A stretch of 64,000 bases of DNA, taken from NCBI GenBank assembly GCA_964016885.1, contig OZ024743.1:202430001-202494000 (forward strand), read 5' to 3'. The notes beneath the pieces are model-generated. The model saw only the letters and a list, made by a program, of their open reading frames with translations, was not told the origin of the DNA and ran no database searches. The DNA comes from Eledone cirrhosa (lineage: Eukaryota). The translations under genes were made by a program, and so were the position numbers. Position 1 is the first letter of the stretch. The number at the start of each line of letters is the position of its first letter. Positions 1-64,000 of this stretch are shown here, in pieces.

Positions 1-698
1 TTACTCGTATTAATTTTCCCCAAATGAGGATCAGACTCACGGGTATGCCGTGCCATATTTGGTCTTTTTCTTCCAAAATACAACACGTATATGCAAGAAA
101 TTATTTGATTACACCTTAATCATTGTATGATTTACATTTAATGAATCTTTGACATTAGGATAATTCTTAAACACTGTGATTATACCAGCATTGCAGAAGT
201 CTTTTGTAATGGTGAAATGTTAAGTGATTTTACGATAAAAATGTAGATAGCCACATAAAAAATTTACCGCCTTTCTAACAATAATTTTTATAGTTATTTA
301 TTCAATTTAATTATTTCATTATTTTATAAAATTTCTATAATCTTGTAGACTTTTATAGCATATGCAACGGTGTATTTGTGATCCTATAGAATACGAAGGA
401 GTATCGTTATACGAATGAATCTTAAGGCAGAGTTGAGTTTTTTGATAATTTTATTTATTTCTATTATACTTCATTAGGTGAGCATTTTGAATTTAAGTCT
501 AAATTACACAAGATATGTTATAAAGTGGTTGATTTGGTTTAACTTGAGACGTAAGTCCCTTATAGATTATGTCCGATATGTCTCACTTTCAACTATATAA
601 ACAACTTCAGCATTTTTCTTGCGTAACTTCTTCAGCTGAAGCTATGATTGCGTACCAACAACGCGATGCCATTGTGGAAATGCTCATAACAGAAATAT

Positions 699-740
699 AA
701 AAGTGTTTAATTACCGACCGGTCGGTGATTAAACACTTTT
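699..740. repeat. 42-bp near-perfect palindrome with no spacer
   Basis: AAAAGTGTTTAATTACCGACC|GGTCGGTGATTAAACACTTTT, with one G-T mismatch. Confidence 0.9.
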
Positions 741-1010
741 TAATTTTTTGTATATAATTGATCCAGGCGATCTCTCTACAATTGTATTGCAAAGGATATC
801 TTTAGAGAATGAAACATGTGTAGATCAAATAAATAATGTGAACTACGAAAAAGGACGATATTCGTTTACGTAATGTATGTTTATAATATATAATTCTACA
901 ACTGATTATACAACTCTCTCTTCACTTGTTGTCTATTATACAACACACACGCATACAAACACACATATATATATAAAGAGAGAAAGAGTATATATATATA
1001 TATATATATC

Positions 1011-1048
<38 letters not shown>

Positions 1049-1183
1049 TACACACACGCATAAATGCATTCAGATATATTTATATAACTATATATACACA
1101 CATACATACATACATACATTTATACACATATACACATATACATACAAACATGCATTCATTTATACATACATACATACATAATA

Positions 1184-1297
1184 GCTGACCCCTCGTTTTC
1201 GAGTATGGCCATAAATAATATCCCAATCTCGTGCGGGGAATCGAACCCAGGCCACCTGGGTAAAAGCCAGGAATCTTAACCACTAAACCGAATGGGA
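1184..1297 (-). mobile_element. Minimal SINE or tRNA pseudogene: tRNA-Glu-like head fused to an RTE-type 3' tail, followed by (TATG)n
   Basis: The minus strand reads TCCCATTCGGTTTAGTGGTTAAGATTCCTGGCTTTTACCCAGGTGGCCTGGGTTCGATTCCCCG. It has A and B boxes, anticodon stem CCTGG/CCAGG and anticodon TTT instead of TTC. It continues as GCACGAG...ATGGCCATACTCGAAAACGAGGGG, which matches the tail of the 1359-1710 element. Confidence 0.75.
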
Positions 1298-1358
1298 CTA
1301 CATACACACACACATACATACATACATACATACATACATACATACATACATACATACA

Positions 1359-1710
1359 TGGCGGCTACCCCCTCGTTATCGAGTATGGCCATTGCACGAT
1401 ATCCCATTATTAATAATTATTAATTAATTCTATCGTGCAATGCCTGTGCGTGAAGATATTTTTTAAAGCGAGGAAAGACTGTGCACTGAGCCAATCCCAC
1501 TCTCTAAGCAACAGTAGCTATAACCCGAAAAAAAGAACTGATCAACATCATCGGTAACTACTGAGGCACAGGTTCTATATCGGAGTTATCCAAGTTTCCT
1601 GAGTTGCCTTTTCGTAGAAGAATGCCCTGACAAAGGCTAGGCGTCTTTCACTCCCAGTGGTTTAACCGCGCGATCGGGTGTCTAGCCGACTATTTCTATG
1701 TCCCCGCCAA
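1359..1710 (-). mobile_element. 3' part of an RTE-tailed non-LTR element (SINE or LINE UTR) ending in (TATG)n
   Basis: Homologous to 5633-5888. The 3' end CATACTCGATAACGAGGGGGTAGCCGCC(ATGT)n resembles RTE 3' ends. Internal hairpin CATTGCACGATA/TATCGTGCAATG. Confidence 0.65.
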
Positions 1711-1789
1711 TATACATACACATGCACCCATGTATATTCCCATATACATATACATACAAATGTACATGTGTATATACATATTTACACAC

Positions 1790-1930
1790 TTGTGGATGGC
1801 CGTTGACTCTCACGAGTTCTTCCGCCCTTTGTCTGGTTTTGTTTTTTGTCTTCCAGGGTGTCCAAAATCACCCTCCTCACCAAGTAAACTTGGTGGGGTG
1901 GCCGGTTTAGTCGCCGACGACCCGACCATA
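1790..1930 (-). mobile_element. Fragment of the same (CATA)n-associated family
   Basis: Homologous to 5365-5500 (GGATGGCC...TTTAGTCGCC..CGACCCGACCAT). Confidence 0.65.
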
Positions 1931-1972
1931 CATACATACATACATACATACATACATACATACATACATACA

Positions 1973-2003
<31 letters not shown>

Positions 2004-3303
2004 GCACATAGATACATACATACGCAGTCAATGTACCGCATTCCACGTATAATCTTTCAAATCTCACATACGTACGGCAACTCAAACAGAATTAAATAGC
2101 ACAGCGTTTTCGTATGTTTTCTTTCTTTTTTTGGCTTTTTCGCCTTTAATTTTCTATTATTACCCTGATTAGGTGCACATTGTCAAGTTGGGTGTACCTC
2201 ACCTGGTAGTCATTTCTCATCAGGTGTTTATACCTTACCTGGTATGTGTACCACCACAGGTAGTTTACAATTCAAAACCTTCACAAGAAAGATGTCGAAA
2301 AATATATTCTGTCTCAACATACATGATGAACATTCATGATTCTCCACAAATATCTTTATATGTAACTACTGTATTCTTTATTCCAAATAATCTTCTATCT
2401 TCCTTTTTATTCTTTACAATTTTTAATATCCCTATTCATTATAACACATTTATATACATTTCGTCCCATGAAAAACTCATTATCTTAACATTAGTATCTC
2501 TAAATGTCTATCATTTTAATACGTTTCCTAACTTTTAAAAATAGGTATCTAGAACGTTCCTGGCGAACATCTCGTGTTTGTTTCTATATTATATTTCAAA
2601 CCTTACTTTACATCATAACTCTATGTATTCTTATATTCCAGCATCGTTCAGCGAGTCTGTTGGTTTCTTGTGAAAAAATAGCATTTACTTAGAATTAATA
2701 TGATTGAAGGTATTGTTGGCTGCTATTTCTTGCAAGACAAGCTACCACGTAGGAGCTCGATTGTGGGTTGGTGAACGTATTAATTTTTGTTTATATTTGA
2801 CAACATAGAAAGACCATACAATTAATCAAATTGTTGTGGAATTCTGAATATGATGGTTTTGTTAAGAACTAATGATTTTTTCTCTGTGGTGTTTCGTGCT
2901 CTTTGCAGTTTAAAGCATTTCAACAGCCTACTTTTGTAAATGCTTAGTCAATCAGCGGGGATTTGGTGAGATTGTAAGTCTGATGGAGTAGTTTCATAGT
3001 AGTTTCTATTAAATAGTATATAACTGTCATGTTTACAAAGAAATTTATATTTGACATTAGTTATCTAATGTTACATATAGGATTCTGTGGTTTTATGTTG
3101 CTGATGAAGTTTTTAAATCTAATGTTTGTGTAAAGAATACTTTCTATTGATGGTAGAGAAATTCTAGAAACGTCGATCGATTGAAGGACTTTATTATATG
3201 AAACTAAGCATAAATGACTAATATGGGAATATAACATTTCTAAATAAATATCATATGAAACTTAACAGAGAATATGATATATATATACACATATATGCTA
3301 TAT

Positions 3304-3360
<57 letters not shown>

Positions 3361-4044
3361 TGTTTATTTACGAACATAATATTTAAAGAAGTCTCTTTTC
3401 ATTATACTCACCGATTTTACATTTATGCGTAAATAACTAGCTCTTATAATCAGGTAAAATCATGTTCAATCTGGCCTATTCTATTTTATCGATACTTTTT
3501 ATCGAACAAATCACGTGATGTATTACTTGAAATCTTCAATATTATTATTTTGGGAAAAAAATAAAATGTTAGTTTTATGCTGTCTTCTAATTATTTTAGT
3601 TGTTATATGCTGGAGTTATTTTTCTATTTGATCGTTTGTGTTTCGTGATATCAGCTAAATTAAGTGAAGCAATAAGAATGGTTACTGCCATTATGTGTGG
3701 AGCACATCAGGTTTTTTTCGTCTTTGTTGTGTTGTTTTGTAAGAAAAAGAATCAATATTATAGTTGTATATTTATTGCTGCTGTTGTTGTTAGATATTAT
3801 CCACACAGGTTTGGCTCAGTTTGTACCGACAGACCTAATATCAATGTGTTATAGTTGTGACCATCCTGAAATATGTTCTGGCATAGTTTGTCTAGAATCA
3901 CATTAGCCTATCGTCTATGTTTAAAAATAAAAATAAACAAAGTATCTCTGAATTTCAGAGATAACTGTCTAATACTTCGAAAAACGTAGACGAATACACA
4001 TACATGCTTGTCTTCTAATTAACTCGAAGACCATAGTCTGTTGA

Positions 4045-4219
4045 TATTATTGGTAGAGGGTCGGACGCTATGGTTTCCAGCAAAGAGTTACGTCCCTTTA
4101 TGGTCTGAGTTCAAATCCCGCCGAGGTTAACTTTGCCTTTCATCCTTACGAGGTCGATAAAATATAGTACCAGTATTGTACCGGTGATTTGCTGGCCTTG
4201 TGTCAAAAGTAGAAACATT
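4045..4219 (+). mobile_element. tRNA-derived SINE with a Meta-like central domain
   Basis: B-box-like GAGTTCAAATCCC followed by GCCGAGGTTAACTTTGCCTTTCATCCTTACGAGGTCGATAAAAT..GTACCAG. At least 8 copies occur in the window. Confidence 0.8.
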
Positions 4220-4430
4220 TATTTTTGCTGCTGTATTTATGTTGTTTTGGAGGATATTAGAATTTTCAAACATTGTCTACATTTTAGAGACTAAATTGGG
4301 AGTAAATCTTAGAGGCCCCATTTGGGGTATTTTAAATCTGGCAGAGGCTATTCCTTTCCAGGGCAGAATACAACCGAATACTTACAGCGAAAGTAGAAAG
4401 AGAGCGAGAAAGTGAAAGAATAGAGTGATA

Positions 4431-4495
<65 letters not shown>

Positions 4496-4947
4496 TGTGA
4501 GTGCAAGTGTGATAAGGAATATGAGTCAACGACAGAAATGGAATTTATTGATCTCAGAACGATGAAAAGCAAAGGTAACCTCGACGAGATTTCATCTCAG
4601 CGCAGAGGTCCAAAAGAAATACGGAAGTATTTTTAATCAAGCGCCCTACTTGATTTGCCAATTTGTCCCCACACATTATGACTCCATATATTGGCTGTTA
4701 TGATTTTATAATGTATTTTGATGGTGTTTATTCAGATAATCTCGAGTGGGTATTAAAGGATTTATTAAATATTAGACATTGATGCAATAATAGGCGTGTG
4801 GATATGACCTTAAGTCAAGTACATCATGATTCCAGGTTCTATTCTATTGTGCAAACATTCTCTACTCGAGGTTAGACCTGAACAATCTCTCCTGAGTAAA
4901 TTTTGAGTGCAAAATCTATTTAGATGGCTGCTGTATGTATACAAACA

Positions 4948-5569
4948 TGGTGGCTGCCAACTCGTTTTCGAGTACGGCGACTACTTTATATCCATGTAGG
5001 AGAACCCCTACCGATGCGCTGAAAGAGTGTGACTTTTTAGTCCAGCCAGCGACTTGAAAACTCTGGTACAAACACTACACCTGTGACAATTATTGACACA
5101 TAGTGCTGGGACCATGGTACCATGTGACGACAAGTGCAGAGAGATCTCCAGATATAAAGCAATGCCTGTGCCGTGAAGCTTTTATAGTGAGCAAAGGCAC
5201 TGCACAAAGCCAGTCCCACTCTCTTAACCAAGATGATATTTACCAAAAAGAAGAACAAGTCAACATCATTGGATACCATCAGGGTTGCAGGTGTTATATC
5301 AGAGTTTTCCTTCTCCTAGAATTCTGCTTTGACAAAGGCTAAGGGGTCATCTCGCCCGGTGATTTTGGATGGCCATTGACTCTTAAGAGCTCCTTTTCCC
5401 TTTGACAGGTTTTGTTTTTAGTCCTGCAGGATGTCCAAAGTCACCCTACTCATCAAGAAACCTTGGTGGGGTTGCCAGTTTAGTCGCCAACGACCCGACC
5501 ATGGGACAGGTTATACTGGGATACATGTTACCAGTAGCACCAACTGGTGACCTGACATACATACATACA

Positions 5570-5603
<34 letters not shown>

Positions 5604-5888
5604 CATACATAGAAACATACATGCATACATGATGATGGCTGCCCCCTCGTTATAGAGTGTGGCCATTGCACGATATAAGATTATTAATAATTATCAATTA
5701 AGCTATCGTGCAATGCCTGCGCGTGAAGATTATTTTTAAAGTGAGGAAAACTGTGCACTGAGCCAATCCCTCTCTCTGAGCGACAGTAGCTATAACCCGA
5801 AAAGAAGAAAATATCAACATCATCGGTAACTACTGAGCCGCAGGTTTTATGTCGGAACTATCCCAGTTTCCTGAGTTGCCTTCTCCTA
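4948..5888 (-). mobile_element. Nested cluster of RTE-tailed (CATA)n-associated elements (4948-5345 diverged copy; 5365-5555; 5633-5888)
   Basis: Segments align by eye with 1359-1710 and 1790-1930 and are separated by (CATA)n tracts. Confidence 0.65.
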
Positions 5889-6907
5889 CATACATACAAA
5901 CATACATACATACAGAGACACTCAGACACATACATAATGACATATCTATATATCTATGTATATATATGTGCGTGTGTGTATGTGTGCGCTTGTGTTTGTG
6001 TGTGTGTATGTGAGTGAGTGTGCTGTGTGTGTGTGTGTGTGTGGGTGGGTGTGTGTCTGTGCGTGTGTGTGTGTGGATGGGTGTGTGTCTGTGTGTGTGT
6101 GTGTGTGTATATATGTGTGTATGTGTGTGTGTGTGTCCAGCCTGAACTTTCAAAACATGAAATAGAAATAGGTATAAGAAATTCTCAAACAAAAACAGCC
6201 CGAAATGTGATTTTGTTCTTTTCCTCTTCTTTGATGTTATGACTTTTGTTATCTACATACCTTTACGAGTAGCGATGATGTCTGTTAACTATTAATATAT
6301 ATTTTCTCCTTCAATAAAAAGTATATGTGCTATAACCCTATGATCCCCATATCTTATATTTCCTTAAATGCTCCCATTATTCCTAATTTCGTTGAATTGT
6401 CAGATAGTAGTGTACTTTACTTTTTTAATCCTCTGTAAAATCCCAGAAAGCACGTTTTATTACACTGGATCATTTCAATAGTTGTATATTTCTCTTAGGC
6501 ATTTAAGGTTTTGATAGCTATTGATAAAATGTCTTTCTACTTTCTAAATTTATTGCATTTGTTAAATTTTTTATAGTCCAAATTAAACCCTGATTGATAC
6601 TTCTGAGATTTCCATACGCTATCTTATATAACTTTGCGATTGCATCTCATTTTCTTTAACACGATTTATTTTATGCTTTTTCCCCTCTACATATAAAATT
6701 TCAAAGGCATTTTGGTCGTTTTAATTTTCTATTTTCGTTTTTGACTATTTTCTTTCAACAAAAGCAATACCATGAAATGCAAATAAGATTATTACTGGGG
6801 TTGTTACGTTAAGTAGATTATATCGGTAGAAATATAATGACTTTCATTACATTAGAAATCGCATTTACATATATATATATATATATATTTCTACATAAAA
6901 TGCAATA

Positions 6908-7033
<126 letters not shown>

Positions 7034-8254
7034 GTAGTTATATCTTATCGCATTTTCTTTTTAACGATGAATAATATCTCGCTCGTGTGTGGTTTATTTT
7101 CAATTGCATAACATTTTATTTGTTCATGATTACATTTCTATTATTCTAGCTTTTAAGTGATTACATCTTATTGTAATTCATTTAGAGTCTTGTCTTTGGT
7201 TTTCGTTTTTTTCATATTTATCGCTACTCGATTAATCTACTGCGTTTTTGTATTTAAATATCTATTATGTAAGATATGTTCGATTATCTTATGTTGTTGA
7301 CCGCAATTGAAGTTAATGTCGACATTTTTACGCTATATGCGGTATGTTCGTGATATGATGTATTCAAAAAGAATTAAATTCGTATAAGCTTTATATTAGT
7401 TTCTCAATATTTGACCAAATAAATATATATTTAGTATTGACTAATTCTAAATATGGTACGATATTTGTAGCAGAGATGTCTATAATAATTTCTGAGATCT
7501 AGTGGTGAAATATCTGATTGCAATGTTACACACAGCCAAGCTAGCTTTAGAGCTGCCTCATATAATGATAAATTAATTCTCGTGTGGTATATCTACCAGC
7601 TTTCAACGTTGTACAGCTATCGTGTAGGATAACGGACCAAGATTAAGCAACCAGTCATTTATACGTCGAATCATGTCAGGTTGACTATATGAAGGCTTGA
7701 TTCTATAGATTCGTATATTAATTCATAGAAGATCTATGCAGGATTAGTGCATTTATTCGAGTAAGTGATACACTGACTGCTTTAGCTCTGCCAGTATGCA
7801 CAATTTAAATCAATTAATGGAAAAAAAAATTCCTCTTTTCATATCAATTGAGCAAAGTTTTTCTGTTGCCGAGCTAGATTATAAAAAGTGTGAATCCTGT
7901 CATTTAAATGTACTTCGCATCCATACGTTGAACGTTCTTTAACTGTACTCTGTATTTAAATTTTATTGCTATAACTTCTTAATGATGCTAATTATTTCGA
8001 AACATTAAGATGATGTAGCTTTCAGAATATCTACTACAATTAATGCAAATTACAGGAGAAATTGGCCACAGGAATACCTAAATACTTCACTTTATCCCCA
8101 GTCAAGCAAACATGTTTTACTGCCAACACTATTTATTTTTAAACCATCATAATAAGTTAAATGTCTATCATTGGGTTTCTTGATTAGCATCGGCGTCGCT
8201 GGCAGTGAAGGTTGAATGGTGGAGAATTTTATGATCTGATGACATTTGGTGCAT

Positions 8255-8462
8255 TGGCAGTATCGGTAGAAGGTCGGACGCCATGCTTTGCAGCATAGAG
8301 TTACGGCCATTTATGATCTGAGTTCAAATTCCGTCGAAGTTAACTTTGCCTTTCATACTTACGGGGTCAATAAATAAAGTACCAGTAATGCATTGGAGTC
8401 AATTTAATCGACTTTCCCCTCCCAAAACATTGCTGACCTTGTGCCTAAATCAGAAATCATTA
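8255..8462 (+). mobile_element. tRNA/Meta-like SINE copy
   Basis: GGCAGTATCGGTAG...GAGTTCAAATTCCGTCGAAGTTAACTTTGCCTTTCAT. Confidence 0.8.
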
Positions 8463-9649
8463 TATTAAAGAGAGCTGTTTCGAAACATTGTGAATAATAG
8501 CGACCCTAGTATCACTATATATCACCACTACACTTCATCAGCTACATGAACAACGTCTCAACATTCCTATACAAAACTGCACCATCATCAGTACAGTCAA
8601 CTACCAAACTACACTAATATCATGAACATCATATTCTACTACTACATTACACTAACATCTGTATATTCCACCTCCAATATCTCCCACCATCATCACCACC
8701 ACTCTACTTCGCTAACAGAGACATCATTACATTCCATCAACACTTCCAATAAAAATGACACCACAAAAAGTACCACCACATTACAACAATGACTCTAGTA
8801 ATAAGATTTACCATTACACTACAACATTAGCATCATCATGTTTCATTTGAACTGAGAGTGGCAACATTTTTCTAACGAAATGATGTAAATTAATATTCGT
8901 TCTGAAATTATTCTACACAACTATATTTGGATAAACCAGGTAGTTTAAATTTTAAATGCTAACACGAAAAACGTTATGCCCAAACGTAGTAGGAATACAA
9001 TGGCTTCGAAATGTTTAATCTACTGAAATGGCGTAATATTTGACAATGAAGCATGTCTTCCTATATGTATAACAGAACCAAAAGTCATGCAAGAATCTCC
9101 AATTGCAGCAACGTCTACCATGTGGATCCACAATTTCTAATTTTTAATCGATTTGTTACTTATTATGTGCTAAACAGACCGTGACAAATTGTCTTGCTTG
9201 TAGTGAAAAGCATTTCTGAGCTAATGGTAACTCTGATTTCATTATTACAACGATAACGAGGGATGAGTTGGATGATTTAGGATGAATTATGAAACAATCC
9301 AAAATATTTGGTTTGTGTATACAAAATTGATCCCTTTAATAGATTAAATAAATAAGTAAAACAATTTCATAAATCCCTTTCTAGATCGTGTCGGATTGCA
9401 GAAAATGTACGTATAGTAGCATGATCATGGCGATTTAGCGGAAATTATTAGTCGATACTCTTTATTTTTACTCGAGGTCCCATCTGAAGCAAAACTAGTA
9501 TGATATTACTTCTTGTTTAATTACTCTTTCAACGTCACATTTATAAATATGAATTGGATAGTCTTATTTTATTGTAGGAGATAAATACACATTTATGTTT
9601 CGTGATTATATTGATGCCGTATAATGCAAGAAAATTTAGCTTAACCAGT

Positions 9650-10050
9650 TCAGACTTTGTGTCATTTGTAAGTAATTTTGACTATGCACCTGCGTCTTCG
9701 GCATCACAAGGATTTAAGTGTTTAATAGATTGCATCTTAGTATTGGTAGCTGCCTATAACAGTTGTAAATCTTCGTCATAAATTTTTGTGTTTAAGGTAA
9801 TACGTCCAGAATCACCAACAATATTACACCATGTGACTTTGTATGTTTTTTATGGGTATCTCCTTCTGTAACGCTTTAATATTTACAGACACACAATGCA
9901 ATTTCTATTTCAGTTATGTTACTGAAGTAAGAAGTTTACTATCCAATCACACACTCCTGAGCTCTAACCCTCTATTTGTCCCAATAAATAGCTATTTCTC
10001 CAAAATTACTCATTTATTCAGATATATGCTGTACATTTACATAATTATAA
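9650..10050 (-). pseudogene. Highly eroded LINE reverse transcriptase fragment (L2/CR1-like)
   Basis: Minus-strand remnants DWIVNFLTS and IYDEDLQL resemble WIxSFLxxR and YADDTQL, in the expected order. Confidence 0.4.
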
Positions 10051-10199
10051 CCTCGAAATATATTATTTAAATATTAGTCTTTTCTTCAATAACTGTTAGG
10101 TATAAGTAGTTAAAAAATAGGTTTCTTTTATGGGAACTATTCATTTATTCCGTTTATTCCGCATGTGTATGTATTGACGATATCTTTTAAACTCAAGGC

Positions 10200-10620
10200 T
10201 AGCTATTTAGTGAGGATGGGAGTAGATACAAGTCGTTGACATCGATTAAATGCTTGACTGGCACCTTATTTCATCTACACCGGAAAAAAGAATGGCATAA
10301 TTGAACTCGGCGACAATTGAATACCGAGCGCGAAGAACCGAAATATTACTCCGACTCTCTAAGAGTTCTGCCAGTTCACCGCCCTTCATATATATATATA
10401 TATTGATAATGGTTTCTGATATAGGCACAAGGCCAACAAATTTGGGGAGGGGAAAGCCGATTAAATCGAATCCTGTGCATTACTGGTAATTTATTTTATG
10501 GACTCCGTAAGGATGAAAAGCAAAGCTAACCGCAGCGGGATTTTAAATCAGAACGTAAAGAGCCGTAACTCTATGCCACGAAGCATGTTCTCCGACGCTC
10601 TACCGATGCTGCACATTAAC
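10200..10620 (-). mobile_element. Two adjacent diverged tRNA/Meta-like SINE copies
   Basis: Reverse-complement motifs GGATGAAAAGCAAAGCTAACCGCAGCGGGATTT and CTCTAAGAGTTCTGCCAGTTCACCGCC. Confidence 0.65.
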
Positions 10621-11132
10621 CACCCTTAGGTATGTATTAATAGAATATGGAACAAAATAAGCGAGTGTATAGAACACTATAATTATAACACTGTATAATA
10701 ACAACTGTAGTTTTACCATATGGTATTTGCTACTTCAACACACCTATAGTTCTTTCCTTCACATATTTTACACTTATCTTATTGTGTATTCTATATTGTA
10801 TTTCATGAATACAAAAGGAATCACAGCGCATTTGTTTTACTATTTTTCAGTCTTGAGACAATCGTGTCAGTTAGGTGACCTTCACTATCTTTACGTTGCT
10901 TTCTTCTTTCTTTCGACACAATACATTTTCTTTCATCCTATATTTCTCACCAACTATATTTCTCTCTTTATACATTTTCTCTTCAGTATTTTGTAATGTA
11001 TGTTTTACTTCATGTATTTCTCTTCCTCTACATTATATAGTAAACACCTCAATATTCATGTGTATATACAAATGTGTTTGTTGAAGAAAGACATTCACCA
11101 TATGATAATCACATCATATACACACGCACACG

Positions 11133-11198
<66 letters not shown>

Positions 11199-11415
11199 AA
11201 GGTATATTACTAGGAAAAACAAACGACTAAGCAAGAAGTAAAGGTAAGAGGAGAGAGATTTATTTAGAGTCCGTTTATTAAAATATGTTTTAATACAATA
11301 TCAGTCTACAAGCGGTAATTGCATATTTTTATACACAATTGCAAGCATTACATAAAATATTGCACTTCATCATAGTTGAATGTGAGGTCGGTGCATCTTT
11401 CAGTCCCACCATACC

Positions 11416-12651
11416 ATGAACAAGTTAGCTATGTTGTTCATGGTATGGTGGGACAGTAGACTTAAACTAAAACTTAATGAACAATTAGAAGACAGCTTAA
11501 CCCTGATAATGTACTCCCGCTACGTAGATGATATAAACATCGTAGTTAAGACACCCCCACTAAAGAACAGTCAGGAACCAGAGAAAAACACAATGGAAAG
11601 CATCCAGCAAATAGCAAACTCCATCCACCAGAGCATTAGAGTTACTATAGACTACCCAAGTAGACACCCCAACCATCGATTACCTGTACTAGACACAGAG
11701 CTCTGGTTAGATACTATTAACAACCAAAAACAAATCCTCCATTCCCATTATGCCAAACCCATGACTTCCAAACATCTGATCCACCGAAACTCGGCCATTT
11801 CGGACCATACCAAAATCAACATACTGATTGCGGATTTGGTACGGGTGATGAGAAATGTGTCCCGCATGTGCAACCCCGAAGAACTAGAGAGACACATACA
11901 ACACTTCATCCACCGTATGCAGTTCTCTGGCTACAATCAGAGAGATAGAATCAGAGTGTATAAAGGAGCCAGAACCAAATGGGAAAAAATGGTAAATAAT
12001 GACATAAATGGGACCTGCCCCTTGTATAGGAGCAAATTTTGGAATAGAATAGAAAGAACTAAGAACAAGGCCAATAGAATAAACTCATGGTATGATAGCA
12101 ATAAATACCAGAGTGTAATGTTCATCAATACAACCCCTAGAGGCGAACTAGCCTACAAATTTAGAAGAGCCCTAAAGAAACATAATCTCAATATTAAGAT
12201 AGTAGAAAGACCTGGTACCTCCGTAAAAACACTTATTAGCAAGACATACCCGTTCCAAAGACCCTCATGTATAGATAAGAAATGTATAACCTGTAAAATA
12301 AGCCCCCATATTAACTGTAAAACTAGAAATGTAGTATATAGCATAAGATGTACTGAAGGACAATGTAGAAACAAAAATATAGTGTACATAGGTGAGACAG
12401 CTCGTAGTATAGGGGAACGAATAAATGAACACTGGCGAGACCTCCAAGATAGTAAAGAATCATCTGTGCTCTACCAACATGCTAAGATAGAACACAGGGG
12501 TAAATTAGAGAGCATAGAAATAAAAATAGAATCCACACACAAGAAAGACGCAATGTTTAGGAAAATTACAGAGGCAGTAAGCATAAAAGAATTAAAACCA
12601 AAATTAAATAGAAAATATGAGTGGAACAGCAACATCACAACTTACAATTAA
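11416..12651 (+). CDS. PLE protein C-terminal part: RT (RYVDD, thumb), Cys-rich linker, GIY-YIG endonuclease
   Basis: Motifs YSRYVDD, LPVLD, CIDKKCITC...NCKTRNVVYSIRC...YIGETARSIGERINEH...EAVSI...PKLN. The ATG at 11416 lies in the inverted hairpin arm, so it is not the native start. Confidence 0.9.
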   Translation: MNKLAMLFMVWWDSRLKLKLNEQLEDSLTLIMYSRYVDDINIVVKTPPLKNSQEPEKNTMESIQQIANSIHQSIRVTIDYPSRHPNHRLPVLDTELWLDTINNQKQILHSHYAKPMTSKHLIHRNSAISDHTKINILIADLVRVMRNVSRMCNPEELERHIQHFIHRMQFSGYNQRDRIRVYKGARTKWEKMVNNDINGTCPLYRSKFWNRIERTKNKANRINSWYDSNKYQSVMFINTTPRGELAYKFRRALKKHNLNIKIVERPGTSVKTLISKTYPFQRPSCIDKKCITCKISPHINCKTRNVVYSIRCTEGQCRNKNIVYIGETARSIGERINEHWRDLQDSKESSVLYQHAKIEHRGKLESIEIKIESTHKKDAMFRKITEAVSIKELKPKLNRKYEWNSNITTYN

Positions 12652-12937
12652 GGACAAAATGAAAACACACACACACATAGAACAAACAACTTACAATTGA
12701 AAACACACACAAAATGAAAACACACACAAGACAAAATGAAAACACACACACACATAGAACAAACAACCAACCAACAACAAATAAATAAATAAACAAACAA
12801 ATATAAATAGAAAAATAGAAAAATGAACACAAACACACACAGACACCCGGATGTGGCGCATGCGCAAACTGAACACGCAAACAAAATGGCGTAGGATAGA
12901 AGAAAGGAAAGGCACAGAAACGAAGAAAGAAATCCCC

Positions 12938-12982
12938 AGTCACTGAAGAGGTCACAGAGTGTGTGACGAAAGAACTATGACT
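12938..12982 (+). ncRNA. Minimal type I hammerhead ribozyme
   Basis: AGTCA-CTGAAGA-G-GTCACA(GAGTG)TGTGAC-GAAA-GAAC-TA-TGACT; stems I and II pair. Confidence 0.8.
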
Positions 12983-13195
12983 ATATATATATAAACAACT
13001 ATCTGGTTGTGGAACCAACCAACCAACCAGAAATTTATAAATTTGTAAATTTATAAATATATATTAAATTAAATTGAAGTGAAAGCAACTGGTGCGTATG
13101 TTTCTTATTGGCAACATGACCCTCCCAAAGTATAACAATATCGGTTTCAACACACGATTTCAGATAAAGAATCTTGCTAAACAAATTCAGAAACG

Positions 13196-13290
<95 letters not shown>

Positions 13291-13463
13291 AAAACAAAGG
13301 AATTGTGGTAAGGAACCAGATGGACCATAACTCACGAGAGTACTCAATGCTTAGGGTAGTAGAGTGGGAAATAGGAAAAAGTATGACCGTTTCGACGGCT
13401 ATTTCTGTCCAGAAATAGCCGTCGAAACGGCTTGAGCTCTGCCGTCGTGGTCATACTTTTTCC

Positions 13464-13466
<3 letters not shown>
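13291..13466 (-). mobile_element. PLE pseudo-LTR 3' fragment folded into a hairpin (family A)
   Basis: Homologous to 28376, 33383, 34537 and 60509. Palindrome centred at ~13408 and flanked by (TA)n. Confidence 0.8.
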
Positions 13467-13494
<28 letters not shown>

Positions 13495-13504
13495 GTATAT
13501 CGAG

Positions 13505-13575
13505 TTTCAGAAAATCCCGTTAAGGGTGAAAGCAGCGATTCTTTGCTTAAAATTTAATCTCTTATTTTAATAAAT
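13505..13575 (+). ncRNA. Hammerhead-like motif with a CAGA core, between (TA)n tracts
   Basis: TTT-CAGAAAA-TCCC..GGGT-GAAAGCA...TGCTT-AAA; second copy at 52947. Confidence 0.5.
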
Positions 13576-13641
13576 ATATATATATATATAAAATATTAAA
13601 CAAATAATGAATAAACAATTCCTTATATTAAACAAAAAAAG

Positions 13642-13796
13642 TTCATTATTTAACGATCGTTTCTAGGGTATATATGTGTTATAATTGGTATGCATATTCA
13701 ACAGATCTATGTACAAAATTATACAAAATTATACAAATTATCAAGATTAAATATACATACCTAACACATATATACGCCGTCTTCAGAAATAATGAA
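13642..13796 (-). ncRNA. Type I hammerhead ribozyme (mirror copy in the left arm)
   Basis: Reverse complement of 20335-20489. Confidence 0.8.
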
Positions 13797-14614
13797 GTAT
13801 ATTTATTGATAATAACAACAATTCAAAATTTCAGTTCAAAATTGACCAATGAAAACACAAAGGGTTAAAAGCAGTTCGGTGTGTGTATATACATGTAAAA
13901 TCCTTACACATATTTTACAAAAATGTATGTATAACTTGTATACGCATACTAAAAAGATGGATGCAAACACAAAATTTCAAGGTTAATATCTCTGTAAGCT
14001 TAAAATGCGCTGATAAGATGCGCATTGATACTTATGGAGTCAAGCACATAAATATATTTTTTCATACTCACACATATCAGTACAATCACACATACACGCG
14101 CGTATATGCATAAATATACACATAACCACGAACATGCAAACACACACACACCCCCACTCACATTTATATATGTGGATATAAAATCATAAGCACATGGATA
14201 TTAAATCACTCACATAAAACACTGGCACACACATTTCAAGATCAAGATACAGAAATTAGGTGGGAGGGGGGGGAGGGGTCAGTATTCAATTGTCTGAGCA
14301 GACTGCCTAATATAAATGTATCTATAAATTAAGAAAAATAAAAAAATAAAACAATAAAATATAATAAATATAATATAATATACATACACATACAGATATA
14401 TACACATACATACATGTACGCGCACATAGAAATATTTACGCATACACACATACACACATACATATACAGTCATACACACACATACACTTACACGAACATA
14501 CACATACACATATATAAAGATATATATATACACACACACACACACGCAACACATACACACATACACATATATATAAAAAAAATAAATAATAAAGATATAT
14601 ATCCATATATATAT

Positions 14615-14663
<49 letters not shown>

Positions 14664-14740
14664 TACACATACATCTAAATATACATACACATACATACAC
14701 ACATACATGTACATACATGTACATACATATACGCACATCG

Positions 14741-14787
<47 letters not shown>

Positions 14788-15090
14788 TAGACATATAGAT
14801 ACATACACACACAACTTACATACACACATATATATATATAGATGTACATTCATACATAGAATTAGATATATAATCATACATACATATGCACCTACTTATA
14901 CTCATATATATAAATACATACGCTTCCATATATGCGTATATACATAAAAAACACTACAACCTCACCTAACTCAGACATACAAATAAAAATAATAATAAAA
15001 AGGCATATGTATATAGATACACACACGCATTAATCGAGATATATATATATATACACACATACATACACATATATATATATACATATATAT

Positions 15091-15131
<41 letters not shown>

Positions 15132-15220
15132 TACACTCATACATATATATATATATATATATATAAACATATATATCCCCACACACTCATACCACCATAA
15201 ATACACATACAAACACCCAC

Positions 15221-15253
<33 letters not shown>

Positions 15254-15258
15254 TACAC

Positions 15259-15291
<33 letters not shown>

Positions 15292-17282
15292 TAAAAAACA
15301 GACATGCACATATATATATATATATATATTTTTTTACACTCATATATACACATATTATATATACATACACAACCTCACTTATACACATATACACATAAGT
15401 TATATTATAATAATAAAGAATAATATACATATATATATATATACATATACATATATATATATATATATATATACATACATACATACACATACATACATAC
15501 ACATAAACATATACATACATAAATACACACATACGAATAAAGACATATATTCACACATAGACACCTATATATATATATATATATATCTATATATACATAT
15601 ACATATATATATATACATATATACACATATACATATACATACACACACACACACACACACAGACACATATACACACTCACATATATACATGTGTATATGT
15701 GTGTGTGCGCACATACACATATATACACACTCACATACAAACACACATAAAACACATACATATGCATACGTGCACAGACACACATATATATCACATAGAT
15801 ACGAAGATAAACATATAAATAGAGAGACATACATATATATACCACACACATACACATACATACATACACACGCATATACATATACACATATATATATACA
15901 TATATATATTCCTATATATACAAGCATACACATACATACACATATATACACATACATACACATATACATACAACACATTCACATACACATACATATATAA
16001 TGCATATATATACATATATATACATACATATGTACACTCATATATACACACGCAATCTTACATTCATATTTGCATGCGCATATATGTATTTTTATATTTA
16101 GATATAAATACCCAAACCTATATAGACACCTACCTACATATATATTCATACATAGACGCTTACAAATATAGATGATAATAGTATGGGGGAAAGGGGGGGT
16201 TTGGAGAAGGGGATCAAAGTAAATATATGTTTCAAGAAACATATAATATTTTCCGTATCTTTATTCAATGTATGTTCTTACATATTTTCAGTGCTAGGAA
16301 ATACGACAAACAAGAACTAAGGCAAAATCTATGCATCTCAAAATAAATAAGTATACCATTAATCATATGTTAACTAAACCAAAGATAGTCAACATATTGA
16401 TTTCTAAGGTGTAAATTAGTTAGGTTTATAATATTTGAAGCAGAATTTTGAAGTCAAACAGTAGTAGATTATTAATTACAGTATAACTAAATTAAAGTTA
16501 ATAACGTTATGGTATCAATATTAGGAAATGAATTTAGTAATAGGGAAAAGAAACCCAAATAAAAATAAAATAAAGTATTACATCGGTAGTAGCATATAAA
16601 TTATATGTTAACTAAATTAAAAATTATATATTTATTTCAATAGTATATGTTAATTAGTATATGTTAATTAGGTATACAATACATAAAGCAGATATTGTAT
16701 TTCATCAATAGCATAATATAATTATATGCAAATAGAAATCACAATTAATACGCATACATATACATATACATACACATACACATACACATACATATACATA
16801 TACATTTAATTAATATTTTATTACAGATGAGAATATAAAATATTATGTAATCATAAATTGTGAAAAACCTTTAAATATTACTAATATATACTTAGTAATT
16901 TAATTTATAGATTAATTTTAATTTATTTAAACCTTTTATTATAACTCTTTTACAGATAAAATATAACAAAATAATATCATGTATCCAATGACAGAGAAAT
17001 AATTTTTAGTATTATAGACCTAATTAATATACATTTTGGAAATATATTTATTATTTGGTTTTAGTTTTAATCAACCTAAAAATTTTAATTTTAATTTGCT
17101 TAAAATTAGTATCCTTATACAGACGAATTGCAGAATGTCATGTAATCATAGAATGGGATGTGTTTTGGATATATACCTAGTTAATATATTCTGTGCAATT
17201 TTTTGAAAAAGATATGTATATGTATATGTGTATGTGTATGTGTGTGTGTGTATGTGTATCTGTATGTATGTATATATGTGTA

Positions 17283-17323
<41 letters not shown>

Positions 17324-18782
17324 ATATGTATGTGTATGTGTATGTGTATGTATATGTATATGTATGCGTATTAATTGTGATTTCTATTTGCATATAATTA
17401 TATTATGCTATTGATGAAATACAATATCTGCTTTATGTATTGTATACCTAATTAACATATACTAATTAACATATACTATTGAAATAAATATATAATTTTT
17501 AATTTAGTTAACATATAATTTATATGCTACTACCGATGTAATACTTTATTTTATTTTTATTTGGGTTTCTTTTCCCTATTACTAAATTCATTTCCTAATA
17601 TTGATACCATAACGTTATTAACTTTAATTTAGTTATACTGTAATTAATAATCTACTACTGTTTGACTTCAAAATTCTGCTTCAAATATTATAAACCTAAC
17701 TAATTTACACCTTAGAAATCAATATGTTGACTATCTTTGGTTTAGTTAACATATGATTAATGGTATACTTATTTATTTTGAGATGCATAGATTTTGCCTT
17801 AGTTCTTGTTTGTCGTATTTCCTAGCACTGAAAATATGTAAGAACATACATTGAATAAAGATACGGAAAATATTATATGTTTCTTGAAACATATATTTAC
17901 TTTGATCCCCTTCTCCAAACCCCCCCTTTCCCCCATACTATTATCATCTATATTTGTAAGCGTCTATGTATGAATATATATGTAGGTAGGTGTCTATATA
18001 GGTTTGGGTATTTATATCTAAATATAAAAATACATATATGCGCATGCAAATATGAATGTAAGATTGCGTGTGTATATATGAGTGTACATATGTATGTATA
18101 TATATGTATATATATGCATTATATATGTATGTGTATGTGAATGTGTTGTATGTATATGTGTATGTATGTGTATATATGTGTATGTATGTGTATGCTTGTA
18201 TATATAGGAATATATATATGTATATATATATGTGTATATGTATATGCGTGTGTATGTATGTATGTGTATGTGTGTTGTATATATATGTATGTCTCTCTAT
18301 TTATATGTTTATCTTCGTATCTATGTGATATATATGTGTGTCTGTGCACGTATGCATATGTATGTGTTTTATGTGTGTTTGTATGTGAGTGTGTATATAT
18401 GTGTATGTGCGCACACACACATATACACATGTATATATGTGAGTGTGTATATGTGTCTGTGTGTGTGTGTGTGTGTGTATGTATATGTATATGTGTATAT
18501 ATGTATATATATATATGTATATGTATATATAGATATATATATATATATATATAGGTGTCTATGTGTGAATATATGTCTTTATTCGTATGTGTGTATTTAT
18601 GTATGTATATGTTTATGTGTATGTATGTATGTGTATGTATGTATGTATATATATATATATATATATATGTATATGTATATATATATATATGTATATTATT
18701 CTTTATTATTATAATATAACTTATGTGTATATGTGTATAAGTGAGGTTGTGTATGTATATATAATATGTGTATATATGAGTG

Positions 18783-18813
<31 letters not shown>

Positions 18814-18831
18814 GTGCATGTCTGTTTTTTA

Positions 18832-18864
<33 letters not shown>

Positions 18865-18869
18865 GTGTA

Positions 18870-18902
<33 letters not shown>

Positions 18903-18993
18903 GTGGGTGTTTGTATGTGTATTTATGGTGGTATGAGTGTGTGGGGATATATATGTTTATATATATATATATATATATATATGTATGAGTGTA

Positions 18994-19034
<41 letters not shown>

Positions 19035-19339
19035 ATATATATGTATATATATATATATGTGTATGTATGTGTGTATATATATATATATCTCGATTAATGC
19101 GTGTGTGTATGTATATACATATGCCTTTTTATTATTATTTTTATTTGTATGTCTGAGTTAGGTGAGGTTGTAGTGTTTTTTATGTATATACGCATATATG
19201 GAAGCGTATGTATTTATATATATGAGTATAAGTAGGTGCATATGTATGTATGATTATATATCTAATTCTATGTATGAATGTACATCTATATATATATATG
19301 TGTGTATGTAAGTTGTGTGTGTATGTATCTATATGTCTA

Positions 19340-19386
<47 letters not shown>

Positions 19387-19463
19387 CGATGTGCGTATAT
19401 GTATGTACATGTATGTACATGTATGTGTGTATGTATGTGTATGTATATTTAGATGTATGTGTA

Positions 19464-19516
<53 letters not shown>

Positions 19517-20334
19517 ATATATATATGGATATATATCTTTATTATTTATTTTTTTTATATATATGTGTATGTGTGTATGTGTTGCGTGTGTGTGTGTGTG
19601 TATATATATATCTTTATATATGTGTATGTGTATGTTCGTGTAAGTGTATGTGTGTGTATGACTGTATATGTATGTGTGTATGTGTGTATGCGTAAATATT
19701 TCTATGTGCGCGTACATGTATGTATGTGTATATATCTGTATGTGTATGTATATTATATTATATTTATTATATTTTATTGTTTTATTTTTTTATTTTTCTT
19801 AATTTATAGATACATTTATATTAGGCAGTCTGCTCAGACAATTGAATACTGACCCCTCCCCCCCCTCCCACCTAATTTCTGTATCTTGATCTTGAAATGT
19901 GTGTGCCAGTGTTTTATGTGAGTGATTTAATATCCATGTGCTTATGATTTTATATCCACATATATAAATGTGAGTGGGGGTGTGTGTGTGTTTGCATGTT
20001 CGTGGTTATGTGTATATTTATGCATATACGCGCGTGTATGTGTGATTGTACTGATATGTGTGAGTATGAAAAAATATATTTATGTGCTTGACTCCATAAG
20101 TATCAATGCGCATCTTATCAGCGCATTTTAAGCTTACAGAGATATTAACCTTGAAATTTTGTGTTTGCATCCATCTTTTTAGTATGCGTATACAAGTTAT
20201 ACATACATTTTTGTAAAATATGTGTAAGGATTTTACATGTATATACACACACCGAACTGCTTTTAACCCTTTGTGTTTTCATTGGTCAATTTTGAACTGA
20301 AATTTTGAATTGTTGTTATTATCAATAAATATAC

Positions 20335-20489
20335 TTCATTATTTCTGAAGACGGCGTATATATGTGTTAGGTATGTATATTTAATCTTGATAATTTGTAT
20401 AATTTTGTATAATTTTGTACATAGATCTGTTGAATATGCATACCAATTATAACACATATATACCCTAGAAACGATCGTTAAATAATGAA
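20335..20489 (+). ncRNA. Type I hammerhead ribozyme with long stem II and palindromic stem III
   Basis: TTCATTATTT-CTGAAGA-..GTATATATGTGTTA...TAACACATATATAC..-GAAAC-GATC-GTT-AAATAATGAA; perfect 10-bp stem I. Confidence 0.85.
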
Positions 20490-20699
20490 CTTTTTTTGTT
20501 TAATATAAGGAATTGTTTATTCATTATTTGTTTAATATTTTATCTTGACTCTGTATACCGTTTATCTTTCACCGAAAGTGGTTTTTCATTACATCTCTTC
20601 TTTCCATGATATCCGGAATACATTGAGTTCTTCATACGGATTGGACACTACCGTAAACTCTTGGTAGATTTATCTACATATATATATATATATATATAT

Positions 20700-21696
<997 letters not shown>

Positions 21697-22189
21697 AAGA
21701 GAGACAGACAGAGAGATATATAGATATATACTTATATATATTTCTGTATGTGTGTAACGATACAAGGATGTAGACTCAATGATGCAACGCTTAATTGCAT
21801 ATTTTCAAAGTATTTCGGAAGAAAATGTACCATTATTACCAACATGAATAAGAAAATATTACAACATATTGTATAGAGGCTACGGTCTAGCAAGCTTGTA
21901 TTATTTCAATGATCATACGATTGTTATATCTTTTAAGAATTTAATAGAAATATTCTAGGAATATGATTGAAACATAATATTAGCGCTAATAACATATATA
22001 TCACAATAATTATAAAAGATACACAGGAAAGAATAAGCCTACACAAAGACAAACGAGCATATAGTATGCATTCATAAAAATTCGAACCAGCTCTCAGCAA
22101 TTTCAAGAATGCAATAGATTATTTAAAACATTGGCGTTTGTTTGAATTGGAAAAATCAGCCATGTGACTGACAGAACATTGTGCGGTAA

Positions 22190-22580
22190 TTAATGAACAC
22201 AACAACAAGGATATGGTCTTAACGTGGAAGAGGTGAAAACCAACTGTCATCGCCTACATCTCTCTCGCCCTCCCAAACTCTCTGTTTAGTGAGAAAATGG
22301 GGTCCCATGTGCTGGCCTCCCCACAGCCCCCGCGGACAGAATGGTGAAAGCGTTTCCCGGAGGATAGTAAGGGAGATGCGCTGGAAGAGTCATTCCAACT
22401 CGTGAGGCTCACACATGCGGCTGGCCAGCACAACGCCTATGGTGGTGTGTCGGGAGGTAGACTTAGGGCCAAGGACACCAGAAGTCTCCACTGCCAAAGG
22501 CACGACTGCGAAACTGTTGGAGCGCGACTGGTACTTGGAGAGTTTGATCTCCTAGGCCCCACGTGCAGCAGAAACTGGGT
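22190..22580 (-). mobile_element. 3' fragment of a CRE-clade non-LTR element (restriction-like endonuclease C-terminus)
   Basis: Minus-strand translation EIKLSKY...VPLAVETSGVLGP...IG..LA...E*LFQRISLTILR(G)NA, with stops and a frameshift. Confidence 0.75.
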
Positions 22581-23380
22581 TTACTACTTCATTACACTAT
22601 ACTAATACACTATATTAATAACAGCAATATAACTGCATATTCTACTAACACAATAGTACATTCTACTATCACATTACACTACAATCTCTATATTCCACTT
22701 CCAATATTTTCCACTAACATTCCTGCTAATACCACGCTACAATAGTAGATCCCCAACACAGACATCATTCCATTTCATCACAACCACAATCATCATCAAG
22801 AACATTTCTTCATCACACTAAACGGCAACCTACAATAACACTAGTAATAGCAATACTGCCACCACTAAAGCTGCTGTTACTACTACTATTACTACTACTA
22901 CCAATAATAATGATGATAATAATACTCTTTCAATATTCATCACGGGACATTCGATGCCATAGTGGTAGATGTATAGTCAGGCAACCATTACTGTCAATAA
23001 TGTTGACAGTACAGAACGAAAAATAAAAGAAACATAATTAAGTAAAATAAAATAAAATTGAATAAAATAATCTGAAAATCAATTTAATCTTTTTACTAAT
23101 GTAACATTCAATAAACGAACCACCCCATCGCCTTCACCATACCTTTTATCACCATCACCACTACTGTATTCATTCTGCTATTGTTATTATTACTGATATT
23201 ATTATGGTTTTCTAAGTTGTTGGAGTAATTATTATTAGCTTATTGTTATTATCATTATTATTTTGTGACTATAAAACGAAAATCGTTCTTTTTTTTCTCC
23301 TTGATGCTTTTATTATTATTTGTATTCATTGATCTGAGATAGACGTCTGCAATATGTGGCTTACTCTAGATTTCAATTAA

Positions 23381-23416
<36 letters not shown>

Positions 23417-23479
23417 CGGTGTATGTAAATATATATCTATATATATATATCTATATATGTTTATATATATATATATATG

Positions 23480-23532
<53 letters not shown>

Positions 23533-23555
23533 GTACATATATGTGTGTGTGTATA

Positions 23556-23645
<90 letters not shown>

Positions 23646-23781
23646 TTGGTGCTCTGGAATAGCGATATATATATGAATGTATATATAGTGTATTTTGCAA
23701 TACACTGTATGCTTAAGTAAAAGCATTTCGAAGACCTTACACTATTGTTTTAGAGTACTGACAGTCTCACTTACTTTAATT

Positions 23782-23871
23782 TTCAGCAAACAGGGGGAGA
23801 TAAAGCTGACAGAGCTCTGTTTCGCACTTTTTGGTGCTTATCAAAGCGAAGTACTCCGCCTGTTTGCTGAA
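23782..23871 (-). ncRNA. Type I hammerhead ribozyme, U3-A8 core variant
   Basis: Minus strand GCT-TTGATAA-GCAC(CAAAAA)GTGC-GAAAC-AGAGCTCT-GTC-AGC, enclosed by the distal helix TTCAGCAAACAGG/CCTGTTTGCTGAA. Confidence 0.8.
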
Positions 23872-24101
23872 GATCATGAATGTTTGATTCTTGTAGAATT
23901 CTAGTAATAATCAGGAACTGATTATACAGAGCGGTTGCCGGTCAAGCAGAAATTGAAAATGAGAATTAGTGCTCTGGAATAACGATATATATATGAATGT
24001 ATATATAGTGTATTTTGCAATACACTGTATGCTTAATTAAAAGCATTTCAAAGACCTTACGCTATTGTTTTAGAGTAGTGACAATCTCACTTACTTTAAT
24101 T

Positions 24102-24190
24102 TTCAGCAAACAGGGGAGATAAAGCTGACAGAGCTCTGTTTCGCACTTTTTGATGCTTATCAAATCTAAGTACTCCGCCTGTTTGCTGAA
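24102..24190 (-). ncRNA. Second, slightly decayed hammerhead copy
   Basis: Same TTGATAA core and GAAACAGAGCTCTGTC, with point changes in stems I and II. Confidence 0.7.
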
Positions 24191-24276
24191 AATCATGAAT
24201 GTTTGATTCTTATAGAATTCTAGTAATAATCAGGAACTGATTATACAGAGCGGTTGCCGGTCAAGCATATATATAT

Positions 24277-24380
<104 letters not shown>

Positions 24381-24949
24381 TTGGTTTGCAGGATTTTCAA
24401 CATAAAATCGGGTGTTGAAACATGTAAATTGTCATAGTCATTTTACCAGTAAAACACCCTCAATGGTTTCGTATTGGTTCCCTCATATTAACAAATTATT
24501 ACATAAGTGTAACTAATCAATTTAAATATCAATAGATTAATTACTTTGTACAATTTGTTTTGGGAAAACTTTGGCATTAGCAATGACATTGTGCCTCTCG
24601 TGTACATCTGCATTTCCAGTAGTCACTCCGTGCGCGACGTTTGTTTCTCCGAATTTAATTGTAATTCTTTTAGCTTTTTGATAATTAATTTTATAATGAA
24701 TAGAAAATGTTGAATGTGTGCGTGTGTGGATATGAGCATGAACCATTTTATTGGAATTGTGTTAGCATTACCTATTCTATTTATTCATATTTTGAGAATC
24801 AATGTTTGTAGGTTGTCACTTTGGAGTGACACAATCTGTTTATAAGACGGACATATTTCAAGACTAACACATTTCTACATTCATAATCATATCAGTGAGA
24901 TAATGCGTTTCTCATATTTGGGATTCAAATATTCCTTGTATTAAAATTA

Positions 24950-25130
24950 TTGTCTCTACTTTAGGCACAAGGCCAGCAATTACCCAGTGCATTACTGGTT
25001 CTTTATTTTATCGACCCCGTAAGGATGAAAGGCAAAGTCAACCTCGGCGGGATTTGAACTCAGATCGTAAAGGGACGTAACTATGCTGGAAAGCATGGCG
25101 TCCGACCCTCTACTGATACTGCCAATCCAC
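24950..25130 (-). mobile_element. tRNA/Meta-like SINE copy
   Basis: GACCCCGTAAGGATGAAAGGCAAAGTCAACCTCGGCGGGATTTGAACTCAG. Confidence 0.8.
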
Positions 25131-25299
25131 ATTAAAATTATGTCTGTTAACTAGGTTCTAACTACATTGGTTTTTACCTCACGAGAGATGGAGTTTCTAG
25201 ATAAACGCTAGGCCTTTTTTTCCATGATGCTTAGGATTTGTAGCTATAATGTTGGGAGTATAATATATATTTCACTTAACGTCATTGGCTTTTAGCACC

Positions 25300-25750
25300 C
25301 TACTGTAACAGGATCCTGTCCTTTCAAGAATATGTTTATTTTCGGAAAGCTTAATCAATCCAGTACTCTTAGCTGGATTCCTCAGCATTATAGGTGGTGG
25401 GTGATTTGTTCAACGTATGTATGTAGTGTAGCTGCTCGTTATTTCTGCTATGGTTTGATGCTGCAGTTAATTGTTTTACGTAAACTATTATCTACACTTT
25501 GTCGCTCATGTTATTTTTAGCCCATAATATCGAAGAATTGTTAAATGTCTTCCCCAAATCTATAAAATGTATGTTTATTAACATTATTAGAAACGAGCAG
25601 GTCGTCGTCACACAATGTACGAAAGCTAATGGAGGTAATTATTTTTAGCAGACAGAAGGCTTATAACCTAATGAATATCCATTATTGTCTGCAGTCGAAT
25701 GTTCTCATATCCACGTCGAAGAACAAGGCATTATCTGACATGAAGACTAA
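25300..25750 (-). pseudogene. Eroded LINE RT fragment
   Basis: Minus-strand HFIDLGKTFN resembles FIDLxKAFD and is preceded by a GFR/STTD-like remnant. Confidence 0.35.
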
Positions 25751-26742
25751 TGCTACTTCACAATCAAATAGCAACGTCCTACTTGCATCCATATTTAACT
25801 CTTGTTTAATCCATTATGCAATTTCGCGAATCCTCAGGCTTTACAAATCAAACAAGTAGAACGAAATGTAAATTTGATATTGAGGTTATATTCCAAGTAT
25901 TTAAACTAGCCTGTAATTATGTTCCTATTAAACCATTGTTGTGGCTAGGAGCAATTCTAATATTTTGATTGAGCTTGTTAAATAGCATTTTGTTAACGAG
26001 TCTAATTTCAAATATTGTAAGATTATTTAGTTTGCATTCCGGCTTGGATTCGATATCTTACGCAAGACAATCGCTTAGCAAACGTCTAATACAATATTCA
26101 CAAACACTCGGTTCGCAAACTACTTTTCTATTGCCAAAAGCAGAACAATTTTTGTGACTAATATTTTCTTAATCATAGTAATTTGTTCGTGGTTTAATAA
26201 TCTTCATAATACAAGTTATTGCAATTTACCTTTGAAACAATAACATGGAAAAAAACAAATTATCAAAAAATGAAAATGAAAAGATCGGAATGAAGAAAAA
26301 ATTAAAACAGAAAAGCTGACGCCTACATTCTCTACTAATTAATATAATACACCTATGAGCATATGCATAGTCATTTCTAGGAAAATAGATAAATAGCAAC
26401 CTATCAGGTGTTTTTCATGTTATCATATAAGTGGTGGAAATTACGCCCCTACATTTATTCCAGTTTTCGCTAACCGTGTTTTCGCCCCAGGACGTAAAAG
26501 TCCATTACACTCCATGAGGTAAGGACCACTAATCTGTCATCAATTTTAAACTTATTTGTAAGAGTTTAGTTTCTGTGTTAATATTGGTACAAGTAATGTA
26601 CCTGTTTCTATGTGATATTGCGTTTTCTTGTTTCAGTTTCTTAGCTTCAGCTGGGAATTCTAATGTTTTAGATATCTGTAGAACGGTTAATTTTGAAAAG
26701 ATTAGAATTCAGATTTCAAATATTCCAAATTATTTGTATTGG

Positions 26743-26911
<169 letters not shown>

Positions 26912-26989
26912 GATGATATTAATAAAATGGAAACTTGAAAAGTTAAGTTATTTTACTTGGTTATGACAAAATTTATGAAACACAGTTCG

Positions 26990-27051
26990 TATTTTATCTG
27001 ATCAAAGCGTACCAAAGTTTTGGTACCCTTGAAATATATATAATATAATAC
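26990..27051 (+). ncRNA. Decayed type I hammerhead motif (G8 to C) in a ~280-bp insert between (TA)n tracts
   Basis: TATTTTAT-CTGATCA-AAG.GTACCAAA/TTTGGTAC.CTT-GAAATATATATATA-ATATAATA. Confidence 0.6.
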
Positions 27052-27187
27052 ATATGGTGTTATAAATATAGTTTCCTTTTATTTAATATCATTGATTATT
27101 ATACTCCAGAGAACAGTCGAGTGCTCTAAAGTAGTTATAAACATTTATATTTGTTGAATTACCAACAAATTGAATATCCCTTCTGCT

Positions 27188-27242
<55 letters not shown>

Positions 27243-27244
<2 letters not shown>

Positions 27245-28305
27245 GAGAATAAACGTGCTGCGTGATTGCAAATGGGTTACATACGAATAAAGTGGTCCTT
27301 CATCAGTGATATTCCAACCATCATTGGTATGTCTTCGCTTTAAAGACCATATACCTCCGGTTGGTGCGAGCAATGGTTAAAAAAAGTCGTTGTGACACGT
27401 AAATAAAGGCAACAGCGAGAGTGTAAACAAACAGAGATGTTGAAGCAACGAAAAATGAGGAGGAACGAGTCAAGTCCCAAATTTCCATGAATATAAGTTC
27501 GGTGAAATCGTGAACGAGAGAGAATAAAGACCATTGAACCTGGTTGGAATGTGAGCAAGGAAGGAATTCCGTAATGGTCTAACGGGAGGAAGAAGGAATC
27601 TTGTGTGTGAATTCGGTGTACATAAGTTCTGTGAAATCGTAGACGAGAAAGAGAAAAAAGAGAAAAAAGGCGAACCAGCCTGACCAAGCGTGCGAAAGAA
27701 AAGAATTATGCACAGGTCAAACGGGAAGAAGGAGGAGGAGGAGAAGTAGAACAGAGAGTGAGTGAAGGGTGAGGAAGAGGCTAACAGAGAGAGTGACTGT
27801 TAGAGAGGGTAAAGTTACAGAGAAAGAGGAAGCAGTAAGAACGAAAGAGACGCGTCACAGCGGGGGAAGAAATATGAGACTAAACGTGCTGCTTGGTTGC
27901 AAATGGGTTACAAACGAATAAAGTGGTCCTTCATCAGTGATCTTCCAACCATCATTGGTATTTCTTCGCTTTAAAGACCATATACCTCTGGTTGGTGCGA
28001 GCAACGGCTAAAAAAAGTTGTTGGGACACGGAATTCCTTCCTTGCTCACATTCCAACCAGGTTTGATGGTATATTCTCTCTCGTTCACGCTTTCACCGAA
28101 CTTATATTCATGGAAATTTGGGACTTGACTCGTTCTTCCTCACTTTTCGTTGATTCACTATCTTTGTTTACACTCTCGCTGTTCCCTTTATTTACGTGTC
28201 CCAACGACTTTTTTAGCCGTTGCTCGCACCCATCCGAGGTATATGGTCTTTAAAGCGAAGAAATACCAATGATGGTTGGAAGATCACTGATGAAGGACCA
28301 CTTTA

Positions 28306-28308
<3 letters not shown>
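27243..28308. mobile_element. Non-coding element with a ~630-bp monomer, a partial tandem repeat and an inverted short arm
   Basis: 27243-27400 repeats at 27873-28030. 28028-28308 is the reverse complement of 27281-27572. Flanked by (TA)n. Confidence 0.85.
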
Positions 28309-28359
<51 letters not shown>

Positions 28360-28375
28360 TATATATATATATATA

Positions 28376-28998
28376 TAACGAAGGAAATGTGGTAAGGAAC
28401 TAGATGGACCATAACGCACCAAAGTTCTTAATACTTAGGGTAGTAGAGTGGGTACTAGGAACAAGTATGACCCCTACGGCAGAGCTCAAGCCGTTTCGAC
28501 GGCTATTTCTGGACTAAATAAGAATTTTTAGCCTCGTAAATAAATAGCCGAACTTCTCAGTGGGTATTACCTTATATGGAAACATAGTAATTTTCAAGTG
28601 GATTGGTCAAAAATTTGTTGTAGAGACAGATCATGGCATTTGGTGGGCGGTAGCGGTGGCTGAACTTGCCGGTAGAACAAAGAGGGATTGGGGGAAACCC
28701 GGTGAAACGTTGAAATTGAAATCAATACAGATTTTATATCAATTTCAACGTTTCACCAGGTTTCCCCCACTGCCTCTTTGTTCTAACGGCACGTTCAGCC
28801 TCCTCTACTTCCCACCAAATGCCATGATCTGTCTTTACAACAAATGTTTGACCAATCCTCTTGACAATTACTATCTTCCCATATAAGGTAGTACCCCCTG
28901 AGAAGTTCGGCTATTTATTTACGAGGCTAAAAATTCTTATTTACTCCAGAAATAGCCGTCGAAACGCCGTGAGATATGCCGTCGGGGTCATACTTGTT

Positions 28999-28999
<1 letters not shown>
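28376..28999. mobile_element. Family A pseudo-LTR fold-back with ~260-bp arms
   Basis: Turn at ~28730 (CGTTGAAATTGA...TCAATTTCAACG). Both ends abut (TA)n. Confidence 0.85.
28893..28988 (+). ncRNA. Type I hammerhead motif of family A (core CTGAGAA; mirror copy at ~28470-28565)
   Basis: ACCCC-CTGAGAA-G..CGGCTATTT...AAATAGCCG.C-GAAAC...GCC-GTC-GGGGT; stem III ACGGC/GCCGT is intact in other copies. Confidence 0.7.
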
Positions 29000-29029
<30 letters not shown>

Positions 29030-29204
29030 AAACTCAATCCTACATCGCAAGTGTAAGTTGGATCTATATAGGTTCCAGCGACGAGGACTCCAGTTGTTCG
29101 AACAATGAATGAGCGTGGTCTGGAATCGAAATTTTAACGTAACGTTCGTGTCCCAAATATCAAACTAACTAAGAAACGTACCTTCACTTCGGTAGTATCG
29201 GTAG

Positions 29205-29382
29205 ATTGGCAGTATCGGTAGAGGGTCGGATGCCATGCTTTGCATCACAGTTACGTCCATTTACGGACTGAGTCAAATACCGGCCAGGCTAACTTTGCAT
29301 TTCATCCTTACGGATTAGATAAAATAAAGTACCAGTAATGCATTGGTTAATTGCTGGCCTTGTGCCAAAAGTAGAAACAATT
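29205..29382 (+). mobile_element. tRNA/Meta-like SINE copy
   Basis: Aligns with 47938-48128. Confidence 0.75.
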
Positions 29383-29651
29383 GTTATAAGACATACATAC
29401 GCAACGTGACGCAACTTCATGTTCCGTACACACTGAGAATAAGAGAATAAATATAATCTGCTGTGATTTCATTAAGGACCAGCATAGTCGGATTTATCTC
29501 AATTCACCTGAAACAAATTAGTAATTATAAAACATTGTACCAGATATACCCTCAATAAAATTGCATTCTCTAGCTATGTATTCATATCTCCTTCACCTAG
29601 TCTTTACCATTTATATTATATCACCGGGACCAGCATCAACATCATTCGCAT

Positions 29652-29684
<33 letters not shown>

Positions 29685-29703
29685 TATATTCATAGGTAAA
29701 TTG

Positions 29704-29833
<130 letters not shown>

Positions 29834-29902
29834 TGAGAGAGATATAATATATATGTATGTATTATCTCGCAATATATATTACATGTATATATATATATAT
29901 AT

Positions 29903-29951
<49 letters not shown>

Positions 29952-30131
29952 GAGATAATATCGAGTGAGATGGAAAGAATTATGATAAATGAGAAGACAG
30001 AAAGAGGCAGATATGTGAGTGGTTATATTTACGACTAGGTGTATAGATATATTCTGTGTCAGATTGGCAGGCAGGTTATTACAGTGAAACATGGTTGGAT
30101 AGATAATGACACACTGACCGACTCAGAAGCC

Positions 30132-30177
<46 letters not shown>

Positions 30178-30502
30178 CATATAGATTTATATATATACAT
30201 GGACGCATTAAATTATATATATATATATATCTATGTATATATATATATATATGTTTGTGTGTATATATGTGTGTGTGCGTGTGTTATATATATATATGTA
30301 TGTATGATTATATATATATATATATAATATACATTTATATATATATAAAGATATATAATGTATGTATACATATATATTTATACACATATTTATATGTAAT
30401 AGATAATATAGAGCATATACATGTAAATGTATATATAATTGGATATACATGTATATATATGTACATTTACATGTATGTATATGAACATGTACATATATAT
30501 GT

Positions 30503-30553
<51 letters not shown>

Positions 30554-30578
30554 TATATTACGCACCCACACAGACACA

Positions 30579-30688
<110 letters not shown>

Positions 30689-31764
30689 CGCCTGTGTGCG
30701 TGAGTATATATGTAGGCATGTATAGAAGAATTGTCAAATAAAGGATGATAAGTTATGATAAGGAAAGATTGATCGTTAAAATATAACAAAGGAAGTGAGA
30801 AACAGATTGGACGGTTTATGTACGTCTAGAGATAGACGCCATTTCACATAAATTTGGGTGGTTTATATTTATACATATGTTTAAACAAATTCGAAATAAC
30901 GGTATGTGTGTGTTTCTGTGGGCGGTTGAATGTATGCCCGATTATGTGTCCGTGTATCTATGGGTCTGTGAATGTGTGCTTGTGTGTGTGCTAGTGTTTG
31001 TGCTAGTGTGTCTGTGTACGTGTGTGTGTATGTGTGCGTGTGTGCTCGATTTTCTGGCAGAAACTGTGTGATGGAAACAAATATTGAAAGAAAAGTACGG
31101 ATATCGCCTTCCATATATACCACCACCCACACTACCACCAATATTACCACCTTTCCTATCACCGAAAATACCATCATCCTCACCACCATTCTCACGATAC
31201 CACTAACTCCAAAATCTTCGAAAGACGGAAGGTACATTAGCGGCAGCAAAACCATCAGCAATACCACTAACACCACCAACGCCACTACCAGTATCAGTAT
31301 CATCTACGCCATCACCAACACCATCACCACATCCACTACCGACATCACTACTCCCATCAGTATCATCTACACCATCATCAACACCGCTAATACCATACTA
31401 CCTCCAACAGTATCATCTACAACACAATCACCAACACCAGCAAAAGCATGACAACTACCATCACCACATCCATCACCAACACAACTGCCACCATCACTAA
31501 CTTCTACACCATCACCAATACCAGCAACAGCATCTAGAACACCATAAACAGTTAACTAAAATCAAAACAACAATAGCAACCACAATATCGTCAAGTACGA
31601 CTACGGTGACAAGAACCCCCAAAATCTTACGAGACAAGAACAAAAATGAAATGAAATAAAAGTCGAAGTTAGAAGATAGCAGCTGCTGTATAAATCATTT
31701 CGGTTTTTATAGAAAATCAATACAGATCAAATATCTCCCACATATTGTTCGAAACATCTAAAGC

Positions 31765-31834
<70 letters not shown>

Positions 31835-32044
31835 TTAATACAATAACAGAGATAGCTTAAAGCTAAACTCTGACTGGTAACCATCTCACTCAACAAACAT
31901 TAGGTTATATGTTAGTATAAACCCAATTTAAGTGTTTGGGGTGCTAACTATATGTATTATGTGGAAAGTGAGTTGTATTATTTTATGAGATATAATTAAA
32001 GTTAAAATATATATCTCTTTCCAAACAATTGTTTCATTATAAGT

Positions 32045-32143
32045 TTTCTACAAATTAGGAGAATGTTTCCAGTTTATGTAGAAGCCTAACATATATTCAT
32101 GTAAGAATATATTTAGGAGGGCGCTTATAAATCATCAGTGGAA
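32045..32143 (-). ncRNA. Decayed hammerhead-like motif in a fragment abutting (TA)n
   Basis: Minus strand TTCCA-CTGATGA-TTTAT...CCTAA.ATATATTC/GAATATAT.TTAGG...ATAAA..GAAACATT...TAGAA. Confidence 0.45.
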
Positions 32144-32329
32144 GCCCATTAAACTTTGATATAAGAAAAAATTCTTACCGCAGTTAAAAATCTTGTCTGC
32201 TAAGCTGCTCCCTCACGCATCGAATGACCGCCAAATTTGAAATTCCAGCAGTTTTTGACTGAGGAAGTATTATAGCGTCACGAAGCGGGAAGGGGAGACA
32301 ACCAATACACGAGAAAAGAAAAAAATAAT

Positions 32330-32770
32330 ATTCACGCGGGTTAATTAGTTTTTTTCAAAAAAAATTATCAATCCAACGTGTTAAGAACTCAATTGAAATT
32401 AAAAAAATAAATACATGCGTGTATTAATTCCCCACGCATATAGATATTTTCTTAGGCTAAAAACAGACGTCGTACCCGAATAACAAATCGCATTTCATAA
32501 CCGTAGTAAATACGGAAAGTTACGCTTTAAAGGGCAATCGGGAATGTAAATCTCTGCCCGAATTAAGAGTAAAATATTAAATATACGTGGGTTAATTAGT
32601 TATTTCAAAACTAGTATCAATTCCACGTGTTGAGAACTCAATTAATTTAAGAAAATAAAAGTATGCATGCAATTATTTACACAGGCATATATATATTTTC
32701 TTAGGCTAAAAACAGAGAAGTGACAACCAAAAAACCATCATATCGCACAACAGTAATAAATACGGAAAAT
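32330..32770. repeat. Diverged direct duplication, period ~250 bp
   Basis: GGGTTAATTAGTT...GAACTCAATT...ATATTTTCTTAGGCTAAAAACAGA...TAAATACGGAAA occurs twice. Confidence 0.75.
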
Positions 32771-33126
32771 AAATATATATATATATATATAGTTATAAAA
32801 ACACACACATTCACAAAGTCACGCACACACAAACACACGCACATACACATATATATGTGTATGTATGTGTGTAGACGAATTGACAAAGTCTTTAGATCAC
32901 CGGATAGAATGCATTGCTATATTTTGTTTCGGATCTCCATGTTCAAATCCCACTTGAGGCCAATTCTGCCTTTCATTTTTTCCATCTCCGTATAATAAGC
33001 ACAAACAGTACTGTAAACAATATTTCTTCTATATCATTTGTCATTTTCTTTCTGTTACTGTTTATACTTCTCTAGAAGAAATCTGTTGTGTTCAGACCCG
33101 GTAAATATTCAAATTGCCAAGGAACG

Positions 33127-33201
<75 letters not shown>

Positions 33202-33205
<4 letters not shown>

Positions 33206-33368
33206 GATAAATCTACCAAGAGTTTACGGTAGTGTCAAATCCGTATGAAGAACTCAATGTAGTCCGGATATCATGGAAAGAAGAGATGCAATGAAAAATC
33301 ACTTTCGGTGAAAGATAAACGGAATACAGAGTCAAGATAAAATATTAAAAAAATAATGAATAAAACAA
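33202..33368 (-). mobile_element. Short 3'-terminal copy of the family that forms the 7-kb inverted repeat
   Basis: Reverse complement of ~20515-20678, flanked by (TA)n. Confidence 0.85.
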
Positions 33369-33382
33369 TATATATATATATA

Positions 33383-33577
33383 TAGGAAAAAGTGTGACCC
33401 CGACGGCAGAGCTCAGCCCGTTTCGACGGCTCTTTCTGAACCCAGAAATAGCCGTCGAAACAGCTTGAGCTATGCCGTCGGGGTCACACTTTTTCCTATT
33501 TCCCACTCTACTACCCTAAGTATTGAGTACTTTGGTACGTTATGGTCCATCTGGTTCCTTACCACAATTCCTTCGTT
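33383..33577 (+). mobile_element. Family A pseudo-LTR hairpin copy
   Basis: Palindrome 33383-33498 plus a tail ending TTCCTTCGTT(AT)n. Confidence 0.85.
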
Positions 33578-34440
33578 ATATATATATATATTTTTTCTTT
33601 TGCGGATATTTATAAGGTCTGATCTTAATGTTGCGATACAGTCCGCTAATTATCAGCTACGCACATGTGTGCTCTAGCTTTTCGCCAAAAGGGAAAAGCT
33701 ACCCAATACACTAAACTGTAATGAGATTAGGATTCCACAGACATGTGTACTGTTAAAATAATTGCTGAAGAGAATTAGCGCTACCACAGCATTTGCCAAT
33801 TCTTGTACTTGGATTTAGATGTACAGCCGCTACGACGGGCTTACAATCGGTTTCTATCCACCAGACTTCACCCTCAATCATGGGTCTCTCCTTGGCTAAA
33901 TTAAATGACCCCCAAGATGTAACATAGTGGGATCAAAACAAACTGTGGTATGATACGATAATAGGAGAGTTGATTTACTTGCACCTTATATTTACTTACA
34001 CCGTATATATACGCCTGCAACAACGCTTATCTATGTGCGATTATTGAGTTTATTCGGATTTGTTCTGTTTATACATGCCGTTCGATTATTCACATATTAC
34101 ATTATTATATATGAAATATGTTCATCACACACATACATATATATATATATAGAGAGAGAGATATGTACATGTATATATATATTTATAGAGGCATATATGT
34201 ATCAATATATATACATGTATATACAAACATACATACATATATGTAAATATCATGTATATATATTCATACATATATAAATATATATATATATATATGGAAA
34301 TATAATCTTTTGTGAGTTTTTAGAATATTAATAATATTTGATTTCTTTGCAATTATGCAAACAACCTCGTTTTTTATAGCCATGTCAGTAGAATAAACCC
34401 CTCATTCTTGCTCTTGTGTTGACATGTAAATAGAACTGCA

Positions 34441-34479
34441 GACACTAATGTTTCTGGGTGATTACCCTTCATCAGTGCC
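34441..34479 (-). ncRNA. Minimal hammerhead-like motif
   Basis: Minus strand GGCA-CTGATGA-AGGGT(AATC)ACCC-A-GAAACATTAG-TGTC. Confidence 0.55.
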
Positions 34480-34536
34480 GTTTAGTGATCACTGGCATCT
34501 GTCAGAGCTAGTGAAAATATATCATATTTTCTGAAA

Positions 34537-34678
34537 TTTTCGGATCTAGATATCGAAACGGTCGGAGCTTAGCCGTCCGGGTCCTGACTCTTTTCCTATT
34601 GCCCCCTCTACTACTCTAAGTATCGAGTACTCTGGTGCGTTATTGTCCACCTGGTATCTTACCACACGTTCTTTGTTA
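34537..34678 (+). mobile_element. Diverged family A pseudo-LTR fragment
   Basis: GAAACGGT...GCCGTCCGGGTC...CTCTACTACTCTAAGTATCGAGTAC...CTTACCACA. Confidence 0.7.
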
Positions 34679-34891
34679 TATATTAATATATATATATATA
34701 TATACATATATATGTACACACTTCAATGAAATCAGAAGGGTCGACTCCAACATATTCCTTTAATGTTGCACAATTACACAATACATATGACTATGTCCGC
34801 CTTCCCTCGGCCCCCGTCGTATTGATCGTAACACAGACCGGGCCGCCTCTGTATCAATCCTTTGTTTATATTTTACTGTAAACCAGTAGGA

Positions 34892-34933
<42 letters not shown>

Positions 34934-34943
34934 TTGTGTGTGC

Positions 34944-34988
<45 letters not shown>

Positions 34989-35025
34989 TGTGTGTGTGTG
35001 TGTGTTTGAGTGTGTGTGTGTGTGT

Positions 35026-35096
<71 letters not shown>

Positions 35097-35839
35097 TGTG
35101 TGTGGAGGTGTATGTATGTATATGGATACCTGTCTCTTTGAGAGAGTGTGTTCAGAATAAAATATTTTTCGATTTCATCCTAGGCCTTACCACAAACACC
35201 AAGAAACGTTTAAAATATCCCTCATGCGTCTAATACGATGGATATTGTATGCTATCATTGAACCTGTTACAGATAGCCGCCACATTTAAACAAATCACAC
35301 GCATCCATGCCTCTTAGAATGATGGACATATTGATCAGCTATTAATTTATTCCTAAATATACTAACAGACAAGGCAGTCACTTAATTGGATCCGAATAAA
35401 AAACACTGTATAATAATGTACTGTATATTTATTAGATCGCTACCCTCCTGTTTGATATCTAGAATATCTCATGATCCTGTTTTACATAATGATGGTGGTT
35501 TACACTGTGTGAAGTAACAAACACACTAGGTATATGTTGTTAAACATTAGAAAGGGATTGTTAATCTCTAATAGCATTGCTACTACCAATTTGGTCAATA
35601 TAATGGTGATTTGTTGCTTGTGGTCGTAACGATCGTGGTGATAGTTGTGATAGAGTTAGTGGTTTTAAGGGTAGTGGAAAAGATCGATATAGTTTTTCGG
35701 AATATTGTAATGTCAGTGACGTTGTTATAGGTTTAATTCGAGTTAGAGTTAAGTTGTATTATATTGCTTTAGTGATGTATTGGTGCGGTTGTACTTGGTT
35801 GATGTTAGTGATTTATGGTTTTGTTTTGATCTTCATAAT

Positions 35840-36960
35840 ATAGTTTAGCGGCGTATAAATCTTCATTTTTGCGTATCTCTGTTCATGAGTAGGTCCTTGT
35901 TTAAGACAGTGTAGAGTGCGTTATGGGAAATATGAACACGATTCCATCTTGAACATATCAACAAGTAAGTACTCGTCTCTTCCACCAGTCTGTCAGAGAC
36001 GTTAACATATAAGTATTATATTTTTTAACTTACAGTGGCTTTAGTCCTAAAATATATAAAATAAATTATGAGCTGGCTCCTTGGAATATTCTCTGTGAAA
36101 TATATATAATCCTGGAGATAAACGTTCATTTACATTTGTGAGGACTGTGAACTAGATATTTGGGATCATATCAATAGCGGCAACTAGGGATGCAAATATT
36201 CCTTCCAGTCACTTATAGGCAAATGAGAGTGGATAGTAGAATCACATGCTTCTCTGTAATCAAGATGTATTGAGGCCATAGTTTGTGTGCAGTCTTTAAT
36301 TGCTGACATTTCAGGTTTATCAAACATTATTTGGCACATTTGTACGTTCTCTCATTTCTGCCTGCCGGCTCGTCACATATTATCATATTGGATAGGCATT
36401 GCTTGAATTACTTCAGACAGCTTATTTAAAATTTGTATATAATGTTAAGACAAGTAATAAGGATTTAGCTTTCTGCTAAGCCAGTGTTTTTTTCTTCTTG
36501 GCTACAAGATTTGTCCATATTATGGCAAGCCGATTTAGTAAGTCAAACTGACCTTAAATAATTTTGTTAAATATACATATGAATGAACTTCTACAGAACA
36601 TTAACATATACAAGTATCCAATTGATAAGTCTCTTCCTCGTACCTTCCCCTTATTCAGTATTTTCACAGATTTGCCGAAAATGTCGAACTTAAATATGTA
36701 AGTTTTACAGGTGATGTCGGTTTGATATTCGTTTTTGATTATATATAACCATAATGTATTTCGATTAAAATCCTTCTTTTCATTCGGGATTTTCGATTGA
36801 AATAATCTAAGATCTTCCGCCGAAGTCGCTCCTTTTACAAAGATATTGTTTTTCTTCAATCCCCTCCTTCCGTGTAGAGCTTGTGGACTAGAAGCAAACG
36901 GCAATTGAATCTGGCTCGCTGGGGTATTTTATTCTGATAAAGATATTTTTTTCCGGCGCC
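35840..36960 (-). pseudogene. Eroded RT of an R4/NeSL-like (RLE-type) LINE
   Basis: Ordered minus-strand remnants FKAP, ITCLNIIYK, IHLDYREACDS and RIFQGASS..ILGLKPL. Confidence 0.6.
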
Positions 36961-39328
36961 TTGAATTTGTCTTTGAAATTGTTTCCCTTTAATAGGTTTG
37001 GCATCATGTATCTCCACTCACTTTTGTCAATTTCTTCAGAACAAATGTTTGATGTGTTGCAAAATATTATTAACTTTACTTATGATGGCAGTTGAACGTC
37101 AGATTCTACAGTTCAGATGTTAATGTTTTCTCCTAGCTTTTGTTATTTACTGATTTGTTTATGTTAAATTATCTCATTACACCATACGCTGCGGGTGTCT
37201 CTTAGATATTCTTTAAGAATAACAAGATGCATACAAGTCGATATTTGGGTTCCCACTCATGTTTTTATATACACCCCACTAGTATTGTCAGTATATTTTA
37301 ACAAGAGAATGAGTGTTGTTTTCCTACTCACGTCAAAAATAGCGTTTATTTAATGATAGCTTGCAGAAATTGGAAAGTAAATTTTATTCAAACTGTGAAT
37401 GTGAAATCTTTTTAAGTAGTGTGTATTCTATAGGAGTAGTTTCCGATGGAGATATATGAGCGTTGAGTGATGGTAATGATGGCGAAGGTTTGTTTACATT
37501 TTTTCGGACTCTTCTAGGTTAGTCTTTAGCTGAATTTGAATGTCTGCAGAAAATCGGCCGGCATCAGCGGAGTTAGAATGGCATTTGTTATCTGTAACGG
37601 ATGTTTATCCGGCAAGAAAATATGTATTTTGTCTAAGATAATTAGCGCTGGGTAAGCTTTAGCACAGCCATTTGGTAGATGCTTCATATAGCTAATAAAA
37701 TAATTTCCACGTGCTTTTTATAAAGCTGAATCTTGATTGAAATAAAATGACCAAGAAAAGTGTGTAGAATACTTAGGGCATCTTAGAAAACTCACACGAG
37801 CATTGTTCTTGATGTTATCAATGTCAGCCATCATATTAATTATCATCCCCATTAGGGCCCCACCGTAATGCCATATATAAACACACTGGATAATGCATGC
37901 AGGGGTGCACTATGACGGAAATAAATATGGGGCGATTATTATTGTAAACATAGGTCTGCTCGATCAGGATCGATCTCAAGTTAAAGAACAACTATAGCAC
38001 TGCAGCAGATAATTAACAACAATAAAAGCAACAAGACCTACGATAAAATTTAAAAAAAATCTTATTATTGACATTCACGATTAATTATATATAGGAAACA
38101 ATAGAAAAATGAGCTTAAGTTGAAATACTTACGTTAGAGGGAGAAGAGATGTGAATGGATAACTTTTCTTTTTTTTTTTCCTTTCTCAAGAATATTTTCG
38201 ATTAAAATGATCGATTGAAGCGAAATATAATAAAATGATTTCAGGCAGAAATTTGCAACCGCTTCACGGAGTTTTTCTTGCTGTTTCCTCCGAGGTTAAA
38301 TCGAATTGAGCTTTCTACCTACCTGCGACCAAACCGTCATGTTTTCATGAATATAAAACAGTAGATATACCTAATAATAAATTACTTAAAACAGACTTTT
38401 GATTTTGTTTAAATATGGTAAACTGTGACTCGATTGAGATTTGACTGCTAATATTAGAAGGTTGAATAAGTACGCAAACATTCCCATCTCAGCTAGAATC
38501 GTTTTAATTAATGGTTTTTCACTTGGTTGACTTGATTAACGCATAGAAATATTTAGTAAGTTTCACAAAATCAATAATTATATAAATAATTCAGCTAACG
38601 GACTCATGAAATATATAAATGCATAAATAAATCAATGGATACATAAGATTATGTTCTTCATGCACAATGGCCATCCATTGGACAGATAATTAATACACCC
38701 AATAATCATTTGGTATAATTCCATTTTGTGAGTGTCAAAAATTTTAATGGATTCTTATTATTAAAAAAAAGTGAACAAATGTAAAATGAAGTATTTTTGT
38801 GCAATTTAAGGGAGAATACGTACACGCGTACATGCGTAGATAAGCATAAACACACAGATATAGAAACAAATACACACGTTCAAGCACACTAACAGATAAA
38901 AATAGTCAAAGAAAACCAGAAAACCATATATCAATTTTGCGATAATTTTCAATTATATAATGTTTAGTTCTCACTATAAACGCACCGAGTATGTAGAATG
39001 GTAGGCAAAATAAATAATAATTACAACAACAACAACAACAAAAACACAATAATAATAATAATGATTTCATTTATTGGCCACATGGGCCGACATATAGGGG
39101 ACAATACAAAAGACTGGGACAGTGGGGTTTTACAGAAAAATCGAGTAAACAATATGAATAACAATAACACAGTAACAATAAAGTAACAATAACATTACAG
39201 CAAGAAAAAATTCCCCAATAGGAGGGATGACCACCTAGGGTTCGCTCAGGTACCCCACCAGTCCTGAACGACCCGACGCTTCGAGAGCACTCTGGAAGGG
39301 CGCCCCTCTCCTCCTCAAATTTATCTAC

Positions 39329-41975
39329 CTACAGCCGCATGACCAGGGTAGGCCCACTCACACGGGCCATTCTCGCCACATTCACCCACCTTTCAGAAAA
39401 TGTACTGGGGGACAGCACTTCTCTCTTCACCCTCACCTTCCTTTCGAAGTGAAACTTGAAAAAGTTGATGAGGGATTGGCCGAAGAGAAAAGTGTCTGTC
39501 TTCAGTCCTTTCAACCTCGTCCAGCATACAACCTCTTTCGCTACTGCCACCAAACAGAGGAAAACTACCTGCCCTTCCTGGCCAAAAGAAGGAGGCGGGT
39601 CAATCTTCACTATGGACTCGGCCGATAGCCGGATCCGTTGTACATGCGACAACAGCTGTTCAACATAACTCCACAAGTCAGTAATGCACGGACACTGGAC
39701 GAGTGCGTGCAGAACGGTTCCGTCGCTCTGCGCGCATCTCGGACAGGTTCGTCTGACAGCACTTCCGTGTCTGTAGAGTTTACCTCGAACCGGCAGTGCC
39801 CCCCGGTAGCACTGCCAAGCGAGGGATTTTTGGAAATTATCCATCGTCCCCGGCTCGAAAGTCCTCCGGTACAGACTGGTTAGTTCGACTTCGTTGACTC
39901 CCAGAGCCTCTCCGAGTGCGTTGTAGCACTTGCCCACCACTAATCCTCTATAGAACTCGAGAGTGGAAGTTCCACTGACCGCATTGCCAGCCTGGTAGAG
40001 GGCAGTGAGTGCATGGCAACATTCCAGATGCCAGTCACCCAGTCTCGGTCTCTTCTTGACCCAGGACTGCAACTCAGTCAAAGAAACGAGCTGCGGAAAG
40101 GCCCTTCTGACAAACGGCGACCACCCCTGTTCACCGTTTAGGCAGAATAATTAGAGATGCCGCATCCTCAGCGCGTGCTTGCGCATCATTAGCCACGGCA
40201 TGCCCAGCCCTCCACGTAGAGTGTGCTGACAGCAGATGGACCGCCTCACCAGCGGAACCTGACCCCTCCACAAGAATTTGAAGAGGAGCCGCTCCAAGAT
40301 GGCGACGCGCGAACGGGTCAAGGGACGACGGTCAGACGGTAGTAGATGACGGATGCGATGTATCCGTTCGCTACCTCCGCCCGACCTTTCAGTGATAGCT
40401 TCATCCCAGCCCATTTCTGGGTTAGACTGGCTACCCTGCCCGTCACCTCGTCCCAATTCTTATCCACCTGGAGGTCTGGCCCGAACCAAACCCGTAGCAA
40501 CTTTACCGGTCCGTCCGTCCAGCGCCTAACGACGCTGTTGGACGGCATGGACTTGCCTCTCCAGGTGCCGAGTTGCAAGCCCACTGACTTTTCCGGGTTA
40601 AATTTTGCTCCCGTCAACCTTTCATATTCCTCCAATAAGTTGCCGACCACCTCGATTTCTGAGGTGTCCGACACTATCACGGTGATGTCGTCCGCATAAA
40701 CCGGCACAGTCTTTCCGCGTCCCGGTTCGAGCGGGATGCCCTGCAACAGCTCCAGCTTCCGCAGTAAAGGCTTCCTCCGAACAACCGAGCAAAATGTTGG
40801 CGAAAGGCCTCATACCTCCGCTTGGAATCGCTCAGCTCGTGTCATCTCGGTCCGTCAAAGACCGAATCGTGGTTTTATTACCACGCTGCGCCTCTGCCAC
40901 ACGGGACCATCGAACAGCTTTGGTTCCCTCCTTTCTCTGTGCACGCGACTTAGCTCTGACAATGCAACCTTCGTGTTTCGCATTGCGATTCTAGCCGCTA
41001 GCACGTCAGTTGCAATGCCACTACCAATAGCCTCGTCTAACTTATCTACCAACACCCCCTCCTTTCTATTTTTCTCTAACGCTACTTCTTTGCTAAATTC
41101 TATCGAGATTACTCTAATCTCTCTTTTGAGAGCCCCCTACCATCTATTGTTGACGACTCCCCCTGTCAACTTTTTCTCAACTAAATTGTCGACCTGGTCT
41201 CTGTAAGCCTTACCTGCCGGAAATGACATGTTTAGCTTCCAGTAACCAGGTCCTACCCTACGCCTCTTAACTAGGTCGACCATACAGATCACAAACTTGT
41301 GATCTGAATAGGTGACCGTTTCAAAACGTGGACAGCTTACACTATTTCTGTCTATTTTCTTAATGAATATCCTGTCTATATACGATCTAGATGACTCTAT
41401 GCTGTTAGTGCAGGTCCACTGGCGCATTAGGGAAATCTAGTCGGTACCTGTCAGACAGTTGGAACTGGCTGATCAGGTTCCTGAGGCTTTTGCAACCCCC
41501 GCTCCTATCGGATACTCCCACACAGTCCCAGTGTGCGTCTCAGATGCCGTTCCAGTCCCCCGTTAACAGTAAAGGGCGAGACGTACCGAGAAAGGCTTCC
41601 CGGCGTCTAAAGAAGTCCGGCCGCCCTGCCCCAGTAGGAGCATAGACGGCCACCAGTCTAAAGGCACCACCTTCGTTATTGTTCACAACCAACCACCAAC
41701 TTCCCGTCCGGGTCCCATAAGATCGACCTTACCTCGTGATCCAGGCCTTTCCTAAACAGCACTGCCACCCCGCCTCCCATTCCTGGCCGGCTAACAGATG
41801 CAAAGATCTGATAGTCGTCGAAAATGGGGGCTAGTGCGCGCGTGTCAGAAATCCTGGTCTCGCTGACGGCAATTACATACATTTCTATAGACCCGAGGTC
41901 GTTGAGCAGGTGGCCCTGCTTCCAGGACGACCCCAGGCCTCGAACATTTAAACATCCTACTCTTAATACGGCCAT
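39329..41975 (-). pseudogene. Tx1/L1 ORF2: APE endonuclease, RT C-terminal part and zf-RVT, frameshifted
   Basis: CLNVRGL, SETR, GDWN, YIDRIF, SDH, PGYWKLN, YADD, LSLKGR, CPRC..TVLHALVQC. RT subdomains upstream of YADD are missing near 40770. Confidence 0.9.
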
Positions 41976-42899
41976 ATTGGCAGGTTAAAAAGACAGAGAG
42001 GAAGGTTTACTTACCTTCCGGGCTCTTGTGAAGGTCGGTTTGTTCGACCACCATAGTTGGTGAGGTTTCTTTTAGGAGCCCCTTTAAAAGACTTGAAGTG
42101 GGTTTTACGTTCGGGGTTCCCACGTCCCGAGGAAAGCTGTCTCGCATTTCTTTGAATATATCGATTGACATTCGCACCTGAACCAAATCTTCCGGCACGC
42201 GAAATGTGCTCGATTTAAAAATGTCTCCCTCTTTTTGTATATTTTCACTTCGTGCTACTAGGGCCATCTGTTCCTCGTTGGCCCTCCTGACGAGCACGAA
42301 GTTTTGTATGTTTTGTTGGTGTGATTATTTTGTTTGCGTGGCTGTGGTGGTGATGGTTTTGGTCGTGTTGTTTCGGTTGTGTCTGTGTTTATTGTGAGTG
42401 CGGTGTCGGTGGTTTCAGATGTTTGTGTGTATATTTTTTCTTGCGTCTGTTTAGGTTTGCGTTTGGGGGATTCTGGTGATGGTGATGGTGGTGTTGATGT
42501 TGGTGTTATTGGAGAGATGTTTGCGTGGGTGGTGTCTGCGTTTTTTATTGGGGGTGATTTTGTGCTTTGTTGTGTTTTTTGTGTTTCGTTTTTTGTTTCC
42601 TTTTTGTGTTTCCTTTTTTGTATTTTGTTTTTTTTTTGGTTTTCCCTCATCTTCACTACTGGTAGATGAGGGGTCTGTGTATGTAAGTGTGTCTGTATGT
42701 ATGTTTATGGTTTTATTGGTGTGTGTATTTTTGGGGGGGAGGGGGAATTTGACAGCTTTCCTCGTTTCCCCCCTGGGAGGTCAATGTTGGTGATGGTCTT
42801 TCTATTTGTTTTGTTGTTGGTGGTTTTGCCGGTGCTGGTGTTGGTTGTGGTCCTCTCCGGCGTCGGCAGGAGTGGAGCCTTTCAACCCCCTGCCTCTTT

Positions 42900-43982
42900 C
42901 AGCAGTTGAGGGCAGAAGGCTCGCAAATGGGTTTTTTCCCCATAAACAAATCACTGCGGCCTTTTGCCTTCGGTCATAATGTGAATGACCGTCCCATTCT
43001 GAAGGCGAATGTGGTCCAGGATTGTCTTCACATTCTCGGGCCTGATCTGGAGAAGGATCTCCAGGTCAACCCCAGACCAGTTCTCTCTGGCCGTTCTGGT
43101 CCCCTCTGGCCGTTCTGGTCCCCTCCACAATCACACAACCCAGAAACCACCACATGTCAAGTCCTGGTGGGATTCTGGGAATGCGGAGACGGGCCGTTCT
43201 TTTTCCCATGTGGGAAGGGTACATTATGACCTTGCTGGTTTTGCAAGGAGTCATAGCGAGGGCTTCTGACTTGAACAACACTGAAATGGTGCCGTACTGT
43301 CTGCCCCTCTCTTTGTATTCGGTGTCTTCTCTGATGCACCTCAGCGCGACTTCGACATCTGCTTGTGGGATTAAAGCTGCCCTTTTGGTTTGTGCTGAGA
43401 TGCATCTATAATGCACCGTTCTGCGCTCCGCTGCCTCAATAGGTTCTACCGGGAGAGTTAAGTTGGCCCAGGTTTGCTCTTGCTTGATGAGCTTCCATGC
43501 CTGGGCCAACTTTTCATCTTTGCTTGAGAGGTCCATGTTGAAACAAGGTCTCTTTTTTGCTGCTTCCGCAGCGAAACTGTTCTTCTTGTTTTCGTTGGGG
43601 GTGTTGTTGTCGTTGTCGTTGTTCTTGTTGGTGGTGTTGTTATCACTGTCGCTGTTATCGTTGTTGTATTTGTTGCCACCGTTGTTCTCGGTGCAGTTGG
43701 CATTGTTTGTGTTGGTGTTGTTGCTATTTGTTTTCATGTTAGTGTTGTTTATATTGCTGCATTTGTCATTTTTTTTCCGTTATCACTATTTTCGTCGTCG
43801 CTGTTACTGTCATTTCTTTCAAAATTAGAGTTCTCATTGGTATCATTGGTGTCTTTCTTTACCTTGTTTGTGGTCGTGTTTGTGTTATCAATGTGTGTTA
43901 ATTTCGCTGTAGCGCTCCTCTCAACTTCTACGTCGTTGTCGCACGACAGCAGACACATCGCTGGTTGAGGTGGCTCAGCCAC
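42900..43982 (-). pseudogene. Tx1/L1 ORF1 remnant (Asn/Thr-rich N-terminus, decayed CCHC knuckle)
   Basis: Upstream of ORF2 on the same strand. EGKRPQ*FVYGEKTHLRAFCP near 42910-42970, and a 19-bp duplication near 43085-43125. Confidence 0.7.
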
Positions 43983-44188
43983 GTTTTTTTTTTCTTCGTA
44001 ATTTTTTTAACATGTAAAAAAAGTTCAAATATTTGGGCCAAAAGGCCCAAATATTATACTTTCCCCTTCACGGGGCAAAGTCTAAAGGCTTATATCCCTT
44101 ACACAACAAGAAATATTTAACAACAAATAATTTTAACAGGCAAATAAAGCGACTTACTGGGAGCGAGCAAAATACGTCCGCTTAGACC

Positions 44189-44220
<32 letters not shown>

Positions 44221-44255
44221 CAACAACAACAATATTGATGTAAAAAGAAAATATA

Positions 44256-44286
<31 letters not shown>

Positions 44287-44299
44287 GAGAGAGAGAGAG

Positions 44300-44338
<39 letters not shown>

Positions 44339-45665
44339 TGAGAGAATAGGGTACCCGAGACAAAATGTATGGATTTTTGATGCGTTATAGATTTATAATA
44401 AATACACTAATGGTTCTTTCAGTTTTGTTCATAATAACTTATCTATTTCATAACTCTCCTATTTGCAATCAATATAGATGTCGTATACTGTCACAAGGTC
44501 ATACATTCTGTGGAATGGTGTATTAATCGATTAAATTGACTCCATTATTCGTCTGGTATTTTATTTACACGACCACGTGAGGATGAATGGAAACGTGGAC
44601 CCTACTGGGATTTAAACTCATAATGTAAAGGATCGCATAACATTCTACTGTTGTGATGCAATATCTGCCTATTCACGGATGGTTTTATTTTTAGTAACCT
44701 TCACTGTAGTAAGTAAACAGTACGTAAAAAATGAAAATATATAAATGTAATTGAAATAAATGTATTCCCACATTTACAATCAGCAATTCCTTCTCCAACA
44801 ATAATGATTAGTACACTCATATCAGAGTGGCTTAGCGCCTTGTCTTCCACATGTGTGACCAACACAACTGCCGCTGGTCAGTACCTGATTTCTCGTCACC
44901 ATAGCGTGGGCCAGGGGCACTTCAGGTTTAGGGAGCAACTTGTACACAAAAAATTAAAATACACAGCTAAACTCCTAATTGTACATATCAAAGTTAGTTC
45001 GGTGCAAGTAAATGGTATTGAAAAGTTATAGATACATGTATTAAATTAAAATATTCTAACCATCCTAAAAATTAAAAAGACGAGCTGAGGGTACAAATAA
45101 ATCGCTACTGCTGTCGCTGATGAGGTCAGGAGCAATTGCTCTCTTTCCTCCTATTAAAATCGGCCCTGGGTAGAGTAGCTGTTACAGCGGATTTCAGTGG
45201 TCATTCTTCGCATCAATGCCTTCGCTATTTTGTCCGCATTGCACAGCTGAAGCATATACCACTCGGGCATCTGTAGCATCTGTCGTACACTCCATTTTCC
45301 ATGTATTTCGTTGCTTAATGTCCTTTTTCTCTTTAATTTTCTTGTCTTCTTTCTTTTTACTTTCCGTATTACCATTTATACTGTACAGTTTTTATCATAT
45401 ATTCTCTTTTATCATGGCTTGGGGTTTACCCCTACTCTTAAATTTTTCTACCATTTTTATTCAATAGACTACTTGAGATTTTTCCTTTATTGCTTTTAGT
45501 GAATATACTTCGGACATACTTAGGCACCATTTCCATTAATTAGATAATATTAACTCTAATACTTCTGTTTTTAAAAGGCAGTGCTTGTTTCATCGGTTTC
45601 TCTGGCGCCGAAACGGAAGGTTATGAAACATAAACCAGGCAGAAACGTAAACAAACACATGCACA

Positions 45666-45748
<83 letters not shown>

Positions 45749-45755
45749 ACACACA

Positions 45756-45803
<48 letters not shown>

Positions 45804-45899
45804 CATATATAATGAAATAAGACCGTCTTCTGCACTTTCCCTCTATCAAATTCCACTCATAAGGCATTTACGTTTTAAGATGGTAAAGTGTAGTATGAT

Positions 45900-46230
45900 A
45901 GATATCTGGTTGCTATATCTACCAAGTCAAGAAACGACCTACAAGTTAGACTTCGTCTCTACCAGTACATAAATCATTCACTATAAGATAAATGTGTCAA
46001 CTACCTTTACGAACTACCTACACCTAAGCATATAAGTTTATAAAATTCCGGATATGTAAACGAGAGAGATCTGGCTTCCATTTCTAGCAGGTCTAACCAC
46101 CACTTCCAAGCTCACTTTTCGTCTCTGCCGATACATTAATAATGCAATTTAAGAGAAATATGTCAACTACATTTACGAGCCAATTACAATGAATTATATC
46201 AGTTTTAAAATAGCGGATATGTAAACATTT
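45900..46230. repeat. Diverged ~167-bp tandem duplication
   Basis: ATCTGG...TTCGTCTCT...TGTCAACTAC.TTTACGA...CGGATATGTAAAC occurs twice. Confidence 0.65.
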
Positions 46231-47665
46231 TAGAGAAGAACTTAAAGTTATTTCAGTAATTGCTAGGAAATAAACTTGATTAGAGAAAGAATCCTTATTT
46301 AAGCTACATTAATTTTAAACTAGTTAAGCCAGGTCAAAGTATATATATATATATACAAGCTAAAATAAGCTATTAGAAATACGGCAAAGTATGTATTACT
46401 GCTTCATTTCAAGTGTAACGTGTAGAAAAAAACCATTGGGACGAAAAGAAAACGACAGATTTGACATATTTCTTTTATATATTAAATGGTGGGTGGCATA
46501 ACATATTACACATACGTTCATTCCTCTCAAAAGCCAACAAGCTGCTATGTAGGTCGCAAGGTTGTTGTTTTTTTATCAAGAAAAACGAGTATTCGAATGA
46601 GTTAAGGTACAGTTGCACTACATTAAGTGAGAGCAATATTGATTATTTTAACGCAATATATAGATTTTCTAAAAGATATTCCGTGATGTTCTTGAAGCCA
46701 TCAACCAAACCACAACGATGACAAAACAAACAGATTTACACGATATGAAAAAAATGACAAAAGTAAATATAGGCACGGATATGGTTGTGTGACTAGATGT
46801 TCACTTCTCAACAACGGTGTTCTGTGTTTATTCCCATTGTGTGGTACCATGGATGAGTCAATCTATCCGACATTACATTCAATGCTTTTTGAGTGAAACT
46901 GGCGGACAGAAACATTGCGGAAATCTGTCGTATAAGTGCGTGGTTTGCAATGACCGTAAACAAATAAGGCGAACTTATACCATTCGATAAATATGCCAAC
47001 GAAATATCAATATCTGATTATGTGTTGGGGTCAATTCAATTAACTAAAATGTTTCATGCAGTATAGATGCAGTGCACTTAAGATGTAATAATTGCCGTTT
47101 ATGTATAACTTCTTTTTGAATCAATGGTTTTACTCAGCTGAGGATAGATAGAAAACAGAAATATATATCGATGATCTTTTAAAATTTAATCAGTTTTTCC
47201 TTCATGTGTCTTATTTAGATTAACAATACGGAAACATCAATATATGAAAACAATCCAAACATCAATATATGGAGACCAAATGCACCAAAATACTAAACTG
47301 TAAACATTTAAATGCAACAAATAAACCATTAAAATATGAAGTACAAACCAAATATGAATGCACGAAATCATTATAAATCTAATAAATTCTTTTTCTGACT
47401 ACAGATCAGGTTTGTGCAACTGTAGAATATTGAGAAGAGTAAGCTTCTGTAGTACAGATCATGCGCAGAACACGATAACAGAAGATAGGAAACATCGTAG
47501 GGTCATAAATTACGTTGCAATATATCAGGGGTTCCTGATGATTTCTCCCGAATAAAGCAGTTCTAATCCTGTAGAAGTCATTTCCATATTAAATATTTAT
47601 ACGTATTGAGTACCTTACTTACTGTGGTTACCCCCGATTGAACTCGGGATAAACTTAAATATATA

Positions 47666-47701
<36 letters not shown>

Positions 47702-47735
47702 TGTATGTATGTATGTATGTATGTATGTATGTATG

Positions 47736-47831
<96 letters not shown>

Positions 47832-47937
47832 CATCTTCATGTTGGATTAGTTCAGAGTAACCAGTCATAATTTAGCTAATCAATAGGAACACCATACAGT
47901 TGGATTATAATTGACCTTCAATATATAATTTCTCTCA

Positions 47938-48128
47938 CGGGCGGTGGATTGGCAGTATCGATAGAGAGTCGGACACAATGCTTTGAATCATAGAGTTACG
48001 TCCCTTTATGATCTGAGTTCAAATTCCGCCGAGGTTAACTTTGCCTTTCATCCTTACGGGGTCGATAAAATAAAGTACCAGTAATGTACTGGTTAAATGC
48101 CGGCCTTGTGCCAAAAGTAGAAACAATT
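47938..48128 (+). mobile_element. tRNA/Meta-like SINE copy (well preserved)
   Basis: GGCGGTGGATTGGCAGTATCG...GAGTTCAAATTCCGCCGAGGTTAACTTTGCCTTTCATCCTTACGGGGTCGATAAA. Confidence 0.85.
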
Positions 48129-49259
48129 ATATAATTTCTCTAAAAACATATAACAGCACATTTTTTAACACTTTGTTGTTTGGTATAACAGATTTTCTTT
48201 GATTGGTTCACCACCATAGCTTGGAGTCCAACAAATTCTAATGTCACGCCATTTTAGTTTAGATACTTACTGCGACACATTTGACTATAGAATTGATCAA
48301 GGGATAAATGTGAAATCATGACAAAAGATTAGGTCATAAACTAATGGAATAGTTCTACATATATAATACGAGCAGAACAGGAAAAAGGTATTATAACATA
48401 GGTCAAAACAATTAAACTTAATGGTAAAATAACAAAAGATATTGCTTTATAATCGGGATAAACTCTATATGCCCGTTCGATTTGCAAGAAAAACAGCCAT
48501 GTATTGCATCCTACTATTTAAACATAGAACGGGTATATTGGAAAGTGTTGTCTTAGATACTGATGGAATGTCTCTTACCATAAAGGTACTCATGTAAATC
48601 TGGAAAAGGAATAAATATAAGTAGCAAAAAATATACATTGCATTGAGAGAAAAACTGCTTTAAAAAAGGCTATTTCCGACATTTGAGCCAGCACAACCTC
48701 ATTCAAAATATATATGGAAATTGAATGAATAAGACTGAAGTTAGTTATCTAATATTTAAACATCGGAGTCTAAATCTAATTAACATGTCTCTCGTGAAAA
48801 ATATAACACTTTAACAGAGACCTATGATCTTTTGTGAACACCGAAATAATTATCAAAACCGGGATAGCCGAAACCAGGTGAGTCAAACTATCGACCTCTC
48901 CTTGCGATCGTCAAATATCAGAAAATATCAAGCACCACAGAGACTCAGAATTCAAGAATTATAGAACTCTCATCTTTAACGCCATCAATTTCAAATATAA
49001 TTTACAAGAAAATGTTCATTATATATTCTATGTGATGAAATTGTTCACCTGATGATTGCTCTGGTCGATCGTAAAATTTGAATAATTAAGTTGGGATATT
49101 AAAATCAAAATTTTGTATAAATAATCATAAAACAGCAGAATGTATTCATTAATTTCTCTCTTGTTTAATAAACTAAATCAATATTATGCAACGATAGAGA
49201 CATAGGGAGACACACATGACTAGATGAACACATATTAACATTTACAAAGAAATAGAAAC

Positions 49260-49311
<52 letters not shown>

Positions 49312-49479
49312 GCATATGTGGGTGCATGTATGTATATAAAGGTGTTTATGTATGTGTGCCTTTATGTAAATGAAAAGAAGGTAAGAGAGGAGAGAAAGAG
49401 AGAGCGAGAGGAGAAAGAAAGACAGCGAGAGAAAGTGAGAGAGAGAAAGAGAGAGAGATACAGAAAGAGAGAGAGACAG

Positions 49480-49524
<45 letters not shown>

Positions 49525-49894
49525 GAGAGAGAAAGAGAGAGAGATTTACACAAGGCGTGTAATTATTTGTGTATATCGAGATTCAAGATTTCAACACTAA
49601 AAACGCCTTAGGCTGGATGAACATCTGCTTAATTTTCCAATGTAGAAATACACAACACAAATATATAGATGGTACTCCTATATAACAACAACTATAACAC
49701 AGAAGACAGAGAATACAACGCTCAATATCATTTTAAAATAACACGTTAAATATAATTCAAACGATATTTTTAGAGATAGTGACCCTTTTAATAACATTTA
49801 AATCTTTCTTTTATGCTTACATACACACAGACATTCACAGTCTCAGACACGCACACATGCACACATACGCAAGCATACACACACACCCACACAT

Positions 49895-51725
<1,831 letters not shown>

Positions 51726-52242
51726 GTCTATGTTTGTATACGTATATTACTAGCTACCTCAACTCCAACCTCTAGATCAAGAATCTTTCAACATTTGAAT
51801 TATCGAGGACACTTCAATGTCTGAAGATACTTCATTCCACTTTACTCATTGGAATCCAAATTTTGCTTTCAAAATTTAGTCTCCAAGTTATTGGTTTAGT
51901 TGTTGATATGATATCTTTGTTCATATAGTTCTTTGTATTATTGATAATAATATTACAGCTGTTCTGCTGGTTGTAGATATTGTTTGTTTACAAAGTAATT
52001 GTTGCTGGAATTGCGGCTATAGTTGTTGTAGTTGTAGTTATTGGTGGTGACGTCATTGATATAAAGCCACCCTAATCCGGCCCTTGGATTATGAGAGAAA
52101 TCAGTTTACTCTAAAGTCAGGTTATATATATTTTTTTAAAATGACATCTTAAGGGTGGTGCCCCAGCATGGCCTCAGTTGACTGTCTGGAGCAGGTACAA
52201 GTGTAAAAGAGTAAAAGAGTTTCATAATGTTATGTAAAAATT

Positions 52243-52433
52243 AATTGTTTCTACTTTTGGCACAAGGTCAGCAATTATCCTAGTGTATTACTGGTTCTTT
52301 ATTTTATCAACCCCGTAAGGATAAAAAGGCTTTGTTATCCTCAATGGGATTTCAACTCAGACCATAAAGGGCCGTAACTCTTTGCTGCAAAGCATGGCGC
52401 CCGACCCTCTACCGATACTGCCAATCCACCGCC
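52243..52433 (-). mobile_element. tRNA/Meta-like SINE copy
   Basis: Reverse complement of the 47938 family. Confidence 0.8.
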
Positions 52434-52946
52434 ATTCATTACAACACCAATTTAACAACGCGTAAATTGATTATGAATCTAAATACGTCTAAACCTTTCA
52501 TAATTTTCAAAACGATCTGAAAATAATATGAAGTGTTTACAATAAAAATAAGATAAAGAAATTGTTATGATCAAAGAGTTTGTTGTTGCTCATAATCTTG
52601 CAGCTGATGTTTGAAGATTGTTTTTTGTGGTGCGCCTTTTTAGATAGGAAGGGGATTTACGGGTCTATCATAAAATGCGTTCCAAATACATTATTTTGTA
52701 GTTACAGTGTATTGAGGAAGAGTTTAATCGATGTAGCATCGCCTTCTTTACAACTCTAGCGTATGATATGAAGGAGATTTGGCTATTATCGGACGGGTAT
52801 GGTTGATGTTTAGGTTGTCTTACTGCTTAGCTTCTAAATAATGTGTTAAACATTAACTACAAACTAGTTATGAGGAGTTTATGACACCTGTAGTTCGAAT
52901 ATTTACACACAGACCCATATGTATATATATATATATAAACCCTTCG

Positions 52947-52993
52947 TTTCAGAAGATCCCTTAAGGGTGAAAGCAGTAATTGTTTGCTTAAAA
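52947..52993 (+). ncRNA. Hammerhead-like motif with a CAGAAGA core
   Basis: TTT-CAGAAGA-TCCC(TTAA)GGGT-GAAAGCA...TGCTT-AAA. Confidence 0.55.
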
Positions 52994-53017
52994 TTTAATC
53001 TCTTCTTATAATATATA

Positions 53018-53515
53018 TGTAGCGACGTGGTTAGTCAGTCTGGTCACTACTTCTGATCAGATCCGAGAATAGCCCTTAGAAGGACTGTTATCGCATACGG
53101 TCTGATCAGATCTGAAGATAGCCCTTAAAAGGACTGTTGTCGCATATAGCCCCTAAAAGAACTGTTGAGGATGGACAGACGAAAGCATAAGTTGAAAGGA
53201 CGAAGTAAGGCGAGATGTAAATTCGATCAGCTATTTATTTTCACATGAAGCGACGATACGAGGTACAAGGCGTGTGTAAGTGACAAGCGTGGCAGAGGCG
53301 AGGAACAACGATACGCGGGTTGACTCTGCCAAATGTCGACTGCTGAAGTGTTTGGAACCACTCTATTTATACAGGAATAATCGTTTGATGTTTAGCCGCT
53401 GTGTAGGCGTTTATACTGGTAGCTTTTAAGGGTTCTTTTATTTCACGTTGAGGTAGCTAGCTAACAGGTAGATGGCGCTGTATATTTCACAGATGTTATT
53501 TCCGATGGCTGTACA
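53018..53515 (-). repeat. 3' LTR
   Basis: TG...CA termini; PPT-like GGCAGGGGGCTAA adjacent on minus; internal ~48-bp repeats. Confidence 0.95.
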
Positions 53516-54440
53516 TTAGCCCCCTGCCAGATCCTTTGTACAAAAAAAGAGCGAAATATCGTATAGTAATGGGCCAGTGGTGCATTTGTCATGACAATAG
53601 CCCCAGGAGTGACCAGCACGTTGTGAAAATTTGTGATCATCGAGTACAGGACAGAGTTGATGTAGAGATGATATGGCAAGATGTGTGTGTCAGGAAGAGA
53701 AAAAAGAAATAAACAATAAAATGACTTTGACCAGGTTTATGCAGGCGTGATGAATGAGCCTGTTGCAATTTGGGTTGAGCTGCCTGTGAATTGCGTGACA
53801 AAAAGTCTAACTGGTCAGTGAAGATAACTGTAATGTGTGAACTGAATGGCCGTAAGCATGCTGCCTAAAAGTAACAGTTTGCTCCACCACATATGACTTG
53901 AGCGAATGCATGTGGTAAAAAAATAGCGAGGCATTCTCGAGCCATTGAGTGATTGTGTACGTGAGAAAAGAAGGCCAATGTTTTGAGGATGCGATTTGTG
54001 AAATGCGTGATCAAAGAGAAAACATTTTGTAGTGTAAGAGTTAGAGGGACGCAAATATCTATTGCTCCGTGTATAAGGTGAAACAAACGTGGTTTTGTAG
54101 TGTGCATGAAAAACAGAATATGTACACGCCTTGTATGTATATAAAAATTATGGCAATTACACAATAAATGTTACAGAACAAGAAAAATAAAAATGTTTGC
54201 AAAACAAGAGAGAGAAGACAAAAAATGTTATACACAATGATATACACAATGTTTGTTCTTAAATAGTGTTTGTAATAAATAATGTTCATAATAAATAATG
54301 TACTTCGTGACATGAGCACATGGTCACTAAAAATTGCAATTGTTCAAGCAGAAAGTTCATTGTATTTGGAACTGGAAATAGTAAACACAAGAAAAATGGA
54401 AATGTTTTGCACGAAGAGTGATTAAGAAACACACTTGAGG

Positions 54441-57400
54441 TTAACGGTAATTCACATATTGTGCCAACTTTGCGGGCCAATGGACGCGTCGTCCGCTTCT
54501 CGTGACTGGAGATGAAACAGATGGCTCGCTGGGACAGCAATCCGTTGGAGTTTCTGGTGTAGAGACTGTAACAGTATCAATGATGGCTCTTTTTAATCTG
54601 TCTACCCTGACAGAATTCTGTTTACCATCTAGATCAAGAATAAAATATTTCGGATATTTCTTTAGAACACGATAAGGGCCAGAATATGGAGATCGAAGAT
54701 GAGCTGAGATGGTGTCGTTTCGAACGAAAACGTGTGTCCAATATTTAATGTCTGAAGGTACGTGTGTGGCCGTGTTCTGTTGACGGGTGCTTGCAGGAGC
54801 AAGGTGAGACATATATTGTCGAAGACGGTGTACGTATGATCCTGGGTCTGGAACATCCTGAGGAGAGATGGGAGCAACCATCTGACCAGGTAGAACCAGG
54901 GTGGTGCCGTACACTAATTCTGCAGGTGTGTGTCCGAATTCCTCCTTAACGGTGGATCGAATGCCCAGAAGGATGAGTGGTAGGTATTCAAACCAGTGGG
55001 TCTTGTCTGGATATGCTTTTATTGCAGCTTTCAATTGACGATGGAATCTTTCCACGAGACCATTAGCTTGCGGGTGATAAGCTGTCGTCCGGATGTGTTT
55101 ACATCCTAACAGGCGAGTCAGTTCCCTGAAGTGATGGGTGTCAAATTGGCGTCCTCTGTCCGTTGTTATCTTCGCTGTGGCGCCATAACGTGATACCCAG
55201 TGTAAAACCAAAGTTTTAGCGACTGTTTCCGCTGAGGTATCATTTATGGGAAAAGCCTCAGGCCAACGAGAAAATCGATCTATGCAGGTGAGCAAATGTG
55301 TGTAGTTCTGTGATGGTGGTAGAGGTCCGACGATGTCGATATGCACATGATGAAAACGTGTATCAAGTTGCGCGAATGTGCCGAGTGGAGTTTTGATGTG
55401 TCTGTGGACCTTGGCTTTCTGGCAATGCAGCTCCTGGACCAGTCGCGCACGTCCTTGTTAATGTTAGTCCACACAAAACGAGCAGAGATGAGTTTCTGCG
55501 TAGCCCGGATTCCCGGGTGAGACAAGCAGTGTAAAGCAGAAAAAACTTGTCGAAGATGCATATGTGGTACGTACGGTCGTTCATGACCGGTAGAAACGTC
55601 GCACCAAATTTGTCCCGGAGAAGAAGGAATGGGAACTTGCTAAAACTTGAGGGATGGCGAATCTCGGATCTTGATAAACTCTTCGTCAGTCTCTTGGTCA
55701 GCTGCGATCTGTTGAAGGTCGATGACTGAATGCACATGTATTGCGTTCAGCTGGATTCGGGACAGGGCGTCTGCTGCTACGTTGTCTGATCCCTTGATAT
55801 GCCGAATATCAGTTGAATATTGGGAGACAAAATCCAGGTGTCGGAGTTCTCTCGGTGAATGTCGATCAGGTTTGGTACGGAACGCATAAACTAATGGTTT
55901 ATGGTCCGTGTAGATCACGAAATCTGATCCTTCGAGCATGTGCCGAAAACGCTTAACCGAAAGATAGCTTGCCAAGAGTTCGCGGCCAAACGTACTGCAT
56001 TTCGTTTCTGCCGGTTGCACCGCTTAGAAAAGAAGGATAAGGGTTGCCACACGCCGTTGACATGTTGTAGAACGCCTCCAACCTCCGTGTCTGATGCGTC
56101 CACTAGCAGCGAAAAAGGAGCGCCAGACCTGGGGAAAACGAGCATGGAAGCGTTTGCCAACATTTCTTTCAGGCGGTTAAAAGATGTTAATTCTTCCTCG
56201 TTTAGAGTGATCTCTTCGTTTGTGCGAGTCTGGTTACGAAGAAGGTCTGTGAGGAGTCTGGCTGCGTCGGAATAATGTGGGATGAACCGCCTATAAAAAT
56301 TCACCAGACCGAGGAATTCAAGCAGTTTCCGAAGTGATGTAGGTGCGGGAAAACTGCGGATAGCTTCTACTTTCTCGGGAAGTGGACGAATGCCGTCTTT
56401 ATCGATGATATGCCCGAGAAAGGACAGCGACAGAACGCCGAGAAGGCACTTGCTGGGGTTGATGATGATACTGTACTCAGCCAAACGTCGGAAAAGGAGA
56501 TCTAAGTGCTTTTCGTGTTCATGCTCGGAAGTAATTGCTACCAGCACGTCGTCAATATACGCGTATACGAAGGGTAGATCGCGTAACACGGTGTCAATAA
56601 ACCGCTGAAAAGTTTGTGCAGCGTTGCACAGTCCGAACGGCATTCGCAGGAATTCGAATAAATCGAACGGTGTTGTGATTGCCGTCTTCGGAATGTCTGC
56701 AGGCTCCATAGGTATCTGGTTATATGCACGCACCAAACCTACCTTGGAAAAGATCCGTGCGCCTTGCAGAGAGGCAGAAAAATCGTGCAGGTGAGGTACA
56801 GGGTAATTATCGGGCACTGTAGAATTGTTAAGTGCACGATAATCCCCACATGATCGCCAATCATTCTCGTTTTTTAGGAACAAGGTGTAGGGGTGAAGAC
56901 CAGTTGCTGGAGGAAGGGCGAATGATTCCGAGGTCCAGCATGTGTTGCAACTTCTGCTTGGCGATTTTTAATCGGCCTGGAAGCAGTCTCCTTGGTCGGG
57001 AAGCTGTGGGTGGTCACCTTGTCTCGATGTGGTGCGTGACACTATGCTTAATGGGACCATCCTTAAATACCGGACGAGTGATGTCTGGGTATTTCTGGAG
57101 AATGCCGTTGTATCGCAAAGGCTCTGACTGACAAATTACAGGGCTCACTGTGAATTGTGTGGTAAATATACCTCTCACAGTGACGTTTGTGGTGGTGTCG
57201 ATAAGCCTCCGGTTCTTCATATCCACCAGAAGGTTGAAGTGGTGGAGAAATCGGCTCCTAGGATAGGGGTCGGCAGGTCTGCCACGACGAACACCCATTG
57301 AAAACGCCGCCTCAGGCCTAAATTGAGGGTCAGGGATTTTTCCCCGAAAGTGGGAATTGACGATCGGTTCACTGCCTGTAGAAAGGACGGGGTTGGGTGT

Positions 57401-57500
57401 CTTTTGCCCTAGATTAGTGAAACAGGAATAACACTAACCTGGGCTCCTGTATCCACGAGGTAACGGATGCCTGTCGCCTGGTCGTTAATAAAAAATAGAC
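54441..57500 (-). pseudogene. pol: pol (protease, RT, RNase H, integrase), multiply frameshifted
   Basis: [60 protein letters not shown]. Confidence 0.95.
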
Positions 57501-57549
57501 GACTTTTCTTTTCAGTACCAGGGGTGAACGTCGTCGCCAGGCCCTGGGT

Positions 57550-57822
57550 GGTATTCCGGAAAGAACACGGGGCTTTGCACTTAGATGCCTGTGCGCCGAA
57601 ATTTTAGTGATACCAGCAGAGGTGACCAGGCACACAATTTTGACTGGGACTTCTGGATCTTCGACTGTGAAATAGCCTGGATTGACTGTTGCTGCGTCGC
57701 CGGTGTGTTTGAAAGGTCAGGTTCTCTACTTGATTTGAGAGGGCTTTAATTTGACCAGCCCGCTCTCTGATCATAGCCCGCAGCTCTGAAATATCGGCCT
57801 CTGTCGTTGGCTGTATGTCCAT
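57550..57822 (-). pseudogene. gag: gag C-terminal remnant; capsid region apparently deleted
   Basis: Only ~300 bp lie between the PBS and the CHCC finger; RSRSPS linker present. Confidence 0.75.
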
Positions 57823-57861
57823 GTTGGTATTTTCTAAGGTGCTGTCTGGTTGCGCGTTCGA

Positions 57862-57879
57862 CTCACGTTCGGGTCACCA
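57862..57879 (-). promoter_or_regulatory. Primer-binding site complementary to the tRNA-Trp 3' end
   Basis: TGGTGACCCGAACGTGAG, 2 nt inside the 5' LTR boundary. Confidence 0.85.
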
Positions 57880-57881
57880 AT

Positions 57882-58366
57882 TGTAGCGACGTGGTCACTA
57901 CTTCTGATCAGATCCGAGAATAGCCCTTAGAAGGACTGTTATCGCATACGGTCTGATCAGATCTGAAGATAGCCCTTAAAAGGAATGTTGTCACATATAG
58001 CCCTTAAAAGAACTGTTGAGGATGGACAGACGAAAGCACAAGTTGAAAGGACGAAGCAAGGCGAGATGTAAATTCGATCAGCTATTTATGTTCACATGAA
58101 GCGACGATACGAGGTACAAGGCGTGTGTAAGTGACAAGCGTGGCAGAGGCGAGGAACAACGATACGCGGGTTGACTCTGCCAAATGTCGACTGCTGAAGT
58201 GTTTGGAACCACTCTATTTATACAGAAATAATCGTTTGATGTTTAGCCGCTGTGTAGGCGTTTATTCTGGTAGCTTTTAAGGATTCTTTTGTTTCACGTT
58301 GAGGTAGCTAGCTAACAGGTAGATGGCTCTGTATATTTGACAAATGTTATTTCCGGTGGCTGTAGA
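57882..58366 (-). repeat. 5' LTR
   Basis: Matches 53018-53515 with ~15 substitutions and one 13-bp indel (counted by eye). Confidence 0.95.
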
Positions 58367-58551
58367 TATATATATATATGTATTTATATTTGTATACTTG
58401 ACCGTTGGTCAGTCAATGATAAATATTGAGGACCAAATGAATTAACTGTGGAGATATAAAAGATACAGAAGCGAAAACCAACCTAACAATGAGTGTGTTC
58501 TGTTGCTATTTCTGGTAATATTATTACAACAATATGACCCTCCCCACGTAT

Positions 58552-58588
<37 letters not shown>

Positions 58589-58589
58589 G

Positions 58590-59453
58590 GAACGTGAGTT
58601 TTATTGTAGTACAATAAAGCAATCCATCTCTATTAATAATAATATTCCTAAATTATTCTTAAGTGCCTTAAATAAATGCTTCCCTCCCTCACATATCTAT
58701 AGTAAAATATTTAACACACACACTATAAAATTTTCCTATTCGACCTCCTCCAACATTTCCAACATTATCTCTAAAAACAACAATAAAATACTAAATACTA
58801 AATCTCTTCCTTCCAACACTGAATATCATAATAATAGTAATAGTACTCCCGACGTCATTGTAAACTCTAGGCTAATTTCTGCAAACCCAAATACAACGTC
58901 AAACACAACTTCGCTAAATCAAGAAACTATTATTCCTATCGTAAATAACTTCTCCAATCCAATTCCTTCTATAGATAACACTAAGTCACTCGTTAATAAC
59001 TCTGCTAATCTCTCTAATTGCAATTGCAATTACCCTGTTAAAAATAAATGTCCTCTCAACAACCATTGTCTTGAAAAAAACTTAATCTACGAATGTAAAG
59101 TTATAACAGACACCAATTCCTTCACCTATTTTGGCTCCACTTCCACCTCCTTTAAAGCTCGTCTTTATAATCATCATTCGTCTTTTAAATACCAACTTAA
59201 AAGAACCAACACGCCACTCTCAGAACTCATATGGTCCTTGAAAGACAAACATATTAAATATAACATCTCTTGGAAAAAGGTTTCTTCTGCTTCTCCATAC
59301 TTGAACAGTTCTCTATCCAAGACTTGCAATCTCTGTTTAAATGAAAAATTTACCATTATATCTAATTTCGATTCTATAATAAATAGACGCACTGACTTGT
59401 TTTCTCTCTGCTTGCATAAATTCCACAGAACATTCCATAAAGTATACAGCTAA
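58590..59453 (+). CDS. Naiad-type PLE C-terminal region (thumb/linker plus GIY-YIG); open frame, largely missed by the ORF track
   Basis: Manual translation: NIPKLFLSALNKCFPPSHIYSKIFNTHTIKFSYS...CNCNYPVKNKCPLNNHCLEKNLIY...YFGSTSTSFKARLYNHHSSF...LSELIWSLK...CNLCLNEK...INRRTDLFSLCLH. Confidence 0.85.
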   Translation, partial: EREFYCSTIKQSISINNNIPKLFLSALNKCFPPSHIYSKIFNTHTIKFSYSTSSNISNIISKNNNKILNTKSLPSNTEYHNNSNSTPDVIVNSRLISANPNTTSNTTSLNQETIIPIVNNFSNPIPSIDNTKSLVNNSANLSNCNCNYPVKNKCPLNNHCLEKNLIYECKVITDTNSFTYFGSTSTSFKARLYNHHSSFKYQLKRTNTPLSELIWSLKDKHIKYNISWKKVSSASPYLNSSLSKTCNLCLNEKFTIISNFDSIINRRTDLFSLCLHKFHRTFHKVYS

Positions 59454-60360
59454 TATCTAATACTTTATCAATTTAAAATCCTTTTCTCAAAGGCACATAT
59501 TTATATATACCTCTTTAAAAATATACCCATCTTTCTACCTTATTTCAAAGTTATTTATTATACATTATATAATACTAGTTACTCATTCTATATCACTCCT
59601 ATTTATCACTTCCCTTTCTTCCTTTTCCTTTTCTTTTCCTTTTTCTTTTAATTTCTAACCCCTAATCTGTACCTTTTCTCATTGTGCCTAACATAGAAAC
59701 AATTATTACACAGTACAATATATTCTTACTTTATATCACCTTGAAAAAATCATTCGTAACATAAACATTTTTTTGACGTTAGATTATTCATCCTCAATTC
59801 ATTATTTTTTCTCCCTTTCATGCTCATCTAACTTATTCATCCTATCTTCTACTTCTTTCACAATATATCCTTACTTACATTACTATTGCTTTTTTTCATA
59901 ATACGTATCAACATTTTCTTTCCATCGCACATATTATTAAACCCTTAAATATTATTCTTAATACATATTAACAATTTCTTTTCATCGCACATATTATTAA
60001 ACCCTTCAATATACAAACCTTAACTTAACATTATTTTTCTCTTCGTTAATTTTCAAATTCTTTTAATTTATATATTATCTTCCTACGGTTTTTCAACTTC
60101 TCTATGTAAAACAATATATTTTTCTCAGTTATAAAAGCTATCTCTCTCTCTCTATCACCCATCTCTCCTCCTATCTCATCCTTCCTCATTATTTTCCTCC
60201 CCCTCGACTTTTTACTCTCATCTACTCCTCTTTTTCATCCCCCGCCCCTCAAAAAATCTTTTTTTTCCAATATCACACATCAATCTAAAACTACTTTTCA
60301 TATGTTGATTTAAAACTGCACTATTCACAAGTGTTTTTTAACCTTCATATCATGTCTTCC

Positions 60361-60431
60361 TATTTTATCTGATGAAAACACAAATGTTATTGCATGATGA
60401 TATTTGTTTTTGAAATGCGCATAATAAAATA
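60361..60431 (+). ncRNA. Type I hammerhead ribozyme
   Basis: TATTTTAT-CTGATGA-AAACACAAATGTTAT...ATGATATTTGTTTTT-GAAA-TGCGCAT-A-ATAAAATA. Confidence 0.85.
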
Positions 60432-60467
60432 CATGGAACTCTTTTAACCATCTTTTGATCTTATATG

Positions 60468-60505
<38 letters not shown>

Positions 60506-60508
60506 ATA

Positions 60509-60700
60509 TAGGAACCAGTAAGACCCCGACAGCTGAGCTCAAGCCGTTTCGACGGCTAATTCTGGACTCGAATTAGCCGTCAAAACGGCTTGAGCTCAGC
60601 TGTCGGGGTCTTACTGGTTCCTATTACCCACTCTACTACCTCAAGTATTGAGTACTTTGGTGCGTTATGGTCCACCTGGTTCCTTACCACATTTCCTTCG

Positions 60701-60702
<2 letters not shown>
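60509..60702 (+). mobile_element. Family A pseudo-LTR hairpin copy
   Basis: Palindrome 60509-60623 plus a tail ending TTCCTTCGTT(AT)n. Confidence 0.85.
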
Positions 60703-60762
<60 letters not shown>

Positions 60763-60904
60763 GTTTGTATGTATGTATAAATATGTGTCTATGTTGACAG
60801 ACAGACATATTGATGAGTGGGGTTGAGCTCGTCAAATCGGACCGAGGAAAGAATGTTTCCATTAGTCTTTTCAATTGCTAATAATATATATCGCTCGCAA
60901 CTCC

Positions 60905-61030
60905 AGTCAGACGGAACACCGTGAAATAAAGTGTATTGCTCAAGGATATAACGCATCGCCCGGTCTGGGAATCGAAATCACAACGTCAAGATTGCGAATG
61001 GAATTCTCTAACTACTCAGCCAGGCGCCTT
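60905..61030 (-). mobile_element. Decayed tRNA-derived CORE-type SINE
   Basis: AAGTGTATTGCTCAAGGATATAAC (CORE-like) and GGGAATCGAAA (B box) read on the plus strand as reverse complements. Confidence 0.6.
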
Positions 61031-61291
61031 CACAGACCCACATGTACGCAGTTGCATCAAGAGTGATCAGCTGAACTAGACGAGGATATGGTTAATTGCT
61101 TACGAACTTCATCTCTATTCACTCTCGTTATCCGAGAACAATTTCTAGATGATCGGACTTGTGGTGGGATGTGAGAATGCAGTGTTCGGAAACATGTATA
61201 TTTCGTAGTTTATTCATCGATCACAGCCGTTTTTGAACACAGATATCCGGATAAAATCCTATAAGGATTCATTTGTGATTTGATGATTCTG

Positions 61292-61328
<37 letters not shown>

Positions 61329-62035
61329 TGTTTGTGTTTTTGTGTGTCTGTGTGTATGTGTGTGTGTCCCCGTGTGTGTGTGTGTGTGTGTGTGTGTTTG
61401 TGTTTTTCTGTGTCTGTGTGTGTGTATGTGTGTGTGTCCCCGTGTGTGTGTGTGTGTGTGTGTCCGTGTGTGTGTGTCTGTGTATATAGGTGCGTGTTTG
61501 TGTCTGTCTGGATGTGTGTGTGTGTTCGTGTATGTGTGTGATTGTCTGTGTGTGTGCGTGTGGGTGTGTGTGTGTGTTTGTGTGATTGTCTGTGTGTGTG
61601 CGTGTGGGTGTGTGTGTGTGTTTGTGTGTGTAAATAAGTATGTTGGTTGCCCTAACACATAAACGAAACAGAAAACACTGTACACCAACACTAATAAACA
61701 CCGCTTCACAGACCCGCGACCTTTAATATTGATTGCGTAAAGCAACCAAGGACCGCACCAGCCATCAAATTAGGAAAATAGATGTTTTCATTCAGGAGCT
61801 GTCATATTACGTAGTTTCTGTATCATAAAACTGTTATTGTCTGCAGTGTCTACAACCACTTTACGTAATAGGCCATGTTCTACCTCTTCCTTGCGTATCA
61901 CAACCATAAACACCCACAAACTTACTACTGAAACACAATAAGCACTGAAACATTTAGTCTAACGGCGAGAAGCGTATCAATGCATGCATGTATATATGTA
62001 TGTATGTAAATATACGTGTGTTTGTGTGCGTGTGT

Positions 62036-62085
<50 letters not shown>

Positions 62086-62279
62086 GCAACATTAGTAGAG
62101 AACAAGCTGAAAGAAAGCGAAAGGCATAGTCTTTCGACCAGATTCGACCAGACACATTAAAGCAGGATGATAGATGAAGGTGAGTAATACCGATGATGTG
62201 AACAAGAATGCGGTTTGTAAGAGAAAGGATGCGGCACTGACGAAAGACATAATACTGCTGCGAATAGTCTCAATCACAT

Positions 62280-62860
62280 TCTGAGAATATACGAAAAGAA
62301 AGGAAGAAAAGCATAAGACAATAGAAAGAGAAGTTTGATGTAAGAAAGAAAGAGTCGCATGGAAAGAGTAAACGATCTGTTGTCGACGAAATTCTTCATG
62401 CGTTTATGTTCAAAAATAGCAACATTGACTAAACGAGAACAAAACTTTTATGTTAAACAGCGAAACACGCGGAGACAGTTCAGAAAACAATGCTTAAGTG
62501 AAACCAAGAAAGCTAAGATAATGAAAGTGTTTTTAGATTTTGCTTGCTCGTTATGCACTAAGAATCATTATAATGTTTTATGACTTGTTATTGTTAAAAT
62601 TGATTTCTTATTAATGATGAAGCTGTACTTTATTATTTTATGGTGGTGGTGATTGTGGGTGTTTCTGTAGTTAAAGTGATAGTTTGTGTGCATTGTGATG
62701 TTTGTAGTTGTAATAATGGTGAAAATTCAGTTTGTGTTTCTTGATAATTGTTTTTAATGTTAATTCTTTTAAACTCTCTCTGCAGGTTACAACCAGACCA
62801 TTACTTTCTCGTTTTCGAAAGGGCTCCCTTTTTCTCAATAGCATCATATTTATCTTCATT
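62280..62860 (-). pseudogene. Possible heavily eroded Naiad-type PLE C-terminus
   Basis: Minus-strand remnants RKR..W..P and CLT*KF resemble RKRxIxWFNPP and CLxEK. Confidence 0.35.
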
Positions 62861-63498
62861 AAATTCTCAGTATAGAATCTATTAAACCTTTATCTGTGGT
62901 GACAATGCTATTCAGATACTACTGCGATTCATGTTTCTCAGATTGATACTATTTACTATTTATTTTACAGCTCAAACTACCCATCATTCTCTGGATTAGA
63001 TAATCCTATAAATAGAAATAAAGATGTTGATATTTTCATTGTTGTTATAGTGATGGGTGGCAGAAACCCTTCTGTTATTTTCTCTCAATTAACCAGAAAG
63101 GGAAATGTGACACCCTAACTAGTGCCGGTGACTGAATATTTAGCGTCCTAATGTCGCTCTATAGTTACGTATGCCATTTCTCCCAAATAAAAGCATTTCA
63201 AATTATAGTTCGTTACCTGACATAACTAAACGTTAATACGTCTTGCTTGGATTAACGATGTACATTACTAAATAATTTACACTCATCCACGTGTAATCAT
63301 GTAACAGATCATGAATATATATGAGGCTATCAAGCACTTTGGTTATCTCCACAATGCTGGTACGTGGCAAAAATTATTAACCAAAAATTATCGATCCCAT
63401 TAAATTATTTTATTTAATTATACATATTTGTATAATATTATGATACTTTAAGATTCAGTAATGCGCCGCTCTAAACTCTGCGTCCGAGGTGGCTGCCT

Positions 63499-63544
63499 AG
63501 TTGTCGTTGATGGTAGCAGTGGCCTGCTACCATCAACGACAACT
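63499..63544. repeat. Perfect 21-bp-stem hairpin with a 4-nt loop
   Basis: AGTTGTCGTTGATGGTAGCAG-TGGC-CTGCTACCATCAACGACAACT. Confidence 0.95.
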
Positions 63545-64000
63545 TTCTAAAGTTTCTGTTGTGTTAGATGAAAGTCTGGAGTTACCTTCAGACTGGACAA
63601 CTACGCTAAAGGCAGGAAAAAGACACATAATAGTGATAAATCTTGTAAGGATGATCGCCTAACATAAAAAAGGGATGTGCATGATTGGTAGAATGACCGA
63701 CAAATAAAATATACTCATATATACGTGTATTGCCCCATGTTGAATTTACACGCGGTCTAGTATACAAAGAGGTACCTTGTAGAAACACTGGATGAATTCG
63801 TATTTAGATATACTATTATAAGAACACAAGCGCATACTCACACACATAAATACATACATTCACACAGACACACACATACATACGCAAACACACACACATA
63901 CACACACACATATATATATCTATCTGTATATATAATAAGTTGACGGGACTAATATCAGTTTCTCTACTAGTACCGGTTGCAAAATTATTTGCTTCAATAC

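Follow-up and report, generated by a model that had tools for sequence, protein, structure and literature searches.

A 7-kb inverted repeat in Eledone cirrhosa as a probable double insertion of an autonomous Penelope-like element from one RNA

When L1 retrotransposons undergo twin priming, a second cDNA is started from the other target strand, which leaves an inverted segment with a microhomology join; the two pieces derive from separate regions of the RNA, and the position of the second start varies. Penelope-like elements (PLEs) show a generic pattern that, in the accessible parts of two papers, comprises partial tandem copies (pLTRs), an inverted, 5′-truncated head-to-head copy and a tail confined to one end (PMC8557442, PMC3846280). 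The origin of the inverted copies and one-sided tails is called open in the former, and self-priming is proposed for the inverted structures in the latter. For a Poseidon PLE, both target strands were cleaved and extended in vitro, two internal starts on the RNA bound the tail, and the start site was equal between strands (PMC11167929). Among PLEs of the Hydra clade, as far as the available text goes, Hydra-1_Obim measures 2,507 bp and no pLTR was identified in it, and the clade's length of "generally <3 kb", which the Eledone unit described here exceeds, is given as descriptive, not diagnostic (PMC8557442). Non-LTR retrozymes carry a type I hammerhead of PLE origin, according to the accessible part of a preprint (bioRxiv 10.64898/2026.07.22.740005).

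Layout of the inverted repeat

We analyzed a 64,000-nucleotide stretch of the Eledone cirrhosa genome (the window; contig OZ024743.1, positions 202,430,001 to 202,494,000). A preliminary description had reported a near-perfect inverted repeat with ~3.2-kb arms and a ~520-bp spacer at 13588-20678, and alignment confirmed it: the arms (13588-16798 and 17321-20543) share 3,209 matches and differ by 2 substitutions plus 4 indels, each 2-4 nt long and placed in a microsatellite tract, across a spacer of 522 bp (16799-17320). The right arm overshoots the left by 135 bp, reaching 20678, and the separate copy of this extension noticed at 33202 is likewise present. The features, with unit positions referring to the 6,613-bp family unit, are as follows.

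13588, minus strand: outer edge of the left arm, the fixed family end A, abutting (TA)n
13588-16798, minus strand: left, tail-less arm, an inverted copy of the 3′ region running from unit position 6478 to 3174
13642-13796, minus strand: left-arm type I hammerhead, in sense orientation on this strand
14380-16050: left-arm block rich in degenerate (TA)/(CA) microsatellite, whose internal duplications are ~68% alike
16799-16803: filler at the head-to-head join, 5 nt forming one extra copy of a local repeat, microhomology at most 1 nt
16804-20678, plus strand: right, tailed arm, a 5′-truncated direct copy of unit 2651-6613
16804-17320, plus strand: unpaired spacer portion of the right arm, its 5′ continuation
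18071-19690: right-arm block rich in degenerate (TA)/(TG) microsatellite, colinear in other copies
20281-20341, plus strand: putative promoter, an ATTGG box and an initiator-like TCATT
20335-20489, plus strand: type I hammerhead of the right arm, with a 10-bp stem I and a predicted cut at 20479/20480
20544-20678, plus strand: tail, 135 nt bounded by the fixed ends A and B
20679-20700: (TA)n target tract of the right flank; the left-flank tract lies just before 13588
~33202-33369, minus strand: separate short copy at 96% identity, made of the tail and ~32 nt more and flanked by (TA)n tracts

The unit has a single 813-aa ORF encoding a reverse transcriptase (RT) and an endonuclease. The right arm begins 55 bp past its stop codon and is thus without it, and no RT ORF is present within 13588-20678. 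In tandem copies, the tail continues into the 5′ region and then the ORF. The outer ends fall exactly on family positions A and B, the flanks are mutually unrelated (no target-site duplication is readable in their (TA)n tracts), and the two-armed layout was found on several chromosomes. We agree that this is a genuine retro-insertion. In kind, it is an ordinary PLE insertion.

We conclude that 13588-20678 is probably a recent, 5′-truncated head-to-head double insertion made from two starts on one RNA. An autonomous, Hydra-like Penelope element would insert into a (TA)n tract, its protein nicking both target strands and priming two cDNAs on one RNA, with starts at the fixed sites A and B, 135 nt apart. 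Each cDNA would extend toward the RNA 5′ end and halt at a variable point, and the cDNA ends would be joined through a 0-8 nt overlap or a short filler. At this locus, a B-primed cDNA of 3.9 kb and an A-primed cDNA of 3.2 kb would leave the 0.5-kb unpaired spacer and just miss the ORF.

Fixed ends and the pairing of arms

Genome-wide, exact junctions with (TA)n numbered 1,939 for A and 6,302 for B, and the reversed-pattern controls gave 0. These patterns demand TA, but individually inspected ends were not chosen for it, and they too showed insertion into (TA)n. A and B both lie upstream of the start codon. In one stretch, a facing B end was found within 16 kb for 17 of 21 A ends, compared with ~0.011 by chance, and the same stretch held no A-A or B-B pairs. 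At 40 sampled A-end loci, we found a facing arm at 33 and a missing partner arm at 6; the 33 facing arms ended at B in 25 cases and exceeded the fetched edge in 8, and none ended at A. A tail-less arm thus faces a tailed arm in 25/25 insertions with both ends visible. The sole B-B pair (L038), which lies inside a larger palindrome whose flanks are 99% identical, was set aside from the pairing counts.

The inner ends were variable. In 12 of the 33 sampled pairs, the tail-less arm exceeded the other by >100 nt, and 4 pairs had no base in common. In 7 the tail-less arm lay wholly inside the tailed arm, which is the shape of 13588-20678, and in 10 the 5′ ends were equal (the same base within 3 nt); overall, the tailed arm was longer or equal in 17/33.

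These lengths bear on the strongest rival, the fold-back first proposed for this repeat, in which a single cDNA bends round, primes its own synthesis and is copied as far as end A, and which we regard as unlikely. Because its left arm is wholly contained in the right one, and identical to it across 1,266 unique columns, 13588-20678 is compatible with folding back, and this locus by itself cannot separate fold-back from two-start priming. The 17 pairs with a longer or equal tailed arm and the private variants common to both arms of a pair (82 in all) would also fit, and self-priming was inferred from palindromic PLE junctions in the accessible part of PMC3846280. However, fold-back cannot yield the 12/33 pairs in which a longer tail-less arm stands opposite a tailed arm, so that neither contains the other, or the 4 that share nothing, which leaves it unsupported as the mechanism of the family. 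It also offers no cause for the exact stop at A. Nor does the inner turn lie in TACA/TGTA microhomology, as had been suggested: the join at 16799-16803 is filler with at most one shared base, and the TACA tract is the left-arm copy of the right-arm TGTA tract.

In another rival, two RNAs, or sequential events, supply the two arms, the likeness of the arms stemming from a same-locus origin or from later gene conversion; we consider this more improbable still. Arms differed by ≤1.0% in 55 of 59 pairs and by ≤0.25% in 52, the medians to other loci being 0.6-7.4%, and the match to one template extends to pairs in which A is the longer arm (L043, L059 and L067). With at least 55 intact sources ~1% apart, free pairing of RNAs should often give discordant arms, yet only 4/59 pairs were discordant, and 2 of those were separate neighboring copies; overlaps of <200 nt have low power to separate templates. 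In favor of two RNAs, adjacent arms at L049 and L062 carry alleles of different subfamilies, tandem copies within a single locus are also nearly identical, and arm identity could be explained by later gene conversion as well. The 10/33 pairs that halt at one base within 3 nt argue against it. Two starts on one RNA remains our preferred account.

Coding region, 3′ region and hammerhead

The ORF is intact in at least 55 copies; all 55 scored matches were open, full length and 99-100% identical. RT motifs lie at ~aa 250-390 and endonuclease motifs beyond aa 690. A Pfam search of the 813-aa ORF returned no significant family, and a PDB sequence search from the alignment gave a single weak RT match (E 0.0025; default cut-off 0.001). 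In a Foldseek search with the predicted model, the best 4 structural matches were telomerase RTs (TERT E 2.8e-9). The protein has DKT (a modified DKG). Inspection by eye showed a CxCx5C linker as well as CxxC and CxH, which surround the conserved E and N, whereas an internal CCHH motif was not seen. At the N-terminal RWK motif the protein reads RWR, a conservative change (one or the other form occurs in most of 23 aligned relatives), and a ~100-aa N/K/T-rich insert of low model confidence precedes the endonuclease linker. Of 38 stretches lying upstream of an intact ORF, 36 run on into a partial tandem copy (pLTR), which also occurs at L031-L036. The family is thus one of EN+ PLEs, with a telomerase-like RT and a GIY-YIG endonuclease ORF, pLTR tandems and a one-sided tail; it is young and protein-coding. 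Its C-terminal endonuclease, DKT, linker motifs, type I hammerhead and (TA)n target suggest that it is Hydra-like.

These results uphold the Penelope-like origin first proposed, and the remark that the body had "no RT" is right for this copy and wrong for its family. They also bear on the view that the locus is a non-autonomous PLE derivative or a retrozyme with captured microsatellite cargo, which is largely refuted and which we hold very improbable. This copy does lack an ORF, the ~545-bp mini-palindromes, which are numerous, may derive from short ORF-less transcripts, and host-derived ORF-pLTR spacers are described for rotifer Pen1 in the available part of PMC3846280. Against it, the body is the element's own non-coding ~4-kb 3′ region, colinear with and directly 3′ of the ORF in all 59 stop-to-hammerhead spans examined; this copy starts only 55 bp after the stop codon; and a ~100-bp AT-rich unit repeated in the body has homologues 3′ of the ORF in sister subfamilies. 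Because the body belongs to an autonomous family, whose intact ORFs number at least 55, the claim of a non-autonomous transcript fails, and the alternative offered with it, a very long 3′ UTR, holds. The retrozyme class was rejected since the family is protein-coding and its hammerheads are inverted, not tandem units. A sequencing fold-back chimera or misassembly is extremely improbable: the inner join falls within 16743-16817, which was excluded as repeat from the read test (public reads on 16150-17250), and L038 sits in its larger palindrome, but the arms differ at 6 sites between unrelated flanks and exact A and B ends, the layout recurs across chromosomes, and reads cover the body in 4/4 public runs (3 studies).

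Many other loci likewise have the body joined to the hammerhead end. It had been called mostly microsatellite, which overstates its content: strict repeats (period ≤6) make up 1,432 of the 7,091 bp (20%; 9% elsewhere in the window), and with purine-pyrimidine alternating tracts covering 40% of the right arm, ~40% is microsatellite-like. The distance from stop codon to hammerhead is 3.1-4.3 kb in the family (~3.7 kb in the unit) versus 0.7-2.3 kb in sister families, and the 3′ region could have expanded within the element through internal duplication and microsatellite slippage. A retrotransposon 3′ region can enlarge several-fold by microsatellite accretion and yet still spread. As a route to microsatellite expansion in the genome, delivery by the family is real but small, roughly 0.1% of the genome.

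A well-formed hammerhead near the outer end of each arm, as first described, was confirmed. The plus-strand copy has 116 nt between its core halves, a very long stem II with a C.A at its base (also found in the PLE-X1_cBra hammerhead) and a minimal, palindromic stem III. It folds as a three-way junction (z = -6.6 versus 200 shuffles), and across 16 aligned copies the core is unchanged, with double changes at 7 of 43 predicted pairs. An Rfam scan of the window at gathering thresholds did not report it; the only match was tRNA-like (1234-1289). A pattern with an 80-110 nt spacer gave 6,554 matches (control, 5), a count of relatives that skips the window's own subfamily. By its motifs, this is a canonical type I hammerhead, as in the Hydra clade, and cleavage is predicted. 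The idea of a double-stranded RNA with self-cleaving ends does not follow, because any single strand has only one sense hammerhead and the computed arm-arm pairing (-245.5 kcal/mol) is far stronger than the ribozyme fold (-48.2), so that the hammerhead is predicted to be buried in the duplex.

Short-arm 5′ ends have a hotspot, 25 of 72, at the A of TCATT (20338, unit 6273), within hammerhead stem I. Cleavage was rejected as the source of such ends, with 0/38 at the cleavage site (unit 6410-6420); among 38 ORF-upstream stretches, one (L177) begins there. In another hammerhead family in the window, truncation appears by eye to lie within loop II. An ATTGG (reverse CCAAT) stands at 20281-20285, and also upstream of a sister-subfamily hammerhead in L158, and the hotspot may be where a short pLTR transcript begins, a weaker suggestion. 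Directly counter to a transcription start, none of 38 stretches upstream of intact ORFs stops at unit 6270-6276, and most extend past it; a start here would require template jumping, RNA that is multimeric or circular, or a short transcript made separately. In RNA starting at 20338, the minimum-energy fold would draw stem I into a competing hairpin (20480-20529), although neither this hairpin (z = -1.3) nor the tail fold (z = -1.7) is significant.

More tentatively, and at somewhat less than even odds, all insertions of the family could be pairs of cDNAs of one RNA made from opposite target strands at the tail-bounding starts, with the hammerhead overlapping the transcription start. A short pLTR transcript would then give the ~545-bp mini-palindromes, and long transcripts the multi-kb perfect inverted repeats. 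If so, the family would offer genome-scale in vivo evidence against self-priming, a path from autonomous PLEs to retrozyme- or MITE-like derivatives and, in a mollusc genome, an ongoing supply of large hairpin loci. Near-perfect multi-kb inverted repeats would be double-stranded RNA substrates if a host transcript reads through. With exact junctions in the thousands and no fewer than 55 intact ORFs, the family would provide a test set for PLE integration, and the 40-locus sample already distinguishes fold-back from two-strand priming.

Comparison with described systems

Our literature search, with subscription papers mostly beyond its reach, found no paper that deals with this family, counts A-B pairing or describes PLE twin priming. 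What we add to the published PLE pattern are counts, namely of A-B pairing and of non-nested arm lengths. The Eledone tail is 135 nt, compared with 30-40 nt in the generic pattern as given in the available text, and its inverted arms reach several kb.

Relative to the Hydra clade, including Hydra-1_Obim, as covered in the accessible part of PMC8557442, the family shares a single ORF with RT followed by a C-terminal GIY-YIG-type endonuclease, the DKT, CxCx5C, CxxC and CxH motifs, a type I hammerhead, a (TA)n target and, by eye, a similar N terminus. It differs in its 6.6-kb unit (1.1-3.0 kb in the families listed there), its ~3.7-kb stop-to-hammerhead gap, its 116-nt stem II span (listed hammerheads total 80-100 nt with flanks), RWR for RWK and the N/K/T-rich insert. 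In content, the ORF-less mini-palindromes resemble non-LTR retrozymes as described in the available part of bioRxiv 10.64898/2026.07.22.740005; unlike these, the family has no tandem hammerhead repeats and encodes its own protein.

Eledone arms usually overlap and the starts are fixed, so that sequence is doubled, unlike in L1 twin priming. A mechanistic parallel is PAc (Poseidon) of Frangieh et al. 2024 (PMC11167929), with two internal RT starts bounding the tail, an AT-rich target and extension of both target strands; there too, neither genomic nor RNA ends coincide with the site of hammerhead cleavage. PAc belongs to another clade. In the Eledone family, 135 nt separate the starts, which lie upstream of the start codon. 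Strict genomic A-B pairing has no counterpart in the PAc assay, where starts were equal on both strands, and this asymmetry, which our preferred account does not explain, speaks against it.

Structure and source of the insertion

Self-alignment of the insertion halves bore out the near-perfect inverted repeat of the preliminary description: 3,209 positions match, against 2 substitutions and 4 small indels in microsatellite sequence. Also as described, the right arm extends 135 bp (the tail) beyond the left arm's counterpart, and its end recurs as a separate short copy.

Features of the insertion and of the family unit (window positions unless marked as unit)
13588-16798, (-): left arm, by self-alignment of insertion halves
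17321-20543, (+): right arm, by the same alignment
13796-13642, (-): type I hammerhead, left arm
20335-20489, (+): type I hammerhead, right arm
20543 (unit 6478): end A, (TA)n next
20678 (unit 6613): end B, (TA)n next
about 33202-33369: short separate copy of the right-arm end, by sequence comparison
unit 155-2596: ORF, 813 aa
between ORF and hammerhead: non-coding stretch, ~3.7 kb
unit 6270-6424: hammerhead
unit 6613: unit end

In coordinates of the 6,613-bp tandem unit (delimited at locus L033:2200-8812), the right arm spans 2651-6613 and the left arm, inverted, 3174-6478; the window copy therefore misses the ORF by 55 bp (right arm start versus stop), and the spacer is the stretch present only in the longer right arm. 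The inner join consists of a 5-nt filler with at most one shared base, not the TACA/TGTA microhomology proposed for the turn. A body "mostly of microsatellite" was an overstatement, strict microsatellite making up 20% of the element (9% of the remainder of the window) and degenerate alternating tracts 40% of the right arm.

We searched the 3.0-Gb assembly, in which the window lies on contig C4. Haemocyanin marks the host as a mollusc: the beta-sandwich domain matched 39 times, with runs of seven on C1, an octopod-like number of units. The 451-bp end of the element gave 1,418 candidates (40 of 40 scored listed at 100%), and a body piece gave 1,544, with the 40 scored at 97-100%, which places the body at other loci. 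The transcript had been thought non-autonomous; the 813-aa ORF is instead intact in at least 55 copies, as each of the 55 protein matches scored, out of 118,231 first-look candidates, had an open, full-length frame at 99-100% identity. The predicted protein model (pLDDT 82) found its best structural matches in telomerase RTs, and the motifs agree with those that PMC8557442 gives for the Hydra clade. In the L033 ORF, residues 478-579 form a low-confidence N/K/T-rich insert of ~100 aa between thumb and endonuclease linker, shorter or missing in most relatives and reminiscent of the N-rich inserts of rotifer PLEs.

Origin of the two arms

Family copies stop at two exact positions, A and B. Genome-wide, exact (TA)n junctions numbered 1,939 for A and 6,302 for B, with 0 in controls; the A pattern is restricted to some subfamilies, so the A:B ratio carries little information. 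Over the first 75.7 Mb of contig C1, 17 of the 21 A ends had a B end facing them at no more than 16 kb, where chance would give about 0.011 per end. From the first 43 A ends on C1 we sampled 40, leaving out two nested in sampled stretches and one already sampled, and tallied inner and outer ends read by eye. A facing arm was present in 33, absent in 6, and not called in 1; its far end was B in 25, past the sequence edge in 8, and A in 0. Relative to its partner, the tail-less arm was longer by >100 nt in 12 of these 33 pairs and by 11 nt in one; it was a full tandem in 3 others, matched the partner to within 3 nt in 10, and fell short of it in 7. In four pairs the arms had no base in common. 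Arm joins (n = 24) showed 0-8 nt of overlap in 20 and filler in 4.

With microsatellite tracts masked and overlaps <150 columns excluded, arm divergence was ≤1.0% in 55 and ≤0.25% in 52 of 59 pairs (34 from loci retrieved for their resemblance to the window copy or its ends, window included; 25 from the C1 sample), medians to other loci being 0.6-7.4%, and 82 private variants were common to both arms of pairs. The window's own arms differed at 0 of 1,266 unique columns. The four discordant pairs comprised two of separate neighbouring copies (L063, L126) and two true adjacent mismatches, head-to-head joins at L049:6279-6610 and L062:3030-4311 whose arms carry alleles of different subfamilies, through either two templates or later conversion.

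The simplest reading is that two primings on one RNA would produce the two arms. Doubling by fold-back of one cDNA, as initially proposed, is compatible with the window locus, which by itself fits either model, but cannot yield the 12 pairs with a longer tail-less arm, because a self-copying cDNA yields only an arm contained in the first. At locus L038, a pair has end B on both sides and sits within a larger palindrome; the TA-rich flanks of that palindrome share 99% identity across some 970 bp. This is either a secondary duplication or an assembly artefact.

Hammerhead, stop hotspot, and RNA

The hammerhead reported in each arm is confirmed as type I, folding as a three-way junction (z = -6.6). 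Its core was invariant in 16 copies, hand-picked from the element's own and sister subfamilies, with double changes at 7 of 43 predicted pairs. Within 20480-20529, the 3' strand of stem I could pair instead with a complementary stretch just downstream of it; the competing hairpin on its own was not significant (z = -1.3), and the alternative pairing is a possible off-switch.

Inner ends fell at unit 6270-6276 in 25 of 72 cases, and none of the 38 beyond unit 6200 lay at the predicted cut (6410-6420). Five close sister-subfamily pairs, picked for short spacing, had the same start. The hotspot base (window 20338) is the A in TCATT, an initiator-like motif lying 57 nt beyond an ATTGG box. Similar elements are noted in rotifer pLTRs in PMC3846280. 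A transcript 5' end is the most likely cause of the hotspot, a step we hold to be about evenly balanced since, among 38 stretches examined ahead of intact ORFs, none stops there.

The putative promoters of the two arms point away from each other, so that both arms would be covered only by read-through from a host transcript; no host gene was identified. Of the long dsRNA with self-cleaving ends suggested earlier, the hairpin part is plausible provided that the locus is transcribed; the self-cleaving ends are not, because RNA across both arms would hold one sense hammerhead and the predicted arm-arm duplex (-245.5 kcal/mol) exceeds the ribozyme fold (-48.2).

The 3' region, neighbouring elements, and known systems

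The stop-to-hammerhead span was 3.1-4.3 kb (59 spans), against 0.7-2.3 kb in nine related copies chosen from hammerhead-pattern matches, where alternating tracts made up 0-24% versus 45% in the window family. A recurrent ~100-bp AT-rich unit of the young body has homologues downstream of sister ORFs, and internal repeats of the microsatellite block are about 68% alike, from which we infer that the 3' region probably grew in place through duplication and slippage. As the suggested route to microsatellite expansion, the family does deliver such sequence, but the amount is small, roughly 1,544 candidates × ≤1.55 kb, hence some 2.4 Mb (0.08% of the genome), an estimate in which candidates stand in for copies and from which older relatives are missing.

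Other elements in the window
1234-1289, (-): resembles tRNA (Rfam RF00005), probably as the head of a SINE of tRNA origin
11386-12651, (+): 3' part of another PLE-like ORF, with YVDD motif and GIY-YIG-like end; no Pfam match
about 12937-12982, (+): compact hammerhead-like sequence after that ORF (by eye), then (TA)n
about 13290-13465, 28378-29000, 33385-33570, and 60510-60700: third hammerhead-like family, present as mini-palindromes, one arm only with tail, short arms seemingly beginning inside loop II (by eye)
20816-21478: inverted pair, hammerhead family of 60361-60431, some 135 bp beyond the right end of the main insertion
39329-43779: LINE-like fragment (zf-RVT)
about 53041-58191: LTR element, 98% identical 300-bp repeats, RT/integrase domains
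58590-59453, (+): a second endonuclease fragment of Hydra-like type, sharing 33% identity with the family protein
60361-60431, (+): its hammerhead, after about 0.9 kb of 3' sequence

A Poseidon protein starts at two internal sites bounding the tail and extends both strands of the target (PMC11167929), in line with two primings on one RNA; start sites showed no strand difference in that work, which leaves the strict A-B pairing unexplained. PLEs with hammerheads and (TA)n targeting, with inverted copies truncated at the 5' end, and with a tail on one side only are described in PMC8557442, which lists a Hydra family from Octopus bimaculoides at 2,507 bp, compared with our 6,613-bp unit. The O. 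vulgaris repeat annotation, in the portion of PMC13282606 covering it, counts recently active Penelope-like families without comparable detail. New in the present family are the sizes of the 3' region, the tail, and stem II, and new too are the arm counts by which two-strand priming is told apart from fold-back.
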